A DNA stretch of 64,000 bases from Candidatus Shapirobacteria bacterium. Lineage in GTDB: Bacteria; Patescibacteriota; Microgenomatia; UBA12405. The translations under genes were made by a program, and so were the position numbers. The notes under the pieces are model-generated. The model did not search any database, was not told where the DNA came from, and saw nothing but the letters and a program-made list of their open reading frames with translations. The first letter of the stretch is position 1, and each line of letters starts with the position of its first letter. This document shows, piece by piece, positions 1 to 64,000 of the stretch. Location of the stretch: NCBI GenBank assembly GCA_018062705.1, contig JAGORQ010000003.1:2270-66269 (forward strand), in the 5' to 3' direction.

Positions 1-512
1 CAAATTAATAAACTGTTCCCAACTTTCACAATCAACCCCAACCGCCTCTCGTCTCAAATCTTCTACGTTCATAATTTCATCCATCACTACTCCGCCCCGA
101 TTAAGCAAATCATCCACCATCTTTTTAATATTTTCTCCATTTTCCAAAATCGGGATCCCCCGACAATCTATCTCTGTCTCATCACCTTTTTTTATAACCC
201 AACCCACCACCAATCGACCCTCAGGATAATTCTCTGGCCCTCCCGGCGGACTTGCCCAAATCACACATTTTTTTTCCTGTGCCAACTCCCATACAGACCT
301 CATCCCATCAGCTTCAGCCTGTTTTAAAAATGTATCTCTACCGTAATCAAAATTTGGTTCGCCATTTTTATCAAATTTTAGCTTGTACGGACTAATTCTC
401 TCATGTTCTTTTTTACCTCTTCCATTTTCTCGGTAAACCAGGGCCAACTCAACCTGCCCCTGTCTTTTTATATCACTTATCAAATACTCTTTTTGTCTAG
501 TAAAAACCATAT
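1..512 (-). CDS. hypothetical protein, truncated by window edge (ATG at 510-512, runs off position 1)
   Basis: Open minus-strand frame from ATG to window start; no recognisable motifs; absent from ORF track because it is truncated. Confidence 0.35.
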
Positions 513-616
513 TACTTAATGCTCGTAAGTTTACCTACCGTTAGGCAAGATTTAGGGCTCGGACTGTTACCGTAGCGGCACTGTCAGGGAATTCCACCCT
601 AGTTCAAAATAAAATT

Positions 617-1030
617 TTATTTCAAAATAAAATTAAAATAAATATAACTTCCCACCACTACTAGAATAATTAGTTTAAACACCCACCCTGCCAACAACTT
701 TCGACTATTATTTTCCTTCCATACCTCACTAGGAATCTCATCTTTTTGATAACCAGTCAAAACTAAAGTTGGTATACTCTCATTCCAATCATTACACTCA
801 ACACACTTCCAGCTATTTCTAACCAAATCTAACTCTTTTCTTCCTTCAACATAAGTCATCCCCGACTCACAATGTTTGCATGATAGTTCAAAGTGCTTCT
901 TCCCACATGTTCTACAAACTGAGTACCCTCCCGCCAAAGTTACAAATACATAATATTTGTTGCCACAATCACAAAATACTTCAAACATATCACTTTTTTT
1001 ATTTAAAAATTCTTGAAAATCATTGTTCAT
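617..1030 (-). CDS. Cys-rich (zinc-ribbon-like) protein with C-terminal TM helix, hypothetical
   Basis: Multiple CxxC pairs (CDCG, CRTCG, CKHCE, CVEC) and hydrophobic C-terminus. Confidence 0.45.
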   Translation of the reverse strand: MNNDFQEFLNKKSDMFEVFCDCGNKYYVFVTLAGGYSVCRTCGKKHFELSCKHCESGMTYVEGRKELDLVRNSWKCVECNDWNESIPTLVLTGYQKDEIPSEVWKENNSRKLLAGWVFKLIILVVVGSYIYFNFILK

Positions 1031-1040
1031 ATTTACTGGT

Positions 1041-1538
1041 TTACCTCGCCGTAGCTTCCTCGCGAAGGCGGGCCATCATAAATAAATAATCTGACAATCT
1101 ATTGATATATATAAGTATGTTTGGATCTATTTGTTGGCTTTGGCTCAATGTCACCAATCGTCTCTCACATCGTCGACACACTGTCCTCACCCAATTAATT
1201 TCCCTCGCCTCTTTATTTTTAAAAATCAAAAAACCAGTGATTGGACCTAAGTTTTTTTCTAACTCTTGCGTTTCTTTCTCCAGATTGAAGATTGAAGTTT
1301 GAAGATTGAAGATCGAGCCATAGGCGATCACCCCCATTATTTCATAAAGGTCTTTCTGAATTTTACTTAGCACTGTGGACTTAGCACTTAGCACCCCCAA
1401 TGATGCCTGCAACTCGTCTAATGTTCCTACCGCCTCCAGTAGTGGCGAATCCTTCACCACTACTTTCCCGCTCCATCTACTCTTCCCATCATCGCCAGTT
1501 TTAGTAGTAATACTCATGAGCATTTCGAATAACCACAA
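1041..1538 (-). CDS. ATP:cob(I)alamin adenosyltransferase, PduO-type
   Basis: N-terminal ITTKTGDDG...LEAVGTLDEL motif typical of PduO-type adenosyltransferases; adjacent to B12-dependent nrdJ; carries in-frame heptamer insert (SIFNLQTSIFNL). Confidence 0.65.
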   Translation of the reverse strand: MWLFEMLMSITTKTGDDGKSRWSGKVVVKDSPLLEAVGTLDELQASLGVLSAKSTVLSKIQKDLYEIMGVIAYGSIFNLQTSIFNLEKETQELEKNLGPITGFLIFKNKEAREINWVRTVCRRCERRLVTLSQSQQIDPNILIYINRLSDYLFMMARLREEATAR

Positions 1539-4093
1539 AATGAATTACTGCATTTAAAACACCCTTCTTCGGCATACAATGGACTACCACAATCCGGGCA
1601 CGAGCTAAATTTACTTTCACTTTCTGCCTGTTTAGATCTAATTTCCGATAATATATTTTTCTGTACGGGCGCAATGCTTTGCGCCCCTACTTCAATTGGA
1701 TTTTTCTCCTCTTCAAACATTGCCAATTGTTCACCTCTCGATACTTCGAGTAATGACTTACCCACTGCATCAAACATGCTCAAAATTGCATTTGGCCCCG
1801 TCCCCACTCTCTGGCCACAAGATATTCCTACCAATTCGTCAGCCAACTCATCCAAACTGGCTCCATATTTTAATGCCAGTGATGCCAATCGACCCGTCAC
1901 TTCAGCCGAGCCGGCCATATAACCACCCGACTTCCCTAGAGTTACAAAAATTTCTACCGGACCATCCCCTTCCTCAAAAAATACTGAGGTATACACCTTC
2001 CCTACATCAGAAGTTTTTCTAAATCTCACCCCCCTGGCCGCCTCCGGCGTCTTCTTCTTGCTAGCCAACTTCAAACTTACTTCTAGTTTCTCGTTTCTCG
2101 TTTCTAGTTTCTTTTCTGTGACCGGTGCAATCACTTCTTTCTCTCTACTTCCACTTCGATAAATTGTGATCCCCTTGGTCCCTAGAGAATAGGCCAATCT
2201 ATAGGCAGTTCGCACATCTTCGACTGTCGCTTCTTTGGGAAAATTAATTGTTTTACTGACTGCATTATCTGTGAATTCCTGAAATGCGGCCTGAAGCTTT
2301 ACATGCCATTCCGGCGTAATCTCCAAAGCCGTCCTAAATATATTTTTTATATCATCTGGCAACTCCTCCATTCCTGACAGCTTACCTCCATTTTTGACAA
2401 TCTTGTCCAAGAGTTGATCATTATATAAATCACGTCTTTTCAATTCTTCTACAAACACTGGGTTCATCATATATAGAGTTTTGCCTTCCACCGTATTCTT
2501 TTGAAAACCCAAACTAAATGCCGGTTCCACTCCACTACTACAGTCGGCAATCATGCTGATTGTTCCGGTTGGAGCAATCGTTGTTAATGCCATATTGCGT
2601 GGTCGGTAATCAGTTCCGAGAAACACCGACACCTCCCAAGCGGGAAACACCCCCCTAGTTTTGGCCAATTCAACAGTTTCTTTTCTTGACTCTTCATTAA
2701 TAAATTTCATCAATTTTCTCGCCCATACAATTCCTTCTTCTGAATCGTAACGAACTCCCAATTTAAACAACATATCTGCAAATCCCATCACTCCCAACCC
2801 AATCCTACGGGTTTTCGACACCATATCCCGGATTTTTTGCACCGGAAACTCGTTTACCTCCACCACATTATCCAAAAAATGAATTGCCTCGTGTACCACC
2901 CTCGCCAACTCATCCCAGTCAATATCTCTTCGTATTATTCCAGTTTCTAGTTTCTCGTTTCTAGTTTCTGTTTCCAAATCTTTCTCTATAATAAATTTGG
3001 AAACATTTATCGACCCCAAATTACACGCATCATACGGCAACAATGGTTGCTCCCCACACGGATTGGTAGCTTCAATTCTACCCAACTTTGGCACTGGGTT
3101 ACTGTTAGCATCATTCATTCTGTCAATAAATACCAACCCCGGATCACCATATTGCCAAGCCAGTCGAGTTACCAAATTAAATACTTTGTAGGCGTTCAAC
3201 TTCATCACTACCTTACAATTTCGTGGATTTATCAATTCATAACCTTCACCCTCATTTGTGGCCTTAGCCCAATCATAAAGTTTTACAATCCATTGTTCAA
3301 TTGTCCTCAATCGCAAATCAACATCTCGCAATCCTTCTGCTTCCCTAATTTTTTCCACTACTTCTTCGGGAAAGGACTCGTCGCTCACAAATCTTTTATC
3401 TGGCTCAATTTGATCCATAAACTTGTTAGTTATCGCCAGAGAAATATTGAAGTTAGTCAACGAATATTCATCCAGTTTTACTACCGCAAATCTCAATACA
3501 TCTGGATGATCTACCGACAACATGCCCATATTTGCCCCCCTACGTACTCCACCTTGCTTGATCTGACTAGTTACATCATTGTAGGCCTGCATAAAACTTA
3601 CCGGCCCAACAGTCGTCCCACCCGATGTGGCAATATAGTCTCCACTTGGTCTCAATCGAGTGAACGAAAACCCAGTGCCTCCACCACTTTTATGGATTTT
3701 GGCCATATCCGTCATTGTTTCCAGTATCGATTCCATCGAATCATCAATTGGCAACACAAAACAAGCTGATAATTGTTGATGTTTTTTGCCAGCATTCACC
3801 AAACAAGGTGTGTTTGGAAAAAATTTTTGCTCGGCCATCATTTCATAAAACACTTTAGCCTGCTGCTCTATATTTGATTGAAGATTGAAGTTTGTAGATT
3901 GAAAATTCTCATCGCCCTTGGCTATGTTACTCGCCACTCTCCAAAAAATATCCTTGGCAGTTTCCACCACCTTCCCCGACTCGTCCTTCATTGCATATCT
4001 TGTTTCGGCAATATACTTTGCGTTTGGCGACAGCATCGGTTCTTTTAATTCAGCACCGTTAATCTGATTATTTCTTTGGTTTAAATCGTTCAT
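1514..4093 (-). CDS. nrdJ: ribonucleotide reductase, class II (adenosylcobalamin-dependent)
   Basis: Motifs LSACFVLPIDDS, NPCGEQPL..YDACNLGSIN, C-terminal CxxC zinc finger; downstream of nrdR. Confidence 0.9.
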   Translation of the reverse strand: MNDLNQRNNQINGAELKEPMLSPNAKYIAETRYAMKDESGKVVETAKDIFWRVASNIAKGDENFQSTNFNLQSNIEQQAKVFYEMMAEQKFFPNTPCLVNAGKKHQQLSACFVLPIDDSMESILETMTDMAKIHKSGGGTGFSFTRLRPSGDYIATSGGTTVGPVSFMQAYNDVTSQIKQGGVRRGANMGMLSVDHPDVLRFAVVKLDEYSLTNFNISLAITNKFMDQIEPDKRFVSDESFPEEVVEKIREAEGLRDVDLRLRTIEQWIVKLYDWAKATNEGEGYELINPRNCKVVMKLNAYKVFNLVTRLAWQYGDPGLVFIDRMNDANSNPVPKLGRIEATNPCGEQPLLPYDACNLGSINVSKFIIEKDLETETRNEKLETGIIRRDIDWDELARVVHEAIHFLDNVVEVNEFPVQKIRDMVSKTRRIGLGVMGFADMLFKLGVRYDSEEGIVWARKLMKFINEESRKETVELAKTRGVFPAWEVSVFLGTDYRPRNMALTTIAPTGTISMIADCSSGVEPAFSLGFQKNTVEGKTLYMMNPVFVEELKRRDLYNDQLLDKIVKNGGKLSGMEELPDDIKNIFRTALEITPEWHVKLQAAFQEFTDNAVSKTINFPKEATVEDVRTAYRLAYSLGTKGITIYRSGSREKEVIAPVTEKKLETRNEKLEVSLKLASKKKTPEAARGVRFRKTSDVGKVYTSVFFEEGDGPVEIFVTLGKSGGYMAGSAEVTGRLASLALKYGASLDELADELVGISCGQRVGTGPNAILSMFDAVGKSLLEVSRGEQLAMFEEEKNPIEVGAQSIAPVQKNILSEIRSKQAESESKFSSCPDCGSPLYAEEGCFKCSNSFCGYSKCS
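1663..1690. repeat. 28-bp palindromic element (family A) in-frame in nrdJ
   Basis: See 20530-20557. Confidence 0.8.
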
Positions 4094-4149
4094 ATAAAGC
4101 CCCGCGCAGCGGCATCTTTTTTAATTAGTAATTAGTAATTTGTAATTAG

Positions 4150-4593
4150 TCATTTTTTAAACTCCTCTACAATCTTCTTAAACTCCCCCACCTCTTTAAT
4201 ATCCAAATAAATCGTCGCAAACCGGATATACGCCACCGGGTCAGTTTTTTTCAAAATATCCATCACCAACTTCCCAATTTCTTTAGAAGGGATTTCCACA
4301 CTCTTCCAGTTAAGAAGCTTCATTTCTATTTCATCAATCAATTTTTGTCGTTCATCTGCCGTCACCCGCCACAAAGCCCTCTCAAAACATCTCTCTAGTT
4401 TTTCTCGTTGATAATCTTCAACTGATCCATCCTTTTTGACCACCTTCAATTCAATACTGCCCACCTTTTCATAGGTTGTGAACCGCTTGGCACACTTGAC
4501 ACACTCCCTTCGACGCCTAGTGGCCTTGCCTTCCATCGCATCCCGCGACTCAAGGACGTTGCTTTCATCAAAACCGCAATAAGGACATAACAT
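4150..4593 (-). CDS. nrdR: transcriptional repressor NrdR
   Basis: MLCPYCG...Zn-ribbon plus ATP-cone sequence; upstream of nrdJ. Confidence 0.9.
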   Translation of the reverse strand: MLCPYCGFDESNVLESRDAMEGKATRRRRECVKCAKRFTTYEKVGSIELKVVKKDGSVEDYQREKLERCFERALWRVTADERQKLIDEIEMKLLNWKSVEIPSKEIGKLVMDILKKTDPVAYIRFATIYLDIKEVGEFKKIVEEFKK

Positions 4594-4643
4594 TTTTGTC
4601 TGTCATTCCCGCGAAAGCGGGAATCTATATAAAAATTAACAAT

Positions 4644-4659
4644 CCACTATCCATAGTGG
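4644..4659. promoter_or_regulatory. NrdR-box-like palindrome CCACTATCCATAGTGG upstream of nrdR-nrdJ
   Basis: 16-bp palindrome resembling NrdR box consensus (acaCwAtATaTwGtgt), about 50 bp upstream of nrdR start. Confidence 0.5.
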
Positions 4660-4764
4660 ATGACTTCTATCTTATCCGCCACCCCAAGTGCCCGTCAACT
4701 ATTAACTAGTGTAACAATGTATCCCCAATCCCCCTCAAACACCCTGAACAATTTATTTATACAC

Positions 4765-4968
4765 TTACTCAAACTCCCTTTGCGCTTTCTCCAGCTCAAT
4801 CAACATTTTCTCATTAACTCCTTTTAATAAATTCTTTAAATACTCAAAATCAAGCACACCAAACTTCACCTTGCCTCTCACACTAATCAACCTATACTTT
4901 TCTTTTTTAACCTTACCTAAGGTAACTGCCAAATTACTTCTCAATTTTGTACTACTAACAATATTCAT
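4765..4968 (-). CDS. Phd/YefM-family antitoxin-like protein (apparently orphan)
   Basis: 67 aa, pattern S.T.LRSNL...V.....LISVRGK..FGVL.FEYL typical of Phd/YefM. Confidence 0.45.
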   Translation of the reverse strand: MNIVSSTKLRSNLAVTLGKVKKEKYRLISVRGKVKFGVLDFEYLKNLLKGVNEKMLIELEKAQREFE

Positions 4969-5035
4969 ATGTACATAACAAATGTACAGTTAATAATGGT
5001 CAACCCGTCCCGTAACAAGTCACAAGCAACACCAA

Positions 5036-5734
5036 CTATTCACTAATTTTATGTGCATCCCAATCAAAATCTCCCGTCTGCATTTTCACTTCAAAAGCAT
5101 TCTCTGGTTGTTTGAACCCTTTTAAATGTATTTCTACAACTGAAGGACTGTGCCTCTTCCTTGTACCATATACATTAGAAGTATCTACTCCTTGAGCAAC
5201 TTTTGCAGTAACAAAACTACACCCTCTAAAATTTATTTCATCAGCCGTACCACCAGCAAATCCTTTCGACAGAATTACCTGACCAGGATCACCACTAGCA
5301 TGTATCACCATCGGATTGTTAGTGAACGTATCTGCCACCATCACCCAATCTTCACCATTTCCCAACTTTGTCATTACTTCATCATTCAAAGGTGTTTGAT
5401 ACAAAACTCTAGCTGCCTCCTGATCGGTGTTACCCATATCACCACCACCTTTTCTCGTCATACCCATCTCTTTACCAACAAATAATGCTAAATCATATAC
5501 CGCTCTCGCATATCCACTAGTATCTCCAGCTTCTTGAGCATTGGTTATTAAACCATTTAATCTTTCATACTCTCCTACAATCGACACTTCTCCTATCCTG
5601 ATACCAGGCGAATCGGGCAAAGATATACCAGTTCTAATAGTTTTATCACCAAATCTGGCAATAAATTTCTGCTTATCAAAACCCTGAGCTGATGTATTAA
5701 CTGCGTCGTGCAAATCTCGAAGATTGTCAAACAT
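5036..5734 (-). CDS. hypothetical protein
   Basis: 232-aa ORF between nrdR and secE, no recognised motif. Confidence 0.45.
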   Translation of the reverse strand: MFDNLRDLHDAVNTSAQGFDKQKFIARFGDKTIRTGISLPDSPGIRIGEVSIVGEYERLNGLITNAQEAGDTSGYARAVYDLALFVGKEMGMTRKGGGDMGNTDQEAARVLYQTPLNDEVMTKLGNGEDWVMVADTFTNNPMVIHASGDPGQVILSKGFAGGTADEINFRGCSFVTAKVAQGVDTSNVYGTRKRHSPSVVEIHLKGFKQPENAFEVKMQTGDFDWDAHKISE

Positions 5735-5813
5735 TTATATTATTAACAATTATTACCCAAATTCTACCAAATTTATCGATTTATTAACAACGATATATAA
5801 GGTACAATACCTC

Positions 5814-6095
5814 ATGCGTCAAATCGTTAAGTTTCTCTCTGAAGTCAGAGCCGAATTTAAAAATATAACTTGGCCTTCTCGACAGTCTTTAATTCAGCTC
5901 ACATTTGTGGTAATATCAATCTCCATCATCATCTCCCTGATTTTAGGGGGTTTCGATTATATTTTTACTCAATCAATCGCCCTTTTGGGCCAAAATAAAC
6001 AAACCGTAGCACCAACTGTTATCAGCACTGCTACCCCCACCCCCGACAAATTTCCACCAATTCTTCCTACAACCAAGCCAACAATTAAAAAATAA
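5814..6095 (+). CDS. secE: preprotein translocase subunit SecE (track ORF starts 5724; ATG at 5814 more plausible)
   Basis: KFLSEVRAEFKNITWPSR + TM helix; immediately upstream of nusG; C-terminal Pro/Thr-rich extension. Confidence 0.7.
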   Translation: MRQIVKFLSEVRAEFKNITWPSRQSLIQLTFVVISISIIISLILGGFDYIFTQSIALLGQNKQTVAPTVISTATPTPDKFPPILPTTKPTIKK

Positions 6096-6096
6096 T

Positions 6097-6693
6097 ATGC
6101 CAAATAACTCTACTAAGACCAAAAACAAAGACTACTTATTCAAACTCTCTCCTCTCGAACCTTCCTTTGATGCTGCCTGGTATGTCCTCAATACCTATTC
6201 TGGTCACGAATACAAAGTTATTGATGCTCTAAAAATCCGTATCAAAACCATGGGTTTGGAAGATCAAATTTTTCAAGCCATTGTCCCAATTCAATCCAAA
6301 ATGGTTATCCGCCGTGGTCAAAAAGTCAAAACCCAAGAAAAAACTTTCCCCGGTTATGTCTTAATCCAAATGGCTCTCAATGATGATTCCTGGATCACTG
6401 TTCGCACCACCCAAGGTGTCACTGGCTTTATCGGTATTGAAAATCAGCCCACTCCCATTTCCCAGGCTGAAGTTGATGTCATTATCAAAGGTGTCGTTGA
6501 AGACAAGCCCAAATTCCAAACTCCGTTTGCTCAGGGCGATGTCGTCAAAATCACCAATGGTCCCTTTACCGACTACATTGGTACTATTGATACTATCGAT
6601 CAAGAACGTGGCCGTCTTCGTGTTCTCGTCTCTTTCTTCGAGCGCGAAACCCCAGTTGAACTTGATTTCTTGCAAGTAACCAAAGAGCTTTAA
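6097..6693 (+). CDS. nusG: transcription termination/antitermination factor NusG
   Basis: NGN and KOW regions (VVKITNGPFTDYIGTI), conserved synteny secE-nusG-rplK. Confidence 0.9.
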   Translation: MPNNSTKTKNKDYLFKLSPLEPSFDAAWYVLNTYSGHEYKVIDALKIRIKTMGLEDQIFQAIVPIQSKMVIRRGQKVKTQEKTFPGYVLIQMALNDDSWITVRTTQGVTGFIGIENQPTPISQAEVDVIIKGVVEDKPKFQTPFAQGDVVKITNGPFTDYIGTIDTIDQERGRLRVLVSFFERETPVELDFLQVTKEL

Positions 6694-6696
6694 TCT

Positions 6697-7053
6697 ATGC
6701 CCGGATTTAATCGAAAAAAAGGTGAGATTATCAATATATTCGCCACCTCTGTCGCTCAAAAAATTACTGAAGGCAATGCTTTTAGACGAACCGATCTTGG
6801 GGAAATATGGACAAGTACCTTCGCACCTCTTTGTGGTGAGGTCGGCAACGGCACACCACTAGCAATTTTGGAAACTAAAGTTCGAACTAAGTATTACGAG
6901 TTAAATAAACATAATCTAGCAACAAGGCGCACTCACGACGGATTTGTCACTTACGACCCAACAATAAGTGCCAGTCAAGTAGCTTTCGAACAGATACAGC
7001 ATAACTCCTCGGCAGAAAAAACCCAAGCTCGTCTAAAAAACAAACAAGGTTGA
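6697..7053 (+). CDS. hypothetical protein inserted between nusG and rplK
   Basis: 118-aa ORF starting 3 nt after nusG stop; no known motif; atypical position. Confidence 0.3.
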   Translation: MPGFNRKKGEIINIFATSVAQKITEGNAFRRTDLGEIWTSTFAPLCGEVGNGTPLAILETKVRTKYYELNKHNLATRRTHDGFVTYDPTISASQVAFEQIQHNSSAEKTQARLKNKQG

Positions 7054-7157
7054 TTCGATTCCTAGACTTTTACCGCAATTTATTAGATAATACCAACATT
7101 CCTCAAGCTCTGTCGTGAACCAGAGGCTTCACTTTAGGACTATAAATTTTTCAAACT

Positions 7158-7583
7158 ATGGCAAAAAAAATAAAAACAGTTGTTAAGCTCGCTCTCCAGG
7201 CCGGCATGGCCAATCCCGCTCCTCCAGTTGGTACTGCTCTCGGTCCTCAAGGTATCAAAATCATGGATTTCTGCAACGAATTCAACGAACGCACCAAAGA
7301 CATGAAAGGTTCTTTGATTCCTGCTTTAATCACTATTTACGAGGATAGATCTTTTGATTTCATCATCAAAAAACCACCAGTTTCTGACATGATCAAAAAA
7401 ATTACCGGTATCACCAAAGGTTCTGGTACCACCGGTCGTGAGAAAATCGGCATAATTACCCAAGACCAAATCACCAAGGTCGCTACCGACAAAATGTCCG
7501 ATTTAAATACCCAAGACATTGAGGCCGCCAAGCGCATGGTCACCGGCACCGCCCGCTCCATGGGTTTTGAGATTGTTGGTTAA
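7158..7583 (+). CDS. rplK: 50S ribosomal protein L11
   Basis: MAKKI...GMANPAPPVGTALGPQGI... canonical L11. Confidence 0.95.
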   Translation: MAKKIKTVVKLALQAGMANPAPPVGTALGPQGIKIMDFCNEFNERTKDMKGSLIPALITIYEDRSFDFIIKKPPVSDMIKKITGITKGSGTTGREKIGIITQDQITKVATDKMSDLNTQDIEAAKRMVTGTARSMGFEIVG

Positions 7584-7600
7584 TCAATTTAAAAATCCTT

Positions 7601-7891
7601 ATGGAAACAACCAAGGGATTTAGAGAAAACTACAAACACCTCTTTGAGGGCTCCCAAACAAGTTTACCTGAACGATCGAATAATTTAGAGTGTCATTTTA
7701 CCCCTGGAGGTGTCACTACTTGCTGTGAAAATGCCGGTCATGAATACCTCGTAGAGCCAATGCCTCAAGGCAGGATGGGGCTAACTAAATTACCAACAAT
7801 CATCGGCTTTAAAGGGACATGTGTTCCTGGTTGCAGTTCCTGTCGAGTAACCGGCAATGAAAATATGCAAGATAAGTTTTTTAGAGATTAA
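7601..7891 (+). CDS. small Cys-containing hypothetical protein
   Basis: 96-aa ORF with CC, CxxGC, CSSC motifs between rplK and rplA. Confidence 0.3.
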   Translation: METTKGFRENYKHLFEGSQTSLPERSNNLECHFTPGGVTTCCENAGHEYLVEPMPQGRMGLTKLPTIIGFKGTCVPGCSSCRVTGNENMQDKFFRD

Positions 7892-7899
7892 CTTTCCAT

Positions 7900-8154
7900 A
7901 TGCCAAAAGGCTTGCCAGAACTAAATCCAGCTACTGAAACAAGATATTCACACCTTACAGTTGTCGAGGTTGACGAAGTCACCGATGGGACAGCTAAGTT
8001 TAATAGCTACGGTTTGGGTTGTGACCTGTTGGGTGAAGGTTGTCGAAGGCTAAGTCATGTAGTTCCTATAACAACCGCCGACGGTTTAATCGTACCAATT
8101 GCCCGTTTTTCGTCATGCAAAAAATGTATTGAATACGGAATAAACAGGAAATAA
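7900..8154 (+). CDS. small Cys-containing hypothetical protein
   Basis: 84-aa ORF with GCDLLGEGC and CKKC motifs, follows previous ORF by 8 nt. Confidence 0.3.
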   Translation: MPKGLPELNPATETRYSHLTVVEVDEVTDGTAKFNSYGLGCDLLGEGCRRLSHVVPITTADGLIVPIARFSSCKKCIEYGINRK

Positions 8155-8201
8155 CCAACGGTTATCTGTTATAATTACCCACTTATAATTTTCCAAATCA
8201 T

Positions 8202-8963
8202 ATGAGCAAAACCTCACAAGAAAACAAAAAGAAAAAGCTTGTTGTGGAAGATCAAGTAATTGATCACAAGGCTTCAGAATCCGTCGAAGAAACTGGAGTA
8301 AATCCCGAAATCGTTAATGAGGAGACCGTTTCCGCCGAAGGCGGATCCGCCTCTGGCGGAAAAAGAACTGCCAAAGTTCGCGGCAAAAAATATCAAACCG
8401 CCAAGAAAAAGGTTGACGTAGCCAAATTTTACCCCATCAAAGACGCTGCCAAATTGGTCAAAGAAACTTCTTTCTCCAAATTTGAAGGCAAAATCGAAGC
8501 TCACATCACTGTGACCGAAGAGGGTAACTTAGGTGAAATTGTCTTCCCCCACCTCGAAACAGCCAGCAAAAAAATCGTCATCTTAAACGATGCTATTTTG
8601 GCTGAAATCAAAGACGGTAAAGTCGATTTTGATATTCTTATCGCCACTCCCGCCACCATGCCCAAGCTTTTACCTTTTGCCAAGGTTCTTGGTCCCAAAG
8701 GTTTAATGCCCAATCCCAAGAGTGGCACCTTAACCGACAAACCCGAAGAAGCTGTCAAAAAGCTGTCAGTAGCCAAAACCATGATCAAAACCGAGAAAAA
8801 AGCTCCGGTTGTTCATATCATTGTTGGAAAAGTTTCCCAACCGGTCGAAGAGCTCAGTGCCAATGTGGCTGAACTCATCAAGGTTGTCAAACCAATTCGT
8901 ATCAAAAAATTGGCTCTTTGTGCCACCATGGGCCCATCAGTCAAAGTCGAGGTCCTAAAATAA
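8202..8963 (+). CDS. rplA: 50S ribosomal protein L1 (with about 65-aa Lys/Glu-rich N-terminal extension)
   Basis: Conserved L1 core from about residue 70 (FEGKIEAHITV...KVLGPKGLMPNPKSGT). Confidence 0.9.
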   Translation: MSKTSQENKKKKLVVEDQVIDHKASESVEETGVNPEIVNEETVSAEGGSASGGKRTAKVRGKKYQTAKKKVDVAKFYPIKDAAKLVKETSFSKFEGKIEAHITVTEEGNLGEIVFPHLETASKKIVILNDAILAEIKDGKVDFDILIATPATMPKLLPFAKVLGPKGLMPNPKSGTLTDKPEEAVKKLSVAKTMIKTEKKAPVVHIIVGKVSQPVEELSANVAELIKVVKPIRIKKLALCATMGPSVKVEVLK

Positions 8964-8966
8964 CAA

Positions 8967-8990
8967 GTCATTCCTGCGAAGGCAGGAATC
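8967..8990. repeat. GC hairpin element GTCATTCCTGCGAAGGCAGGAATC (family B copy)
   Basis: Near-identical copies at 4602-4625 and 45557-45580, variant at 1056-1075. Confidence 0.7.
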
Positions 8991-9006
8991 TATTTAAATT
9001 TTCAAT

Positions 9007-9034
9007 CCCCCTCCCCCGAGGGGGATTTTTATTT
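9007..9034 (+). terminator. rho-independent terminator after rplA
   Basis: CCCCCTC-cccc-GAGGGGG hairpin followed by T-run. Confidence 0.7.
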
Positions 9035-9037
9035 CCC

Positions 9038-9086
9038 TTGACACCCCAACATAGTTATGTTATCATATACATATTCGTATATGATA
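9038..9086 (+). promoter_or_regulatory. sigma70-like promoter (TTGACA-N17-TATCAT) overlapping 10-bp palindrome TATCATATAC-N6-GTATATGATA (putative AbiEi operator)
   Basis: Exact -35, 17-nt spacer, near-consensus -10; perfect inverted repeat spans -10 and start region. Confidence 0.5.
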
Positions 9087-9620
9087 AACAAACTATCCAT
9101 TTTACTTCAGCAACCACAAAAGATCTTCCACACCGCCGACCTTCGCATTTTGTGGGGTATTTACAACCAGAACACTCTCCGTCAAACTGTTAGCCGTTAC
9201 ACCCAAAAAAAGTCTCTTTTTCGCATCTACAAAGGTGTTTACAGCACTATTGATCCCCAAAAACTCGACACTACCGAACTAGGCTACCGACTCTTTAATC
9301 GCTACTGTTATCTCACCACCGAGACTGTTTTGTCCCAAAACGGTCTAATCAATCATTCCCCTACCAAAATTACTTTTGTTTCCAGTCTTTCTCAAAATAT
9401 TATTCTCAATCAACACACTTTTCTCAGCCGTCAGCTCAAATCACAATATCTTCATAACACCGCAGGCATTACCCAACTACCAAACGGTGTCCTCATCGCC
9501 TCTTCCGCCCGAGCTGTTGCCGATCTACTATATTTCCAGCCCAACTTCCATTTTGATGCCGGTAGTATTATTAATTGGGACCAGGTTAAACAAATTCAAC
9601 AGGAGGTTTACTCACAATGA
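9057..9620 (+). CDS. AbiEi-family antitoxin / transcriptional regulator (alternative start at 9081)
   Basis: about 185 aa, ETVLSQNGLI motif like AbiEi; 4-bp overlap with downstream AbiEii-like gene. Confidence 0.5.
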   Translation: MLSYTYSYMINKLSILLQQPQKIFHTADLRILWGIYNQNTLRQTVSRYTQKKSLFRIYKGVYSTIDPQKLDTTELGYRLFNRYCYLTTETVLSQNGLINHSPTKITFVSSLSQNIILNQHTFLSRQLKSQYLHNTAGITQLPNGVLIASSARAVADLLYFQPNFHFDAGSIINWDQVKQIQQEVYSQ

Positions 9621-10348
9621 TTACCGTCAGACCAGAAGATGCAATTCACAAAGCCTATTTATTTCGAGTTCTTACGGAAATTATCGACAACCCCCTACTT
9701 TCCCAGTCACTCTATTTTAAAGGCGGCACCTGTGCCTCACTTATGGGAATTCTTGATCGTTTTTCTATAGATTTAGACTTTGATCAAAAACCAGGAGTAT
9801 CCGAAGCCAGACTTCGTACCGAATTTCACCAATTATTTAAAAAGAACGACCTAACTATTAGTCAAGAAAGCCAAAAAACTCTCGAATTTTTTGTTAAATA
9901 CCAAAATACCGCCAATCAACGTAATACTTTAAAAATTGATGCCTTAAATTTTCAGGTCAAATCAAACCGTTATGCCCCATTTTTTTTAGCTGAAATTAAT
10001 CGAACAATTAATTGCCAAACTTCCGAAACTATTTTTGCCAACAAATTAGTAGCTGTAACCGACAGATACATTTTGCACCAATCAATTGCCGGTCGTGATC
10101 TTTACGATATTCATCACTTTTTTATGAACAACTTGCGTTACCTACCAGAAATTATCATCGAGAGAACTAGTCTGTCGCCCAAAAAATATTTTGAAAAATT
10201 AATTAAATTTATTAACTCTAAAATAACTCAAACTTTAATTGATCAAGATCTCAATACCCTCCTACCAACCGATAAATTTAAAACCATCCGTCGCCACCTC
10301 AAATCCGAAACTATCATGTTTCTCCAAAACGAGTTGGCCAGACACTAA
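9617..10348 (+). CDS. AbiEii/AbiGii-family nucleotidyltransferase toxin (DUF1814)
   Basis: YFKGGTCASLMGILDRFSIDLDFD motif diagnostic of DUF1814 nucleotidyltransferases. Confidence 0.7.
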   Translation: MITVRPEDAIHKAYLFRVLTEIIDNPLLSQSLYFKGGTCASLMGILDRFSIDLDFDQKPGVSEARLRTEFHQLFKKNDLTISQESQKTLEFFVKYQNTANQRNTLKIDALNFQVKSNRYAPFFLAEINRTINCQTSETIFANKLVAVTDRYILHQSIAGRDLYDIHHFFMNNLRYLPEIIIERTSLSPKKYFEKLIKFINSKITQTLIDQDLNTLLPTDKFKTIRRHLKSETIMFLQNELARH

Positions 10349-10364
10349 AAATAATGTTGGCCTA

Positions 10365-11777
10365 TTACATCATTTTGGTTGTTAAGTTTAAGTCAATATC
10401 AGCCAAACTATCATAGTCACCAACTTTCAGTGCTTTATCCATTTGCTCAATAGAATCTTTTAAAAAACCATTGAACTCTTCATTTCGAACACCATCAAGT
10501 GACTTGTTTTCATATAATCTGGCAAACTTAAACCAATCCCCCCTAACTTCAGCGTAAAAGTTGTCCAAAAAATGTGTCGCCATACCGTCCAAGCCTTTAA
10601 TTATATCCATACCATCAGTTACAGACTCCGTTTCTCTGTATTTATTAACTGCCCCAATTATCGAATGATAACCTTCTTTTATAATTCCTGCTTGCGAAGT
10701 TCTTCCTGCATTCATTCTTTTAATAGCAATTTCCTCACCCCCCAATAAATCTTCCACACCAAATCCATAATGCATAATTAAAATATCAACAATATCTTTA
10801 TCAACCTCAAACACTTTTTCTTCAGATAGATTTACTTCAATCAATCCAAGTTCGAGAGCCCTATCTTTAACTATTTTCCACCCTTTCTTGTCTGCTTCCA
10901 AAACTCGTTTTTTATTTCTATCTACTGCCTGTTTATCTGTTAACCACCCCAAAAACCAAGTCTCAGCCTCCCAATCAACCTCTGTCTCGTGCCGAAACCT
11001 CTTCATCAAATCTGCTCCCAACATCTTTTTAAATAATGTCGAACCTTTTACTTCATCACATAACACCGAGTTGCCATCTCCACTATCCATATCCACCACT
11101 TCTGCAAACTTAATCATTTTTTCCCCCAACGTTCTAATTTCATAACCCTGCAATTCAGTGCTGGCTAACTTAGCTGCTTTTTCTGCTTTAATCATTTCAA
11201 CTTCTTTTTTCTGATTTAATACTTCTTCAAAATCATTTCGCCATTTCCATATAGATATCAACCCAGACCACTCAGGCAAAAGTATCGCCCCACTATAATC
11301 AACCATTTCCATATCCGTATCATTTTCAACCAAAATTGCATCGGTTTTAACATCGACCACCGCAATTCCTGCCATATGAGCTTCGGCTATTTTTAATTTC
11401 AAAAAATTTACCAATAGCCTTGCCATTTCCGGCTCGACATTGTCAGTCATAATATTTATAGGTTTTCCATTTTCTCTTGGAACAGCAACCCCCGCCACAC
11501 TAATATCAAAAACTTTCTTACGCAACCTAGTTATTGCCGCCCCTTCAGTTGCCACACCATCAATATCACTCAATTTTAAACCCGCTTTTACTACTAAATC
11601 ATGATTCTTATCATCCTCATGCGTAGAAGCCATAAATCCAGGTGTCCCCAACCTGTCACCTTTTGGATGTTCACTTCTAAAATCTGCTACATTCAAAACC
11701 CTAGGGTCACTCATTACACCAACACCTGCCTTTCTTGCGATTAATCCATCCCATTTTCCCATCCCTAAATATAGCAT
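10365..11777 (-). CDS. hypothetical protein (470 aa)
   Basis: Long ORF, no motif I can assign. Confidence 0.45.
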   Translation of the reverse strand: MLYLGMGKWDGLIARKAGVGVMSDPRVLNVADFRSEHPKGDRLGTPGFMASTHEDDKNHDLVVKAGLKLSDIDGVATEGAAITRLRKKVFDISVAGVAVPRENGKPINIMTDNVEPEMARLLVNFLKLKIAEAHMAGIAVVDVKTDAILVENDTDMEMVDYSGAILLPEWSGLISIWKWRNDFEEVLNQKKEVEMIKAEKAAKLASTELQGYEIRTLGEKMIKFAEVVDMDSGDGNSVLCDEVKGSTLFKKMLGADLMKRFRHETEVDWEAETWFLGWLTDKQAVDRNKKRVLEADKKGWKIVKDRALELGLIEVNLSEEKVFEVDKDIVDILIMHYGFGVEDLLGGEEIAIKRMNAGRTSQAGIIKEGYHSIIGAVNKYRETESVTDGMDIIKGLDGMATHFLDNFYAEVRGDWFKFARLYENKSLDGVRNEEFNGFLKDSIEQMDKALKVGDYDSLADIDLNLTTKMM

Positions 11778-11824
11778 GATTTATTTGCCATTTTTTTGTG
11801 CTATCATAACCTCTCTTTTCCAAC

Positions 11825-13192
11825 ATGTCCAACCCTCTCGCCCCTACATTTTGTGGCATTGATTTTGGCACTTCAAACTCGTCTGTATCTATTATCAGGT
11901 CTGGCATTCCCCAAGTTGTCCCGATCGATAAACACAGTCCTCACCCTCTCATTCTCCGCTCACTGATTTATCTCAATCCAGAACATCAACAATCAGTTGG
12001 CTATGATGCTATTAATCGATATCTAACCGATCTTTCCACTTTAAAATCAGTACCACTCAGACTGGTTGAAACAAGCAAAAAGGTCAAGGTCATGACTCCG
12101 ACTGGCAGTGGTGTCATGAAAGCCGACTGGGTCCCCGAAATTATCGAGGTCGACGACAGTGGTCGTGGTCGTCTGCTTCAATCTCTCAAATCTGTTTTAA
12201 CTAGTCAACTGTTCACCGGCACCAGCATTTTTGGCAAATTTTACACTCTAGAAGAGTTGTTGACTATTTTATTAACCGAAATTAAAACCCGCGCCGAAAC
12301 CGAACTAGACCATGAATTAACCTCGGCTGTTATTGGTCGACCAGTCCGCTACGTTGGTACGGCTGAAAACAAAATTGCCCTCGACCGCATGCATCAAATT
12401 GCCCTTAAATCCGGCTTTAAGCATGTTGAGTTTGAATATGAACCGGTTGGCGCTGCCCTCAACTACGGCATTAATATTACCGATAACCAAAATATTTTAG
12501 TCTACGATTTTGGTGGTGGCACCCTCGATGTTTGTATTATGAAACTCCCCGAGAAAAAAATAATTGCCGTTTCTGGTCGTGGCATTGGTGGTGACCTACT
12601 CGACTCTCGACTCGTCAAATCTCAACTACTTCACCACTTCGGTGCTGATACAGTTATCAATGGCAAATTCACTTTTCCTCGTCATTTTTTTTCCGCCTTT
12701 GACAGTTGGTACCAAACCACTCTCCAAAAAACGATTAAAAATATTGAATCTCTCCGCACCATGTCAATCCAGTCCAATAATCCTCCACTCATTAATAATC
12801 TCATCAGTCTGATTGAAAATGATTATGGTTTTGAGTTTTTTCAATCAGTCGACACCGCCAAAATATCTTTATCAGACAATGATTCCTACGATTTCAAATT
12901 CAAACGACCATCGCTTTACTTATCTCAAATTTTAAGTCGTGCCAACTTCGAATCATCAATCGAAACTGAACTAATCGAATCAGAAAAATGTATTTTTGAA
13001 TCAATTACTCAAGCCGGACTTACCCCAGCCACAGTCGATAAAGTTATTCTCACAGGTGGCTCCTCCCAAGTCCCCATGTTTATCAACCAAATAAGGCATA
13101 TTTTTGGAGCCGATAAAATAGTTACCTCCGACCATTTTACTTCCGTCGCCTCCGGCCTGGCCCTTCGGGCACAAAATCTGTTCTCAAATTAA
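11825..13192 (+). CDS. Hsp70-family ATPase-like protein (truncated, actin-fold)
   Basis: GIDFGTSNS phosphate-1 and DFGGGTLDV phosphate-2 motifs. Confidence 0.65.
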   Translation: MSNPLAPTFCGIDFGTSNSSVSIIRSGIPQVVPIDKHSPHPLILRSLIYLNPEHQQSVGYDAINRYLTDLSTLKSVPLRLVETSKKVKVMTPTGSGVMKADWVPEIIEVDDSGRGRLLQSLKSVLTSQLFTGTSIFGKFYTLEELLTILLTEIKTRAETELDHELTSAVIGRPVRYVGTAENKIALDRMHQIALKSGFKHVEFEYEPVGAALNYGINITDNQNILVYDFGGGTLDVCIMKLPEKKIIAVSGRGIGGDLLDSRLVKSQLLHHFGADTVINGKFTFPRHFFSAFDSWYQTTLQKTIKNIESLRTMSIQSNNPPLINNLISLIENDYGFEFFQSVDTAKISLSDNDSYDFKFKRPSLYLSQILSRANFESSIETELIESEKCIFESITQAGLTPATVDKVILTGGSSQVPMFINQIRHIFGADKIVTSDHFTSVASGLALRAQNLFSN

Positions 13193-13636
13193 CCCGTCTT
13201 CGATCAACTTCGGCACCAAAAACTTTTTGGTACTCTCCGACACTACCAAATCTTTATTCTCAAAATCTGCTCGCAAAAACCACCTCATTTCCCCAATTTC
13301 ACTCGCCAGTTTTATTTTTTCAATATCAATAGTTATCAAATAACAGTCAATTTGTTGCATCCCACCATCATTTTGCAACGGCGCTTGATATTCAATATAT
13401 TTACTAAAATTTAACAACTCAATCGACAACTCTTCCATCAACTCCCTCTTTAATGTCTCCAAATCAGACTCACCATCCTCCACTCTGCCTCCTGGTGTAA
13501 AATAAAAATCTTTATAAAATCCACTATTGCCCCGCACCAATAAAATCTTTTTGTCTTGAATAATCACCGCCGACACCCTTTTTCGCTTTATTTCCATTAT
13601 CCATATTATAATATAGCTAGTGAAAAAAACTCTCAC
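13184..13636 (-). CDS. NUDIX hydrolase
   Basis: Nudix box GGRVEDGESDLETLKRELMEELSI. Confidence 0.75.
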   Translation of the reverse strand: MRVFFTSYIIIWIMEIKRKRVSAVIIQDKKILLVRGNSGFYKDFYFTPGGRVEDGESDLETLKRELMEELSIELLNFSKYIEYQAPLQNDGGMQQIDCYLITIDIEKIKLASEIGEMRWFLRADFENKDLVVSESTKKFLVPKLIEDGLI

Positions 13637-14867
13637 ACTTCTTATCCTCCACTATTTTCGAGTACTAGCCAAAGTCCAAATTTCCAAGGTTAAGCTGCTT
13701 CAAAAAATCGAAGGCAAAACGCTAACCATTGTCGGCATTACTGGTTCGGCCGGTAAATCCTCCACCCTCTCTGCCTGCGAAGCTGTTCTTAAAGATTATT
13801 TTAATGTCAAAACTAATGGTGGTAGTAATTCTGAAACCGGCATTCCTTTTAGCATTCTCGGTATCAAGGCCACATCATACTCCCCAATAGACTGGCTAAA
13901 ATACACCTTACTCGCACTCATCAAACTCATAACTAACTGGCAATCATACGATATTTTTTTGCTTGAAATGGGCATTGACGAACCTGATGAACCCAAAAAC
14001 ATGTCCTACCTCCTAAAAATAGTCCGACCAACGATTGGTATTTTTCTCAATGTAAATTTAGTTCATTCACAGCAATTCGACAAAACTATATCCCAAAACA
14101 TCACTGGCGATCAAAGACAGCCATTAATTTTAAAAAACATCGGCCAAGAAAAAGCTAATCTAATTAACTCGCTTCCCTCAACTGGCCATGCTCTCATCAA
14201 TTCTCAGGATCCAATTGTTTCCTCGACCACTCAAATAACTCTTGCCAAAAAAACTGAACTCAAGCCAATCCATGTTGATCTAAAAAAATACGCTCCCCCA
14301 AAATCGTTTGACGTTTCTGTTTCTGCCGCTATCAATTTAGCCAACATTTTTAAAATAGATAAATCGAAGGCCATTCATTCACTCCAAAAAAACCTGGTTC
14401 TGCCACCTAGCCGGTCAAGTGTTTTTAAGGGGATTAGCAATTCCACCATTATTGATAGTAGCTATAACTCCTCCCCACTTGCCTGTTCCGAAATGCTCGA
14501 TGTGTTATCAAAATACCCCTCGCCCAAAATCGCCATTCTTGGTGATATGCGCGAGCTCGGTCTCCAATCAAAATCCGCTCACGAAAAAATTTACCAAAAA
14601 GCCCTCAAATCAGCCGACACGATAATTAGTGTTGGGGTTGAAACTAGACAATATTTTGGCGCCAAAGCCATCAAATTTACCGACTGGTCTGAAGCTAACG
14701 AATACATCAAACAGAATCTAAAGCCCAATTCCACTATACTTATCAAAGGTTCTCAAAACACCATTTACTTGGAAGAAATAGTTAAGTCACTTTTACAAAA
14801 TCCCGCCGACGCATCACTAATTTGTCGTCAATCCCCCTACTGGCAAAAAGTTAAGTCAACCCTCTAA
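13620..14867 (+). CDS. Mur ligase family protein (MurF-like)
   Basis: IVGITGSAGKSST ATP-binding motif of Mur ligases; GTG start. Confidence 0.6.
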   Translation: MKKTLTLLILHYFRVLAKVQISKVKLLQKIEGKTLTIVGITGSAGKSSTLSACEAVLKDYFNVKTNGGSNSETGIPFSILGIKATSYSPIDWLKYTLLALIKLITNWQSYDIFLLEMGIDEPDEPKNMSYLLKIVRPTIGIFLNVNLVHSQQFDKTISQNITGDQRQPLILKNIGQEKANLINSLPSTGHALINSQDPIVSSTTQITLAKKTELKPIHVDLKKYAPPKSFDVSVSAAINLANIFKIDKSKAIHSLQKNLVLPPSRSSVFKGISNSTIIDSSYNSSPLACSEMLDVLSKYPSPKIAILGDMRELGLQSKSAHEKIYQKALKSADTIISVGVETRQYFGAKAIKFTDWSEANEYIKQNLKPNSTILIKGSQNTIYLEEIVKSLLQNPADASLICRQSPYWQKVKSTL

Positions 14868-14969
14868 TTTTTTATCAAAAATCACCAAATTATCGGATAA
14901 TATGCTACAATAATTGCCTTTGGTGTTTGAAAACAAGACCAACACCTGGAATAATGATTACTGTCATAG

Positions 14970-15641
14970 ATGTTCAAAAATCTAAAAAAACAATTGTTTC
15001 CTAAAAACGAAAGTTTAGAATCAATCTTTCTTGAATACCCAAACGTCTTCAATTACTCTCCTACTGCCAGCATTCAGTATGCTACTAAAGCTTTCACTTA
15101 CATCAATCTAAATCTAGAAATTATTGCCTCCGACCCAAAAAAAAGACAAATCGTCGTTGATAAATTACTTTCTGAAACTAATAATTATTCCGATATTGAT
15201 TATATCTGCGGTATTGAAAGCGGCGGGTCTTACTTTGCCTCAGCAATAGCCGACAGACATCAAAAAAAACTAATTATGCTTCGTCGAAGAGAGAAAATTG
15301 AAAACAACAATCTCTCTCGCTTAGTTGGCCAGTTTCCACCTGCAGGAAGTCGCATATGCCTAATTGATGATGTACTGTCAACCGGCTTAACCTTATTCCA
15401 AGCCAAAAAATTTTTTACAGACATTGGTTGCTCGGTAATTGAAGCCAAAATTATATATAGTTACGGCTTCGAAAAAGCTATTAGTCGTGAGTTGGATCTT
15501 AAAATCAGTGTTATCTCAAATTATAACAACCTTATTAAGATTGCACTTGAAAAAAAGATACTCACCACAAAAGATACCCTAAAACTAAACCGATACATTA
15601 GCTCTTTCAAACAATACTTGACTCGAAAAAAGATTATTTAG
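14970..15641 (+). CDS. phosphoribosyltransferase family protein (type I PRTase)
   Basis: PRPP-binding motif ICLIDDVLSTGLT. Confidence 0.55.
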   Translation: MFKNLKKQLFPKNESLESIFLEYPNVFNYSPTASIQYATKAFTYINLNLEIIASDPKKRQIVVDKLLSETNNYSDIDYICGIESGGSYFASAIADRHQKKLIMLRRREKIENNNLSRLVGQFPPAGSRICLIDDVLSTGLTLFQAKKFFTDIGCSVIEAKIIYSYGFEKAISRELDLKISVISNYNNLIKIALEKKILTTKDTLKLNRYISSFKQYLTRKKII

Positions 15642-15643
15642 AA

Positions 15644-16219
15644 CTAGGTATAATCTTTATCTTTCTTCATTTCCTTTTCAATCAGATCCCGTAAAAATAC
15701 GGAGCGTGGGATCATTCTTTTCTTTGCCACCCAGTCCAAATAAGACAAAATTCTTGGGCTGACAAAAAAGTTGAAACGTACATCAATTATCTTTCTTGCT
15801 TGTTCCAATGCCTCCGTCAACTTTGGCATCAAATTTGATTCGTCATATTCAATCCAAATGACCTTATTATTCTGTATTCCAGTAAAAAGTATCGGCTCAT
15901 GGTCTGCTGTATGTAAAACAATTACCGGCTTTCCCTTTTCGAGAGCAACGGTAATTTCATGACCTATGTGTAAAGTTGAGGGGAAAGATGCTTCAAAAAC
16001 ACAGATATCAGCCTTTTCAATATTTTTCAACATCGTTCTGTATAGACCCAATCTATCATTCTTTGATAAAGAGCTGTATGCACCTGATGGTGATTTAAGT
16101 CTACCGTTGTCAGTAACTTTATATTCCGACTTAACCAACACTTTCATTATATTTTCATAGTTAACCCCAAACTTTTCTCGATAGGCTCTAGGTGCTGAAA
16201 AATATAGTTTCATAGCCAA
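15644..16219 (-). CDS. hypothetical protein, possible ribbon-helix-helix C-terminus
   Basis: C-terminal RSVFLRDLIEKEM resembles RHH antitoxin-like tails. Confidence 0.35.
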   Translation of the reverse strand: MAMKLYFSAPRAYREKFGVNYENIMKVLVKSEYKVTDNGRLKSPSGAYSSLSKNDRLGLYRTMLKNIEKADICVFEASFPSTLHIGHEITVALEKGKPVIVLHTADHEPILFTGIQNNKVIWIEYDESNLMPKLTEALEQARKIIDVRFNFFVSPRILSYLDWVAKKRMIPRSVFLRDLIEKEMKKDKDYT

Positions 16220-17245
16220 TTATCTCAAATTATCAGCAAAAAATCCAATATCCCTCTCCACCGCCTCTTTCCACCCCTTCGTCAAATTATGATCACTTCC
16301 TTCATACACATCCAGTGTGGCATCTTTATCCAGACTTTTTAATTTAGTTACCACTTTTTCCTGCCAACTAAGCTTGACCTGATCATCAATCGTCCCCTGC
16401 TGAATTAATATTGGCGCATTTATCCATTGATAATAATTTTCAAACGCATATCGCCGGGCATCATAATGCTTCTCAAAATCCTCCATTATTTGTTTTATTG
16501 GGCTATCAACATCAATGGTTGACAACACACTGTCCGGAAACGGTTGGGTCATTGGCGCCCACAATACAGCAGGATACTTTTCTCCAGTAATTTCCAACAC
16601 CGACAACACAATCTGCCCACCATTACTATGTGCCCAAATTCCAATTTTAGTTTTATCTACCCAGGGCAATTGCTTAACTGCATTAATTAAATCAAGTACT
16701 TCCGCCACTTTGTGAAATCTAGCCTCAAGTGGATCAATGGATTCTCCATCCGAATTTCCATATCCCAAAAAATCCAAACTAACCGTGGCATAACCTGCCT
16801 CAGCCAATTTGTCCGCTACTCGCCAACTCCCCGACCCCGGGTAATACCCCGCCTTTTCCGCATACCCCCGAACCATTATTATTACTGGCGTCAAGCTGTT
16901 TTTTTCAGGAAAATAATTGATCATTCCCGACACTTTTTTACCATCACTCTCAAAGCTAATTTCTCGTGTATCAAATTGACGGTCATACTTCAACTTTTGT
17001 TGCTTTCTCCGATCTTCTACAGGCTTTAAGTTTCCCAATATTTTAAAATTTCCTGCAGATTGCAGTTTGTAGATTGAAGATTGCCGTAGACTATCAAAAT
17101 CGTACCTCAGCAAACTTTGCTCAATCTTTTCTTTTTCTTCCCCCTTTGGATCCATCCACCCTCTCGGCCAAAAATAATACCCCACCGCCACCAATATGGT
17201 TGCCACTCCAATTCCTATTAACCATTTGCCTAAACTTTTTCTCAC
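16220..17245 (-). CDS. alpha/beta hydrolase (membrane-anchored)
   Basis: N-terminal TM helix, GIWAHSNGG nucleophile-elbow-like motif; in-frame heptamer insert at 17056-17085. Confidence 0.55.
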   Translation of the reverse strand: MRKSLGKWLIGIGVATILVAVGYYFWPRGWMDPKGEEKEKIEQSLLRYDFDSLRQSSIYKLQSAGNFKILGNLKPVEDRRKQQKLKYDRQFDTREISFESDGKKVSGMINYFPEKNSLTPVIIMVRGYAEKAGYYPGSGSWRVADKLAEAGYATVSLDFLGYGNSDGESIDPLEARFHKVAEVLDLINAVKQLPWVDKTKIGIWAHSNGGQIVLSVLEITGEKYPAVLWAPMTQPFPDSVLSTIDVDSPIKQIMEDFEKHYDARRYAFENYYQWINAPILIQQGTIDDQVKLSWQEKVVTKLKSLDKDATLDVYEGSDHNLTKGWKEAVERDIGFFADNLR

Positions 17246-17263
17246 TACTCATTTTACCCCAAA

Positions 17264-17626
17264 CTAATCTACCAGTTCTAATCCAGGCACTCGCTCAAAA
17301 TGTTTCCGATTTAATGTCCACAGTTTTCCTCTTCCTTCAACACAACTGCTAGCAATTAGTAGATCTTTTTCATCAATTGGACTTTGTCTTAATAGTATTT
17401 TTAATTTTGTATATATTCTAGCTGTTTGTAATCCTATATCTACCAAATTTACTTTATTTATCTTCAACCATATTTCCCAATCATCAAGGCTTTTTCCAAT
17501 TCGCAAAAACCCATACCCAACTTCAGCATAAACAGTTGCATTTATCCAATACTCATCTTTTTGATTCAACAAAATTCTCTCTTTTATTTTTTCTATAATT
17601 ACACAAGAGTCTAAAAATATTTTCAT
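17264..17626 (-). CDS. PIN-domain toxin (VapC-like)
   Basis: MKIFLDSCVII N-terminus, about 120 aa, 4-bp overlap with upstream Phd-like gene. Confidence 0.65.
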   Translation of the reverse strand: MKIFLDSCVIIEKIKERILLNQKDEYWINATVYAEVGYGFLRIGKSLDDWEIWLKINKVNLVDIGLQTARIYTKLKILLRQSPIDEKDLLIASSCVEGRGKLWTLNRKHFERVPGLELVD

Positions 17627-17853
17627 CTATCAAAATCCATTTTAAACGATTCTCTAAATTCTTTCATCCCTGCTTCGATTCCATCAATTTCTTCATCGGT
17701 CAAATTAAATTCATAGTCATTAAACACTGGTGAAATAATTACAGCCGGTTTTTTGCCCCGATTAACAGTCACCTTAATTCTTTTACTAATCACATCATCC
17801 ATTAGTTTTCCAAAGTTGTTTTTGGCATACGTCGCCGTTACTGTTGTCATCAT
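17623..17853 (-). CDS. Phd/YefM-family antitoxin
   Basis: TATYAKNNFGKLMDDV...VNRGKKPAVIIS pattern. Confidence 0.7.
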   Translation of the reverse strand: MMTTVTATYAKNNFGKLMDDVISKRIKVTVNRGKKPAVIISPVFNDYEFNLTDEEIDGIEAGMKEFRESFKMDFDR

Positions 17854-17883
17854 TAGCTATTTTAGCTAATTTAGCTAAAGCTG

Positions 17884-18159
17884 TCAAACAATTTTTGATT
17901 CTTTATCCATCCTCTCACTCAAATATATCTTCATCAGCGATTGGTAAGGTACATCTTTTTTATTGGCAGTTTGCTTAATTCTGGCCAACAAACTCACTGG
18001 CAACCTTAAAGAAATTGAGACAGTTGACGGTTTTAGGTTAGGGAAAATAGCTTTCTCTGCCTTTGACCAATCAACATAATCAGTCGAATCATGAGTCGCC
18101 CAAAAGTCTCTTTCCTCGTCTTCATTTTTAAATATTGGTATTTTCTTAAACTTTTTCAT
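17884..18159 (-). CDS. BrnA-family antitoxin
   Basis: FKNEDEERDFWATHDSTDYVDWSKA...ISLRLP...VPYQSLMKIYL signature. Confidence 0.75.
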   Translation of the reverse strand: MKKFKKIPIFKNEDEERDFWATHDSTDYVDWSKAEKAIFPNLKPSTVSISLRLPVSLLARIKQTANKKDVPYQSLMKIYLSERMDKESKIV

Positions 18160-18439
18160 AATTATTTTTCTCCTTTTTATTCATATCTCTAATAGAAATA
18201 ATTCTAATTTTTTCATCTCTTTTGGTAAAAGAGACAAAAAGCAACCGACTTTGATTTGTTTTTCCCAGACCTTTGTACCTTTGTTCTCTTTCTGAATGAA
18301 TAATGTCTAAAGCTATTATCAGAGGTTCATTACTAAAAACCTCCTCAGCCTCCTGATTAGTTACATTATGTCTAATAAAATTTTTATCAATATTTCCTTC
18401 ATCCCACTCAAATAATATAGGTTCAGGAATTATTTTCAT
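18146..18439 (-). CDS. BrnT-family toxin (DUF497)
   Basis: FEWDEGN...HNVTNQEAEEVF...IRIISIRD signature; overlaps BrnA start. Confidence 0.75.
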   Translation of the reverse strand: MKIIPEPILFEWDEGNIDKNFIRHNVTNQEAEEVFSNEPLIIALDIIHSEREQRYKGLGKTNQSRLLFVSFTKRDEKIRIISIRDMNKKEKNNYEKV

Positions 18440-18504
18440 TCTAAATTAGTATATTACTCCAATATACATTTGTCAATAAATCAAACTATTCCACTTTTTT
18501 CAAA

Positions 18505-18650
18505 ACTCTGTTATAATCACACCTGTCCTACCGAAGACAGCCGGTTTTCTGAAAAGATATAAATCCCGCCGAGGCCAAAACTAGATTCTTTTATCTACGC
18601 CTCGAATTTCGAGGCTATTTCGTTTTTAAATTTTAAATTTTTAAATTTAA
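18505..18650 (+). promoter_or_regulatory. putative rplJ leader with strong hairpin GCCTCGAATTTCGAGGC
   Basis: Structured region directly upstream of rplJ; perfect 8-bp stem at about 18600-18617. Confidence 0.3.
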
Positions 18651-18655
18651 TAAAA

Positions 18656-19174
18656 ATGCCATCTATCGCTAAAACAAAAAGTATCAACAAGGTTGATGAA
18701 GTTGTCGTCAAATTAACCGACTCCAAATCAGCTGCCCTAATCCAATATCAAGGTCTAACCGCTGCTGACGTCGCTTCCCTCCGTGCCAATGTCAAAAAAA
18801 CTGGTGGTGAGCTTGAAGTTGTCAAAAATACTCTTATTCACCGCGCCCTTCTCAAGCTCGGTATTTCTCTTCCCCAAACCCTAACTGGTCCCACCGCTAT
18901 TGCCTACAGCAATACCGACGAAATTGCTCCACTCAAGGAAATTGACTCTGTCAACAAAGCCAAAGAAAAAACCTTTTTCAAATACGGTATTTACGACAAA
19001 AAACTTTTGTCTGCTGACGAACTCAAAGCTTTCCTATCGCTTCCTTCTAAATCTACCCTCATTGCCCAACTTATTGGCGGTTTGAAGAATCCTCTTCAAA
19101 GAATGGTCTATGCCATGCGCTACAACCAAACCAAGCTGGTCATGACCCTTAAAGCCATATCGGAAAAAATTTAA
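18656..19174 (+). CDS. rplJ: 50S ribosomal protein L10
   Basis: Canonical L10 sequence, followed by rplL. Confidence 0.9.
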   Translation: MPSIAKTKSINKVDEVVVKLTDSKSAALIQYQGLTAADVASLRANVKKTGGELEVVKNTLIHRALLKLGISLPQTLTGPTAIAYSNTDEIAPLKEIDSVNKAKEKTFFKYGIYDKKLLSADELKAFLSLPSKSTLIAQLIGGLKNPLQRMVYAMRYNQTKLVMTLKAISEKI

Positions 19175-19333
19175 CCATTTAACCATTTTTCATTTATCAA
19201 AAAACCAAAATATCAAATCAATGATAAATGGTTCTCAAATATCCTTATATACACTGAGAAATTAAATTTCCTCTTTGAATAAGTTTATTCTAATAGTCTT
19301 TTATAAATTATTAATTAATTTTTTTATAAAAAT

Positions 19334-19711
19334 ATGGATAAAAAATTAGAAAAAATCCTAACCGACATTTCTGAACTTTCAGTTCTCGAATTGTCCGAAC
19401 TCGTTAAAGCTCTCGAAGAAAAATTCGATGTCAAAGCTGTCGCTATGGCTGCTGCTCCAGCCGCTGGTGCCGCCGCTGCCGCTCCTGTTGCCGAAGAGAA
19501 GACCGAATTTGATGTTGTCATCAGCAATGCTGGCACCAACAAAATCGCCGTCATCAAAGTCGTCCGCGAATTCAAACCAGAACTTGGTTTGAAAGAAGCT
19601 AAAGACATGGTTGATGCTGCTCCAGCCAACCTCGGTACCATGAAAAAAGACGCCGCCAACGATGCTAAGACCAAACTCGAAGCTGCAGGCGCCACCGTCG
19701 AACTCAAATAA
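19334..19711 (+). CDS. rplL: 50S ribosomal protein L7/L12
   Basis: Ala-rich hinge, C-terminal KEAKDMVD...AGATVELK. Confidence 0.95.
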
Positions 19712-19732
19712 GAGAAACATTTCTTTTAAACT

Positions 19733-19762
19733 AAAACCCCCGCCTCCGCGGGGGATTTTTTT
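19733..19762 (+). terminator. rho-independent terminator after rplL
   Basis: CCCCCGC-ctcc-GCGGGGG hairpin followed by T7. Confidence 0.75.
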
Positions 19763-19774
19763 ACAACACTCCAA

Positions 19775-19942
19775 TTACTCTCTTGCTTTATATTCAGCCT
19801 CTGTCCACAATTCAACCGACGAATAACACTTTGCATCACCATCTTTCGTGGTGACATAAACATCATTACCGTCAATACGACTAATAACACACCTTTTGAG
19901 CGTTGCCTTGTGATAAACGATATCACCTAAATTTAGATTCAT
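19775..19942 (-). CDS. small hypothetical protein (55 aa), below track size cutoff
   Basis: ATG..TAA minus-strand ORF MNLNLGDIVYHKATLKRC...; low-complexity-free. Confidence 0.25.
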   Translation of the reverse strand: MNLNLGDIVYHKATLKRCVISRIDGNDVYVTTKDGDAKCYSSVELWTEAEYKARE

Positions 19943-20296
19943 ACTACTAGTTAACTAATAACACATCCTCTTTACAACTCAAACTCATTACTTAATAATA
20001 AGGTTGCACATGAGAAACGGGAGGATGAATAATCTTTCCGTTTTTTATTTTCCTCTTCTTTGTCTCAAAGCAGAACCTGCGACAGATTTTTCTTTTTTAC
20101 GAGAAAGATCTTTCTTTAGGAGCTTTGAAGCAATAGAGCCGATTTTTTTTGATGTTTTGGCCATATTTTTTCTTAAATAAATAACATTAGCGCTCAATAT
20201 AATTGATTGCTAATGTAATTTTATTTCAAGCATAAATATCTTCAAGAGAGAAAAATGTAACAAATTAATTACTTGAGCATATTCTGCGGAGATTAG

Positions 20297-21904
20297 TTAT
20301 CCGCGACACTTTTTTACAAACTCCACAAATATCGGATGTGGAGCCAACGGTCGGCTCTTATACTCCGGATGAAACTGTGTCCCCACAAAAAAGGGATGAT
20401 TTTTTAATTCAATTGCCTCCACCAATTTTCCATCTGGACTGGTGCCACTAATCACCATCCCCGCTTTTTCCAACTGCTCTCTAAATTCATTGTTCACCTC
20501 ATATCGATGACGATGCCTTTCTTGCACCTGTACGGGCGCAATGCATTGCGCCCCTACATCCATATATATATATTCCAAAATACTGCCTTTTTTAACTTTA
20601 CATGGCCAACCCCCCAATCTAATTGTCCCACCATATTGATGCGCTTCCAAATATTTTTTTTGATCCGGCATCACATGCACTACCGGATATTTCGTCTTCG
20701 GATCCACCTCTTCCGAATTAGCATTTTTCAATCCCAGCACGTTTCGACTAAATTCAATCACTGCCATTTGCATTCCAAAACAAAGACCCAAATAAGGAAT
20801 CTTGTTCTCCCTAGCAATCCGCACCGTTTCAATAATTCCCTCCGTCCCCCGGCTCCCCCATCCTTGTGGCACCACAATGCCACTATATTTTTTCAACATT
20901 TCTTCATTAACTTCTTCAGAGCAAATCGAATCAATCTGTAAATTTACACTATTCGCAATTCCCCCATGCTTCAACGCCTCCATTACCGACACATACACAT
21001 CAGCATGCTTCCCTCCCCCATGATTCACATATTTTCCCACCAACGCTATTCGTACGGGCGCAATGCTTTGCGCCCCTACAATTAATTTTTTCCACTCTCC
21101 TAAATTAGCCTTTCTATTTTTTATTTTAAAATGCTTAAATATTTTTTTTAATATTTTTTGTTTTTCCAAAACTAACGGTACTTCATAAATTGATTTACAG
21201 TCTGCATCCTCAAAAATTGCATCATTTTCCAAAAAACATCTTTTGGCCAAAGTCTCCCTCCTTGGTTCATCCAGTTCAATTTCGCTTCGGGTTATCAAAA
21301 TATCCGGAATAATACCCGTTGACCTCAATTCGGCAATCGCCTGCTGAGTTGGTTTAGTTTTTAGCTCACCCACATTTTTCAAAAACGGCACGTAAGTCAC
21401 CATCACATACATCGCCTTGCGCTCCCGCCCCACCTCTCGTGCCGCATACAAAAATGGCAAGTTTTCTATATCCCCAGTGCTTCCCCCAATCTCTACGACG
21501 ACAAAATCAAAACCACTTTCTAATTCATAAAATCTCCTCTTCACCTCATTTGGCACATCCGGAATCATTTCCACATCTCGTCCCTCATATTTAAACGCCC
21601 GCTCGTTATTAATAATCGTCTGATAAATTTTCCCAGAGGTAATATTATTGTCTTTGGAAAAATTTTGATTCAAAAATCTCTCGTAATTTCCCAAATCCTG
21701 GTCAATTTCCCCGCCATCTTCGGTCACAAAAGTTTCTCCGTGTTCCTGCGGTCGCATTGTCCCGGCATCCACATTCAAATACGGATCAATTTTTATCATG
21801 TTCACCTTAAAACCAGATGCTTTCAAAAGCATTCCTATAGATGATGCCACAATTCCTTTACCCAAACCACTCACTACCCCCCCAATTACAAAAATATATT
21901 TCAT
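20297..21904 (-). CDS. pyrG: CTP synthase
   Basis: N-terminal MKYIFVIGGVVSGLGKG and C-terminal GATase domain; contains two in-frame 28-bp palindromic inserts. Confidence 0.95.
   Translation of the reverse strand: MKYIFVIGGVVSGLGKGIVASSIGMLLKASGFKVNMIKIDPYLNVDAGTMRPQEHGETFVTEDGGEIDQDLGNYERFLNQNFSKDNNITSGKIYQTIINNERAFKYEGRDVEMIPDVPNEVKRRFYELESGFDFVVVEIGGSTGDIENLPFLYAAREVGRERKAMYVMVTYVPFLKNVGELKTKPTQQAIAELRSTGIIPDILITRSEIELDEPRRETLAKRCFLENDAIFEDADCKSIYEVPLVLEKQKILKKIFKHFKIKNRKANLGEWKKLIVGAQSIAPVRIALVGKYVNHGGGKHADVYVSVMEALKHGGIANSVNLQIDSICSEEVNEEMLKKYSGIVVPQGWGSRGTEGIIETVRIARENKIPYLGLCFGMQMAVIEFSRNVLGLKNANSEEVDPKTKYPVVHVMPDQKKYLEAHQYGGTIRLGGWPCKVKKGSILEYIYMDVGAQCIAPVQVQERHRHRYEVNNEFREQLEKAGMVISGTSPDGKLVEAIELKNHPFFVGTQFHPEYKSRPLAPHPIFVEFVKKCRG
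20530..20557. repeat. 28-bp palindromic element GTACGGGCGCAATGCATTGCGCCCCTAC (family A) in-frame in pyrG
   Basis: Copies at 1663-1690 (nrdJ) and 21052-21079 (pyrG); all encode VGAQ[S/C]IAPV. Confidence 0.8.
21052..21079. repeat. 28-bp palindromic element (family A) in-frame in pyrG
   Basis: See 20530-20557. Confidence 0.8.
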
Positions 21905-21983
21905 GCTCCCATTCTATATATGACTCAGTTTGAATCAATGGATTTCTTTTGATTAAAGTCTATACTATCTTTATTCCCACCCC

Positions 21984-22799
21984 CTAAACTCTCGCTTCGC
22001 CTTTCTCATTGATGATTTTCATTACTTTCGCCTGATTCCACAGACTCTCAAACAACTGTCTTTGCATATCCGCCATCTTTTGATTATAAATTTCAACACA
22101 AAACACCTCCTCTCCACCAATATACTGACACCAACAATAAACATTGTTGTAAATAAACACATCAGCGCTAATTTCTAAAGTACTCCTATCAATTGATTTT
22201 ATTTTCCAAAAGTTTTTTACCAACTCTTCAACCTTAGTATACGGTTCTATCCTTGTTTTGTTCGTAATTGTTCTTACTAGTATTTTATGGTCAACTATCC
22301 CCTGTCTCAGCTTTTCTGCCTCAATTTCTGGCAAATAGGCATCAGCTGTCGCCACTTCATAACTCAATACTCCACCTGTAGCCCGTAGCAGATTCCAATT
22401 AACTTGACTCAATCCTCTTTGGCCTTGGTAGTACAGCACTTTCGAATTTGATTTTTGCAATCCTACCAAATTTTTCATTTCATCTACCAAATCAGTTACC
22501 CCATTTTTCAATTCCTGCACCTCAACTTCTTTTTGGATAATTAATTCTTCTATCTTTCCTGGATCATCAGCCACAAATCTAAATCCACCACTCATTTGTT
22601 TTAAAATTACCAGTCTTTTCTCAATTAATCTGTCCAAAATCCGGTACACTCTGGTTCTGGCAATTTTCAATTTTCGACTAATTTCCAGTGCAGACAAGTC
22701 ACTGTTTTCCAGTAATATTAGGTATATTCTGGACTCGTCTATCTCCAGACCGTATTTACTCAAGCTATTAATTATTCTGTCTGTCTCTTCGGACATCAC
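21984..22799 (-). CDS. TrmB-family transcriptional regulator
   Basis: N-terminal wHTH (LEISRKLKIARTRVYRILDRL) and C-terminal TrmB-like domain. Confidence 0.6.
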   Translation of the reverse strand: MMSEETDRIINSLSKYGLEIDESRIYLILLENSDLSALEISRKLKIARTRVYRILDRLIEKRLVILKQMSGGFRFVADDPGKIEELIIQKEVEVQELKNGVTDLVDEMKNLVGLQKSNSKVLYYQGQRGLSQVNWNLLRATGGVLSYEVATADAYLPEIEAEKLRQGIVDHKILVRTITNKTRIEPYTKVEELVKNFWKIKSIDRSTLEISADVFIYNNVYCWCQYIGGEEVFCVEIYNQKMADMQRQLFESLWNQAKVMKIINEKGEARV

Positions 22800-22969
22800 C
22801 TGTAATTATCATTCACTCTAACCTAAACTGTCAACATGGAAAAAATATCACCACAATTTATTACCGACAAAACCGATCCTCGTTATTATCAACAATTTCA
22901 TTCAATCATGAACGGCAAACACACCCAAGATCTAAGATTTGGTAAAAAATTACCAGTTCCAACACCATT

Positions 22970-23368
22970 ATGTCAAGAGAAATCACCTTTGGTCGAATCA
23001 GAGGCCAAATAGAATATACTAGTCAACCGCAAACCATTGATGGTTATGATCTTGAATTTATCACTTTTAAGTTTATTGGATTATCCGGTCAAATAATTGA
23101 TGGTGCCAGAATCAAACTTGGTAAACAAACACCTCCACAATTAGTTGTCAGGGGAACTTTTCGTGAACTAGTCAAATTAGGAAAAGTCAGAATCGATGTT
23201 GTATCTAACAATCAAACAACTTCGCACTACCCAAATCCATACGACAATTCTCCCATTTTAGTTGAGGAAAATTCACGCATGCAAATTACCAACCTAGGTA
23301 CCACTCCAGCCGAAATAATCGAACTGTCTCTTCCTGGCTTCGAAAAATGTATTCTCATAAATCTCTAA
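22970..23368 (+). CDS. hypothetical protein
   Basis: ORF only; a 58-codon ORF (22836-23010) in another frame precedes it. Confidence 0.3.
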   Translation: MSREITFGRIRGQIEYTSQPQTIDGYDLEFITFKFIGLSGQIIDGARIKLGKQTPPQLVVRGTFRELVKLGKVRIDVVSNNQTTSHYPNPYDNSPILVEENSRMQITNLGTTPAEIIELSLPGFEKCILINL

Positions 23369-24414
23369 ACCAACTCATTTTTTCCATCCGCCTTCAGTTT
23401 ATCCACAATCTCCCCCACCCTACCAGTTTGATCTTTTTTACAAATTAAAATTGCATCATCCGTTTCTACTACAACCAAATCCTCGACCCCAACTAACGCC
23501 ACATATTTTTTCGACCTCACATAATTATTTTTTGCTTGAATTTCTATTCCGTTTTTTAATTCGTAATTATTAATTAATAATTCGTAATTAATTAAAGATT
23601 CCCAAGTTCCAAAATCAATCCACTCAAAAGGCAGTTCCACCATTATTCCGTTACCATCACGGTGAACTTTCTGGGTCAATTCTTCCTGCATTCCCTTTGG
23701 CATATCTCTAAAATTCAAGTCCACATCACCACCATTTACCACTTTCATTAGAGGCTCATACCAGTCCATCCGATATTTCTGGTACATTTTTAAATAATTG
23801 TTTGGCGTCATGGTTGTGTGATTGCTGTGAATCATCAATTCATCCGTCCCCATATATTTTTGCAATTTATCTTCTTCTGTCCGATCAATAAAATCTGCTA
23901 CTTCATAAACATTTACTCCATTTTCATTACTCAACAATTTCCCCTTAACCAAATAATCCACACCACGAACGACCCTATCCGGTTTAATACACCCAGTAAC
24001 ATACTTATTTGTCGATAGAGCAAATTTATTCAATACCTCCGCCATATCAAACAGTCTTTCCACCGGTTTTCTTAAATCATCAGCCTGTATCAACATAAAC
24101 GGTTCATCTCCGTAGCCTTTTCTAGCTAAAAGTGCCGCCGTTAAACCAATTGCCGGACCAGTGTTACGTACCTCAGGCTCTAACAGAATATTGTCCCTGC
24201 TAATTTCTGATACTTGTCCTAGTGCCAACTCTGCTTGCAATGGGTTTGTCTGCAAAAAGATATCATTAGCTTCAAACTTTTTACGCAAATCCTCCCAATT
24301 TATCTGGAATAGTGACTTTCCCTTAATAAGTGGCAAAAAATGTTTTGGTAAAGACTGCCGACTTTCCGGCCACATTTTAGTGCCCACACCTCCACAAATT
24401 ATTACCATCTTCAT
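23365..24414 (-). CDS. nucleotidyltransferase, mannose-1-phosphate guanylyltransferase-like
   Basis: MKMVIICGGVGTKMWPESRQSLPKHFLPL N-terminus typical of ManC/GMP family; in-frame heptamer insert YELLINNYEL. Confidence 0.65.
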   Translation of the reverse strand: MKMVIICGGVGTKMWPESRQSLPKHFLPLIKGKSLFQINWEDLRKKFEANDIFLQTNPLQAELALGQVSEISRDNILLEPEVRNTGPAIGLTAALLARKGYGDEPFMLIQADDLRKPVERLFDMAEVLNKFALSTNKYVTGCIKPDRVVRGVDYLVKGKLLSNENGVNVYEVADFIDRTEEDKLQKYMGTDELMIHSNHTTMTPNNYLKMYQKYRMDWYEPLMKVVNGGDVDLNFRDMPKGMQEELTQKVHRDGNGIMVELPFEWIDFGTWESLINYELLINNYELKNGIEIQAKNNYVRSKKYVALVGVEDLVVVETDDAILICKKDQTGRVGEIVDKLKADGKNELV

Positions 24415-24445
24415 AGTTAGACTTCCAGTATATCAACAAAAAATC

Positions 24446-24727
24446 TCAAATTGAACCAAGTTCTTTTTTTACAATATCTGCCAGATAGACTTTTATCAAA
24501 GATTGGTATGGCACATCTTTCTTGTTGGCTATCATCTTTAAATCAGAAATAAGCGAAGTAGGAAACCTAATCAGCACAGACTTTGTCGAAAACTTTAGGT
24601 TTGGCAAAGATGGGTTTACTATTACCTTCTTTAAATCAACAAAATCAAGAAAACTATTTTTAGCCCAGAATTCCCTTTCTTGATCCTCATCTTTAAATAT
24701 TGGTATTTTTTTTATTTTATTTTTCAT
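24446..24727 (-). CDS. BrnA-family antitoxin (second copy)
   Basis: Paralog of 17884-18159. Confidence 0.75.
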   Translation of the reverse strand: MKNKIKKIPIFKDEDQEREFWAKNSFLDFVDLKKVIVNPSLPNLKFSTKSVLIRFPTSLISDLKMIANKKDVPYQSLIKVYLADIVKKELGSI

Positions 24728-25013
24728 ATTTTTTATAAAACATTTTTTCTCTTTTATTTTGATCTCTAGCCGAAATTATTCTTATTTTATTGTGCCTAAT
24801 AGTATAGATCACAACCAACAGTCGGCCCTTGGATGTTTTTCCATAAACTCCTTCCCGAATCTCACTTTTTGAATGTTTGTCATCTGCAAACATCAACAAT
24901 GGAACTATTTTAAAAACTTCCTCTGCCTCATCCCAAGTTACCCCATGAGATAAGTTGTTTTTACTTTGATTTCCCAAATCCCACTCAAAGCCTTCGGTTT
25001 TGGTTAGCTCCAT
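24717..25013 (-). CDS. BrnT-family toxin (second copy)
   Basis: FEWDLGN...AEEVF...IRIISARD; paralog of 18146-18439. Confidence 0.75.
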   Translation of the reverse strand: MELTKTEGFEWDLGNQSKNNLSHGVTWDEAEEVFKIVPLLMFADDKHSKSEIREGVYGKTSKGRLLVVIYTIRHNKIRIISARDQNKREKMFYKKYEK

Positions 25014-25068
25014 ATTTTTAAAGTGTATACAATGATAGTATACAAATTATTATTTGTCAATACTAATT

Positions 25069-26079
25069 TTACGAACTTGAAGAACTTTTTAACTTGATGA
25101 ACTTATTTATATTCTCCACCGTAGTCCGAATAATTCTCTCAATCGCCTCTTTAGTATTAAACGCATTGTGGGGTGTAAACACCACATCGTCTCGATCGCG
25201 TAGCAAATGGTAGCTTAACACCTCCTGCAAATCATCTTTGGATGGCTCTCGGCTAGTCACCATCGCCACATTTTCTAGCTTATCTTCTTCTTCAGTCACA
25301 TCTAGTCCTGCCCCCCACAAAATTTTATTATTCAGCGCCCAAATAATTGCCTCCGTCTCCACTACCGCCCCACGTGAGGTATTAATCAGGATTGATCCCG
25401 GCTTCATCAATTTAATATTTTTTCGATTAATCAAATGGTGTGTCTCTTTGCAGGCAGGAACATGAATAGTTAGCACATCCGATTTTTTTAGACACTCTTC
25501 CAAACCAACATAATCAAACTTCAACTTCTTCGCCAACGCCTTGTCATGATGCTGTTCCACACCTAGCACTTTCATCCCAAAAGCCCTCGCCATCTTCACC
25601 ACATTTTGACCAATTCTACCCACTCCTACTACCCCCAAAGTCCGTCCAACTAGATCAATTCCGGTAAGCCCTTCCGGGCTAAACTCACCATTTTCCACCG
25701 ACTGATGTGCCGGCACAATTCTTTTGGCCACCGAGAGCATTAATGCCATTGTGTATTCCGCCACTGTTGATGAGCCATAAGCTGGTACGTTGGCCACCAC
25801 AATTTTTCGCCGATTACATTCTTTACAATCAACATTATCAATTCCGGTTGACCTCGCCGCCACCATTTTCAAGTTTGGCAACTTATCCAAAGTTTTTTTA
25901 TCCGCCATCGAGTAAATAAACACTGACACCACTTCGTATCTTTTTGCCAATTCAATATTATCTTGCAACTCACCTTCAAAAATTCCTACCCCTTCAGCCT
26001 CAAGCTCTACAATCTCTCTTTCTATAATCGGTCTTTCCCAACTTTTCACCCCAAAAAACCCTACTTTAAGATTGTTCAT
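25069..26079 (-). CDS. D-isomer-specific 2-hydroxyacid dehydrogenase
   Basis: NAD-binding GVVGVGRIGQNV motif and catalytic-domain layout. Confidence 0.75.
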   Translation of the reverse strand: MNNLKVGFFGVKSWERPIIEREIVELEAEGVGIFEGELQDNIELAKRYEVVSVFIYSMADKKTLDKLPNLKMVAARSTGIDNVDCKECNRRKIVVANVPAYGSSTVAEYTMALMLSVAKRIVPAHQSVENGEFSPEGLTGIDLVGRTLGVVGVGRIGQNVVKMARAFGMKVLGVEQHHDKALAKKLKFDYVGLEECLKKSDVLTIHVPACKETHHLINRKNIKLMKPGSILINTSRGAVVETEAIIWALNNKILWGAGLDVTEEEDKLENVAMVTSREPSKDDLQEVLSYHLLRDRDDVVFTPHNAFNTKEAIERIIRTTVENINKFIKLKSSSSS

Positions 26080-26102
26080 ACTTCATTCTAGCGCAAATAA
26101 CA

Positions 26103-26690
26103 CTATATTTCTAAACACACCTGTGGCTTGAAATGAGAATTTGGATATTCCGACACTCTCAAGCACATCGAATTTTTTAAGATACAATAGGCCACATATT
26201 GAACATCAACATATGTTTTATACCTTCCAGCATTTCCCGAAATAGATAATAGACAGTAAGCCAGCCACTCACCCAGCTCATTTTCGTCGAGCAACCGCTC
26301 AGTTCCAATAAAGTGATAAGAATTATCAGTCTCTACAAAAACTCCCCTACCAAATTTTGGCACCATAAGTTTTTTCCATACCGTAGATATTTTTTTTAAA
26401 TTTTTTTCTGATTTTTTTATAGAAAAATCCATCATCGGAATATGCCTTATGTTCCTGTTAATTACCACTTTTGATTCAATGCCAATATTTCTATTTTTCT
26501 GCAAATGAGAAATAATAAAATCAATTTTGCCCAGCTTATCTACACCAATATGGTGAATAACATCTCCAATCGCTGGTAATGTTCCTGGTGGCATTCCCGG
26601 ATATACGTACTCTCTGAGATCTACACTTTCAACGTCTTTATTATTAAGTACTATTTTTTTTAAGATATCCAAAGTGCTACTACCTAGCAT
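26103..26690 (-). CDS. hypothetical protein
   Basis: ORF only. Confidence 0.4.
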   Translation of the reverse strand: MLGSSTLDILKKIVLNNKDVESVDLREYVYPGMPPGTLPAIGDVIHHIGVDKLGKIDFIISHLQKNRNIGIESKVVINRNIRHIPMMDFSIKKSEKNLKKISTVWKKLMVPKFGRGVFVETDNSYHFIGTERLLDENELGEWLAYCLLSISGNAGRYKTYVDVQYVAYCILKNSMCLRVSEYPNSHFKPQVCLEI

Positions 26691-26702
26691 GGCACTATTT
26701 TA

Positions 26703-26998
26703 CACCAAACATCTTTTTTCCTGTCTTTACGGATTACGTATTACGGTTTACGGATTACGTCTTTTTGACACGTTGACCCACTAGTATCCGACATGCTTTA
26801 CCACCAAACATCTTTTTTCCTTTTTTTCGGTCATTAGTAATTAGTCATTAGTAATTAGTAATTTTGTTCCATTGACCCACAAGTATCCGACATGCTTTGT
26901 CCCCAAACATCTTTTTTCCTGTCTTTTCCTCATTTGTCATTAGACATTAGTCATTTGTCATTTTGTTCCATTGACCCACTAGTATCCCTTATGCTTTA
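26703..26998. repeat. three tandem about 99-bp repeats in divergent intergenic region; conserved flanks with variable heptamer-repeat cores
   Basis: Units 26703-26800, 26801-26899, 26900-26998 share CAAACATCTTTTTTCCT and TTGACCCACTAGTATCCGACATGCTTT. Confidence 0.8.
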
Positions 26999-27043
26999 AT
27001 GAATAAGAGTTAATCATTAGAAAGATACAAAAGGAGATACCCT

Positions 27044-27301
27044 ATGAACGATCAAACAGTCCCACAAGATAAAGTAGTGGAACAAAAAGCCTCTCCCAAA
27101 AAGATCAATGGTGTCAGTATCGACAACCTCCCTGATCTTTTAACTGTGGCTGAAGTGGCCGACCTTCTCCGTGTGTCCAAGCTCACCATCAAACGCTGGG
27201 GTAAGCGAGGTAAACTCCCCGCCATCCGCATCAATGCTCGTGGTGACCGACGCTACCGCAAAGAAGCTGTTCTCTGGCTACTCGGTATCCAAAGCGAATA
27301 A
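27044..27301 (+). CDS. excisionase/MerR-family HTH DNA-binding protein
   Basis: LLTVAEVADLLRVSKLTIKRWGKRGKLPAIRI resembles excisionase-family HTH. Confidence 0.6.
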   Translation: MNDQTVPQDKVVEQKASPKKINGVSIDNLPDLLTVAEVADLLRVSKLTIKRWGKRGKLPAIRINARGDRRYRKEAVLWLLGIQSE

Positions 27302-27358
27302 CCAAAATCGCTTTCCTGCCCCGGAAAGCAATTTTGGTATATCAAACAATCACTTAAG

Positions 27359-28279
27359 TTAAACTTGTAGTAAGTTTCGCAACCCTGCCACTCTTTCCTC
27401 ATCCAAATGCCAAGTGTCCTTTATTGCCTGATAATACCCCTCTGTTATTATTTCTTGATAGTCAGCGTCAAAACCACCAACCTTTTTGTCCACCATTGGA
27501 ATTTCATAGCACGGTATTGCCATTCGTAGTACATCCATTCCATCTGTCAATCTAGTTGGCCCTCCATTTTCTATTTTCATGCCGGGCAAATCAATGATCA
27601 TAAAGCTAAATGTATTTGTCCACTTATCCCAAAGCAAATTTATATAATCACCAAAACTTACTCCGGACAACTTTTGCCACTCACGATTTGCAGAGATTAT
27701 TTCAAAAGCCTTATTAACTTCTTTACCGTCCCACCCTGATTCTTTTAAAATATTCTTCAAAGTCTCGCCGTTATCTTTAGCAAAAATATCAGCCGTTACT
27801 ACTGCCGAGCCCCACTTTTCCCCCTCAATTGCAGTCAGTGTCGATTTACCCTGCTCCGACCTACTTGACCCTATTGTCAACATGGCTGGACCCTTGATAT
27901 AAGAATATTTCTCCATTATCTCAGCCAAATCCACCTCAGTATTCATAGCTAAATTAAAAATAAAAATTGGTGGTAAGTTTGTTCGTGCTAAAATTTTCAA
28001 CCTCTCTTTTTTTATCGGATCCAAATCAACCATCACTGCTTTATCCTTATACCCACTTCCCTCCAACCATTTATCCCAACCATCCTCCCTTCCTTCTGGA
28101 ATAAATAATCCCATCCACGTCCCCTGATCATTTTTACCAGCAAACCTTACTAATCTGACCGTCTCCTTTTTCCCACTTTTTAGTTCAATATTACCCAATT
28201 CAATAAACTCCAAATTTTCATTTAATTTATCCTTTGGCGCTGTCATATCAACAGTCGCTTTTAAATCCATTGCTACCAT
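27359..28279 (-). CDS. hypothetical protein; possible divergent SIMIBI-type NTPase
   Basis: GSSRSEQGKST (Walker-A-like) and FMIIDLPG (hhhhDxPG Walker-B-like); weak. Confidence 0.4.
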   Translation of the reverse strand: MVAMDLKATVDMTAPKDKLNENLEFIELGNIELKSGKKETVRLVRFAGKNDQGTWMGLFIPEGREDGWDKWLEGSGYKDKAVMVDLDPIKKERLKILARTNLPPIFIFNLAMNTEVDLAEIMEKYSYIKGPAMLTIGSSRSEQGKSTLTAIEGEKWGSAVVTADIFAKDNGETLKNILKESGWDGKEVNKAFEIISANREWQKLSGVSFGDYINLLWDKWTNTFSFMIIDLPGMKIENGGPTRLTDGMDVLRMAIPCYEIPMVDKKVGGFDADYQEIITEGYYQAIKDTWHLDEERVAGLRNLLQV

Positions 28280-28280
28280 A

Positions 28281-29225
28281 TTATTTTTTAGTCAACTTAA
28301 AACCAGTCTTCCAAATAGTCTCAATTTTGTAAACTTTCATCTTTGACGACAATCGCCTCATGGTTTTATTAATTGCCTGATCAGAAAAATCAGTAAAATT
28401 TTCGCTCCCCCATTTTATGCCTGCTACTTTTTCCCGAGGTAAACACCCATTATTTTGCAACATTGCAGTCAATATATCTTTTTCCACCCTAGCCAGCTTC
28501 TCTCCCCTATTACCATCTTCACATATCGTCAAATCGTTCTCAATTTTAATACTTGTTGATAACCAAATATCACTAAGTAGTTTACGGAGTATTTCAGATT
28601 TTACTTGTCCCTTATCAACAATTTTTAATTTTTCCAAATAACTTGTCGATGAATTCTTAATTACCTCTATCATCGGTCGGCATATCGATTGCAACGTAGT
28701 GTCTTCTAGTAGTTCTTTTATACTCACACCGTTATCTTTTAGACACAGATACTTTACCAATCGACTAATACCACCGCTTAATTTGTAGACATCATCACGA
28801 CAATTTTTTTTAAATTCACTAACTAACAACTGAGTACTCGTTTCGTCAAACGCACCATGCCAATAATATTCATATATCCGACCAGATAAAAGTGAGCTTT
28901 TAAACTCTTCACTGTCTAGTACCCCGGGATCATCAATTACCATAATCATCTTCTGTTCAGACCCCGCTATCCTCAAGTAATCATCAACCGTCTTTAGAAC
29001 TAAATTATTTCCCACAAAACTCATTAAAACAATATTGAAATCCCCCAATTCCTCCCCTTCTTTCACTAGATAGTTTGTATCACGATTTTTTTCAACATAT
29101 TTATTCAACCTAAAAGTTAACCCACAACCAGGAAAAGTGATTATTGCCCCATTTGTTTTTGCTTTTTTTTGAGCATCCAGCCATTCAGCCAATCTGCTAT
29201 AAGAATCATTATTTTTCGTGCTCAC
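28281..29225 (-). CDS. winged-helix (OmpR/PhoB trans_reg_C-like) DNA-binding protein with uncharacterised N-terminal domain
   Basis: C-terminal LTICEDGNRGEKLARVEKDILTAML...KIETIWKTGFKL matches trans_reg_C pattern; N-terminus has MIMVIDDPG. Confidence 0.5.
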   Translation of the reverse strand: MSTKNNDSYSRLAEWLDAQKKAKTNGAIITFPGCGLTFRLNKYVEKNRDTNYLVKEGEELGDFNIVLMSFVGNNLVLKTVDDYLRIAGSEQKMIMVIDDPGVLDSEEFKSSLLSGRIYEYYWHGAFDETSTQLLVSEFKKNCRDDVYKLSGGISRLVKYLCLKDNGVSIKELLEDTTLQSICRPMIEVIKNSSTSYLEKLKIVDKGQVKSEILRKLLSDIWLSTSIKIENDLTICEDGNRGEKLARVEKDILTAMLQNNGCLPREKVAGIKWGSENFTDFSDQAINKTMRRLSSKMKVYKIETIWKTGFKLTKK

Positions 29226-29439
29226 AATTTACTATAGCATATTCAAATCGGACAAAACTGTCCGAATTCTATCCATCTTTTGTCATGTATATAACTCATT
29301 ATTATAAGATAATAATCTTAACTTAATTGGAACTACCAATCAAGTTAGTCCCCCATCGGGGCAGATGGAAATCATCACTGCGATGAATCTTCCGTCAGCA
29401 CTTTAAAAATTCGGGCTATATAAAAAAGGAGAAAAAGCC

Positions 29440-29946
29440 ATGATTACTTTCGACATTGTTACCGAATCACTATATATTGCAATGGAAGCCTTGTTTGGAA
29501 TCAGTATTGGATTAGATATTTGTTTTGTTGGCTTTATGATACTAGTCTGGTTTGATGAAAAAAAGATCCGTCTACCAAAAATCGGGGAGTGGAAAACATT
29601 TTGCTACATCACCTTGATTCTTGGTGGGATAGTCTTTCTTTTTGGGTTTTTTCTGAACCTCAGTATCTTAAACAGGGAACAACACGACCAACAGATTAGT
29701 CAAATATGTGTACCCGCCATCCTTGGCGATAGTTACATTATCAATGATACAGAAATTATCATTGGTACTGCATATCGACTTGATGACCGGCCCACAAGAT
29801 GGGGACGTGTGAACTACACTTACGAAGAGACCACGATCTTCATTCAAGGAACACCAGTCGAAAATTTTCAAGGATACAGAATCATCAAGGACAACCAACT
29901 AAAAGAATACCTCTGTTCACCACAAGCCATCGAAACAATATATTGA
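29440..29946 (+). CDS. hypothetical membrane protein
   Basis: Two N-terminal TM helices. Confidence 0.4.
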   Translation: MITFDIVTESLYIAMEALFGISIGLDICFVGFMILVWFDEKKIRLPKIGEWKTFCYITLILGGIVFLFGFFLNLSILNREQHDQQISQICVPAILGDSYIINDTEIIIGTAYRLDDRPTRWGRVNYTYEETTIFIQGTPVENFQGYRIIKDNQLKEYLCSPQAIETIY

Positions 29947-30075
29947 CCACAACTAAATAGCCCGAAGCGGCGCAACTATTCCTAATTGGACTCAGGCTAT
30001 TGCCTGAGTCCAACCCAAGGTTTTAGTTGCGTCGTATTTTTTTTAAATTATTAATTATTAATTAAATATAAAATT

Positions 30076-30546
30076 ATGAAACATATTGATAATAGTGAAC
30101 CTCGCATTATAGATGACCTAGTCCATTTAGCCCAAGTCGCCAAAAAAGTCCTCAGGGATCAGATACCTCTATATGGCGTGGTTAAACAACGTGAAGAATT
30201 GCGCCAAGAAATAAATGCCCAAGCCAGGGTAGTTGGCAATAGTCCCAAGACCTATCGTTCGGTTGAAGATTATACAAACCGAACGGAAGAATGGTATCTC
30301 GAAGGGGGCAGTGCCTTTAACGAAAATCCATATTGGCCTGTTCTTGGAAAATTCATGATGTTTATGAATGATATAAGCGAATCTACTATTTTACCAATTG
30401 CCTTGGTTGCTACTAGTAAACCTACCGTCGAGGAAGCTATCGCTCTAACTAGTTATCATCTAATTGTCCACGGAATAGCTGGATTAAATCATCAACGAGA
30501 GTTAGAAGCTGTTAGAAAAGAAACTGCAAAATATACCATAAAATAA
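30076..30546 (+). CDS. hypothetical protein
   Basis: ORF only. Confidence 0.4.
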   Translation: MKHIDNSEPRIIDDLVHLAQVAKKVLRDQIPLYGVVKQREELRQEINAQARVVGNSPKTYRSVEDYTNRTEEWYLEGGSAFNENPYWPVLGKFMMFMNDISESTILPIALVATSKPTVEEAIALTSYHLIVHGIAGLNHQRELEAVRKETAKYTIK

Positions 30547-30547
30547 T

Positions 30548-30889
30548 ATGACCACCACTAACCAACCAACCAACTTTAGTCTAAAAAATCTTCATGATTC
30601 TTTTATTCTTGCCATTACTAAAATTGGCCAACTCCAACTAAAAGATTTTGAGTCGAGAATCACTATTGAAAAAATGTGGTTGGACTTATTATCAGAATCA
30701 GCCACTACTCATGATATCACCAACAACAATTCCCAGCTTACAGAATCTATACTCAAATCAACCAACGAATATATTAATACCCTGCCAAATGAATCAAAAG
30801 ATGTTTTTGGTAATCAGCTTCTGACCAATATGGAACAAAAAATAGACAATTTTGTTACCACAGTTGCCAGCAAGCTGACAGACCAGTAA
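30548..30889 (+). CDS. hypothetical protein
   Basis: ORF only, 1-nt gap to previous gene. Confidence 0.4.
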   Translation: MTTTNQPTNFSLKNLHDSFILAITKIGQLQLKDFESRITIEKMWLDLLSESATTHDITNNNSQLTESILKSTNEYINTLPNESKDVFGNQLLTNMEQKIDNFVTTVASKLTDQ

Positions 30890-30933
30890 TAATTTACCTT
30901 GGTTTAACCCAAGGTTTTAGTTGCGTCGTATTT

Positions 30934-31581
30934 TTATATATCAAACTTTTCTACCATTTTTTCTTTGTTCTCGATCACAATCGCGTCTTCTCCTTGAAAA
31001 ATCAATCCCTCATTTTCAATTCTTTTTATTTGAATACTGGCAGTCTCGCGACTAACACCCAACATACTGGCGATTAATTGATGAGTGGTTTTAAACTCAA
31101 TCACTTCTTTACCATCAACTACTTTTCCGTAATCTCTGGCCAGCATCAATAGTAACCTACCAACTCGCACATAAGCATCCCCACTAATTGAGTTTTCCCA
31201 GGCTGTCAAAGTTTCATTAAACGATCCTAAACTCAACATCGTCAAATCAATTACTAACTGTGACTCTAGCTTCAAAAATTTTTCAAAATCATCCAACGGT
31301 GCCTTCCAGATTTCCAAATCCGTTAATGCTTGAAAAAAATATTTATTGGCTGTTTTCTTTTTTGCCAAAAAATAACTCATTAAAAAAATCGGTTTAAAAC
31401 CTGAATATGTGATCTCTCTACCCGACTTATCATAGTTGTATAGCCGTACATAACCTTGCTTCACAAATGCCACTTGCTCCACCATTTCGTCTGGTCGGTA
31501 AACAATATCTTTTTCTTGATACTTCAACACTGAATATCTCTCAAAAAAACTCTTCAACTTTTCCATTAAGTTTTCATTCAT
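30934..31581 (-). CDS. Crp/Fnr-family transcriptional regulator
   Basis: cNMP-binding fold plus C-terminal HTH ASMLGVSRETASIQIKRI. Confidence 0.7.
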   Translation of the reverse strand: MNENLMEKLKSFFERYSVLKYQEKDIVYRPDEMVEQVAFVKQGYVRLYNYDKSGREITYSGFKPIFLMSYFLAKKKTANKYFFQALTDLEIWKAPLDDFEKFLKLESQLVIDLTMLSLGSFNETLTAWENSISGDAYVRVGRLLLMLARDYGKVVDGKEVIEFKTTHQLIASMLGVSRETASIQIKRIENEGLIFQGEDAIVIENKEKMVEKFDI

Positions 31582-31653
31582 AACCCAATAATACCACCAT
31601 ATCTCTGTTAGACATCTAACTTACAAAAACCCTTCTCTATCAGACAATTCTTC

Positions 31654-32100
31654 ATGTTCTTTTTAACTTCATTAATCATGTTAGCTTTAATAACCGCCCC
31701 ACCACCTTTAGATGCCAGCGAAATAATTCAGCTCACCAACATTATCCGTCTCGAAAACCATTTACCAGCACTAGAATCAAGTCCAAAACTCAATTTAGCT
31801 GCCAAACTAAAGGCTGATGATATGATCAAAAATCACTATTGGTCCCACGTTTCCCCATCTGGACTAACTCCCTGGTATTGGTTTAATAAAGTTAACTACC
31901 AGTACGTTTATGGTGGTGAAAATTTAGCTCAAGGGTTTGGTGTCTCTGCCGAAGTTGTTGGTGCTTGGATGGCTTCACCATTACACAAAGAAAATATACT
32001 TTCTCCGAATTTTTGCCAAATTGGTATCGCCAAAGTCCAAGGTGTGGTCGAAAACAAAAACACCAATCTGATTGTTCAAACTTTTGGTTGTACTAAATAG
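31654..32100 (+). CDS. CAP/SCP-domain secreted protein
   Basis: Signal peptide; HYWSHV...YGGENLAQG...[12 protein letters not shown] motifs. Confidence 0.65.
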
Positions 32101-33058
32101 TCACCCTCCCCCGCGGTGTTCTTTTAACCAGTCCCCGTTTCATCAAATACGGTTCATACACATCCATAATTGTCCCCACATCTTCCGTTAGGGCCGCTGC
32201 AATATTTTCCACCCCCACTGGTCCACCACCATACTGATTTTTGACTACATCCAAATACCGCCTATCTGCATCAGACAAACCCATTTCGTCCACCCCCAAT
32301 TTATCCAAAGCCAGTTTTGATTCTTTCAAAGTTATTTGTCCATCATTGTTTATCTGGGCATAATCCCTGACTCTCCTTAATAATCTGTTGGCAATTCGTG
32401 GCGTCCCCCGCGCTCTCTTAGCAATTTCCTCAGATGCCTCTTTTTCAATTTTAGTTTTCAATACTTCGGCTGTCCGACTGACAATTTGTGCCAGATTATC
32501 CTCTCCATAAAAATCAATTTGCTGAACTATTCCAAACCGGTCTCTCATTGGGCTACTAATCAAACCAATTCGAGTAGTGGCTCCCACAATTGTAAATTTT
32601 GGTAATTTAAGTCTGACCGAGCGAGCACTTGGGCCTTTACCTAGAACAATATCCAGCGCAAAATCCTCCATCGCACTATAGAGGGTTTCTTCGACAATTT
32701 TATTGAGTCGGTGCACCTCATCAATAAACAAAATATCACCTTTTTTGAGTCCAGTTAATATGGAAGCCAAATCCCCTGCCCGCGTTAATGCCGGACCAGA
32801 GGTGATTCGAATATTTGTTCCCATTTCGGCTGCCAAAAGCATGGCCAAAGTTGTTTTCCCTAGTCCTGGCGGACCATAAAACAAAATGTGGTCTAACTGT
32901 TCTTGTCTCTCTCTCGCTGCCCGAATAAAAATATCTAGCTGGTCTTTCAATTTCTTCTGACCAATAAATTCCGACAACTTCTTTGGTCGCAAAGACAGCT
33001 CTAATTCTTTGTCTTCTAATTTTCTATTTGGATCTAAATTTTCAGTTGTTTTATTCAT
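32093..33058 (-). CDS. ruvB: Holliday junction branch migration ATPase RuvB
   Basis: [11 protein letters not shown] Walker A and full RuvB collinearity. Confidence 0.95.
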
Positions 33059-33083
33059 ACATCTTACTTCTTACATCTTAAAT

Positions 33084-33653
33084 CTATTTCCTATTTTTCA
33101 AAGCATATTCTAACTTCTCTTCTGTGGTTACCAGATCCGTCGGCACACCCTTAACCATTTGTTCAATCTCTTTTTTCTCAAATCCTAACTGTTGCAAACT
33201 CGCCGTTAAGTCATCGTCAAGCAACGGTCTTTCGTCTTTTAAATTTAACTCCCCTAGTCCACCAATTTTTGATTTTAAATCCACAATAATTCTCTGCGCC
33301 GTTTTCAATCCAATCCCCTTAATCTTTTTGAAAAAATCCACATCCGCATCACCTATTGCCTTCATAATATCCAGCGAACTTTTCTCGGCCACAATTCCCG
33401 CCGCTGTCTTCGGTCCCACTCCCGACACCGTAATCAACATTTTAAATAAATCCAATTCCTCCACAGTTTTAAACCCAAATAAAGTAATTGCACTCTCATT
33501 CATCGACGTATAAATAAACAACTTCAACTCTTTCCCTACTGTGAACTCAGCACTTTGCACTTTGCACTGTATCTCATATCCCACTCCACCCACCTCCACC
33601 TCAATTCCCCCATTCCAAATTCGGGAAACAATTCCCCTCAAGCTACTGATCAT
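33084..33653 (-). CDS. ruvA: Holliday junction DNA helicase RuvA
   Basis: MISSLRGIV... OB and HhH domains. Confidence 0.9.
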   Translation of the reverse strand: MISSLRGIVSRIWNGGIEVEVGGVGYEIQCKVQSAEFTVGKELKLFIYTSMNESAITLFGFKTVEELDLFKMLITVSGVGPKTAAGIVAEKSSLDIMKAIGDADVDFFKKIKGIGLKTAQRIIVDLKSKIGGLGELNLKDERPLLDDDLTASLQQLGFEKKEIEQMVKGVPTDLVTTEEKLEYALKNRK

Positions 33654-33717
33654 TACTCATCATAACATGTTCACCACCCGAACAAAAGACAAAGATATGC
33701 TATAATTTACCACTTTT

Positions 33718-34740
33718 ATGACGTCATCAAATCTCCCTACAGTCACCTGGGAAACTAGTATTGAACACGAAGCTCTCCGAATCATTTATTACCTAATGCG
33801 CCTCCCCGAACGCGAGCTCCAAAATCGTGGCTTTTTAGTACTTCCGTCAAGCAACCCCCAAAATTCAAATCGCACAATAGTTGTTCCTGATCTCCCCTAT
33901 CATCTAGTTTCTAGAATCTGGTTTCTAGTTTCTAAATTAATCCCCACCACCCCCATGACCGCCCCATCTTCACTCACTGATCAAATTGTTGAATTACTCA
34001 AACCCACTTACCACCCACCCAATCTCCAAATATTTCAAACCGATTTTGGCACCATCAAAGAATCTTTTTTTAAATCACTCTTTTTCCTCCTCCCAAATTC
34101 TAAGAACCGACTCCAAAAAATAAACATCATCGTCACCCATTCAGGCACCTGTTCTCAATTTAACATGCTGACACCAACCAAAACCACTCTCACTGTCTAC
34201 CTTCGTTCCGATTCCAAAATTACCGATCTTATCCAGGTTATTGTCTTATCTCTAATTCGTCACGACCTCCAACATATTGAACACAGAAGCTGGGAAGAAA
34301 TCCAAACCGTGGCCGATTTTTTGCTCACTCACACTTCACTCAATGAATCAATAAAACCCTTCAACCACCTCACCATGATGCCTCGGCTCCAACAAAAACA
34401 ATCAGGCAAATTGATCAAGGCTTCTCAAAATTACCAATCTAAACTCGGTATCCCCACCCAAAACAATTGGCGAATATCGAGCAATGAAATTTTTTATCAA
34501 AGCATCAAAATAGATCAATTGACCCCTCGCCAAAGCAAATTACTAAAATTACTTATCAAAAAATATGGCGAGGTGGTCAGCAATGATCAAATTGCCGATG
34601 CTCTTTGGCCTAATGGTGAAAACTATTCGCTCTGGGCCATTGTCAAAGAAATCGCCCGCATCCGTGCCTGTATTGTCAGCTCTGGCCTCCCCGGCTCCCT
34701 CCTCCAATCCCATCGAAAACTGGGGTATAGCTTGCGTTAA
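33718..34740 (+). CDS. winged-helix (trans_reg_C-like) DNA-binding protein, no receiver domain
   Basis: C-terminal LTPRQSKLLKLLIKKYGEVVSNDQIADALW...RKLGYSL; in-frame heptamer insert HLVSRIWFLVSKL. Confidence 0.5.
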   Translation: MTSSNLPTVTWETSIEHEALRIIYYLMRLPERELQNRGFLVLPSSNPQNSNRTIVVPDLPYHLVSRIWFLVSKLIPTTPMTAPSSLTDQIVELLKPTYHPPNLQIFQTDFGTIKESFFKSLFFLLPNSKNRLQKINIIVTHSGTCSQFNMLTPTKTTLTVYLRSDSKITDLIQVIVLSLIRHDLQHIEHRSWEEIQTVADFLLTHTSLNESIKPFNHLTMMPRLQQKQSGKLIKASQNYQSKLGIPTQNNWRISSNEIFYQSIKIDQLTPRQSKLLKLLIKKYGEVVSNDQIADALWPNGENYSLWAIVKEIARIRACIVSSGLPGSLLQSHRKLGYSLR

Positions 34741-34741
34741 G

Positions 34742-35321
34742 TCACCAGGAAAGCGTCCCTTTTCTTTGTGACCGCCTAAACCCTTTATGACCTACAGCTC
34801 GCACACAACTCACTATTTCTGCCACATGTTTTACTACATTCTGCCTACCATTCTTTTTTAAAGCGCTAGCAACTCTCGGAGAAAATCCTTCAATTTGTAG
34901 ATTAGTTTCCTTATCTTCATCCAGATGTGACTCAACCATACCATTACTACCGAATACAGTTCCTTCAATTTTTGTATAATTTGTCGACATTCTATAATTC
35001 TCCCCTATTCCTAGCCGATTCATCTCTCAGCGACATTACTACACTATAGACAGCTCGCGAAGCCTCTATTGCCTCCGGTGAGGATGTTCTTCCATGAAAG
35101 TTAAATAATGGCTTAGCTTTTTCCTGTTTATGTCTATCGATTATTTCCTGCTCAGTTTCTGTAAGAGTTCTGCCGATTGTTACAGAATCTCTTTTTGGTT
35201 CAATATTTGTTCTAAACCGAACTGTCGTTATTTTAACCGAATTACGTTCAACGACATTTACACCCAAAATATCTGCTGTATTCGTCTCTAGTAAATTCAT
35301 AAACTGTATCTTACCGACCAA
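34742..35321 (-). CDS. hypothetical protein, possibly one gene disrupted by frameshift (track ORFs 34992-35321 and 34742-35023)
   Basis: Two consecutive same-strand ORFs overlapping by 32 bp in different frames. Confidence 0.25.
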
Positions 35322-35376
35322 ATCAAAGATTATCTTGACTTTTTTATGACGTTAGAATTTCTGTTATTCTCATACC

Positions 35377-36006
35377 ATGAAGCAATACTTAAAATTTCTT
35401 GGCGAGACTTTTATTATTCTCCTAATCCCTGTCATCATCTTAACCTCAAACACAACTCTGATGGCTTACCGTTGGTATTTTTTTGGACTTAGTCTATTTT
35501 TTATCCTCTGGCAAACTATAAAAAACCAACTAACTTTTGCCACTTTTGGCCTAAACAACAACAACTTCTACTCCTCTTTCAAGGCATTAATTCTGCCAAC
35601 AATTTTAATAATTATTTTTATGATTACCACCACCAAAATTTTTCCACCAGTGCAACTTCATTCACTTTTTTCAACCGACAATTTCAACCTATCTCCAAAT
35701 TTGTTAATCATCAGCTATTGTCTAATTTCTGTCCCCATCCAAGAACTCATTTTCCGTGGTTTTTATACTTGGCGACTGTCTCGTCTAACTAAAAAACAAA
35801 ATTACCTAGTCTTTTTTTCAACCACTATCTTCACTATTCTTCATTTTCCGTTTGGGATTGCCATGACTATTGGTACTGCCATTCTCGGTTATATCTATGT
35901 TCGCCACTTTCTCAAATATCATAATCTGTACCCCATTATCTTGTCCCACATGATAATTGGGCTTATCAATATCATTATTAGATTCAATTTAGGAAAGTTT
36001 GTTTAA
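35377..36006 (+). CDS. CPBP-family intramembrane metalloprotease (CAAX protease-like)
   Basis: Multi-TM, QELIFRGF motif, His-rich TM later. Confidence 0.65.
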   Translation: MKQYLKFLGETFIILLIPVIILTSNTTLMAYRWYFFGLSLFFILWQTIKNQLTFATFGLNNNNFYSSFKALILPTILIIIFMITTTKIFPPVQLHSLFSTDNFNLSPNLLIISYCLISVPIQELIFRGFYTWRLSRLTKKQNYLVFFSTTIFTILHFPFGIAMTIGTAILGYIYVRHFLKYHNLYPIILSHMIIGLINIIIRFNLGKFV

Positions 36007-36494
36007 GCTATTTTCATCGTAAACCCGGCCGTTAGTGCCACCGCCACTGCATCCGACGCATGCGACGGTGATATTGGCTTGTCCAGCCCCAATTCCATCC
36101 TCACCATTGTTTCCACCTGATCCTTTTCTGCTCGACCATAGCCCACCAACGCCATTTTTACCTGCAATGGCGTAAATTCCTTTACCGCCAAACCATTATT
36201 AATTCCACACAGCTTCACCACCCCTATTGCCTCAGCTACTTTTAGCGCCGACTTGGCATTTTTGGCAAAAAACAAACTCTCCATCGCCATTTCTGTCACT
36301 TTATATTTTTTAATAATCTTTTCCAATTCATCATAAATAAACTTTAACCTCTCCTCGCTTCTTTTCCCCGCCTTCTTGCTAACAATCACCCCACAATAAA
36401 CTAGTTTTATTCTAGAATCTAGAATCTCGTTTCTAGTTTCTACTATCCCCCATCCTGTATTTTCCAATCCCGGATCAATTCCTAATATAATCAA
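36003..36494 (-). CDS. ruvC: crossover junction endodeoxyribonuclease RuvC
   Basis: MIILGIDPGLENTGWGIVE; in-frame heptamer insert ETRNEILDSRI. Confidence 0.9.
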   Translation of the reverse strand: MIILGIDPGLENTGWGIVETRNEILDSRIKLVYCGVIVSKKAGKRSEERLKFIYDELEKIIKKYKVTEMAMESLFFAKNAKSALKVAEAIGVVKLCGINNGLAVKEFTPLQVKMALVGYGRAEKDQVETMVRMELGLDKPISPSHASDAVAVALTAGFTMKIA

Positions 36495-36513
36495 TGGTTA
36501 AATGGTTAAATGG

Positions 36514-37386
36514 TTAAATAATCAATTTTACTTTATTCTCAACGTTTCCATCATCAAAGACTGTCACCTCAGAATACCTCGGTGTCTGAGTATTTCTCTC
36601 CTTTGATATCGCCCCCACCAGCACCGTCTCCCAGCCATCAACCGTGTAGCTCGACGAATAATGCAAATGTCCTGAGTACCCAGTCGTGACCTTATTTTCC
36701 AATAAAATGTTTTTCAACCACACCGCTTCCATTGCCGTTGTTTTACTATATTCCCCCATTACATGCTTGGAAAAATTATTTAGTAGTGGCATGTGCATCA
36801 CCGCCACACACCGAATAATCTTGCACTCCGGCAATTCATCACCCAACCATCTTTTTTGACCATCCCCCAACCCCCGCCAATTACTATTGTCGATTAATAA
36901 AAATTTTAGACCACCTTTTCTCACACTCTGAAATTTCTCCTGCCACAACCACACGTTTTTGTAAGTATCATGATTCCCCGGCACTACAAAATACTCTATA
37001 CCACCATCTTCTAGGGTTGTTTTAATTTTCTCTTCTTCGGCCTTGGTACCATCTATAGTCAAATCACCAGCCACCAAAACCATTTCATCTCCATTTGCTC
37101 TGGCGTGCACCAAAGCCTTGGCCAGAGACTCAGTGTCATTGTGTATATCCGCCATCACCGCGAATTTTAGAGTTTCCACCTTTTCCGTCTTTTGTTCTAT
37201 TCCAGTTTCCAGAATCTCGTTTCTAGTTTCTTTTCTTGAATTACTCATAACCATCCCACCAACCACTATCACCAAAATCAATGCCACTCCCACCAACCAC
37301 CACTTTTTCATTACCAATTTTACCTCATCAATAACTATAGGCCACCACCCCCTTTCTCCACTTTTCCACACAAACATCCCATACAC
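36514..37386 (-). CDS. metallophosphoesterase (calcineurin-like), membrane-anchored
   Basis: DIHND...GDLT...GNHD motifs; in-frame heptamer insert ETRNEILETG. Confidence 0.65.
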   Translation of the reverse strand: MYGMFVWKSGERGWWPIVIDEVKLVMKKWWLVGVALILVIVVGGMVMSNSRKETRNEILETGIEQKTEKVETLKFAVMADIHNDTESLAKALVHARANGDEMVLVAGDLTIDGTKAEEEKIKTTLEDGGIEYFVVPGNHDTYKNVWLWQEKFQSVRKGGLKFLLIDNSNWRGLGDGQKRWLGDELPECKIIRCVAVMHMPLLNNFSKHVMGEYSKTTAMEAVWLKNILLENKVTTGYSGHLHYSSSYTVDGWETVLVGAISKERNTQTPRYSEVTVFDDGNVENKVKLII

Positions 37387-37431
37387 ATATACTCTAGGAT
37401 TAAATACATTAATTTAATGATATTTATCGCT

Positions 37432-37486
37432 AAATTAGTAATTAGTAATTAGTAATTGGTAATTAGTAATTAGTAATTAGTAATTA
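37432..37486. repeat. (TAATTAG)n heptanucleotide tandem array, about 8 units
   Basis: aaattagtaattagtaattagtaattggtaattagtaattagtaattagtaatt. Confidence 0.9.
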
Positions 37487-37507
37487 GTAATTAAAGTATA
37501 ATCAAGT

Positions 37508-38593
37508 ATGTCCCTCTACGACGACCTACGCTTAAAACTCCCCCAACTCGACATTCGCCAAAACTCTCCCCTCGCCCCCTACACCACTCTTCGCATTGGC
37601 GGTCCTGCTGAATGTTTGGTTGTGGTCACCAAACAATCCGAACTTTTTTCCATTCTAAAATTTATTTCCCAACAAATTGTAGATTGTAAATTGAAGATTG
37701 AAGATTTTCGTATTCTCGGCAAAGGCTCCGATCTGGTAATTTCCGACTCTGGCCTACCCGGTCTAACCATTATCAATCGTGCCTCCCAGATCCATATTCA
37801 CCCCAAAGTTGAAATGATAAATGGTTCAACGAAAAATGATAAATTTTCCCCAATCAGCACTCAGCGGAATGAAAATGAACCAGAAAAATATCTTGATTTT
37901 GGGAAAATCGATTATGACGAATCAGGACTACCCACTCAACTAGTTACTCTCCAAGCCGGTACACCACTTCCCTTTGCCATCAACCAATTACTCAACGAAG
38001 GTCTTACTGGGCTCCAATGGTTTGCCTATATTCCCGGTACTGTCGGCGGTGCTGTTTATCAAAACATTCATGGTGGCAAATACCATTTTTCCGATTATAT
38101 CGACTCTATAAAAACTTTTAATCTCAAAACTGGTAAAACTCAACTTTTCAAAAAAACCGATTTAAATTGGCACTACGAAACCAGTTTTTTTCAATCAAAC
38201 TACCATTTAATAATACTTTCTGCCACACTTCGACTTTTTCGGGGCGACGCCAACCTGGCTCGACAAGTAACCACCGCTTGGATCGCTCAAAAAACCAAGG
38301 TTCAACCCATGAATTCCGCCGGCTCAGTTTTTGCCAACCCGTCACCCGAAATTTGTCAAAAAATTTGGGGCGAACAAAAATCAGCCGGTTGGATCATCGA
38401 CCACGAGTTGGGCTGGAAGGGTAAAGCTATCGGCGGTGCTCAAATTAGCCCGCTTCACTCCAATTTTATTGTCAACACTGGTACCGCCACCGCAAAAGAC
38501 TACCACTCCCTAGTCAAACAAATCATCGCCGAAGTTAAAACTCGTTTTGACTTTGAACTTATCCCTGAAATAAAGTTTTTAGGACAAATTTAG
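37508..38593 (+). CDS. murB: UDP-N-acetylenolpyruvoylglucosamine reductase
   Basis: FAD-binding N-terminus and MurB C-terminal collinearity; in-frame heptamer insert IVDCKLKIEDF. Confidence 0.8.
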   Translation: MSLYDDLRLKLPQLDIRQNSPLAPYTTLRIGGPAECLVVVTKQSELFSILKFISQQIVDCKLKIEDFRILGKGSDLVISDSGLPGLTIINRASQIHIHPKVEMINGSTKNDKFSPISTQRNENEPEKYLDFGKIDYDESGLPTQLVTLQAGTPLPFAINQLLNEGLTGLQWFAYIPGTVGGAVYQNIHGGKYHFSDYIDSIKTFNLKTGKTQLFKKTDLNWHYETSFFQSNYHLIILSATLRLFRGDANLARQVTTAWIAQKTKVQPMNSAGSVFANPSPEICQKIWGEQKSAGWIIDHELGWKGKAIGGAQISPLHSNFIVNTGTATAKDYHSLVKQIIAEVKTRFDFELIPEIKFLGQI

Positions 38594-39374
38594 GTAAATC
38601 CAACTTCCTTTTCCTTCTCCCCTTATCAGTAAAAAACGAGTAGAGCCACTCCAGTCCCATCCCCCTCACCCACCTTGGCGCTCGAGGCAATTCTCCAGAA
38701 TAATAATCAAAAGTCCTCCCCAACCCAATCACCACCCCCACCTTAAGCTCGTGAAGATGTTCGTTTATCCACTCTTCTTGTTTCTTCATTGCCCGACAAA
38801 CAAATAAAAAATCTACTTTTATTTCAAAATTAAAATCCTCGGCCTGTGCCCCTACCACTTTTAATTTTGGATATTTTTTCAAAAAATATTTCGCTGTCCG
38901 CTCCGACCTATCATCCCAACCCCCATAAAAAAACACCGTCTTATTAGTTTTCTCCGCCAAGGCACACAACTCATCGACCAAGTCTACCCCCGAAATAATT
39001 TTATTTTTATATCCTCCGCCCAAAACTTTAACCCCTTCTATCGCTCCAAAAAATATTCTTTTTACTATTTTAATAATTCGTAATTCGTCATTCGTAATTC
39101 GTAATTGAACTTCATTGGCCCAGGCTAATCCTACTCCATCAACCACGTTAACCGATGTCCGCTCTTGCAACATTTTCAAAAATTCCCCATCCTTCCATGT
39201 AGCCATCACAAACTCCGGATTCACAGTAGCTATCCAAACCGGTTTTTTAAGTTCACCCGATTCTACCATTTTTAGCAGTAAGCCCATCGAACTGCCAAAT
39301 AGTGGAATTCCGTACATATAGTCTATCTTTCCGCATTTTTCTATTATCAGTCTAGACTCTTCTCCAGTCCTCAT
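38559..39374 (-). CDS. WecB/TagA/CpsF-family glycosyltransferase
   Basis: Collinear with TagA family; in-frame heptamer insert LRITNDELRI. Confidence 0.65.
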   Translation of the reverse strand: MRTGEESRLIIEKCGKIDYMYGIPLFGSSMGLLLKMVESGELKKPVWIATVNPEFVMATWKDGEFLKMLQERTSVNVVDGVGLAWANEVQLRITNDELRIIKIVKRIFFGAIEGVKVLGGGYKNKIISGVDLVDELCALAEKTNKTVFFYGGWDDRSERTAKYFLKKYPKLKVVGAQAEDFNFEIKVDFLFVCRAMKKQEEWINEHLHELKVGVVIGLGRTFDYYSGELPRAPRWVRGMGLEWLYSFFTDKGRRKRKLDLPKFVLKTLFQG

Positions 39375-39776
39375 AGCTCCATTTTAGCAAATATTTCCCT
39401 ATACTCCCCTAGCAAAAACAGTTACTGGATAAGAAAATATTTTGCGACCTGTTTTTGCCCACCAACAACCACATCAAACTAGTCAAAAAACCCTCGATAC
39501 CAATAATTATACAGGTTAGTCAACATAACTATATCACCCGTTAAATACCTAATTTACTATAAGTTTTAAAACCAACTATATCATCTTTCAAAAAACAATC
39601 GTTTAGAACAACATTTTTATTCAACATAATTACCTATGACCAAAGCAATTAATCTAAATATTTACCAAAAATATACCAAAACTCTACCAAGAACAATATA
39701 AGTTAAAAAGACAATGATAAATGACAAATGATAAATGATAAATATTCAAAATTACAGGATGTAATTTTGAAGTATA

Positions 39777-40778
39777 TCATCTAATCGCCCGACGATACGC
39801 CTCAATATTTTCCAACGCTATCCCAGTCCCCTTAATTACACAATGTTGTGGCTCCAATGCCACATGGACCGACACCCCAATTTCTCGGGTTGCCAAAATA
39901 TTAAAATTTCTCAACTGTGATCCGCCACCCGACAACACCATCCCCCGATCCAAAATATCTGCCACCAACTCTGGTGGAGTTACTTCCAATGTATCTTTGA
40001 CCATCCGAATAATATTGTCCAGTTGTGGTCTAATCCAATCGTACACCATATCCGAATCAACCAATACCATTTTTGGCATTCCGTTAATCGAATCCCTACC
40101 ATTAACCTCCATCGTTTCTGCTCTCTTCAGTTTAATTGCACTGCCAATTTTTATTTTTATCGCCTCAGCTGTCTGCTCGCCAATTATTAAATTATTTTTT
40201 TTCCTCAGGCCTTCCATTATTGCCCAATCCAATTTATTTCCGCCCACCCTAACTGCTTTGTGAGTCACCACCCCACCCAAAGAAATGACTGCTGCCTCTG
40301 ACGCTCCCCCTCCTATATCGACAATCATGTTTCCATAAGGCTCAGATACTGGTATCTTGGCACCAATTGCCGCCGCCAAAGGTTTGTCAATTAAATAAGC
40401 CCTTCGTGCCCCTGCCGACAAAGTTGCATCCAGAACCGCTCTCTGCTCAACCTGAGTTACTCCCGCTGGCACACACACCATCACTTCTGGTCCAAAAAAC
40501 CACGCCATACCCATAACTTGCCTTAAAAAAGCCTTTATCATCGCCTCTGTTACCTCATAATCTGATATTACCCCGTCCTCCATCGGCCGAATAACTTCAA
40601 TATATTCTGGAGTCTTACCCAACATCTTCTTAGCTTCGTTTCCCACTGCCAACACCTTCCGATCATCCACCCCCACCGCCACCACCGAAGGTTCATTTAA
40701 GACAATTCCCACCCCCGCCTCCCACACCAAACAATTGGCCGTCCCCAAATCAATTCCTAATTTCTTAAAAAATTTCAT
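39777..40778 (-). CDS. mreB: rod shape-determining protein MreB
   Basis: LGIDLGTANCLV... actin-fold motifs throughout. Confidence 0.95.
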   Translation of the reverse strand: MKFFKKLGIDLGTANCLVWEAGVGIVLNEPSVVAVGVDDRKVLAVGNEAKKMLGKTPEYIEVIRPMEDGVISDYEVTEAMIKAFLRQVMGMAWFFGPEVMVCVPAGVTQVEQRAVLDATLSAGARRAYLIDKPLAAAIGAKIPVSEPYGNMIVDIGGGASEAAVISLGGVVTHKAVRVGGNKLDWAIMEGLRKKNNLIIGEQTAEAIKIKIGSAIKLKRAETMEVNGRDSINGMPKMVLVDSDMVYDWIRPQLDNIIRMVKDTLEVTPPELVADILDRGMVLSGGGSQLRNFNILATREIGVSVHVALEPQHCVIKGTGIALENIEAYRRAIR

Positions 40779-40886
40779 AAAAATATTCTCCTACCAAATC
40801 ATTCTATCAAAAAGAACCACCTCCACTATCACTTTCCTTCATTATTAATTATTAATTATTAATTAGTAATTAGGTATAATATCTTT

Positions 40887-42089
40887 ATGCACAACCGATC
40901 TGATAGGCGAAGCCTATTCTTCGTTCTTTCCGTCTTTTCTTTAGTTATTATCTCCACCTATTTTGTTATCCTCTTCGCCCGAGGCTATCGTCTCGAATTC
41001 AAAAAAGACGGCCCCAGTCTCCAGGTTACCGGCATTCTTTCTTTTACTTCCAAGCCCAAAGGTGGTTCTGTTTACCTAAACGATCGCTTAATCACCGCCA
41101 CCGATGACACCCTTAACCTACCCCCCGGTAGTTACACCGTCAAAATTACTAAGGATGGCTATACCACTTGGCAAAAAACCTACCAAGTCAAAAAGGAGGT
41201 CGTCTACCAAACCGATGCCGAACTCTTCCGCTCCGCCCCAGAGCTTCGACCACTTACACTCAGTGGTGCCATCAACCCTGTCTTGAGCCCAGATGGTTCA
41301 AAGGTTATTTTTGCGGTAGCCTCTGCCTCTGCCACAAAAGACAACGGACTCTATCTACTTGAAACTTCCGACAATCTCATCCCCCTTGCCAAAACCACCA
41401 CCCGCCAAATTGCACCCAACTTTACTGGAACCGATTGGGCAAAGGCCACATTCACTTTTTCACCAGATTCGCGCCAAGTAGTAGCCACTTTCAAAAACCA
41501 ACTTAATTATCTACTAAATATAGATACGACAATTACTGAGAAAAATCTAACTGATATCACGAGCCAGCTACCTCAAATTAACAAAAGTTGGTCTCAAGAC
41601 GAACTTCAAATAATAAAAAGTCGATTAAACCGACTTCCTCCAGAAATTAGCACCCTGGTCGCTACCGATTCTGCCCGAGACATTGCCATCAACCAAAACG
41701 ACGACAAAGTTTTTTATCTTGCCTCCAAAGATGGAACAATCGACTCACAAACCACTCCACCACCAGCCCAAAGCTCCCAAACCCAAGACCGTCATGTGGC
41801 CAAAAACAATTTTTATGTCTACGACATCAAAGATGACACCAATTTTGCCATCGGCTCAAGTGAAACAGTTCGTAATTTAAGCTGGCTTCCCTACACCAAC
41901 AACCTTATTTACGTTGAAGACAACAGTATAAAAATAGTTGACTACGACAACACCAATAAAAATGTGATTTACGCAGGAAAGTTTAGTGCCGACTTAGTCT
42001 TTCCTTGGTCTGATGGTAGCCGAATAATCACCCTTACCTCTGCCTATACAGGAGCCACAAACAATCTCTATTCGATTAGTTTAAAGTAA
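40887..42089 (+). CDS. PEGA-domain membrane protein with beta-propeller-like C-terminus
   Basis: N-terminal TM, PEGA-like GSVYLNDRLI..PGSYTVKITKDGY, TolB-like SPDGSKV repeats. Confidence 0.45.
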   Translation: MHNRSDRRSLFFVLSVFSLVIISTYFVILFARGYRLEFKKDGPSLQVTGILSFTSKPKGGSVYLNDRLITATDDTLNLPPGSYTVKITKDGYTTWQKTYQVKKEVVYQTDAELFRSAPELRPLTLSGAINPVLSPDGSKVIFAVASASATKDNGLYLLETSDNLIPLAKTTTRQIAPNFTGTDWAKATFTFSPDSRQVVATFKNQLNYLLNIDTTITEKNLTDITSQLPQINKSWSQDELQIIKSRLNRLPPEISTLVATDSARDIAINQNDDKVFYLASKDGTIDSQTTPPPAQSSQTQDRHVAKNNFYVYDIKDDTNFAIGSSETVRNLSWLPYTNNLIYVEDNSIKIVDYDNTNKNVIYAGKFSADLVFPWSDGSRIITLTSAYTGATNNLYSISLK

Positions 42090-42096
42090 AAATAAG

Positions 42097-42444
42097 CTAA
42101 TTTTTACAAACTTCCATCTGTACCCCAGCAACCTGGCTTAATATATCGTATGTCTGTTGTTCAGTTAAGTCACCTGAATTTAATCTACCTTCGAGTTGAC
42201 TAACTTTTATGTTTGCCTCGTCTATTGTCAGGCAAGATTTATATACCCCATTTTCAATTTCAGCATAAGGTGCTTCCAAGGCAGGCAACTCGACCTGTTG
42301 GTTTGTCACTGTCTCCCCCAAAACCACAGGAGTAGAAACTACTACAGATTGACCCGCCTCGACAAAGCGAAGTGGAATCAACACCATAATGGCCACCACA
42401 AAACTAACAATCAGAGTTCGGCTATTTTGATTAAATTCATTCAT
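42097..42444 (-). CDS. hypothetical membrane-anchored protein
   Basis: ORF with N-terminal TM. Confidence 0.4.
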   Translation of the reverse strand: MNEFNQNSRTLIVSFVVAIMVLIPLRFVEAGQSVVVSTPVVLGETVTNQQVELPALEAPYAEIENGVYKSCLTIDEANIKVSQLEGRLNSGDLTEQQTYDILSQVAGVQMEVCKN

Positions 42445-42706
42445 AATTAATAATAGTCACCCATTTACAATTAAGTCAAGAACAAGACAAAACTAGTCTA
42501 TTTTTCAAGCAAAAGTATAAATAAAATCTATTAGCAGGAGTTAACTATTAATGCTAACACTTTTCGACACAATGGAATCAAATAACTACATATAACAAAC
42601 TTGTATATCAAATAGTCCCCATCGCACTTTAATTATTCTTCCTATATAATCATCTCAACTCTCAAAAAGTTCCCGACATTTGAGAATTTAACAAACTAAT
42701 TGTTTA

Positions 42707-42899
42707 CCGGCGGACAAGTCCCCTTCTTACCAAAACGGGCGTTGCCCGCCGTAGTCCCGCAATCGCGGGACGTAGGCGGGGACCCGCCTGCAAAAGCTGT
42801 CGCTTTAGCAACTGCGAGCAGGTTGGCGCAATTTCAGCCAGAGGCCGATCGGCCGGCCGAGGCTAGCGCAATAGAAATATGCCTAAATAGTCGTATATT
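42707..42899 (+). ncRNA. GC-rich structured element (candidate ncRNA / long tRNA leader) immediately 5' of tRNA-Pro
   Basis: Local GC far above window average; nested palindromes CCCGCAATCGCGGG, GGCGGGGACCCGCC, long imperfect hairpin CCGCC-GTAG-TCCCGC..GCGGGA-CGTAG-GCGGG. Confidence 0.35.
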
Positions 42900-42976
42900 C
42901 GGGGATTGGCGCAATTGGCTAGCGCGCACGGTTCGGGATCGTGAGGTTGCTGGTTCGAATCCAGTATCCCCGACCA
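42900..42976 (+). tRNA. tRNA-Pro (anticodon CGG), CCA encoded
   Basis: Manual cloverleaf: acceptor CGGGGAT/ATCCCCG, D-stem GCGC/GCGC, anticodon loop TTCGGGA, T-arm GCTGG-TTCGAAT-CCAGT. Confidence 0.85.
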
Positions 42977-43100
42977 GTCGGATACTGGATGAGAAGTTTA
43001 TCCTGAGCGAAGTCGAAGGAAATCCAGTATCCCCGACCAGTCGGATACTGGATGAGAAGTTTATCCTGAGCGAAGTCGAAGGAAATCCAGTATCCCCGAC
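42961..43100 (+). repeat. 2.2 tandem copies of a 63-bp unit beginning with the tRNA-Pro 3' end (CCAGTATCCCCGACCA...)
   Basis: Units 42961-43023, 43024-43086, partial 43087-43100 identical. Confidence 0.9.
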
Positions 43101-43254
43101 AAAAATAATTAATAATTAACAATTAATAATTACTAATTAAGAACAACTGTCCATTCTCTGATGATTGAGCAATCCAATCATCACAAGTTTTTTGTATTGA
43201 TAGTTTTCAACTACTAATTATTAATTCGTAATTAGTAATTAGTAGTTAATGTTC

Positions 43255-43326
43255 GTCCCTATAGTTCAATGGATAGAACGGAGGTTTCCTAAACCTTAAA
43301 TGGCAGTTCGATTCTGCCTGGGGATA
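43255..43326 (+). tRNA. tRNA-Arg (anticodon CCT), CCA not encoded
   Basis: Manual cloverleaf: acceptor GTCCCTA/TGGGGAT, D-stem GTTC/GAAC, anticodon loop TTCCTAA, T-arm GGCAG-TTCGATT-CTGCC. Confidence 0.8.
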
Positions 43327-43480
43327 CATTTACAGAATCTAATTGCCCCAGGTACGACCTGTTTCGCGAGTTCACGAGCGAAGTTCCTGGTGGGGATACT
43401 TTTTACAGTTCGACTTGTTTCGACGAACCATTTCATTTTTTTTGTGAGTCGAAGTTCTGCCTGAGGATACTTTTTTAACA
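43314..43480 (+). repeat. three spaced (about 71 bp) copies of the tRNA-Arg 3' end (CTGCCTGGGGATAC / TCCTGGTGGGGATAC / CTGCCTGAGGATAC + T-run)
   Basis: Degenerate direct repeats of T-arm/acceptor 3' half downstream of the tRNA. Confidence 0.7.
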
Positions 43481-43978
43481 AACCCTCTAGTTTCACGGAC
43501 AAGTTTTTCTCCTCAATTTCCTTTTACCGCATAATCTATAGATGAATTGTCTGATTAACCGCACATATCTGCACAATTTCCGCAACATTTTTTCCTTATC
43601 TAATAAAAAAATTATAAGTCAATTAAGATATCATTAACCGCATTTAAAAGAAAATTTTCTTATACCTGTATATATCTTTTATACTACTAATATGGTCAGT
43701 ATAACCGTACACATGACATTATGACAGTTATTTCCTAGTTACATTTTTTCACACTCGATTATTTTTCCGCAATTTTTATATGCCTTCACCCACTATCTTT
43801 ATGAAGTGAATCAATTAGAATCAATGTATTACATCAAGCTACGACGAATTATTAGACATTTTTAATGTTTAATATCAACTTGTCCCACGCGGTTAATTAA
43901 ACATTTTATGCGTATTTAGACATAAAATATTCTACTAGAAAATGTTTATCACTCACACAGCTTAATTGCTAAAACTCC

Positions 43979-45202
43979 CTAAACTAACTTCAAACTATAC
44001 AGTTTATTAACCGACACTAAGTCTTTTGCCAAACCGACTACCCCACTTATAGCCACCTTGTTTATCTTCGCCAATTCCTCCTCAATATCCACCAGTTTAT
44101 TTTCCAGCAACAATTTCTCACCCAGATAACTTGTCCAAAAATCAGTTCGGTCCATTGCCAGTTTCGTTCTGCCTCTCAAGTACTCCTTGGCTCGGGATAT
44201 CTCATCACTGGTCAAATTGTTACCAATCGTCAATATCTCTTGTTTGACTAAATCCATTGCTTCATCAATTTTCTCTTTAACCACTCCAGATTGGACCGCC
44301 CAAACACCTGCTTCAGTAATGCTCTCACTGACACTATAAACATAGTAAGCCAACCCTCTATCTTCTCTAATCTTTTGAAATAGCCGTGAAGAAGAATTAC
44401 CTGAAAGAACTACATCAAGAATTCTAAATTCATACTTTCTTGGATCAACAGAGCTAATACCAGGTATTCCCATGACAAAATGCCCTTGTTCATTTTTACG
44501 CCCAATTTTTCTGTCTAATTCTGTTGCCCAAGTTATTTCAATCCGTGGTGGAGTATGATCTTGACTGTTCCATTTACTAAAATAATCTTCCACCAATCCC
44601 AACTCATCACCTTGCAAATCACCAGCCATCACTATCACCACCTTATTTGGATCATAATGTCTTCGCCAATAATCAACAACGTCTTTTTGTTCATATCTCA
44701 AGACCTCCTCGGTTTCACCTGATATATTCCAACAACCAATTCTGGATCCTCCCCAGATAAATTTCGTAAAATCTGATGCCAATCCAGACATTGGGTTGTC
44801 TTGATACATCTTGATCTCTTCGCTAATCACCACCTTTTCTTTTAACAACTCTTTTTTATCAAAAGTTGAATAGATCAAAATATCACTAAGTAATTCAATC
44901 GCCCATTCACGGTGTTCTTTTACCGTTGTAACATAATATGAAGTTGTTTCTTGTCCAGTACCTGCGTTTGAGACAGCTCCTTTTGCGTCAATTTCTTTAT
45001 TTATTATCTCAGCTGTCGGCCTTTTCAGAGTGCCTTTAAACATCATGTGTTCCACAAAATGACTCAAACCATGCTCTCCCAACTCCTCATACTTCGAACC
45101 AACACCCACCAACACCTCAACTGTAATTGCCTTAAGACCGGTCAGTGGTTTACAAACTACCCGTATACCATTGGCTAATTTATTAATCCTTATTTTATTC
45201 AT
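43979..45202 (-). CDS. M16-family zinc peptidase
   Basis: HFVEHMMFKGT (HxxEH) motif. Confidence 0.8.
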   Translation of the reverse strand: MNKIRINKLANGIRVVCKPLTGLKAITVEVLVGVGSKYEELGEHGLSHFVEHMMFKGTLKRPTAEIINKEIDAKGAVSNAGTGQETTSYYVTTVKEHREWAIELLSDILIYSTFDKKELLKEKVVISEEIKMYQDNPMSGLASDFTKFIWGGSRIGCWNISGETEEVLRYEQKDVVDYWRRHYDPNKVVIVMAGDLQGDELGLVEDYFSKWNSQDHTPPRIEITWATELDRKIGRKNEQGHFVMGIPGISSVDPRKYEFRILDVVLSGNSSSRLFQKIREDRGLAYYVYSVSESITEAGVWAVQSGVVKEKIDEAMDLVKQEILTIGNNLTSDEISRAKEYLRGRTKLAMDRTDFWTSYLGEKLLLENKLVDIEEELAKINKVAISGVVGLAKDLVSVNKLYSLKLV

Positions 45203-45289
45203 CTATCCATCCATTATAACCTATCACTCCACCCACTAACAGCCAACAACCCACTCTGCCAATCACCAGGCTTACAAGTAGATCCCTAA

Positions 45290-47878
45290 CTATCTAACTA
45301 CAAAGTTGACCATCCTGCCTGGCACATAAATTTCCTTAACCACCTCTTTTCCCTCCAACCACTGCGTCATCTTCGGCAACTCCTTTGCCAGTTTTATTAT
45401 TTCTTCTTGGCTTTTAACTCGTAACTCGTCACTGTTAACTGATAACTGTTCTCTGACTTTTCCATTCACCGCCACCATAATGGTAACTGACTCCTCCGCC
45501 AGATACTTCTCATCCGCCACCGGCCACTCTTGATCATGAATCGATGAAAAAATCTCGTCATTCCCGCGAAAGCGGGAATCCATTCTTTGCCACATTTCTT
45601 CCGCCGTGTACGGTGCCATTGGTGCCATTAATTTCAAAAAAGTCTCTAAATCATTTCTCGAAACCATTTCTTTGTTATCTTCAAAATCATTTAATAATTT
45701 CATCAATTTTGCCACTACGGTATTGTATCCAAAACTTGCCATATCTTCGGTAATACTTTTTATGGCTTTATTAATGATTATCAGTAGTTCTTTATTACTG
45801 TCAGCAGACTTATTATTTAATTGCTCATTAGTAATTCGTAATTCGTAATTCGTAATTGATTTTTCCACTCTATCCAAAAATCGTTTCACCCCCATGAGAG
45901 TCTTCTCATTCCACGCCATCGTTCCATCAAATGGTCCCATAAACATCAAATACATCCTCACTACATCGACCCCGTACTTATCCGCTACCACCTCTGGCAC
46001 CACCACGTTCCCCTTCGACTTACTCATCCGATTATTGTCTGGTCCCAAAATTACCCCATGGGAAATTCTTTTAAAATATGGCTCGGGTAACTCTTTGGGT
46101 ACTGCGCCAATGTCGTGCAGAAACTGGTAAATAAACCTCGAATACAAAAGATGCAGTGTGTTATGTTCATCGCCACCTATGTAGACATCCACCGGACCCC
46201 AATATTTAATCATCTTTTGGGATGCCAGCTCTTTATTGTTGTGCGGATCCATATATCTTAAAAAGTACCAGTCACTCCCCGCCCAATTTGGCATCGTATC
46301 AGTTTCCCGCACTGCATCACCGTCACAAACTGGACATTTGCAATTCACAAACTCTGGAATTTTTGACAATGGTGACTTGCCATCATCCGTCGGCTCGTAA
46401 GCCTCCACCTCTGGCAACACAATCGGCAACTGTTCTTCCGGCACCGGAATCCACCCCACATTTTTCAATAAATTATTTTTTTCGTCTTCATTTTGGATTT
46501 TAGAATTTAGAATTTGGGATTTTTGATTTTCTGCACATTTATTACAGAAAATCATGGGTATCGGCTCACCCCAATAATGCTGTCTAGAAAAAATCCAATC
46601 TCTTAAGTGATATGACACCACTCTCTTCCCCCAACCCTTTTCTTCAAAATAATCCATCGTCTTCTGCATCGCCTTCGTAAAGTCCATTCCATTTAAAAAA
46701 TCAGAATTCACCATTACACCCTTATCACCCGAATGAACTTGAAAACATTCTTTTTCAACATCCCTCTCTTCTCCATCAACTCCATCTACCACTTTAATAA
46801 TTGGGATTCCAAACTTTTTGGCAAAATCCCAATCTCTCTGGTCATGACCTGGACAACCTTGAACTGCGCCAGTCCCAAAAGTCGCCAACACAAAATCAGT
46901 TATCCAAATTGGAATCTCTTTACCATCAACATGATTTATTGCATAAAGCCCAGAAAACACTCCTGTCTTTTCTTTTCCTAATTCAGTTCTTTCAATCTCG
47001 CTCTTTCGCCTTGCTACTGATATATACTTTTTTATTTCTTCAATCTGTTTCTGATCAACACCAAACTTCCCCGACACGATATCCTGCACAAACTTGTGTT
47101 CTGGTGCCACTACCAAAAAAGTCGCCCCAAAATTTACCGGTGTTGTTGTAAAAATAGCCAGTTTCTCACTCGTGCCCTTAACTTGGAAATCGATATTTAT
47201 CCCCTCTTTTCTCCCAATCCAGTTTATTTGTGCTTGTTTCACTTTCTCAATAAAATCCGTCTTCGCAAGTCCCGACACCAATTTATCTGCATAATCAGTT
47301 ATTTTTACTATCCACTGGCTGATGTTTCTTCTCGATACTTCAGAATGACACCGCTCGCACTTCCCATCGACAACTTCTTCATTGGCCAAACCAATTTTAC
47401 AACTTGGACACCAGTTAATCGGCATCTCCTCTTTGTAGGCCAAACCCTTTTTAAATAATTGAACAAAAATCCACTGTGTCCATTTATAATAGTCTGGGCT
47501 AGTCGTATTTACCTCCCTCTCCCAATCAAACGAAAACGCCAACCGTTTCATCTGACTTCTAAACATATCGGTATTTTCCTTGGTCACTTCTTGCGGTTTC
47601 CGCTTCATCTTTATCGCATAGTTTTCCGTTGGCAAACCAAAGGCATCCCAACCCATCGGAAACATCACCTCATACCCCTGCATTCGCTTAAATCTGGCAT
47701 AGACATCTCCACCAGTAAACGAAAAAGCATGACCTACATGGAGACCCGATCCTGAGGGATAAGGGAACTCATTTAGCACATAAAACTTCCCTTTGCTAGC
47801 TACTCTTTTACTATTTTTTTTGCCCCACTCAGTAATCCATTTTTTCTCGATTTCTAAAAACTTTTTATCTTCGTTCAT
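45290..47878 (-). CDS. leuS: leucine--tRNA ligase
   Basis: HVGHAFSF (HIGH) and KMSKSKGN motifs, editing domain; three in-frame heptamer inserts and one in-frame family-B hairpin (SRFRGNDE). Confidence 0.95.
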   Translation of the reverse strand: MNEDKKFLEIEKKWITEWGKKNSKRVASKGKFYVLNEFPYPSGSGLHVGHAFSFTGGDVYARFKRMQGYEVMFPMGWDAFGLPTENYAIKMKRKPQEVTKENTDMFRSQMKRLAFSFDWEREVNTTSPDYYKWTQWIFVQLFKKGLAYKEEMPINWCPSCKIGLANEEVVDGKCERCHSEVSRRNISQWIVKITDYADKLVSGLAKTDFIEKVKQAQINWIGRKEGINIDFQVKGTSEKLAIFTTTPVNFGATFLVVAPEHKFVQDIVSGKFGVDQKQIEEIKKYISVARRKSEIERTELGKEKTGVFSGLYAINHVDGKEIPIWITDFVLATFGTGAVQGCPGHDQRDWDFAKKFGIPIIKVVDGVDGEERDVEKECFQVHSGDKGVMVNSDFLNGMDFTKAMQKTMDYFEEKGWGKRVVSYHLRDWIFSRQHYWGEPIPMIFCNKCAENQKSQILNSKIQNEDEKNNLLKNVGWIPVPEEQLPIVLPEVEAYEPTDDGKSPLSKIPEFVNCKCPVCDGDAVRETDTMPNWAGSDWYFLRYMDPHNNKELASQKMIKYWGPVDVYIGGDEHNTLHLLYSRFIYQFLHDIGAVPKELPEPYFKRISHGVILGPDNNRMSKSKGNVVVPEVVADKYGVDVVRMYLMFMGPFDGTMAWNEKTLMGVKRFLDRVEKSITNYELRITNEQLNNKSADSNKELLIIINKAIKSITEDMASFGYNTVVAKLMKLLNDFEDNKEMVSRNDLETFLKLMAPMAPYTAEEMWQRMDSRFRGNDEIFSSIHDQEWPVADEKYLAEESVTIMVAVNGKVREQLSVNSDELRVKSQEEIIKLAKELPKMTQWLEGKEVVKEIYVPGRMVNFVVR

Positions 47879-48095
47879 AATTATAATGTTATTCTATCCT
47901 TCTTTTTTAGAATTTAGAATTTAGAGTTTAGGATTTTAATTGATATTAAAAAAGCCCCTCTTGGGGGCTTACCAAAAAATGCCCCCCAATCAACTAAGAA
48001 GTAAGGCAATCAACATTTTTTGCATAGGAAATTATATCACAGTCTAAAATATACATATCTGTTATTTATTTCTCTATTTTCCAACAAATATCTTC

Positions 48096-49121
48096 TTGAA
48101 TAATATTCATATATTTTGCACAATGTACCCAATGTCTTTTTTCAAAAGATATTCGTTTGTAACCATCTACATCGCCTGTTTTACAGCCGGTTTTTTTAGT
48201 TACGCCATCATTACCCGTTATACCAAGACCCCGCCACTTGCCTTCATAGAAACTCGCCAGCCAGGAGATTTTAAATTTATTAATCCTTTGATCGAATGTG
48301 ACTCCGCCAATTTTAATCTCGACACCAACTTTAGTGATCTCAAAAAAAACGTCACTGACTACATCGACAGTCAAAAAAAGGCTGACACTATTACCCATAC
48401 CAGTGTCTACTACCGCGACATGAACAACGGACCTTGGTTTGGTATCGATGAAAACGAAGCTTTTTCCCCAGCCAGCCTGGTTAAAGTGCCTCTGTTAGTC
48501 ACCTACTACAAATTAGCTGAAAAAGATCACACTATTTTACAAAAGACTTTGTCTGTTGGTAGCACCTTTAACCACAATGACCAAAACGTTCCCCCTGAAG
48601 TCACCCTCATCCCTACAAAAACCTACACTGTCGATGAACTAATAAATCAGATGATTATCTACTCTGATAACCAGGCCTACGACATACTTATTAAAAATAT
48701 TGATCCAACAATACTATCCTCTACTTATAATGATTTGGGGGTGACCATAGAAAATGACTCAAACAACTTAGCTGGCAACATTCTCTCAGTCAAATCTTAC
48801 GCTTCTTTTTTCCGAATTCTCTATAACTCGTCATATCTTTCAAAAGAAATGTCTGAAAAAACACTTAAACTATTAAGTCAAATTAAATACACAGATGGTC
48901 TTGTTGCCAGTGTTCCTCCAGTTGTCACTATTGCGCATAAATTTGGCGAAAGAAGCTACATCGAAACCTCCGAAAAACAAATGCATGATTGCGGTATAGT
49001 CTACCTACCCAAAAAGCCCTATCTTGTTTGTATTATGACCCGCGGAAAAGATTTTCAAAAACTAAACTCTACCATCAAAAACATCTCCAATATTATCTAT
49101 AAACACTTAACTACCAACTAG
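48096..49121 (+). CDS. class A beta-lactamase-like serine hydrolase (membrane-anchored)
   Basis: SxxK (ASLVK), SDN (YSDNQA), KxG (HKFG) motifs. Confidence 0.6.
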   Translation: MNNIHIFCTMYPMSFFKRYSFVTIYIACFTAGFFSYAIITRYTKTPPLAFIETRQPGDFKFINPLIECDSANFNLDTNFSDLKKNVTDYIDSQKKADTITHTSVYYRDMNNGPWFGIDENEAFSPASLVKVPLLVTYYKLAEKDHTILQKTLSVGSTFNHNDQNVPPEVTLIPTKTYTVDELINQMIIYSDNQAYDILIKNIDPTILSSTYNDLGVTIENDSNNLAGNILSVKSYASFFRILYNSSYLSKEMSEKTLKLLSQIKYTDGLVASVPPVVTIAHKFGERSYIETSEKQMHDCGIVYLPKKPYLVCIMTRGKDFQKLNSTIKNISNIIYKHLTTN

Positions 49122-49890
49122 GCATAAAATCACCATCTAAATCAGTTCGCCAAATTTCCCTGACTCCTGATGTTTTCAATCTATCTATTACTTCTCTATT
49201 TGGATGGCCAAATTTATTGTTTTTCCCCACCGATATTACTGCCACGCCAGGTTTCCAATAATCCAGCAACTCCTCCGACGTCCCTGTATTCGACCCATGG
49301 TGGCTCACCTTTAAAACACCGTCAGTATTTTTATTTATCAAGTTTCGCCAAACCAACTTTTGTTCAATTTCTACCGGAGCATCACCAGTAAACAAATAAT
49401 TCTTGTCTAAAAGCTTTACCTCCATCACCACCGAGTCAGTATTACTGTCACCACTAATTTCCTCCGGCCACCTTACATCAAACTCAATCCCGCTAATTCT
49501 TAATGAATCATCTTGGCGTAAATCAGCCGAATAAAATTTTTGTTCAAACTTGTCTGCCGGTAATTGATTGGCATACAAACTTCCTACTTTATATTTTTCT
49601 AATATACCTTTTAGTCCACCACTGTGATCCGCATCCCAATGACTAACAATTATCATTTCCAAATCCCTGTCCCAAAACGGCAAATACCGGCTCAAACACT
49701 TTTCCATTTGCCCATTATCTGGCCCAACATCGATTAATACCTGTGTCTCACCTTTTATAATTAACGCCCCATCTCCCTGCCCCACATCGCAAAACACCAC
49801 TCTCGCCTTTTCCTCTGGCATAGACACCCACCACAATATTCCCAATACCAGAATACTAAGGATGATTATGATTTTAAATTTAGTATTCAT
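49111..49890 (-). CDS. ComEC-type MBL-fold metallo-hydrolase domain protein
   Basis: HWDADHSGGL motif; N-terminal signal/TM; adjacent to ComEC membrane-domain gene. Confidence 0.7.
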   Translation of the reverse strand: MNTKFKIIIILSILVLGILWWVSMPEEKARVVFCDVGQGDGALIIKGETQVLIDVGPDNGQMEKCLSRYLPFWDRDLEMIIVSHWDADHSGGLKGILEKYKVGSLYANQLPADKFEQKFYSADLRQDDSLRISGIEFDVRWPEEISGDSNTDSVVMEVKLLDKNYLFTGDAPVEIEQKLVWRNLINKNTDGVLKVSHHGSNTGTSEELLDYWKPGVAVISVGKNNKFGHPNREVIDRLKTSGVREIWRTDLDGDFMPSW

Positions 49891-49987
49891 TTAAAAAAAC
49901 AGAAAAGCGCGCGTAGTAATCTAATTTTCCGAGCAAGACCGCCGAGGGGTTTATCCCCGAAGGGATGCGCAGTGAGGAAAATTATGG

Positions 49988-50875
49988 TTACAAGTGCGCT
50001 CTGTTTTTTAATAAAAAATAAATTATGATGATGTACCATCCAACTAGCATCATCCAATTAAATTTAATATCTATCACCCCCACCCCACTTCCTCCTACCT
50101 CAATCACCCATCTCAAATACTTTAGTCCAGGTAAAGCCAGCCAAAAAAATATTTTTAACCCAGTCACCATCCCAATTCCTCCAATCACCGTCAAGAATTC
50201 CACTAGTGGTACTACCAACAAATTAGTAGCCACCCCCACCAAACTAATTTTTCCAAAAACTAGAGCTAACACTGGTGTTATCAGTATTGTTACCCACAAA
50301 GAACTAGTTACTGTTTCTATCACCACACCTTTTTTGTTTGATTTTTCGGCTAACAATACTCCTCCAAATGCCAACATTGTCAACCAGAAGCTAACTTGAG
50401 TTAACACCCTAACATCAGCCAAAAACATAATAAAAACCAACAATATAATCGCCCTGCTTTTATTAAATTTTCTCCCTACTAGCTGGGCACCGTATTTTAT
50501 TAATACCAGTAGACCAGCCCTCAACACCGGTATTTGCCACCCCACCAAAGACGTATACTCAACCAACAAAATTAGCCCCAAAATAATTGCCCTCCGTCTT
50601 CCCAAATATTTTGCCCACCACTCGATTGTCATTGTCGCCAACAGCATCACATTTGCTCCCGACACCACTACCAAATGAATTAGCCCACTATTTTGCAACT
50701 CTGTTTTTAGACCAGCACCCGCTTTTCCTAGATCACCCAGTATCATTCCACCTAGTAATCCAGCCTCTTCAAACGGCAGATTTCTCTGAATCACTACCAT
50801 CAAACTATTCTTGTCTACAAACTTGTAGATCAGAAAAACAGCGAGAACTAGTACTAGCCAGCTATTTATTTTCAA
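49988..50875 (-). CDS. comEC: ComEC/Rec2 competence membrane-channel domain protein
   Basis: GLIHLVVVSGANVMLL competence-domain motif, multi-TM. Confidence 0.7.
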   Translation of the reverse strand: MKINSWLVLVLAVFLIYKFVDKNSLMVVIQRNLPFEEAGLLGGMILGDLGKAGAGLKTELQNSGLIHLVVVSGANVMLLATMTIEWWAKYLGRRRAIILGLILLVEYTSLVGWQIPVLRAGLLVLIKYGAQLVGRKFNKSRAIILLVFIMFLADVRVLTQVSFWLTMLAFGGVLLAEKSNKKGVVIETVTSSLWVTILITPVLALVFGKISLVGVATNLLVVPLVEFLTVIGGIGMVTGLKIFFWLALPGLKYLRWVIEVGGSGVGVIDIKFNWMMLVGWYIIIIYFLLKNRAHL

Positions 50876-51410
50876 GGTAATTTTTCCTAATAGAATATAA
50901 CTTCTCAGTCAACCCACCCTCTTGGGCAAATTTCTCAATTTCTACCTTAATTTGTCGATCCAGCAAAAAAGTCACTTGATGGCACAAAGTCAACAGAAAG
51001 TTTGCATCCACTTCGGGCTTTCCTGTCAGCTTAGGTCTTTTTATTAAGTTTCCTAAGTTACCTAAGTTTCTTAAGTTGCTTAATTCATAAGCAAATTGTC
51101 GAAATTTTGTCACCCTAGGATCTGTTTTCTGATAAAGATTTAGTCCTTTTTGCCTCAAAAAATCCTCATAGTCCATTAGCAATTCTTCAAAAGAAGCCTT
51201 CGCCACGCCTAGCAGTTTTATTAGTCCTTTCTTGGAAGTTTGTTCCTGTCCCACTCCCTCCACAATATTTTGTTTACCCGATCTAGCTGCCTGTTCCATC
51301 TGATCGCGAGTTCGCGATTTATAGTCAATATTATTTTCCACAAAATCCATAGTCAAATCATGTATCATTTCGGCATATCGGTAAGATAGTAAGTATTTAA
51401 CTTTATTCAT
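50862..51410 (-). CDS. four-helix-bundle-like protein (23S rRNA IVS protein family-like), between comEA and comEC
   Basis: QNIVEGVG...LLGVAKASFEEL resembles TIGR02436 family; in-frame heptamer insert NLRNLGNLGNL. Confidence 0.4.
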   Translation of the reverse strand: MNKVKYLLSYRYAEMIHDLTMDFVENNIDYKSRTRDQMEQAARSGKQNIVEGVGQEQTSKKGLIKLLGVAKASFEELLMDYEDFLRQKGLNLYQKTDPRVTKFRQFAYELSNLRNLGNLGNLIKRPKLTGKPEVDANFLLTLCHQVTFLLDRQIKVEIEKFAQEGGLTEKLYSIRKNYLENK

Positions 51411-52039
51411 AGTGACAATTTGTCCTTAATCTTTTCAAAAACTTTATCCCCAATTCCCGATACCAGCTTTATCTCCTCAATATTTTTAAATCCCCCATTT
51501 TTCTCCCGATAATCAATAATCCTTTGTGCCAATGCCGGCCCAATTCCTGACAATGTATCCAAATCTTCCACCGTCGCCGTATTTAGGCTAATTATTTCCG
51601 TCTTCACCCCCAATATGTTTGAAGTTGTCGTTTTTTCAATAATTTGGGCTTTAGAGTTTAGAGTTTGGATTTTTTCTGGAATATATATTTTCTCCCCATC
51701 CTTTAGTATCTCCGCCTTATTAATATTCCTCTCCACCCACTCCCTATCCGCCTTGGCAGCTAAACCACCAGCCAGAATCAATGCATCATTAATCCTGCTA
51801 CCTGCGCTTAATTTATAAACTGCTGGTTTGATTACCTCACCAGCCACCTCCACCGTTAATTGGACTATCTTTGTCGGCCCCACTCCGGTTGGAGTAACTT
51901 TTCCTTTTACCAATTCCACTTTTTGACCAGTCTGTTTAAATTTATCAGCCCAACTCATTCCCAAACCAATTACTACCAGTGCCAATCCCAAAATTAGCAA
52001 TCCATCAACCCAGTTTACCTTTCGTAAACTTTCATACAT
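51407..52039 (-). CDS. comEA: competence protein ComEA (TM + SLBB + HhH)
   Basis: C-terminal LNTATVEDLDTLSGIGPALAQRIIDYREKNGGF HhH motif. Confidence 0.8.
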   Translation of the reverse strand: MYESLRKVNWVDGLLILGLALVVIGLGMSWADKFKQTGQKVELVKGKVTPTGVGPTKIVQLTVEVAGEVIKPAVYKLSAGSRINDALILAGGLAAKADREWVERNINKAEILKDGEKIYIPEKIQTLNSKAQIIEKTTTSNILGVKTEIISLNTATVEDLDTLSGIGPALAQRIIDYREKNGGFKNIEEIKLVSGIGDKVFEKIKDKLSL

Positions 52040-52060
52040 AGATTCATCTTACCACTTTCT

Positions 52061-52717
52061 TTGCTACACTTAATTGTGTCAGCTTTTATCATTATTTTCC
52101 TACTTACCTCAACAGCTTTGTTTGGCTTCGGCATTTCCCTAACACCACTTGTTAATTTTACCCCTCAGTTAATTGCTCTAGTCGGCATCCTCTTTGTAGT
52201 TTTTTTTAAAAATAAAAAAATCTATCTATACCTCCTCGCTCTACTAACCAACTTGATTATTTTTTCTACCGGCGGACTCAATTCACCTGCCTTTTTTCTC
52301 ACCTATTTTTCCTTATTTTTAATTGCTTTTCAAAATTTACCCTCAGTCACTCTCGGCTATTCACTGGCACTAATTTTACTTTTATCTCAATCGCTCAACT
52401 CACCTCTATCACTGATCCCTCTTTTATCACTTTTACTCATCACTCCACTTGTTTGGTTCACCGGCCATGAATTTCTTCAAAAAATTAAAACTGAAAAAAC
52501 CATTAGCCAGGACGAAACCGACTTCCTCCTTTGGCTCAATTTAAAGTTCAAAACTGGCATCACCACTATTGCCGACCTCGCCTCCCAAGTCGCCTCCGAC
52601 CCATCACTTTCACACTCCCAAAAAGAAAATCTCAAAAAAATTAAAAGTAGCGCCCACAACCTACTCAATTCCGCCACCAAATTATCCGCCGAAATTAGCG
52701 ATCAGGACAATGAATAA
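52061..52717 (+). CDS. hypothetical polytopic membrane protein (TTG start)
   Basis: Five or more hydrophobic helices; 8-bp overlap with next gene. Confidence 0.4.
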   Translation: MLHLIVSAFIIIFLLTSTALFGFGISLTPLVNFTPQLIALVGILFVVFFKNKKIYLYLLALLTNLIIFSTGGLNSPAFFLTYFSLFLIAFQNLPSVTLGYSLALILLLSQSLNSPLSLIPLLSLLLITPLVWFTGHEFLQKIKTEKTISQDETDFLLWLNLKFKTGITTIADLASQVASDPSLSHSQKENLKKIKSSAHNLLNSATKLSAEISDQDNE

Positions 52718-53474
52718 AAAATTATTTTTCGTTTTATTCTTACTTCTTACATCTTACTTCTTAAATCTTAATGCTCCGCCCGCCAGGGCGCAACATTTCA
52801 CCTCTACTAATTACATCATCGATTGGGGTAATTTTAATATCACCTCTGGTTCCAAAACTTCTACCAGCTTTAACCTCACCGACACCGTTGGCCAAAACGC
52901 TCCTGGTGCCAACACCTCCACCAGCTACACTCTTAAATCGGGCTTTCAGTATATTTACGATACTTTTAATCAATTTTCTTTCCAAATCAGCAGTCTTTCC
53001 ATTCCCCTAGGCACCTTGGTGCCCGGTGTCGGCACTTCTGCCACCAACACCCTCACCATTACTACCCCCTCTGGTCATGGTTACGAAATATACGCCCTCG
53101 AAAATCACCCACTAGCCCTACTCTCCTCTGGCACTACCATTCCCGACACGAAGTGCGACTCCAACACCTGCTCCGAGACTAGTTCTGGTGTCTGGACCAG
53201 TTCTTCAGCTTATGGTTTTGGTTTCAACACACTTGGAACTAATAGTAGTGGTGCGATTACCCACGTCGGCACCTCGGGTATTTTTACCGACTCAACTTAT
53301 TATCGTCAGTTTGCCAATATTCTCGCCGGTGAAACACCTCAGGTTATTATGACGGAAAATTCTCCAGTCAAAAATCGCACCGCCCAAGTTACCTACAAAT
53401 CCCTCATCTCCGGCATTCAATCTGCCGGCGTTTACCAAAACGCAATTACTTTTATTGCTATACCTAAATACTAA
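52710..53474 (+). CDS. secreted protein; signal peptide encoded by CTTAAAT-type heptamer repeats; C-terminal domain shared with 54910-56394
   Basis: ATG at 52710 (track ORF extends upstream to 52569); MNKKLFFVLFLLLTSYFLNLNAPPARA signal; C-term IPDTKCDSNTCS..WTSSSAYGFGFN homologous to 54910 protein. Confidence 0.5.
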   Translation: MNKKLFFVLFLLLTSYFLNLNAPPARAQHFTSTNYIIDWGNFNITSGSKTSTSFNLTDTVGQNAPGANTSTSYTLKSGFQYIYDTFNQFSFQISSLSIPLGTLVPGVGTSATNTLTITTPSGHGYEIYALENHPLALLSSGTTIPDTKCDSNTCSETSSGVWTSSSAYGFGFNTLGTNSSGAITHVGTSGIFTDSTYYRQFANILAGETPQVIMTENSPVKNRTAQVTYKSLISGIQSAGVYQNAITFIAIPKY

Positions 53475-53478
53475 TACA

Positions 53479-53925
53479 TAGATTTAAGAAGTAAGATTTA
53501 AGATTTATGAATAACACAATAAAAAGTTTTACAGATTTATTTTCTTGGAAAGAAAGTCACCAACTAGTATTAATGGTCTACAAACTTTTAAGAAAATTTC
53601 CTCAAGAAGAAAAATATGCGCTTGGTGATCAAATGCGACGAGCCTCAATTTCTATAACCAGTAATATTGCTGAAGGGTTTGGCAGACAATCGATCAAGGA
53701 AAAAATTCAGTTTTACTATTTAGCTCAAGGATCTCTAACTGAAATAAAAAACCAATTAATTACTTCAAGAGACTTGGGTTACATATCTGGTGAAGAATAC
53801 GATCAAATAATCAAACAGGCAGATTTAGCACACCAAATCCTCCAGGGACTAATTACCAAAACTAAATCTTATTTGAAATAATATTTTATTCTTAAATCTT
53901 ACTTCTTAAATCTTAAATCTAAATT
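53479..53925. mobile_element. candidate cassette: 4HB gene bounded by 22-bp perfect inverted repeats (GATTTAAGAAGTAAGATTTAAG ... CTTAAATCTTACTTCTTAAATC)
   Basis: Left IR 53479-53500, right IR about 53888-53909 are exact reverse complements; built from CTTAAAT heptamers. Confidence 0.45.
53507..53881 (+). CDS. four-helix-bundle protein (TIGR02436 / 23S rRNA intervening-sequence protein family)
   Basis: SITSNIAEGFGRQS...FYYLAQGSLTE signature. Confidence 0.8.
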   Translation: MNNTIKSFTDLFSWKESHQLVLMVYKLLRKFPQEEKYALGDQMRRASISITSNIAEGFGRQSIKEKIQFYYLAQGSLTEIKNQLITSRDLGYISGEEYDQIIKQADLAHQILQGLITKTKSYLK

Positions 53926-53975
53926 AAAATATGTTTTTTGTTTTATTCTTAAATCTTACGTCTTAAATCTTAACT

Positions 53976-54854
53976 ATGGATTTTAATCTCACAATCAGTC
54001 CCGCACAAGCCGAATATTTGGTCAAACCCGGCGCGACTATTATTCAGGCCTACACTGCCACCAATAATTCTCAAAACAATTTGATTCTCAAAACCAGTGT
54101 TGAACCCTGGGTCCCCAAAGGCACTGATGGTTCTGTTGATTATCAAAATGCAACTGCCAACTCCGATCTCCAATTTTCATTGGGTAATTCCGACCTGCAA
54201 CTTGGCCAAAATTTTACCCTCAAACCTGGCGAAAAACGCCAGCTCGTTCTCAAAATAAAATCCAACCCCAACTCTGAACCAATCGATTCTTATTACACTT
54301 TTTTCCTCACTCAAGACCAGAGTGGCTCTCTTGGTGGCTCTGATAATCAGGCCCTGGCTCAAGCCAAAATCGGCTCCCATTTGCTTTTATCTTATTCCCC
54401 CACCGAAAATTATCCCGAAACTGCCACCGTCAGCCAACTTAATGTTTTCCCTGGTCTGATCGACACGTTTTTTCCTAAAATTAATATTTCCGGTGAAATT
54501 ACCAACACCTCGACCCACTTTTTCAAAACCGATGGCAAAATCACTGTCACCAAAGGCGGTGCCACTATCAAAGAATTAAAACTCTTTCCTCACAATATTC
54601 TAGCTCAAAATTCCCGATCAATTAATTGTCTTCAAGACAAAGATACTCAAATCGACTGCACCCTCTCCCCACCCTATTGGCCCGGCCTCTACACTGCCAC
54701 CCTCGAGCTCAACTCCCCCATCAAATCCACCCCACTGTCAATTAATTTTTATGTGTTTCCGTATACAGTGGTGGCTTCGATTATTTTTCTAACCTCTATC
54801 GGTTACTTATTACTACGTAAAAAATCAATCAAAAAACAACTTTCTTCCAGTTGA
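53976..54854 (+). CDS. surface protein with C-terminal TM anchor, no signal peptide in current frame
   Basis: Beta-rich ectodomain, C-terminal hydrophobic anchor + KKSIKK; upstream in-frame remnant MFFVLFLNLTS-stop at 53931-53966. Confidence 0.45.
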   Translation: MDFNLTISPAQAEYLVKPGATIIQAYTATNNSQNNLILKTSVEPWVPKGTDGSVDYQNATANSDLQFSLGNSDLQLGQNFTLKPGEKRQLVLKIKSNPNSEPIDSYYTFFLTQDQSGSLGGSDNQALAQAKIGSHLLLSYSPTENYPETATVSQLNVFPGLIDTFFPKINISGEITNTSTHFFKTDGKITVTKGGATIKELKLFPHNILAQNSRSINCLQDKDTQIDCTLSPPYWPGLYTATLELNSPIKSTPLSINFYVFPYTVVASIIFLTSIGYLLLRKKSIKKQLSSS

Positions 54855-54909
54855 CACCTACATCACCACGCTATATCTTTAATTGTATAGAAATATATAC
54901 ACCTAATTA

Positions 54910-56394
54910 ATGAAATCGAGCCTGATAAAACTGGTTGTACTAGCAATTTTAATGTCCGGTGTTTATTTGGCTATTCATCCAAAAAAATTAGTCTCTGCCC
55001 CACCCACTAACGTCAAGGACGTTTTGAGCAATTCTCAACTGTCCTACTTTGGCCGTCTAGGAGTTGGCAATAGTCAAGGTTCGTCCATTCTTACCATCAA
55101 TCTTGATTCTGGCACTCAACCAAACATCACTACTAACAACCTATTCGTCGGCGACACCATTGCTATTGGTACTACTGGCGCTGGTGCTGGTTCTACCGGT
55201 CCTACCACCAAATACATCGTCAAAGACATTGCCAATACTGGCGTTTTCCAAATCAACACCGGCCTGGGTCAAAGCAACACCTTTGTTGGTGCAGCCATTA
55301 TCGCCACCCGCTCAGCTATTCACACGATCACCTTTACTCCTCAATCAAATTCAACCGGCGGTTTTTGGCAGTTTTTGATCAAAGCCACCAGTCGTGCTGG
55401 AGAGGAATATAACGACGGCACACCCGACCAACAAGGCTTCGATTTAGGTCAAGATGTTGGCGGCACCACAGTAGGTTTGGGTACACGACTTAAGGTTACC
55501 GACGTCACTTGTCCCAACTGGGGTATAGGTACTACTACTGCTTATAGTGTTGGCACCACCGCAGTGGTTGATGGCAGTTCTTACCATGTCATCACCTGTT
55601 CGCTTGGAGTTGGTGGTACCAATCAAGTTGGTGTCGGCTACTCAGCCTCTATCGGACGCGACCTCGCCACCGGTAGTCAGCTAATTAACCCATCGGCTGC
55701 CAACGCCCACACTGAAGGTAACGCCGATGTCTACACTTTCTATCTGCGTCATTTAGATAATTCCCAAACATTAATTTCCTCTGACACTCTTCAAGGAAAA
55801 ATTGCTGTTGTCGAAGCTGTTCGTGTTACTGCCACTGTCGACCCGACTCTTACCTTCACTATCGACGCTACCGGCGTTGGTGTTGGTGCCACCCCTTGTG
55901 GTTTAAGTGCTTTTGGCGCCCCAGCCGGCAATACCACCGCCACAGCAGTTTCTTATGGATCACTCGCCCTCGGATCTGCCAACGATTTGGCCCAACGTCT
56001 CTCTTGTGTTACCAACTCAGACGGTGGTTATGTTGTCACTGCTTATGAAGATTCACCGATGCGTAATATTGCCGATGGTACCACTATTCCCAACACTGAT
56101 TGCGGTGGTAATGGTTGCACTGCCTCAGGAGTTGGAACTAGCTGGACTACTTATACTGCCTCCGGCTGGGGCTATACCATGCACAATATCAATGTTACTA
56201 ACCCAATTTTTAGTTATGGCAATTACCGTCCTTTCGGCAGCGGTTCCAGCAACGCCCAAGAAATAATGAAAAATACCGGTGTGCCTACCGCCACTGAACG
56301 AGCCTATATCTGCTACCGTCTAACTGCTTCCACTACTCAACAAGCTGGTAATTATGAGAGTAAACTTGTTTACACTGCCACTTCTACCTTCTAA
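54910..56394 (+). CDS. secreted Thr/Gly-rich protein
   Basis: Signal peptide, C-terminal Cys-containing domain shared with 52710 protein. Confidence 0.5.
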   Translation: MKSSLIKLVVLAILMSGVYLAIHPKKLVSAPPTNVKDVLSNSQLSYFGRLGVGNSQGSSILTINLDSGTQPNITTNNLFVGDTIAIGTTGAGAGSTGPTTKYIVKDIANTGVFQINTGLGQSNTFVGAAIIATRSAIHTITFTPQSNSTGGFWQFLIKATSRAGEEYNDGTPDQQGFDLGQDVGGTTVGLGTRLKVTDVTCPNWGIGTTTAYSVGTTAVVDGSSYHVITCSLGVGGTNQVGVGYSASIGRDLATGSQLINPSAANAHTEGNADVYTFYLRHLDNSQTLISSDTLQGKIAVVEAVRVTATVDPTLTFTIDATGVGVGATPCGLSAFGAPAGNTTATAVSYGSLALGSANDLAQRLSCVTNSDGGYVVTAYEDSPMRNIADGTTIPNTDCGGNGCTASGVGTSWTTYTASGWGYTMHNINVTNPIFSYGNYRPFGSGSSNAQEIMKNTGVPTATERAYICYRLTASTTQQAGNYESKLVYTATSTF

Positions 56395-56454
56395 ACTAAA
56401 TTTACAAATCACAAATCTACAATTTCCAAACAATTACCAATTACCAAATCACAA

Positions 56455-57471
56455 ATGAAACATATTAGTCAAAATAAAAAAAATATTGGAACTTGGAAAT
56501 TGTTATTTGTATTTTGTTTGGAATTTGTTTTTTGGAATTTGAAATTTACTCAAACGGTCAACGCGCAGAGCGCATTGGGTTTGAGCGCCATTCCTCCCCG
56601 CCTCGAGCTCACAGTCAAACCTGGTGAAGTAGTCACCAAAGAAATTAAAATTAGAAACGAATCAAAGAATGTAAGAAGCATTACAGTATCTGCTCGTGAT
56701 TTTATCGTCACCGACGATGCCGGCACCCCCATTCAAATTGAAGGAGATTCAACCCAAAATCGTTGGGCATCCAGCAATTGGATTAGTGTCTCCCCCTCTT
56801 CTTTTCGCCTTGATCCCGGTGAAACAAAATCATTAATGTTGACTGTCATTGCTCCAGAAGAAGCTCTTCCTGGTGGACACTATGCCATGGTACTTCACAG
56901 TCCCAAAAATGAGGCTGTTTTAAACGACACCGGCTCTGTCATTCAAACCAATGTTGGCACCCTCGTGTACATCACCGTGCCGGGAGATATTACTGAAAAA
57001 GCCCTAGTCAAAGATTTTACCGCCCCCAAATTTTCCGAATATGGACCTGTCGACTTTAAAACCAATATCACCAATTTGTCAGATATTCATATTGCCCCAA
57101 TTGGTAGTGTTGACATCAAAAACCTATTTGGTGGTCGTACCGCTTCGCTCCCTCTATCCAATACCAACATCTTTCCCCAAACCAGTCGCGAGTTCACCAA
57201 CACTCTAGCTCGCAAATGGTTGTTTGGTCGTTACGCCGCCACCCTCAATGCTGGCTATGGCACCACTGGCCAAGCCCTGACTGCCACCATATTCTTCTGG
57301 GTAATTCCCTGGAGACTAATTACTCTCGCTTTAGTAGCCTTAGCGTTAATTGTCACCATCTTTATTCTGGTCCGTCAGCGTCAAACTCCCCCTCCAGAAT
57401 CAACCGACACTCAGGTTGAAGAGCTTGAAAAAGAACTCGCCAAATTAAAACAAAAATATAAAGACCGCTAG
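56455..57471 (+). CDS. cell-surface protein, DUF916/DUF3324-like with C-terminal TM anchor
   Basis: Signal peptide, LELTVKPGEVVTKEIKIRNES... pattern, C-terminal TM + charged tail. Confidence 0.4.
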   Translation: MKHISQNKKNIGTWKLLFVFCLEFVFWNLKFTQTVNAQSALGLSAIPPRLELTVKPGEVVTKEIKIRNESKNVRSITVSARDFIVTDDAGTPIQIEGDSTQNRWASSNWISVSPSSFRLDPGETKSLMLTVIAPEEALPGGHYAMVLHSPKNEAVLNDTGSVIQTNVGTLVYITVPGDITEKALVKDFTAPKFSEYGPVDFKTNITNLSDIHIAPIGSVDIKNLFGGRTASLPLSNTNIFPQTSREFTNTLARKWLFGRYAATLNAGYGTTGQALTATIFFWVIPWRLITLALVALALIVTIFILVRQRQTPPPESTDTQVEELEKELAKLKQKYKDR

Positions 57472-57483
57472 AAAAGTAGATTT

Positions 57484-58293
57484 ATGATTTTCGTCGTCCT
57501 GGTCTTATTCTTAAATCTTAAATCTTACTTCTTAAATCCTTTTCCTCTCCAGGCTATCGCTTCTTCTTCACAGAAATCTGTCGCCATATCCGCCTCTATT
57601 GGCATCAATCGAGTCACCATTCATGGCTACACTTCACCCAACAGTCGAGTCGAATTAAATTCGCCTCGGGTTTTTGCTGTTACTTACAGCAATGATACCG
57701 GAGAGTTTGTCTTTGATAAAACCATACTTCCCAAAAACCCTTCAGATCTTTGCCTGACTTCGATTAATGTGGCCCAAATTCGCACCACTCCAGTGTGTAT
57801 CCCCCCACCTCCATCTACCAACTACCACACCAATATTGGCCCCATATTACTACCTCCTACAGTTGCCCTCGACACCTCGACTATTAAACCAAACAGTACA
57901 GCAATTATTAGTGTTCTAGCCATCCCCAACTCAACAGTAGACATTTATTTCTTTCAAAACTCTCACCACGCCTCAATTTTTCCTTCAGCCCTAGCTTTCT
58001 CTCTCCCCAAAATATCCACCACCACTTCAGCAGACGGCACCTACTCACTTAGTTTACCTACCACTTATTCTAGTGATTATCGAGTTTACGCTAGCGTTTT
58101 TTATCAAGAATTTGCTTCTCCCAAATCAAACACCCTCCTCTACAAACTCCCTTCTCTCTGGTATCTTTTTTGGATAGCCAATCAATATCAAATAATCAGT
58201 TTTATATTTTTAACCTTAATTATCGGTATAATTATCTATTTGATATATTCAAAACAGTATGGACCAAAACCCAGATCAACAGTATCAAAATAG
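57484..58293 (+). CDS. surface protein with heptamer-encoded signal peptide and C-terminal TM anchor
   Basis: MIFVVLVLFLNLKSYFLN signal from CTTAAAT repeats; C-terminal TM. Confidence 0.45.
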   Translation: MIFVVLVLFLNLKSYFLNPFPLQAIASSSQKSVAISASIGINRVTIHGYTSPNSRVELNSPRVFAVTYSNDTGEFVFDKTILPKNPSDLCLTSINVAQIRTTPVCIPPPPSTNYHTNIGPILLPPTVALDTSTIKPNSTAIISVLAIPNSTVDIYFFQNSHHASIFPSALAFSLPKISTTTSADGTYSLSLPTTYSSDYRVYASVFYQEFASPKSNTLLYKLPSLWYLFWIANQYQIISFIFLTLIIGIIIYLIYSKQYGPKPRSTVSK

Positions 58294-58711
58294 ACACAAT
58301 AGTAACAATGGTCTCTACATCCTAATCTTTCTTTTGGTTGCTTTGTTTTTTTCACTTTTATTAGTTTTTCGTACCACAGTCTTCTTTGGTAAAGCCACTT
58401 CATCCAATTCTTCTCCTATTGTCCTTGAAAATTCATACCTTTTCGCCTCACCACTCCAAGCGCTTGCCGACAATCAAGAGCAAATTCGCATCACCGCTTT
58501 TTTGCTAGACGGTCGAGGCCTGGGTGTTGGCAACCAAAAAGTTGACTTGATCTACCCCCAATCACTTCAAATGAACCCTGTTCAACCTTACACTGATGAA
58601 ACTGGTAAGGCTGTGTTTGACCTTCACACTCCAACGACCGGCACCTATTTTATAGAAGCCTCGGTTAACAACAAAAAAATCCCTCAAAAAATAAAGCTAA
58701 TATTTTATTAG
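58259..58711 (+). CDS. membrane-anchored Ig-like (Big-like) domain protein
   Basis: N-terminal TM; ITAFLLDGRGLGVGNQKV...DETGKAVFDL...GTYFIEASV pattern. Confidence 0.4.
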   Translation: MDQNPDQQYQNRHNSNNGLYILIFLLVALFFSLLLVFRTTVFFGKATSSNSSPIVLENSYLFASPLQALADNQEQIRITAFLLDGRGLGVGNQKVDLIYPQSLQMNPVQPYTDETGKAVFDLHTPTTGTYFIEASVNNKKIPQKIKLIFY

Positions 58712-59136
58712 TTTCTAAAAGTAACCCTTACTTCTCTTGCTAATGGAACGCCAGCCACCTGAGCTGTTAATGTAAACTGTCCCTCTACTTTTGATACCAC
58801 CTCAAAAACAACCTTACCTTCACTATTTGTAATCGGCGATTTTGATTTAATACCCTCTATCCCACCCATAGAGACTAGCTTTCCTGGAATACCCTTACCA
58901 CTGGCATCCAGGACAAAAACATTTACCAAACATTTGTCAGTGCCATCAGCCCGGGCTAATATTTTCTCACCCAAAACGTAAGAGCTCTTCACCGACACTG
59001 TTTGAGATGGTGCAGCCTTGGTAAAAGTGACCAAAGTTCGTGGCACCAACACAGTCGCCACATAATATATCAACACCAAACCTGCTACAGCAGAAAATCC
59101 AATCAAATAAGTTTTGGTTGTTGGCTTCATAGCCAA
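58708..59136 (-). CDS. membrane-anchored Ig-like domain protein, paralog of 58259-58711, convergent and overlapping 4 bp
   Basis: VFVLDASGKGIPGKLV...NSEGKVVFEV...GQFTLTAQV. Confidence 0.4.
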   Translation of the reverse strand: MAMKPTTKTYLIGFSAVAGLVLIYYVATVLVPRTLVTFTKAAPSQTVSVKSSYVLGEKILARADGTDKCLVNVFVLDASGKGIPGKLVSMGGIEGIKSKSPITNSEGKVVFEVVSKVEGQFTLTAQVAGVPLAREVRVTFRN

Positions 59137-59769
59137 TCATAGCATATTTCAATTTTGACTGCTAGTGATTTCTACCAACAAATAACCTAGAACTTTCAAC
59201 CAAAACGATCTAAAAATATATTTTCCGAAACTCCGCCTATTCCAGCACCTTTCTAATGTCTTTCTCTCTGAGCAAAAACTATATCAGTCTCAAATCCCTA
59301 ACCACCAACAAAACCAATCGACTAAATGCTCGAACTTAACTGGAAATATTTATCTTAGTTAAAACACCTAATAAACGGGACAGTATACCATCATTTAATA
59401 TCAAACTATCTTTACCGCACATAACCGCACAAATAATTTACCAACTGTCGTCTTAAAATACTAATTAGACTAGTTAACATGAGATTGATAGTAGACAAAG
59501 TGCTCGTGTAAACTAAAGTGAAAAATAACCGCAATACTTTTCGGTAAAATTAGTAAGCTATGTATACTATCAAACTACAACAACTTCTACCTCTTTGTTC
59601 CTGCTTGACACCATTTTCCTAATAGTAGATAGTTAATTAATATATTAATTAATTCAGATAAACATGTATAAACTATCTAATTTTGAATCTAAAAGATTAT
59701 TACCGCTATTTGAACGATTAACTCCGTTCTTAATTATTACCGCCGCCTTCGCTTGGCTCTGGAACTAAC

Positions 59770-60192
59770 ATGCTTCAATCTTTTCGCACCTGGCTTATTT
59801 CCAAAAAATACACCGAGTCAACTGTCAAAAACTATGTCACCGATATCAATCGCTATCTTGATTTTGTTGGTCCCAGCTCGAATGTTGCCCACATTTTTTT
59901 AGACTCAGTATTATCAAACTATTTGTCGCAAATATCCTTCGATATTAACTACCCCCGCTACTTAGCATCTCTTAACCAGTTTTGCCAATTTGGCATTTCT
60001 CAAAACATCATTTCCCAAAACCCTCTCAAAAAAGTTAGACACCAAATTGAAGCCACCCCTCAAACCGACCTAAAACATCTTTTAACCGAATTTTCCCAAT
60101 ATTTAATTAAACACAAAAGTTCTGATTCAACTATAAAAAACTACATCAATGATGTTAACTTATATATCAATTGGCTAAACTCTGAATCTTAA
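59770..60192 (+). CDS. N-terminal segment of giant envelope protein: two phage-integrase SAM-like (core-binding) domains
   Basis: TVKNYVTDINRYLDF and TIKNYINDVNLYINWL repeats; ends at TAA 60190-60192 but downstream +1 frame continues. Confidence 0.55.
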   Translation: MLQSFRTWLISKKYTESTVKNYVTDINRYLDFVGPSSNVAHIFLDSVLSNYLSQISFDINYPRYLASLNQFCQFGISQNIISQNPLKKVRHQIEATPQTDLKHLLTEFSQYLIKHKSSDSTIKNYINDVNLYINWLNSES

Positions 60193-60193
60193 A

Positions 60194-63100
60194 GCAATAT
60201 TTAACCAGTCTAATTTTGAAAAGTACCTTCGTCTAAAACAGACAGAGGGTCTTTCGCTCTCCAGTCTAAAACGGAAACAATCTTCGCTCACATCGTTTCA
60301 AAAATTTTTAGTCAAAAAAGGCTATCTTGATCAAATTTCTCCACTCCAAGTTGATCTTCACAAAACCCCAACTTTATCCTCTTTGCCCACCATCAATCCT
60401 CAACCCGCCAAACAATCTTTCTTGACTGGCTATATCCTTACTGCTTTAGTAGCTTTAATTTTCACTGGATTAGGTTTCGGACTTTATTATCAAACAATTG
60501 TCCGTTCTACCAAAAATCTGGCATTTTCAACTGCCGCCTCCCCTGTCCGTCCCGGGCGTATTCTTTCGTTTCAGGGTCGACTTACTGATTCGGCTGGTAA
60601 CCCTATCACCAGCTCTACCGGGATTGTCTTCAAATTGTTCAACAATAGTATTGGCGGTACTGAACTTTACAACTCAAATATTGGCAACAGTCAAACCGTC
60701 GTCCCCGACACCAATGGTATTTTTTCTGTCGTCATAGGTTCAAGTCATGGCACTGAAATCCCCTCTACAGTCTTCTCTGAAAATCAAAACGTCTACTTAG
60801 AAATTACTGCTGGTGGTGAGACCATGAACCCTCGCCAGCCTATCGCCACTGTCGGTTACGCTCTCAACTCAGAAACTTTGCAAGGCCTGCCTCCTTCTGC
60901 TAGCGGTTTAAAAAACACAGTGATGGTCATCGACGGCTCTGGTAATCTTAATCTAGGTGAAACAAGCCCTTCAATAATTTCCAATTCTGGCACTCTAGGT
61001 ATTGAGGGTCAGGCCATGCTTCTAAAAACTGGCTCCGGATCAGCCGGCAATATTACCATTGCCCCTGATGCTGGTGGCCAACTCAATCTATCTTTTGGTA
61101 GTACCTCACCCAGTAACGGCGGTTTAATCAACATTACCAACGCCAATTTTGCTGCCGGTAACATTATCAACGCTAGTATCAACAATGACAATCGTGGTTA
61201 CAACTTTGTCAGTTTTAATAACTATGACGTCGGCACTACCCAAACCGCCTCTCGCTTTTCCGTCGACTCATACGGTAATACTTCAGTTGGTGGCACATTG
61301 ACTTTGTCAGGCACTGCAGTCGGGGTGGGCACCTCCGCCTTGTTTATCGATGCCTCCACTGGAGCAGTTTCTCGTCGGGTACTCGGATCTATGGCTTTTG
61401 ACTCTGGTACTTACGATAATTATCAGCGCTGGATTGCCAATGTCGGTACCAGCAACACCACTATTAGTTCCGGCACCACTCTCTCTTATGCTGCTGGCGC
61501 CGGTCTATCAATCTCACTTATAGGCAATACTCTTACTTTCACCAATACTAGTACCGGCACCACCTACTCCTTTACCAACGGACTAACAAATAATTCCGGA
61601 ATTGTCGGACTCGGCGGCACTTTTACTCAAAACTCTCAAATTGGTACCAGTAATTTTTCTTTGGCATTCCTCGGTTTGGGAAACAGTCTAGGTCTAGCCC
61701 AAAGCTCGTCAGGAAACGTTGGCATCGGCACTTCCAGCCCCTCCCAAAAATTAGACATCAACGGCTCAGTCAGCATTGGTGGATCACTCGCCATCGGCTC
61801 AACCTTTCTCGTAACTAATCTCAATGCCGATTTATTAGACGGACTAAACTCCTCTTCCTTCCTTTACACCGCTGGTACTGGTATCAGTTTGTCTTCCGGT
61901 AATGTCTTCAGTAACATCGGCGTCACCTCCATTCTTGGCACTGCTAATCAAATCACTGCTTCTAATCCTACAGGTGCAGTTACCCTATCTCTACCACAAA
62001 ACATCGATACTGCTGCCAATGTTCAGTTTGGATCACTCTATCTATCTGCATCAGGTATTGGTCTTTCTACTGCTAGCAATGTATCAGTTGGTGGCACGCT
62101 TATCCTTGCCGGTACACCAGTCGGCACCGGAACCACCATTCTTTATATTAATTCAAACAATGAAGTCACTCGAGGTACCTTTGGTCCTTACGAATCACCA
62201 CTAACTTTTCAAAACGGCCTCACCAGATCTACCAACACTATTTCAATTGGAGGAACTTTAACTCAACATACTCAAATTGGCACAAGTAGTTTCGGATTAT
62301 CGTTTCTCGGTTTGGGCAACAGCATCGGTTTATCCCAATCAAGTTCTGGTTGGGTCGGAATCGGCAATTCTTCACCCAACTATCAACTTGATGTTACTGG
62401 TGATGCTGGTATCGGTGGCAACTTAAATGTAGGTGGCACACTAACTCTAGCTGGCACACCAGTTGGAACTGGTACAACCATTCTCTATCTAAATGCCAGC
62501 AATCAAGTTACCAAAGGTGTCTTTGGTCCTTACGACAATTACCAACGATGGGTATTGTCAAATTCCGGCACCCAAGCAAACATTACTACTGGTGTTACCT
62601 TAGCAATTGGGTCAGGTGGAGGTATCAATACTTCTCTGGTTGGCACTTCACTTACTGTAATTAATACAGGTGTTACCAACATCTTTGGCACTGCCAATCA
62701 GATAACTGCTTCCGGTTCAACTGGGGCCATCACTCTTTCTTTACCCCAAAATATTGACACCGCCGCCTCAGTCCAATTTAGTTCCTTATCTCTATCATCA
62801 ATTGGTACGGGTTTGTCTACCGCCGGCGGTCTCCGCGTCGGTACTTCACTTAGTACAGCTGGTAACTTAACAATTGGCGGTACCCTAAATCTTTCCAACA
62901 CCAATACAGTTGTCTCAACCGGGACTACTGCACTATTAATCGACACTAGTGGCAATATTAGCAAAAGAATGCTTGGCTCCATGGCCTTTGATTCTGGCAC
63001 TTATGACAACTATAACAATTGGGGACTCCGAAATAATAGTGGTGCTACTACACCAGTCACCTCTGGGTTAAGTGTTAACTTTGTTAATGGTGTTGGTATC

Positions 63101-64000
63101 TCAATTTCTCAAATTGGTACCTCTATTTCCTTTGCCAACATTGGTGTCACCTCCATTCTTGGTACAGCTAATCAAATAACCGCTAGTAATCCTACCGGTG
63201 CAGTTACTCTCTCTCTACCTCAAAACATTGATACTGCTGCCAATGTTCAGTTTGGCTCCTTAGCTTTATCATCTGCTGGTATCGGGCTGTCTACTGCTGG
63301 TGCGGTTAGAATTGGAACTTCATTGACGGTTGGCTCCAATTTATCAGTCGGTGGCAGTGTTACCTTATCCTCCCTACCGGTTGGTGTTGGCACCTCAATT
63401 GTTTACATTAACTCTTCAGGAGTCTTGACCCAAGGATTTTTTAACACTGGAGTCGGCACAACTTATGCATTCCAAAACGGCCTGAACGATCCCGGAACTC
63501 ACATCATCGGACTCGGTGGCACCTTAACTCAACACTCCCAGATTGGTACTAGCAACTTCACTCTCTCATTTTTAGGTTTAGGCAATACACTTGGTCTGTC
63601 AATTGGTCCAAGTGGTTTTGTCGGTATTGGCACCTCTTCACCTACCCAAAAACTCGATGTGAATGGCAACGTTGATATTGGAGGTACACTCTTTCTCACC
63701 GCCACCCCTGTTGGTACCGGCACTTCAGCCTTATTTATCGATGCTTCAACTGGAACTGTCTCTCGTCGAGTTCTGGGTACCATGGCCTTTGATTCTGGCA
63801 CTTATGACAATTACAACAATTGGGGTCTCCGAAGTAATAGTGGTGCTACTACACCAGTCACCTCTGGGTTAAGTGTTAACTTTGTTAATGGTGTTGGTAT
63901 CTCAATTTCTCAAATTGGTACCTCTATTTCCTTTGCCAACATTGGTGTCACCTCCATTCTTGGCACTGCTAATCAAATCACTGCTTCTAATCCTACAGGT
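60194..64000 (+). CDS. giant repetitive surface protein (continues beyond window): third SAM-like domain, TM helix, then Gly/Thr/Ser-rich repeats; likely continuous with 59770-60192 via +1 frame break
   Basis: Frame open from stop at 60176-60178 to window end with no stop (more than 1260 codons); encodes FEKYLRLKQTEGLSLSSLKRKQSSLTSFQKFLVKKGYL before any start codon; TM GYILTALVALIFTGLGFGLYY. Confidence 0.6.
63007..63215. repeat. about 200-bp near-identical intragenic repeat (second copy 63803-64000; related copy 61905-62025)
   Basis: Direct comparison shows more than 90 percent identity over about 200 bp. Confidence 0.8.

Follow-up and report, generated by a model that had tools for sequence, protein, structure and literature searches.

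The window analysed here, the whole 64-kb stretch of DNA from Candidatus Shapirobacteria, carries two tRNA genes, tRNA-Pro(CGG) and tRNA-Arg(CCT), each followed by additional copies of its own 3' end (Table 1). The initial annotation, made without database searches, had described 2.2 exact copies of a 63-bp unit behind tRNA-Pro, and this array is real: TRF reports a period of 63 bp with 2.3 copies and 100% identity (score 286) at 42958-43100. The 17-mer AATCCAGTATCCCCGAC occurs exactly three times, at 42958, 43021 and 43084, and no further match was found in the 64 kb, even with 3 mismatches allowed (0.08 chance matches expected). The first two copies continue with CA, so that the tRNA tail that is shared comprises 19 nt; the copying of the tRNA 3' end had been correctly recognised, with its length given as 16 nt. 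The pairing noticed inside each unit also holds, with GGATACTGGAT perfectly complementing ATCCAGTATCC over 11 nt, and a single Pro unit is predicted to fold into a 14-bp hairpin (-20 kcal/mol, z = -3.1). The tRNA-Pro genes of the relatives end in ...CCCCGAC followed by non-CA bases; the junction between the encoded CCA and the first unit, GACCA/GTCGG, is found only in this window among the loci compared. Because two independent Logan contigs (run SRR11088367) stop at 42929 and resume at 43272, the exact number of 63-bp units rests on one assembly; there is only one other assembly from the same sample, and its contigs break at both tRNAs.

Behind tRNA-Arg, two extra degenerate copies of the tRNA end, TTCCTGGTGGGGATAC and TTCTGCCTGAGGATAC, follow at spacings of 72 and 71 nt. 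The three copies counted originally are obtained only if the tRNA's own end is included; the T-run (T5-T6) reported after each extra copy is present. The 16-mer TTCCTGGTGGGGATAC is the genuine 3' end of tRNA-Arg in two related loci (L039 and L092) and the first extra copy in a third (L029).

Table 1. Coordinates of the tRNA genes, repeat modules and flanking features in the window
Feature	Position	Strand	Description
Upstream partial tRNA-Pro D-arm copy	42823..42869	+	TTGGCGCAATT and GGCTAGCGC, split by two decayed GC hairpins
Decayed GC hairpins in the D-arm copy	42834-42848; 42849-42860		TCAGCCAGAGGCCGA; TCGGCCGGCCGA
Promoter-like site	42872..42899	+	TAGAAA-16-TATATT; ends at first base of tRNA-Pro; consensus scan only
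tRNA-Pro(CGG)	42900..42976	+	CCA encoded; ARAGORN and Rfam agree
Pro module 1	42977..43039	+	GTCGGATACTGGAT (complements tRNA tail), GAGAAGTTTAT, inner hairpin TCC TGAGCGAAGTCGAA GGA, tail copy
Tail copy of Pro module 1	43021-43039	+	AATCCAGTATCCCCGACCA
Pro module 2	43040..43100	+	Identical to module 1; ends in third tail copy
Third tail copy	43084-43100		AATCCAGTATCCCCGAC without CA, then A-rich flank, as in relatives
Inverted AT-rich heptamer-repeat blocks	43104-43144; 43203-43248		Bracket the terminator-like hairpin
Terminator-like hairpin and T-run	43159..43193	+	Sole site found (43159-43183), downstream of Pro units
tRNA-Arg(CCT)	43255..43327	+	No CCA encoded; ARAGORN and Rfam agree
Arg module 1	43328..43399	+	Pseudo T-arm of a different tRNA-Arg(CCT) allele; then T5
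Parts of Arg module 1	43348-43357; 43358-43383; 43384-43399		CCAGG TACGA; 26-nt hairpin insert in T-loop; TTCCTGGTGGGGATAC
Arg module 2	43400..43470	+	CAGTTCGA (43406-43413); 41-nt insert (43414-43454); TTCTGCCTGAGGATAC (43455-43470); then T6

Each module is a stem-loop. Its 3' strand reproduces the tRNA sequence beginning midway through the T-loop (at A58) and extending along the T-stem and the 3' strand of the acceptor stem. A 5' strand that matches this T-stem strand is present in the Pro modules and in Arg module 1, which can therefore form an acceptor/T-stem minihelix with an enlarged 'T-loop' that carries a hairpin. The Arg modules fold no better than shuffled sequence.

The partial copy of the tRNA-Pro D-arm upstream of the gene was absent from the initial annotation. 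The same structure is better preserved in three related loci (L087, L092 and L104), and in another (L124) this architecture includes an intact GIY-YIG ORF. Promoter-like consensus sites are no more numerous than in shuffled sequence. The terminator-like hairpin downstream of the Pro units is likely to mark the end of the tRNA-Pro transcript, and as the single terminator-like site it lies outside the units; the Pro units lack a T-run, and the Arg units combine T5-T6 with shuffled-like folds, so that the proposal of a transcription-termination array is weak. In a search of 901 nt against Rfam at E <= 10, only the two tRNAs were matched. The ORF at 42700-43119, which spans the tRNA and the repeats, has no Pfam match and was rejected as a coding sequence; a hammerhead, another ribozyme or an sRNA in the unit was likewise rejected, CTGGATGAG differing from the CUGAUGAG core. 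Neither a replication origin, suspected from an array of TWWCCGCA boxes after tRNA-Arg and lacking a GC-skew switch, nor a cyanobacterial source with a homing site of a type V-K CRISPR-transposon, suspected from 7-bp repeats, was retained; in the latter case, the flanking M16 peptidase is a Candidatus Shapirobacteria protein.

Modules, partial tRNA copies and GIY-YIG genes in other genomes

At the syntenic locus, the Pro module is present in three distant relatives (L029, L087 and L104) and absent from six others (L100, L092, L082, L085, L024 and L025), including L100, which lacks it although its tRNAs are identical to those of the window; across lineages, the copy number is 0, 1 or 2. The flanking proteins of the relatives are only 38-71% identical (about 55%) to those of the window, and therefore a neutral scar should be unalignable. 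An 18-nt block, ACTGGATGAGAA(G/A)TTTAT, is invariant in all six modules compared, and the modules of the window and L029 match at 53 of 58 positions, with a compensatory flip of CC..GG to GG..CC in the inner stem. The Pro module sequence also follows tRNA-Phe, twice, on a Bacteroidota-like contig that encodes a T9SS sorting domain. This patchy recurrence in distant genomes and on a different tRNA fits the miniature element that had been listed among the options at the outset. A scan of viral contigs for the module yielded only chance matches in coding sequence.

Partial copies of tRNA genes follow a common pattern. Searches with the last 16 nt of 200 tRNAs identified a downstream copy in 16 cases, an upstream copy in 1 and an inverted copy in 0. 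All but one of 24 partial copies (23/24), taken from E. coli, Treponema, CPR and the Bacteroidota-like contig, begin to match the tRNA within the T-loop or at its edge, the commonest breakpoint across these four phyla being GGTTCG/AATCC.

A GIY-YIG ORF adjoins a tRNA gene in relatives L017, L045, L076, L060, L110-L122 and L124. Intact ORFs of 83-96 aa lie between a tRNA and its partial copy in five loci (L017, L045, L076, L060 and L120), and the same arrangement holds in each of five contexts of GIY-YIG homologues (P0129, P0122, P0139, P0144 and P0128). The GIY-YIG junctions in CPR relatives carry 15-bp GC hairpins of the form TCNNCC-N3-4-GGNNGA, and 16 of 19 such hairpins fall in the 15% of the sequence that is no more than 400 nt away from a tRNA (p = 6e-11); in L104 and L087, such a hairpin sits inside the Pro module. 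No GIY-YIG gene was detected in the 64 kb by tblastn with three CPR GIY-YIG proteins, and comparison of the C-termini of GIY-YIG homologues with the module gave no match. Because the GATGAGAA motif is absent from every GIY-YIG-bearing locus fetched, the link between the modules and the nuclease rests on shared architecture and one hairpin type. The CPR proteins consist of about 85 aa and include the catalytic domain only; SegB, the GIY-YIG nuclease to which we compare them, is larger.

SegB cuts tRNA genes at RAWTSGAAC, whose reverse complement is the T-loop motif GTTCSAWTY (PMC13096335). It is a free-standing homing endonuclease of the tRNA cluster of T4/T6 phages, and its gene lies beside tRNA genes, as GIY-YIG genes do in the CPR relatives. 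Through recombination at short homologies, SegB causes segments to be amplified in tandem (PMC13096335; PMC2330249), and the perfect tandem array and T-loop breakpoints of the window are consistent with such a process. Unlike the units amplified through SegB, none of those in the window holds a complete gene. Free-standing homing-endonuclease genes of fungal mitochondria reportedly carry a replacement 3' end for the host gene, the old end being left behind as a pseudogene (Allomyces atp6). The same logic of an intact gene, a nuclease ORF and a displaced partial copy is seen in CPR loci L017, L045, L076 and L120; unlike in the Allomyces type, the target here is a tRNA gene in a bacterial chromosome, and the window retains ORF-less modules only. 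The literature searched contained no report of GIY-YIG genes associated with partial copies of tRNAs in CPR; the paper on tRNA introns of Patescibacteria covers anticodon-loop group I introns only.

Resemblance to the RtT repeats of E. coli

The closest known counterpart of the window modules is the 178-bp repeat of E. coli tyrT/tyrV (RtT RNA, Rfam RF00391, rttR/tpr locus), of which the Pro modules look like a miniature. In both cases, tandem units, about 2-3 in number (178 bp x 3.1 copies in E. coli according to TRF), immediately follow a co-oriented tRNA gene, and each unit ends in a tRNA tail copied from the same T-loop position (ggttcg/AATCCAGTATCCCCGA in the window and ggttcg/AATCCTTCCCCCACCA in E. 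coli); the annotated E. coli rttR RNA extends precisely to the CCA of the first pseudo tRNA end. In both RtT and the Pro modules, the 5' strand of the unit pairs with the copied T-stem/acceptor 3' strand to form an outer stem, GGATGAGAAG(C/T)TT follows immediately after the 5' strand of this stem, and the 3' parts are similar (GAGCGAAG..CGA.G.A.AATCC). In the Rfam RtT consensus, GgGaaGG pairs with CCuuCcC and is followed by AUGAGAA, and the outer stem with AUGAGAA at once behind it is a feature that the Pro units of the window share. The non-tRNA inner parts of RtT and of the modules of the window and L109 align collinearly (z = 3.3-4.0); an equally good score was reached by 0-12 of 3000 shuffles.

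There are also differences. The unit comprises 63 nt in the window versus 178 in E. coli (130 in the Rfam model) and lacks ~65 nt from the centre of RtT; the tRNAs are Pro and Arg in CPR versus Tyr in Enterobacteria; and the tpr-like reading frame of the window unit has only 5 codons (MRSLS, then stop). The Rfam RtT model, which scores 133-138 bits on E. coli as a positive control, gave no match in the window at the gathering score (45 bits) or, over 901 nt, at E <= 10; even at E <= 10, it scored no CPR or Bacteroidota-like module, with no match in L104, L109 or eight other loci. Because the model does not score the CPR units, we describe these as RtT-like and not as members of the family, the similarity resting on architecture and short motifs.

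Origin of the modules

The explanation that we consider probable, if by no means certain, is that the repeats are transcribed pseudo-tRNA 'top-half' modules in 3' trailers that arose by T-loop breakage and recombination, followed by unequal crossing-over. After a break or strand exchange in the T-loop of a tRNA gene, recombinational repair would have duplicated the gene's 3' part; by analogy with phage SegB, a tRNA-associated GIY-YIG nuclease would most likely have made the break. The module would spread by recombination between tRNA genes with similar T-arms. Unequal crossing-over or slippage between direct repeats of 17-19 nt would lengthen or shorten the arrays, and the pair of 63-bp units with 100% identity would presumably represent a recent expansion. 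The Pro modules, bracketed by promoter-like and terminator-like sites only, would be co-transcribed with tRNA-Pro and, as by analogy with RtT, may be excised by tRNA-processing enzymes. Because relatives lack the modules, we expect little or no essential function for them, and they are best read as something other than integrase att scars.

A broader hypothesis, which we advance only tentatively and regard as rather doubtful, holds that the mini-modules, E. coli RtT and the GIY-YIG and twin-hairpin insertions of CPR all stem from a single class of selfish elements that spans phyla and has so far gone unrecognised. These elements would settle in tRNA genes, breaking a loop (usually the T-loop) and restoring the gene from a partial copy that they bring along; modules without an ORF would represent non-autonomous (MITE-like) forms, and RtT a relic or a domesticated member.

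The conservation of the 18-nt block across phyla could equally reflect RNA function under selection. The modules might act as tRNA-like minihelices in the trailer that guide RNase P or the processing of 3' ends; they might instead yield a small regulatory RNA of the RtT type, or a decoy that captures tRNA-binding proteins. On balance, such a functional explanation seems unlikely to us. It would account for the invariance of the block across phyla and across genomes with ~55%-identical proteins, for the compensatory change in the inner stem, for the significant fold of the Pro unit and for the placement of the modules inside the probable tRNA-Pro transcript, where cleavage at GACCA/GTCGG would leave a finished CCA end; moreover, E. 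coli rttR is itself an annotated RNA that ends exactly at the pseudo-CCA. However, most syntenic relatives, including the one with identical tRNAs, lack the module, the CCA-GTCGG junction is unique to the window, the Arg modules have no significant fold, and the upstream hairpins are visibly decaying; hairpins acting at the DNA level also predict compensation within the palindrome, and the function of RtT itself is unknown (PMC7542023).

The initial annotation had called repeated tRNA 3' ends the hallmark of integrase att sites and had listed serial excision scars among the options. The T-loop is a classical sublocation of integrase crossover sites, and tRNA-targeting integrases also produce T-loop breakpoints. 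As in attL/attR of tRNA-gene elements, the direct repeats begin in the T-loop and extend to the 3' end, and a displaced copy lies downstream of a tRNA that remains intact; repeated integration produces (core-X)n-core arrays, and the 3' end found in Arg module 1 belongs to a foreign tRNA-Arg allele, as if an element had brought its own tRNA end. Nevertheless, it is improbable that a tyrosine or serine recombinase targeting the T-loop left the units behind as scars or mobilised them in trans as a mini-cassette, be they remnants or miniatures of an integrating element. Unlike attL/attR, the repeats enclose no kb-scale insert: the spacers between the tRNA-end copies span only 44-56 nt, and a double-stranded circle of 63 bp is implausible. 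No further copy of either tRNA end that could serve as a distant att site was found in the 64 kb, and no catalytic integrase domain in the window ORFs scanned. The 'excisionase-like' ORF at 27044, which lies 16 kb away and adjoins an AEP-like primase, turned out to encode an HTH_17/MerR protein, and the ORF at 59770 does contain integrase-type N-terminal SAM-like domains, but only those, leading into a giant repetitive protein. The copies are also interrupted by hairpins, 5' partial copies occur upstream, where integrases that restore the 3' end make none, and in more than 10 related loci the gene between the tRNA and its partial copy encodes a GIY-YIG nuclease and never a recombinase or integrase.

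Plain local duplication by replication slippage at the tRNA gene, without the participation of a mobile element or nuclease and without a function, is very improbable. The two 63-bp units are tandem and identical, and the window is rich in short tandem repeats, so slippage is evidently frequent, but it needs a pre-existing direct repeat and leaves the first tRNA-tail copy unexplained, along with the constant T-loop breakpoint in four phyla and the recurrence of the module in distant genomes and on tRNA-Phe; the recurrence already disfavours it. Finally, that the tandem array is an assembly artefact is hardly credible: the Logan contigs of the same run do break on both sides of the region, but inside the tRNA genes, where isoacceptors share k-mers, and not inside the repeat, and homologous single modules were assembled independently in four other genomes or metagenomes.

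In practical terms, tail-copy modules break short-read assemblies at tRNA genes and create spurious ORFs, such as 42700-43119. To our knowledge, RtT repeats have so far been treated as an enterobacterial curiosity, and neither the origin nor the function of those of tyrT/tyrV has an established answer. The CPR modules offer a comparison: the 63-nt relatives in CPR and on the Bacteroidota-like contig share the T-loop breakpoint and the GGAUGAGAAG motif with RtT and form a comparative set that defines the minimal module. As this junction architecture also occurs together with tiny GIY-YIG genes, the modules may have originated in nuclease-induced breaks in the T-loop, as for phage SegB, a proposal that can be tested.

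Repeat modules behind the two tRNA genes

The 63-bp unit repeated behind tRNA-Pro(CGG) starts inside the T-loop of this tRNA and consists of AATCCAGTATCCCCGAC(CA) followed by a 44-nt spacer. This tandem repetition of the tRNA-Pro 3' end, noticed in the initial annotation, was borne out by Tandem Repeats Finder (see the table below), and the 47-nt spacer delimited there matched only at the two places in the Pro array. The 17-mer of the unit occurs three times in the window, with no further copies there even at three mismatches (0.08 matches expected). The 5' end of the spacer, GTCGGATACTGGAT, is a near-complement of the tRNA tail, and in folding, one unit yields a hairpin of 14 bp (-20 kcal/mol, z = -3.1) that contains an inner stem of 4 bp and leaves the CA end free.

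Behind tRNA-Arg(CCT), the segment from the T-loop to the 3' end recurs at a spacing of 72 and 71 nt; of the three copies initially reported, the repetition and the T-run after each stand, but the number of further copies is two. The first Arg module terminates in TTCCTGGTGGGGATAC both in the window and in the related locus L029, with which the tRNA-Arg(CCT) allele of other Shapirobacteria (loci L039 and L092) genuinely ends, unlike the adjacent gene.

Positions of features in the window
Feature	Position	Strand	Remarks
AdoCbl-II (cobalamin) riboswitch	545-623	-	above Rfam gathering score
Ribosomal protein L1 ORF	8202-8963		carries hairpin pair at 8331-8360
BrnT/CopG toxin-antitoxin pair	within 24446-27301		
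AEP-like primase	26103-26690		
99-bp tandem repeats, three	26699-26998		
HTH_17/MerR ORF	27044-27301		'excisionase' of the initial annotation
tRNA-Pro(CGG)	42900-42976		ARAGORN and Rfam agree
Pro tandem array	42958-43100		Tandem Repeats Finder: 63-bp unit, 2.3 copies, 100% identity; exact number of units depends on a single assembly
tRNA-Arg(CCT)	43255-43327		ARAGORN and Rfam agree
Arg extra copy 1, T-loop-to-3'-end segment	43384-43399		followed by T5-T6
Arg extra copy 2, T-loop-to-3'-end segment	43455-43470		followed by T5-T6
ORF	59770-60192		two integrase-type N-terminal SAM-like domains

A partial copy of the tRNA-Pro D-arm, missing from the initial annotation, lies upstream (TTGGCGCAATT...GGCTAGCGC, 42823-42869) and is interrupted by two GC hairpins. 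Given that a promoter-like site reaches to the first base of tRNA-Pro and that the sole terminator-like hairpin on the tRNA strand is located at 43159-43183, the Pro units are probably contained within the tRNA-Pro transcript.

Two inverted 7-bp repeat blocks lie on either side of the terminator-like hairpin between the tRNAs, and dozens of intergenic 7-bp tandem repeats (AATTAGT, TTCTAGT, AGATTGA and others) are scattered over the window (e.g. 37433-37493, 1282-1313, 43104-43140, 43215-43248). These are similar to the heptamer repeats of heterocystous cyanobacteria; a cyanobacterial signature was rejected, the M16 peptidase that flanks the tRNAs being a Candidatus Shapirobacteria protein. All 12 matches to T(A/T)(A/T)CCGCA in the window are on the + strand, with clusters at 43524-43771 and 59412-59533 (five in the 250 nt downstream of tRNA-Arg, three upstream of the ORF at 59770); similar boxes are found behind tRNA-Arg in L024, L082, L085, L087 and L092, and the clusters probably represent a protein-binding array. 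By GC skew, the array is not a replication origin: the skew has no switch and is strongly negative in each 2-kb bin of 1-64000 (-0.13 to -0.45), irrespective of gene orientation, a strand asymmetry of unusual strength. A 24-nt palindromic element, GTCATTCC(C/T)GCGAA(A/G)GC(G/A)GGAATC, is present in three copies (4602-4625, 8967-8990 and 45557-45580), one of them inside the LeuRS reading frame.

Recurrence in relatives and the T-loop breakpoint

A scan with the 17-mer, using one genome per species, yielded 98 loci, the majority of them tRNA-Pro genes of CPR. The order of genes, MreB, PEGA protein, small ORF, tRNA-Pro(CGG), tRNA-Arg(CCT), (M16), LeuRS, is kept in about 10 of these, the encoded proteins being only 38-71% identical to those of the window. 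A single Pro module occupies the equivalent place in L029, L087 and the metagenome contig L104, with ACTGGATGAGAA(G/A)TTTAT invariant among these modules and those of the window; the Pro modules of the window and L029 are identical in 53 of 58 positions, and the inner stem is flipped from CC..GG to GG..CC. In L029 there are also two Arg modules, ordered as in the window, and L104, L099 and L039 carry one apiece. L100, in which both tRNAs are identical to those of the window, contains no repeats whatever. The Pro-type module additionally appears twice, in 135-nt units, behind tRNA-Phe(GAA) in L109, probably a Bacteroidota contig in view of an encoded protein that bears a type-IX-secretion sorting domain. 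Such patchy presence, together with conservation far above the neutral expectation at this divergence, indicates that the modules are either mobile or selected, not passive scars.

A selected RNA function, compatible with a selfish origin, would fit the conservation and the compensatory change but is hard to reconcile with the absence of the modules from most syntenic relatives and with the decay of the hairpins. Pure slippage accounts for the last duplication, leaving the first copy and the recurrence unaccounted for.

The tail-copy phenomenon is general and directional: among 200 tRNAs in the loci analysed, a copy of the last 16 nt (<=2 mismatches, within 600 nt downstream) follows 16, whereas an upstream copy was found for only one (a pair of paralogous tRNA-Leu genes) and inverted copies for none. 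In 23 of 24 downstream partial copies (of tRNAs for Pro, Arg, Gly, His, Ser, Leu, Phe and Tyr, taken from CPR, a Treponema, the Bacteroidota-like contig and E. coli), exact homology sets in within the 7-nt T-loop or at its edge, most frequently at GGTTCG|AATCC.

Integrase att scars, as proposed in the initial annotation, have the T-loop breakpoint in common with the modules, but this reading is not supported, given the lack of a recombinase in the ORFs scanned and of a kb-scale insert or partner site in the window, and the existence of 5' copies that the att model does not predict. The gene taken for an excisionase is an HTH_17/MerR ORF in a region (24446-27301) that resembles a replication module of plasmid or phage type and in which no integrase was seen; the integrase-type SAM-like domains from 59770 onward are present, but the scanned ORFs yielded no catalytic integrase domain. 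A very long repetitive reading frame follows the latter ORF and runs past the window end (64000). The miniature element offered as another option is partly supported. An assembly artefact is unlikely since single modules elsewhere were assembled independently; the exact copy number comes from one assembly.

RtT repeats and GIY-YIG nucleases

Behind tyrV of E. coli K-12, Tandem Repeats Finder detects 3.1 copies of the 178-bp repeat that corresponds to RtT RNA (Rfam RF00391). Each unit terminates in AATCCTTCCCCCACCACCA, the tRNA-Tyr tail from the T-loop position that matches the one in the window, and this tail is preceded by GGGGAAGGATGAGAAGCTT..., the tail complement and then the GATGAGAAG motif shared with the window. 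The annotated rttR RNA begins 8 nt past tyrV and ends precisely with the CCA of the first pseudo-tail, and in the Rfam model, GgGaaGG is paired with CCuuCcC, followed by AUGAGAA. Once all tRNA-derived parts are removed, the inner sequence of RtT is collinear with that of the modules in the window and L109, the aligned stretches being ATGAGAAG.TT first and GAGCGAAG..CGA.G.A last (z = 3.3-4.0, matched or beaten by 0-12 of 3000 shuffles). In L146 (E. coli K-12 1287066-1287236), the tpr ORF, annotated as 'protamine-like', starts at the ATG that belongs to the conserved GGATGAGAAG motif (MRSF...), and the equivalent ATG opens a 5-codon frame in the modules of the window, L029 and L109 (MRSLS*, MRSLW*, MRSLC*). 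Because neither the window nor L104, L109 and eight further loci give a score with the Rfam model at a threshold as loose as E <= 10, we denote the window units RtT-like rather than members of the RtT family. The copy number and position of RtT vary among Erwinia strains, and its function is unknown (PMC7542023).

In L017, L045 and L076, an intact ORF that starts 1-5 nt past the tRNA and encodes a bare GIY-YIG catalytic domain (Pfam, E ~1e-15 to 1e-16) lies between the tRNA and the partial copy. Five homologues picked by protein similarity alone (P0129, P0122, P0139, P0144 and P0128) are each encoded in one of two arrangements, namely, tRNA, ORF, hairpins and partial 3' copy, or partial 5' copy, hairpins, ORF and complete tRNA; in the second, the tRNA itself often encodes the final codons of the ORF. 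Hairpins at the junctions follow the pattern TCNNCC-N3-4-GGNNGA and are frequently paired; 16 of the 19 perfect ones in tRNA-bearing loci are <=400 nt from a tRNA, a zone that comprises 15% of the sequence (p = 6e-11). A hairpin of this type, TCCGCCnnnGGCGGA, takes the place of the window's TCC-TGAGCGAAGTCGAA-GGA in the Pro modules of L104 and L087. The D-arm copy upstream contains the hairpin pair in the window, L087, L092 and L104, and in L124, the upstream structure is as in the window, with the GIY-YIG ORF still there. A link between the modules and small GIY-YIG nucleases is plausible, being architectural rather than proven given that the window contains no GIY-YIG gene and that the GATGAGAA motif was not found in the nuclease-bearing loci analysed.

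Three tandem GIY-YIG ORFs are interleaved with tRNA-Ser genes and partial copies in L121 (1184-2078), and L086 (2107-2600) contains six copies of a 25-nt tandem repeat, unrelated to the tRNA, between a GIY-YIG ORF and tRNA-Gly(TCC). In the window, the N-terminal extension of ribosomal protein L1 contains, in frame (SAEGGSASGG), a pair of 15-bp hairpins (TCCGCCGAAGGCGGA and TCCGCCTCTGGCGGA) of the kind by which GIY-YIG genes and tRNA fragments are flanked in relatives; the pattern TCCGCCnnnGGCGGATCAGCCnnnGGCTGA is also found in 10 IMG/VR viral contigs, where it is either intergenic or in frame.

A proposed origin of the modules

Beyond the observed anatomy and recurrence of the modules, the T-loop breakpoint, the GIY-YIG association of the junction type in relatives and the resemblance to RtT, the following scenario can be proposed. 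The first duplication would start with a T-loop break or strand exchange and be completed by recombinational repair. A precedent is the phage GIY-YIG nuclease SegB: its cleavage site in tRNA genes, RAWTSGAAC, is the T-loop motif of the other strand, and SegB drives tandem amplification via short-homology recombination (PMC13096335; PMC2330249). Recombination may further carry modules between tRNA genes with similar T-arms, which would account for the foreign Arg allele as well as for the Pro-type ACTGG strand behind a tRNA-Phe with its own T-stem CCTGG. Unequal exchange between the 17-19-nt repeats would then enlarge the arrays, the two identical 63-bp units representing the most recent expansion event. 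The units would be transcribed in the tRNA trailer and, by analogy with RtT, may be freed by tRNA-processing enzymes. In the window, a cut 5' of GTCGG would give tRNA-Pro its finished CCA end; the CCA/GTCGG junction is unique to the window and thus is probably not the reason why the modules exist.

The feature is a much shorter form of the known, unexplained tyrT-type RtT trailer repeats, in a new phylum and behind other tRNAs, and its plausible link to small GIY-YIG nucleases is testable.

Follow-up and report, generated by a model that had tools for sequence, protein, structure and literature searches.

A 64-kb window (the whole stretch of 64,000 nucleotides that was analysed) holds, within a pilus-like operon, a small cassette formed by a promoterless PF05635/TIGR02436 gene between inverted arrays of a private heptamer, wedged into what in relatives is a spacer of 2-14 nt. 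PF05635 genes from different phyla characteristically carry inverted heptamer arrays of this kind. The architecture, its near-universality in the family, the presence or absence of gene and arrays as one unit, and the lack of room or signal for a promoter or terminator of the cassette's own are established by the observations below. For the function of the arrangement, we lean with some reservation towards the reading that positions 53480-53913 (to 53975 with the duplicated 3′ arm) constitute an intervening-sequence (IVS) type cassette outside rRNA, which would be excised or insulated through a helix formed by its arms. The protein family is known and so is the architecture; the context, an operon outside rRNA, is new.

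The protein encoded at 53507-53881 matches PF05635 ('23S rRNA-intervening sequence protein') with E=3.7e-36 and 124 bits (cut-off 33.8) and TIGR02436 ('four helix bundle protein') with 118.9 bits (cut-off 24). Both scores exceed the cut-offs, in agreement with a preliminary description of this DNA that had placed the gene in the 23S IVS-protein family, and an NCBI 'four helix bundle protein' from a Ca. Shapirobacteria MAG shares 100% identity with the product, which places the window in a CPR bacterium. An exact look-up of the 4HB protein sequence retrieved no contig. GxxRxxxSxxxNxxE is the conserved motif of the family according to Zhang & Ye 2013 and Lin et al. 2006, in the part quoted in PMC3936711. 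The four-helix-bundle (4HB) protein carries RxxxSxxxNxxE as R45/S49/N53/E56, with all four residues invariant among 34 relatives, while the first G of the motif is Q42 in the query's subfamily. Xcc0516 (PDB 2GSC; E=7.9e-21) is the sole solved relative by sequence, a pentamer according to Lin et al. 2006 as cited in PMC4990558, and by similarity to 2GSC the 4HB protein would adopt a homopentameric four-helix-bundle fold. The second 4HB-like gene of the window, wedged between comEA and comEC, overlaps them by 4 bp and 14 bp as described before and lacks heptamer arms (inverted-repeat score 12). Its product belongs to TIGR04258 ('four helix bundle suffix'), with 59.5 bits against a cut-off of 40, and the gene is absent from the comEA/comEC junction in L002, a relative of the window.

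The first 4HB gene is enclosed by a perfect inverted repeat, which a repeat search placed at 53480-53503 (AGATTTAAGAAGTAAGATTTAAGA) and 53890-53913 (TCTTAAATCTTACTTCTTAAATCT). The perfect 22-bp inverted repeats reported earlier are therefore real, although the full length is 24 nt and the coordinates were 2-3 nt off; the 22-mers map to 53481-53502 and 53891-53912, within the 24-nt repeat. If mismatches are allowed, the repeat grows to 43 nt at 81% identity (53479-53521 and 53879-53921), and this extension takes in the ATG and first codons on the 5′ side and the stop region on the 3′ side. Local alignment of one flank against the other scores 49, compared with 18.5 ± 2.4 for shuffled flanks; chance is ruled out. 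The arms are tandem heptamers, AAGATTT/AAGAAGT, arranged as AGATTT-AAGAAGT-AAGATTT-AAGATTT-ATG directly 5′ of the 4HB start codon, comparable to the two to three GACAGAT units of Coxiella (PMC4990558). The 5′ arm starts 6 nt past the stop codon of the upstream gene and ends 3 nt short of the 4HB ATG, and on the 3′ side two arms, C and D, form a direct repeat of 47 nt at 85% identity with a spacing of 57 nt. Predicted RNA duplexes with the 5′ arm reach -32.7 kcal/mol for arm C and -33.0 kcal/mol for arm D. In the predicted MFE fold of the region a terminal stem encloses the ORF, and the 5′ arm pairs with arm D. Arrays C and D read identically in an independent Logan contig of SRR11088367, possibly from the same population. 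The coordinates of these and related features are collected in Table 1.

Table 1. The 4HB cassette, its flanking genes and related features of the window.
Feature	Position	Strand	Description
Four-helix-bundle protein gene, 124 aa	53507..53881	+	23S rRNA-IVS protein family
5′ arm	53480..53503	+	Purine-rich tandem heptamers (T)AGATTT-AAGAAGT-AAGATTT-AAGA; imperfect extension to 53521
3′ arm C	53890..53913	+	Exact reverse complement of the 5′ arm; starts 9 nt past the 4HB stop
3′ arm D	53941..53975	+	Tandem duplicate of arm C, diverged; ends at the ATG of gene 53976
Upstream flanking gene	52710..53474	+	PamT-like (CPR pilus tip pilin-like) secreted protein
Downstream flanking gene, 292 aa	53976..54854	+	C-terminal TM helix, no N-terminal signal peptide
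Solo arm copy A	52733..52772	+	Pyrimidine-type; translated as signal-peptide h-region of PamT-like gene 52710-53474
Solo arm copy E	57505..57538	+	Translated inside the signal peptide of gene 57484-58293
Solo arm copy, 5′-arm orientation	33055..33086	-	Between ruvA and ruvB
Second 4HB gene, divergent, suffix type	50862..51410	-	Wedged between comEA and comEC

The arms are a property of the family rather than of this locus. We collected 80 loci with 4HB relatives from species-representative genomes, picked by protein similarity only, and together with the copies in L002, L003 and the window they gave 85 genes; for each gene, the start region was aligned to the reverse complement of the stop region, which yielded an inverted-repeat score. 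Matched inverted heptamer arms adjoin the start and stop codons in 80 of the 85 genes, with a unit private to each gene, so that the search for inverted heptamer blocks at other 4HB genes proved strongly positive. The 85 4HB genes reach a median score of 35, compared with 16 for 265 control ORFs from the same loci, and 94% of the 4HB genes score beyond the 95th percentile of the control distribution (Mann-Whitney p=4e-38). When the 5′ flank of one locus is paired with the 3′ flank of another, the median score is 16. The highest-scoring control is a comEA gene with a palindromic element alongside, and the next five, of about 110-120 aa, turned out to be divergent PF05635 proteins, each with its own heptamer arms; the arm signature therefore recovers the family blindly. 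The arms span about -28 to +2 around the ATG and 0 to +32 past the stop codon, with a median length of 27.5 nt or about four units, and their self-identity at a lag of 7 nt is 0.49-0.51 versus 0.31 in control flanks. Inverted orientation outscores direct orientation in 78 of the 85 genes, and the 5′ arms are purine-rich and C-poor on the sense strand.

The repeated unit differs greatly from gene to gene, as in AGCAAAA, AGTGAAC, GGGGCTA and CGAAACT, or in the neighbouring genes of locus L041 with GTATTNA and CGCATAA. Bracketing units also occur in cultured organisms: on a Calothrix plasmid (GGGTGTA), in Riemerella (AGGTTCA) and on an Azospirillum plasmid (GAGGACG). Within the query's subfamily, cassettes whose proteins share 57-80% identity retain a common nnGATTT core, and the ATG and stop codon stand in register with the arrays. 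There are two exceptions among the cultured organisms: a Pseudanabaena 4HB gene (cas6-4HB-cas4) has long arrays that are directly oriented, and the arrays of two Nostoc copies are unmatched. Across the 85 genes, the 4HB gene shares its orientation with the upstream neighbour in 70 of 79 cases and with the downstream one in 68 of 84; the median gaps of 34.5 and 38 nt are accounted for by the arms alone. Promoter- and terminator-like sites show no excess, and nothing upstream of the 4HB ATG in the window is convincing as a promoter; given such gaps, the cassette must be co-transcribed with its host operon. An Rfam scan of the window and of 40 of the 80 fetched loci detected no rRNA, and no known RNA family at the arms. 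We found no description of a family-wide heptamer bracketing of PF05635 genes in the literature, and the signature appears to be undescribed so far.

The abundance of heptamer repeats in these genomes raises the question of whether the arms are incidental, i.e., whether microsatellites made by slippage are so frequent that any gene between two spacers looks bracketed. The window holds 27 arrays per 64 kb against 0.05 in shuffles, a periodic upstream flank is also present in 7% of the control ORFs, and an excess of heptameric SSRs is known in other bacteria (PMC4692102, PMC4679880). However, control genes from the same loci lack matched inverted arrays (median 16 versus 35), arms from different loci fail to match each other, the signature recovers further PF05635 genes blindly, and the arms overlap start and stop codons. 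Sites that lack the gene also lack any array, so the arrays track the gene. Incidental arms are thus disfavoured, and we regard them as improbable.

Comparison with relatives shows that the 4HB gene and its arms are gained or lost as one unit. The cassette occupies exactly the same spot in the same gene order in the window, in L002 (4HB protein 79% identical) and in a JGI contig (80%), and the heptamer units of the L002 cassette differ from those of the window. A metagenome scan with the downstream protein returned four syntenic contigs that represent three distinct relatives, as L086 and L087 gave identical matches. In L084, L085 and L086/L087, the order comEC-comEA-membrane protein-PamT-like gene-downstream gene is kept, the 4HB gene and both arms are absent, and the two flanking genes are separated by 14, 2 and 3 nt, respectively. 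Since these empty sites carry no array at all, the arrays come and go together with the 4HB gene. The earlier picture of a small insertion bounded by inverted repeats with the 4HB gene as its cargo is largely right in that the cassette is a discrete insertion/deletion unit; the insertion is not recent, because the L002 copy is 79% identical in protein with different heptamers. Target-site duplications, which the preliminary description proposed to look for, are not visible between filled and empty sites, where just 2-14 nt of spacer can be compared. A tree built from four flanking proteins places L085 and L086 as an outgroup and resolves the window, L002 and L084 only poorly, with their groupings recovered at 61%, 38% and 0.5%. 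Among 200 bootstraps, the carriers window and L002 were sisters in 1 and L084 joined one or the other of them in 199, and therefore at least two events are needed. The tree fits both two gains at the same site and one gain followed by one precise loss.

The same relatives settle a question about the downstream gene. By protein similarity, the locus is distantly related to the CPR 'pam' pilus operon, which was described recently. The window's 52710 protein matches the Pam pilin C-terminal domain NF058581 weakly and below the cut-off (E=0.0022), and its orthologues match PamT (NF058579) over the full model length, also below the cut-off (E=1.4e-12 in L002 and 7.6e-10 in L086). An orthologue of gene 54910 matches the Pam pilin C-terminal domain as well. 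The 53976 protein is a paralogue of 56455-57471, which has a signal peptide, and the C-terminal TM helix shared by the two would fit PamC/PamD-type chaperones. The preliminary description held that the cassette sits where the signal peptide of 53976 should be. A recent insertion bounded by inverted repeats could have destroyed such a peptide: read from the ATG at 53931, which lies in the frame of gene 53976, array D gives the signal-peptide-like MFFVLFLNLTS before an in-frame TAA at 53964 shuts the frame, and this reading shares its frame with MDFNLTISPAQA, at whose end stands an AxA-like site. The signal peptide of the paralogue 56455 and those of all Pam components in M. amalyticus agree with this idea. 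In contrast, the downstream orthologues at the empty sites start at the same residue (MFNLTLSPP...), 2-14 nt past the upstream stop, with no signal peptide and with an in-frame stop upstream, and the L002 orthologue, where the cassette is present, has no signal peptide either. The relatives that lack the insert do exist as had been supposed, but their downstream protein has no signal peptide, and the cassette therefore displaced none. The age of the cassette, seen in the divergence of the L002 copy, also speaks against a recent disruption, and the destruction of a signal peptide, refuted by the empty-site genomes, is highly improbable. No gain or loss of heptamer units would free the ATG 53931 frame of stops and thus permit phase variation of gene 53976.

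Two further candidates were rejected, namely that the 4HB protein is the Avd of a diversity-generating retroelement (DGR) and that the inverted repeat delimits an invertible, phase-switching DNA segment. The DGR Avd protein belongs to a homologous, pentamer-forming four-helix-bundle fold family, bAvd (PF22296) matches the 4HB protein weakly at 28 bits, the neighbouring surface-protein genes would be plausible targets of a DGR or of phase variation, and the repeat length is typical of invertons. However, the score against the Avd equivalog NF033474 is 29.3 bits, far under the cut-off of 80, and heptamer arms flank the 4HB gene in place of the adjacent reverse transcriptase and template repeat of a DGR. 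A repeat scan of 53300-54100 gave no long repeat pairs of the template/variable type, and the neighbours encode neither a reverse transcriptase nor a recombinase catalytic domain; all that is present of this kind is an N-terminal, SAM-like fragment of an integrase (59770-60192). Co-orientation with the neighbours reaches 81-89% over 85 cases, and frequent inversion would give roughly 50%. We therefore consider both proposals very unlikely.

Beyond the cassette, copies of the arm are dispersed in the window. Six copies (the 5′ arm, C, D, A, E and the ruvB copy) can be aligned over about 40 nt with a mean column identity of 76%, and all six end outside the array in A(T/A)GAATAAAAC, which corresponds to the terminal codons of the 4HB gene. 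Copy A forms a predicted duplex with the 5′ arm of -35.7 kcal/mol, and copy E is the best complement of the 5′ arm, with 34 nt, one mismatch and a predicted duplex of -42.1 kcal/mol. The earlier statement that the heptamers are common to the neighbouring signal peptides is confirmed by these two arrays, 52733-52772 in gene 52710 and 57505-57538 in gene 57484. On its gene strand the copy at 33055-33086 reads TAGATTTAAGATGTAAGAAGTAAGATGT-ATGAATAAAACA and provides the ruvB start codon, and it is unchanged in the near-identical strain contig L001 (Logan, SRR11088367; possibly the same population). Solo arm copies of about 40 nt have been recruited as the 5′ leader of ruvB and, in other genes, as codons of signal peptides. 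The purine-type 5′ arm could pair with the pyrimidine-type copies A and E if they were on one transcript. Heptamer arrays in general number about 27-28 per 64 kb and are mostly unrelated to any 4HB gene; some are inserted in frame in conserved genes such as those of RNR and LeuRS. Where solo arrays precede a start codon, their sense strand is consistently rich in purines. Solo arrays match the local arm unit in 19% of cases and the arms of other loci in 9.6%, a weak, 2-fold enrichment.

Following the precedent of rRNA intervening sequences, we propose that the two arms would pair in the operon transcript to form a helix of at least 24 bp. This helix would bury the ribosome-binding region and the ATG of the 4HB gene and, by analogy with Coxiella, Leptospira and Salmonella, may serve as a substrate for RNase III. 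In this way the cassette RNA would be either excised from the host transcript or insulated from it, and this would allow the cassette to be tolerated inside operons as it is inside rRNA. A signature motif of an RNase III gene was not found within the 64-kb window. The purine bias of the 5′ arms and of the solo arrays before start codons suggests that at least the upstream arrays act at the RNA level. On the other hand, the direct arrays of Pseudanabaena and the unmatched arrays of Nostoc indicate that the stem is not the whole story.

An alternative that we judge possible, though clearly less probable, is that the arrays work at the DNA level or as protein-binding sites, recognised by the 4HB homopentamer or by another factor. 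The arms would then be terminal repeats for mobility, operators or iterons, and the solo arrays would be further sites or footprints. Arm mismatches on the sense strand show no excess of G.U-compatible changes (61 versus 53) and so give no signal of selection for RNA-level pairing. The nnGATTT core retained at 57-80% protein identity suggests sequence-specific recognition over mere complementarity. The absence of a G.U bias, the conserved unit, the direct arrays and the solo copies all favour recognition by a protein, and the common non-array end of the six arm copies and the twofold more frequent match of solo arrays to the local unit agree with it. The roughly four units of a median arm also come near the five subunits of the 2GSC pentamer, for which PMC4990558 cites Lin et al. 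2006. Against this alternative, no transposase, recombinase catalytic domain or reverse transcriptase is encoded nearby, and no target-site duplication is visible. The enrichment of the local unit among solo arrays is weak, and the sense-strand purine polarity of the 5′ arms, and of solo arrays ahead of start codons, is easier to reconcile with a role in RNA than with one in DNA. Stand-alone PF05635 proteins are not known to bind nucleic acids.

The excised or insulated IVS-type cassette remains our preferred reading. A view more tentative than either proposal above is that PF05635 genes with inverted arms are widespread, so far undescribed selfish cassettes of which rRNA IVSs are only the special case that landed in rRNA. 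The 4HB pentamer would bind or spread the arrays, and solo arms would have been seeded in 5′ leaders, signal peptides and housekeeping ORFs. If this wider view were true, it would explain the heptamer excess in Xanthomonas, Nostoc/Calothrix, Beggiatoa, Bacteroidota and CPR genomes. No explanation has been found for rRNA IVSs and their S23p/4HB proteins since the early 1990s, and the excess of heptameric tandem repeats in many bacteria is no better understood. Our survey indicates that members of the family normally have the IVS architecture, with the 4HB ORF lying between inverted heptamer arrays; all cassettes of the 40 rRNA-scanned loci lie outside rRNA, typically wedged between co-oriented genes. 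Two old puzzles are thereby tied together and made testable, and a simple sequence signature becomes available for finding 4HB cassettes. Heptamer arrays also matter in practice for CPR genomics: they break assemblies, supply leaders and codons of signal peptides, and give rise to in-frame insertions in essential enzymes.

MITEs and in-frame palindromic elements such as the Rickettsia RPE are small, non-autonomous intergenic insertions bounded by inverted repeats. The window cassette resembles them in its small size, its non-autonomous nature, its inverted-repeat boundaries, its intergenic position and its presence/absence polymorphism, and solo arrays, as in RNR and LeuRS, lie in frame. Unlike MITEs, the cassette carries a conserved ORF, shows no target-site duplication, and has a heptamer unit that varies between cassettes; only the arms of about 40 nt are multicopy in the window. 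We know of no cognate transposase for the 4HB cassette.

The closest resemblance is to the S23p IVSs of Coxiella burnetii, Leptospira, Xanthomonas and Brucella. [quoted passage not shown] The window cassette shares with these IVSs a PF05635 protein (S23p/Xcc0516), a size of roughly 430 nt, an ORF enclosed in a terminal stem of at least 24-28 bp, heptamers before the ATG, the lack of a promoter and a lineage-variable occurrence (PMC4990558). It differs in its location between protein genes of a pilus-like operon, instead of helix 9, 25 or 45, in a window that contains no rRNA, in the duplication of its 3′ arm, and in the dispersal of arm copies into other genes. PF05635 genes wedged within cas operons (PMC3936711) and PF05635 genes in CPR rRNA insertions have been noted before.

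Earlier work (PMC4679880, PMC4692102) recorded heptamer arrays just ahead of start codons in Beggiatoaceae, cyanobacteria, Bacteroidetes and Xanthomonas, at times as inverted pairs or within ORFs, and assigned them no function. The known arrays comprise TAACTGA (Beggiatoaceae, cyanobacteria, Bacteroidetes), GGGAATC/GGGGAYT (Xanthomonas, Nostoc) and the STRR of Calothrix. The arrays of the window resemble them in having 2-6 or more 7-nt units, in being mostly intergenic and often ending at a start codon ('forward'), and in occurring sometimes as convergent inverted pairs and sometimes inside ORFs. Those reports made no link to PF05635, whereas in our survey inverted arrays of a single unit bracket nearly every PF05635 gene examined, Calothrix included.

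Tandem-heptamer arrays occur throughout the window, with 27 in total against 0.05 expected from shuffles, and their units fall into at least six families (GATTGAA, CTAGAAA, TAATTAG/TAATTCG, TTTAGAA, ATGATAA, CTTAAAT and AATTACC). For many of these arrays, a start codon lies 0–24 nt downstream of the array end, and the sense strand is the purine-rich one. One array directly adjoins the tRNA at 43255-43326. Arrays are also found inside the RNR and LeuRS genes, where they are in frame and translated (e.g., 'LETETRNEKLET' and 'ITNYELRITNEQ'). The RNR array at 2937-2973 coincides with a 14-aa insertion that is missing from the Thermotoga maritima RNR (PDB 1XJE).

Coordinates of arrays and junction genes in the window and in two relatives, L002 (carrying the four-helix-bundle cassette at the same site) and L086 (syntenic, lacking it)
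Feature	Sequence	Coordinates	Details
Example heptamer arrays	window	1279-1317, 4117-4155, 26726-26965, 37429-37497, 39070-39108	
Further example heptamer arrays	window	40852-40879, 43109-43251, 47903-47937, 56429-56458	
RNR gene arrays	window	2076-2117, 2937-2973, 3876-3903	gene 1514-4093 (-)
LeuRS gene arrays	window	45820-45864, 46487-46530	gene 45290-47878 (-)
PamT-like signal-peptide array	window	52733-52772	unit CTTACTT/CTTAAAT
PamT-like signal-peptide array	L002	4245-4281	unit TAACTNN
PamT-like signal-peptide array	L086	2781-2821	unit CTACTTT x5
4HB-suffix gene (TIGR04258), comEA/comEC junction	window	50862-51410	(-)
REP-associated tyrosine transposase-like gene, comEA/comEC junction	L086	1048-1557	70.8 bits, slightly below the cut-off of 80

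Two independent Logan contigs of SRR11088367, from the same population as the window or a near-identical one, end exactly within arm copies: L094 (1-83) within arm C, the 3' arm bracketing the four-helix-bundle (4HB) gene (window ~53893), and L095 (1-20) within array A, the solo arm copy in the PamT-like gene (window ~52759). Thus, dispersed arm copies break short-read assemblies. Repeats also flank a 4HB gene between cas6 and cas4 on Pseudanabaena galeata plasmid NZ_CP112875.1 (L091 1286-1965), with ~12 copies of AAAAGCT upstream and ~10 of AAAAGCC downstream; here the two arrays are direct, not inverted, with respect to each other. Among the control ORFs, the highest-scoring non-4HB inverted repeat came from palindromic-element copies (TCAACCTTTAAGGTTGA) on the flanks of comEA in surveyed locus L031 (minus-strand ORF, 4260-4886 in reverse-complement coordinates). 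Separately, a 140-aa window ORF (59770-60192) comprises two phage-integrase N-terminal SAM-like domains without a catalytic domain. It precedes an open frame of >1270 codons (60179-64000), which starts with a similar SAM-like segment and continues beyond the end of the window.

In a comparison of the window, L086, and L002, the junction between comEA and comEC stands out as a hot spot at which small genes are wedged in. Different genes occupy it in the window and L086; in L002, comEA and comEC overlap directly (2935-2966).

The locus initially described as a surface-protein locus (window 52710-58293; L002 4221-9851) is distantly related to the CPR pam pilus operon. It holds Pam-pilin-like genes as well as one PamT-like gene, and two of its proteins carry a transmembrane helix at the C-terminus. 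In the window, L002, and L086 alike, a heptamer array supplies the codons for the hydrophobic core of the PamT-like signal peptide. Its position is the same in each genome but its unit differs, which means that array turnover takes place at a fixed site. The protein encoded at 53976, one of those with a C-terminal helix, has no signal peptide in any of the five genomes seen, and in this it differs from the Pam components described in bioRxiv 10.64898/2026.03.03.709456.

Follow-up and report, generated by a model that had tools for sequence, protein, structure and literature searches.

An apparent +1 frame break in Candidatus Shapirobacteria appears to mark a conserved boundary between two genes that divide an integrase-type domain

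The window analysed here is a stretch of 64,000 nucleotides from Candidatus Shapirobacteria, and three reading frames follow each other closely on its forward strand near the end. The first is a conserved hydrophobic micro-ORF (59664–59768) coding for 34 residues, MYKLSNFESKRLLPLFERLTPFLIITAAFAWLWN, which are polar at the N-terminus and form a hydrophobic helix at the C-terminus; a single nucleotide separates the stop of the micro-ORF from the ATG of gene A. Gene A (59770–60192) codes for a soluble 140-aa protein, identical to NCBI KBC75_01635 (Ca. Shapirobacteria), and terminates at TAA 60190–60192. The +1 frame, preceded by TAA 60176–60178, has no stop between 60179 and the last position of the window, 64000, a run of 1,274 codons; these limits of the two frames are those that the original prediction had given (more than 1,270 codons for the second). 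The third gene, B, is placed by us at 60182–64000 and runs past the window end (more than 1,272 aa); it codes for half of a core-binding domain and a transmembrane (TM) anchor, followed by an Ig-like domain and an ectodomain that is repetitive, fibre-like and rich in Gly/Ser/Thr. The limits of the two frames confine any change of frame to 60179–60189, an overlap of 11 nt.

Profile searches place the break inside a folded domain. The product of gene A starts with a complete core-binding (SAM-like) domain (A aa 1–92, 59770–60045), as indicated by Pfam, by self-alignment and by the NCBIfam XerD model, whose N-terminal positions 9–94 match A aa 10–92. The Pfam profile Phage_int_SAM_1 scores 36.7 bits against gene A (cutoff 22.3), and at the 3′ end of the gene (A aa 106–138, 60085–60183) it is matched at positions 2–35 of its 83, the N-terminal half (helices 1–2) of a second core-binding domain. 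Profile positions 44–83 are matched by aa 9–48 of the +1 frame, at the N-terminus of B (60203–60322), which scores as the C-terminal half (helices 3–4). When the A and B pieces are joined, a single full domain results, covering profile positions 2–83 of 83 with 54.1 bits and an E value of 1.9e-14; domain 1 (A 1–92) also aligns end to end with A 104–140 plus B 2–60, at 30% identity (E 1e-13). The break falls in the loop that connects helix 2 of this second domain with helix 3. The original prediction had counted three SAM-like domains, two of them within gene A. We find two: gene A carries one complete domain and half of the next, and the supposed third, sought in 60194–60380, does score as SAM-like, but as the C-terminal half of the second.

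This four-helix core-binding domain is common to A/B and the N-termini of the tyrosine recombinases (XerC/XerD and phage integrases; PF02899/PF13495/PF13102). Unlike in those enzymes, however, the core-binding domains of A/B are duplicated in tandem and precede the TM helix of a surface protein, and the second of them is divided over two polypeptides in the clade of the window. The catalytic domain PF00589, which carries the R-K-H-R-H/W-Y active site of the recombinases, has no match (E ≤ 1 or 0.001) in protein A, in the part of B that the window covers (1,272 aa), or in four fused homologues (P0001, P0015, P0018 and P0022), all of them partial at their C-termini. A metagenome scan with protein A returned zero confirmed relatives.

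Beyond its half-domain, B contains a single TM helix (B aa 80–107, 60419–60502), which is a helix in the AF2 model and a hydrophobic stretch kept across homologues, in agreement with the helix predicted earlier at about 60425–60490. In the AF2 model the helix separates the helical N-terminus from a membrane-proximal beta-sandwich (Ig-like) domain (60563–60877, pLDDT about 90); the topology is presumably N-in/C-out. The Ig-like domain has invariant columns, including the motif RxLSFQGRLTD, and shows dN/dS values of 0.02–0.07. A Foldseek search with it against the PDB gave generic Ig-like, macroglobulin or intimin matches, none with E < 1e-3.

The ectodomain continues with diverged, rearranged repeat modules (61391–62980) that are 45–66% identical to later copies, followed by a full repeat unit of 267 aa (62981–63781) and the beginning of the next (63782–64000). 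These last two are near-identical: the proteins agree at 98.6% of the 72 aa available, and the DNA, at a spacing of 801 nt, at 93% of 233 nt. The near-identical repeats of roughly 270 aa described at the outset are thus found in this last pair but not in the earlier modules. The ectodomain motifs singled out earlier are each present in three copies, MAFDSGTYDNY at B aa 404, 934 and 1201, and ILGTANQITAS at B aa 584, 992 and 1259. TRF detected zero tandem arrays among the B repeats, and the AF2 model of the 267-aa unit (pLDDT 52) was unusable and left out of the fold search.

Within the window, B (1,272 aa) drew no PHROG, Pfam or PDB sequence match for its ectodomain. The ectodomain resembles phage tail-fibre-like proteins with a Peptidase_S74 intramolecular chaperone domain, being likewise Gly/Ser/Thr-rich with the recurring motifs VGIGTSSPxxKLDVNG and LNADLLDG. 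Among 18 sequences distantly related to the repeat unit, five carry PF13884 and a sixth is named Peptidase S74 by UniRef. PF13884 itself is not matched by the B sequence available here (1,272 aa); the C-terminus of B, where the S74 domain would sit, lies beyond the window.

A pattern scan of GTDB species representatives matched 424 places, and our comparison set comprised 79 distinct related loci. In 48 of these the gene is split at the homologous position: the window and 47 others, which come nearly all from different GTDB species-representative genomes. The remaining 31 loci, which are more distant, have a single contiguous ORF. A cytoplasmic integrase-type module N-terminal to a TM helix and followed by a huge repetitive surface protein had been predicted for the window; this architecture is borne out, and in these 31 loci it resides on one polypeptide. 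In the more distant Microgenomates a single polypeptide thus corresponds to A and B. An NJ tree of part B groups the split loci in one clade. Their frame offsets differ, being +1 in 39, +2 in six and in-frame in three, where the stop is followed by an 18–21-nt spacer, an SD and an ATG.

Gene A is intact in all split loci except for one internal frame change in L019, and its dN/dS is 0.04–0.23 in close species pairs. For the half-domain of B, eight of nine close pairs have ratios of 0–0.23, and the ninth (L025/L041) has about 0.4. When the half-domain segment of the window is compared with that of L084, the closest relative (66% identity in A), pN/pS is 0.156/0.653 in the B frame, a ratio of 0.24; the other two frames of the segment have pN > pS and contain stops. 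Purifying selection thus maintains both the A and the B part.

These comparisons bear directly on the view that the break is confined to the genome of the window, either as an indel introduced by sequencing or assembly or as a mutation that recently made the gene a pseudogene. One long ORF would be restored by changing a single base, and MAG assemblies do contain indel errors. The same break is, however, shared by the 47 other loci; L084 has the same CTG (see below) and the same stop arrangement; and purifying selection acts on both parts. A 4,015-bp Logan assembly of run SRR11088367 (L083) is also 100% identical to window positions 57937–61951, although this run may have supplied the window's own reads too, and the match may then represent the same data. 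An error or mutation private to this genome is therefore extremely improbable. More generally, the original prediction had regarded a +1 shift as necessary, whether programmed, pseudogenising or a sequencing error; the homologous break in 47 other loci, the varied offsets and the start codon described next speak against this. The apparent +1 break is best read as a boundary between genes that about 48 related CPR (Shapirobacteria-like) species have retained, and neither frameshift, pseudogene nor sequencing error seems necessary to account for it.

As to the start of B, 44 of the 48 split loci have ATG, GTG or TTG at the homologous codon, and within an interval of seven codons a start is found in 43 of 48 split loci versus 3 of 31 fused ones, where about 12% would be expected by chance. 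The start of B usually lies 8–14 nt upstream of the A stop (most often 8, 11 or 14 nt), and in most of the +1 and +2 loci it falls 1–17 nt upstream. L032 is an outlier at 32 nt, a value that comes from the last-canonical-start rule. In seven loci the start lies 2–49 nt downstream of the A stop; these are the three in-frame loci together with L011, L013, L033, L036 and L043, one of which overlaps with the former. An SD-like motif precedes the B start in only 7 of the 48. Relatives with two separate genes, the downstream one having an independent start and ribosome-binding site, would have told against the original prediction; the relatives do have two genes and such a start, and a recognisable SD is rare. 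Overlapping starts that mostly lack an SD are a pattern typical of translational coupling.

In the window, the codon at the homologous position is CTG (60182–60184), 8 nt upstream of the A stop, and we take it as the probable near-cognate start of B. CTG is also found there in L020, L025, L041 and the closest relative, L084; the absence of ATG, GTG or TTG at that position in these four and in the window counts against the coupled reading favoured below, and so does the lack of an SD-like motif before CTG 60182 in the window. In the sisters L025 and L041 an SD-like GAGG/AAGG lies 7–9 nt upstream of the CTG.

The first canonical start in the B frame is TTG 60383–60385. Gene B might start there, or at TTG 60422, in which case the half-domain of 60194–60380 would be an untranslated relic and A a free-standing remnant. 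On the identical Logan contig the gene caller did place the start at the equivalent of 60383, and there is no ATG, GTG or TTG between 60179 and 60383. Against such a relic, the segment is stop-free for 67 codons, is recognised as half of a Pfam domain, and shows in the comparison with L084 the substitution pattern of a coding sequence in the B frame and in neither of the others; moreover, all relatives with canonical starts begin B before it. TTG 60383 was therefore rejected as the start, given the selection on the upstream half-domain in the B frame; since a conserved and selected half-domain would be omitted, it is probably the wrong choice, and we find a relic of this kind very unlikely.

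Another way to express both parts would be programmed +1 frameshifting at ...GAA UCU UAA A..., giving an A–B fusion either in all split species or in the CTG lineages alone. Locally, the site looks like those of prfB (CUU-UGA-C) and antizyme (UCC-UGA-U), with a sense codon followed by a frame-0 stop, continuation in the +1 frame and an overlap of a few codons; a Ser codon would occupy the P site and a stop the A site, and the U would be skipped. The overlap spans just 11 nt, the frame-0 stop stands directly at the junction, five loci including the window lack a canonical B start, and GAATCTTAA recurs in L001, L017, L018, L040 and L041. The +1 offset is by far the commonest, which would fit an additional low-level frameshift product and shared ancestry alike. 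Unlike in prfB and antizyme, however, the shift site is not conserved: the stop is preceded by TCT, CAA, AAC, AAA, ACT, GTT, AGT, GAA, AGC, AAT, CTT or others, and the stop itself is TAA, TGA or TAG. The offset also varies, with nine loci at +2 or having an in-frame stop with a spacer, and the independent start conserved in most split loci would be superfluous for a frameshift gene. The recurrence of GAATCTTAA is explained by a B start of the form xTG-AAT-CTT-AAx (M-N-L-K/N). As for the mechanism, tRNA-Ser on UCU is unable to re-pair on CUU, and L084 has ACU instead; RNA structure at the junction is not significant (z = −1.28), and Rfam has no match in 59100–60500. Taken together, we reject programmed frameshifting as very unlikely.

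The micro-ORF upstream of A also belongs to the picture. By a strict regular expression, homologues of the form MYKxYNFEPKSLSP...PFLIIAATFVWLWK lie directly upstream of A in 38 of the 48 split loci, and a few further split loci have versions with variant endings. The distant fused loci have an analogous peptide, MLINDYSQQ...ILTAGIIFVLPVIFLLV..K.

The reading that we favour, and hold to be probable, is a translationally coupled cassette of three cistrons without any frameshift, in which A docks on the cytoplasmic tail of B through the split domain. The ancestor would have been a single gene, its product a surface fibre anchored in the membrane and bearing two helical domains of the integrase type, and fission within the second domain, in the loop between helices 2 and 3, would have produced the two overlapping genes of the window's clade. 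Cistron 1 would provide the 34-aa hydrophobic micro-protein, cistron 2 (A) a protein soluble in the cytoplasm that comprises one and a half core-binding domains of the tyrosine-recombinase type, and cistron 3 (B) a single-pass membrane protein whose first 50 or so residues are the missing half-domain, followed by the TM anchor, the Ig-like domain and the long fibre. Translation of B would begin a few nucleotides upstream of the A stop, mainly by ribosomes terminating on A, and such coupling would lead to roughly equimolar synthesis of A and B. A would then dock non-covalently on the tail of B and complete the four-helix domain. This reassembly would restore the two-domain module of the ancestor on the cytoplasmic side of the membrane, under the surface fibre.

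In several respects A and B are like other coupled overlapping pairs or products of gene fission: the start shortly precedes the stop in most split loci, mostly without an SD, and both ORFs are conserved. The overlaps include the ATGA type (start 1 nt before the stop, for example in L048) and TAATG (L036). Unlike usual pairs, however, the cut does not separate domains but divides a small one of four helices, it is retained across about 48 species, and the putative restart codon is a near-cognate CTG in five lineages.

The cassette probably serves in surface attachment, through the ectodomain, and would carry a module inside the cell that binds DNA or protein. Its topology is similar to that of the membrane-bound regulators of the ToxR/CadC type, with a cytoplasmic N-terminal domain of a nucleic-acid-binding type, one TM helix and an extracytoplasmic C-terminal part. 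Unlike in ToxR/CadC, the cytoplasmic domain of A/B is of the core-binding type and not a winged helix (only core-binding families match), the exterior of B is a fibre-like repeat region of more than 1,100 aa and not a compact sensor, and DNA binding is putative here. The split domain could conceivably act as a reversible latch, with A held at the membrane by the B half-domain and the micro-protein and released or re-oriented upon host contact, and with the fused relatives being ToxR-like membrane-bound DNA binders; we consider this very unlikely. Our literature search on an integrase SAM-like architecture in Patescibacteria/CPR found nothing relevant.

The cassette has Ig-like surface proteins as neighbours, and perhaps a Pam-type pilus locus as well. 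Some 7 kb upstream, the ORF at 52569–53474 gave a sub-threshold match to the Pam pilin model NF058581 (17.5 bits where the cutoff is 55; E 0.0033). A Pam pilus neighbourhood would also encode membrane-anchored chaperones; the other neighbours gave no hits. A 'tail fibre-like protein' has been described that co-localises with CPR pam operons (Troman et al. 2026, bioRxiv 10.64898/2026.03.03.709456); B is a possible counterpart.

The genes A and B are neither recombinases nor pseudogenes, while current databases label them "site-specific integrase/XerD, partial" or give them a wrong internal TTG start. They offer a clear natural case of a small helical domain that two polypeptides share and that many species have retained in this form, and the putative CTG restart codon would be useful for gene callers and for the study of reinitiation in CPR bacteria. 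The latch, if true, would mean a contact-sensing pathway made from recombinase parts in episymbiotic CPR bacteria. The uncharacterised three-gene cassette of these Microgenomates, with its micro-protein, half-domain partner and giant anchored fibre, is a candidate for the host-attachment biology of uncultured episymbionts.

Gene A (59770-60192, 140 aa) stops at a TAA at 60190-60192, and the +1 frame, closed by a TAA at 60176-60178, has no further stop from 60179 to where the window ends (1,274 codons), in line with the ORF positions of the original prediction. Since the +1 frame is open only from 60179 and A stops at 60190, any frame change would be confined to 60179-60189. Window positions 57937-61951 are matched at 100% identity by L083, a Logan contig of run SRR11088367, and NCBI lists protein A, from a Candidatus Shapirobacteria MAG, under KBC75_01635 (hypothetical protein).

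The joined N-terminus, used as query, returned 58 proteins; in some of them (P0001, P0015, P0017-19 and P0022) a single chain crosses the break, and many of the closest matches, from Shapirobacteria and Woesebacteria, begin exactly at it (P0003, MNLKSYF...; P0004, MKLEIIF...; P0010, ..TLNLTSLF...). We have two arrangements among the related loci compared, namely the L001 and L002 contexts and 80 loci of the 424 confirmed places in GTDB species-representative genomes, with A and B placed by tblastn in each locus and one duplicate contig removed before counting. A and B are separate ORFs in 48 loci, all broken at the same homologous place, with B offset by +1 in 39 (the window among them), by +2 in 6 and in the same frame in 3 (L003, L004 and L006), where an in-frame stop is followed by an 18-21-nt spacer with AGAGGG and then ATG. 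The contiguous ORF that the original prediction proposed to look for does exist in 31 loci, mostly Collierbacteria-like and 31-37% identical, but not in the 48 split ones. In a neighbour-joining tree of part B the split loci form one clade, with the fused L005 nested inside and the fused L079 near the base. A break common to 48 loci effectively rules out a sequence error. Gene A is uninterrupted in every split locus except L019 (3102-3513), where the tblastn frame passes from 3 to 1 between residue 24 and residue 26; this MAG probably has an assembly error there, or else a real lesion. Although the cassette is CPR-specific, many of the MAG records that contain it (L009, L012, L014 and many other GTDB loci) bear the titles 'uncultured Gammaproteobacteria', 'Pseudomonadales', 'Methanoperedens', 'Spirochaetia' or 'Balneolaceae'; either such titles look unreliable or the contigs look mis-binned.

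From the Pfam matches it is clear where the break falls. The Phage_int_SAM_1 profile has 83 positions, of which A residues 106-138 cover 2-35 and +1-frame residues 9-48 cover 44-83; once joined, the two pieces make up a single complete domain (2-83; 54.1 bits, E 1.9e-14), placing the break in the helix 2-helix 3 loop of the second core-binding domain. The three SAM-like domains claimed earlier are thus two, the "third" being the rest of the second. Domain 1 (A 1-92) and the second domain, reassembled as A 104-140 plus B 2-60, align over their full lengths at 30% identity (E 1e-13). In the fused homologues Phage_int_SAM_1 matches twice, and a catalytic integrase domain is absent from the available sequence, which is partial at the C-terminus. 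The A/B boundary was produced when an ancestral gene was cut within a domain.

ATG, GTG or TTG occupies the homologous codon in 44 of the 48 split loci, 2-3 codons before an L[KN]xxF motif, and a start codon lies within a 7-codon window in 43/48 split versus 3/31 fused loci (about 12% expected, from an in-frame background of 1.9% per codon). In most +1/+2 loci B starts 1-17 nt upstream of the A stop (commonest 8, 11 or 14 nt; 32 nt in the outlier L032), with tight overlaps of the ATGA type in L048 (start 1 nt before the stop) and TAATG in L036; in seven loci, the three in-frame ones among them, it starts 2-49 nt downstream. Because the start is close to the A stop and a Shine-Dalgarno (SD)-like motif is found at only 7/48 junctions, the arrangement bears, at the sequence level, the hallmark of termination-reinitiation coupling. 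The codon before the A stop and the stop itself vary freely among split loci, junction RNA structure was nothing unusual, and Rfam gave no match at the junction region. A programmed frameshift is made very unlikely by the variable offset, the conserved start codon and the varying shift-site codons, and with it the single gene needing a +1 shift; GAATCTTAA, which recurs in the window, L001, L017, L018, L040 and L041, is accounted for by the first codons of B, xTG-AAT-CTT-AAx.

A short G-rich junction insert (...GGGGCAGAGGGGTTT...) is present in L003, L004, L006, L014, L025, L028 and L041, partly palindromic in L003 (GTCACGTAGTGAC), and is the source of the only SD-like motifs found at the junction. 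Resembling inserts are seen within P0003, P0004 and P0008, as peptides of the 'RGAVHRTEGF' type in the linker that follows the half-domain. The junction insert may be a small mobile or hairpin element.

In the window, the homologous start position holds CTG (60182-60184), as it does in L084, L025, L041 and L020; CTG is among the initiators permitted by translation table 11. In L025 and L041, which are sister species, an SD-like GAGG/AAGG lies 7-9 nt upstream, and the B frame of L084, the closest relative (A 66% identical), reads TAG ATT CTG AAA CTT AAA. Between the window and L084 the half-domain segment has pN 0.156 and pS 0.653 in the B frame, and pN > pS with stops in the remaining two, which shows that it is translated in this lineage. 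The gene caller's B start, TTG 60383, is disfavoured by this B-frame-only constraint upstream of it. Reinitiating ribosomes would begin B at CTG 60182.

Among close species pairs, dN/dS is 0.04-0.23 for gene A, 0-0.23 for the B half-domain in 8/9 pairs (about 0.4 in L025/L041) and 0.02-0.07 for the Ig-like ectodomain of B. Neither part is decaying, and a pseudogene is effectively ruled out by selection on both parts and the common break point. The frame break is a conserved boundary of two cistrons, probably translationally coupled.

A third component of the cassette lies directly upstream of A: a 34-codon ORF (59664-59768, MYKLSNFESKRLLPLFERLTPFLIITAAFAWLWN) whose stop falls 1 nt before A's ATG. 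Homologues (MYKxYNFEPKSLSP...PFLIIAATFVWLWK) occupy this position in no fewer than 38/48 split loci, and in distant fused loci an analogous peptide carries a hydrophobic helix at its C-terminus. Between L010 and L013 this peptide differs at 1/42 residues, while A has dN 0.18.

Just upstream are two small convergent genes (58259-58711, plus strand; 58708-59136, minus strand), each with an N-terminal hydrophobic helix and one Big_1/Invasin_D3 Ig-like domain; the minus-strand gene is syntenic in L001, L002 and L083, where it also precedes the A/B pair. A 124-aa protein (53507-53881, plus strand) matches the 23S rRNA-intervening-sequence protein/bAvd-like four-helix bundle (PF05635, 124 bits); Avd-like proteins are frequent companions of diversity-generating retroelements. 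GC skew is very strongly negative (-0.13 to -0.45) in every 2-kb bin of 1-64000, irrespective of gene strand, and no switch occurs across these 64 kb, which places the whole window on a single replichore of a genome whose strand asymmetry is unusually strong. The plus-strand ORF 52569-53474 matches the C-terminal domain of the CPR Pam pilin (NCBIfam) weakly and below threshold (17.5 bits, cutoff 55), and the plus-strand ORF 56455-57471, with a signal-like N-terminus and a hydrophobic helix at the C-terminal end, is laid out as the PamC/D chaperones described by Troman et al. 2026 (bioRxiv 10.64898/2026.03.03.709456), who report Pam pili from Saccharimonadia and Microgenomatia and co-localisation of a tail fibre-like protein with the pam operons. 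A Pam-type pilus locus may adjoin the cassette.

The AF2 model of B 1-420 (mean pLDDT 74) has helices at residues 9-21 and 26-45 (pLDDT about 90), a TM helix at 80-107 and a beta-sandwich at 128-232 (pLDDT about 90) containing an invariant RxLSFQGRLTD motif. The rest of B is 15% Gly, 14% Ser and 13% Thr in mosaic repeats; of the near-identical repeats of about 270 aa predicted originally, just the final 267-aa unit and the beginning of the one after it qualify. The repeat-unit structure model was too poor for use, and the repeat has few sequence relatives, five of which contain PF13884, the chaperone domain of tail fibres. The length of B varies across other species between 568 aa and >1,620 aa.

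The A/B family is uncharacterised and its database label "integrase" is wrong. The split domain would be reassembled non-covalently from A and B, with B presumably oriented N-in/C-out and probably serving in surface attachment.
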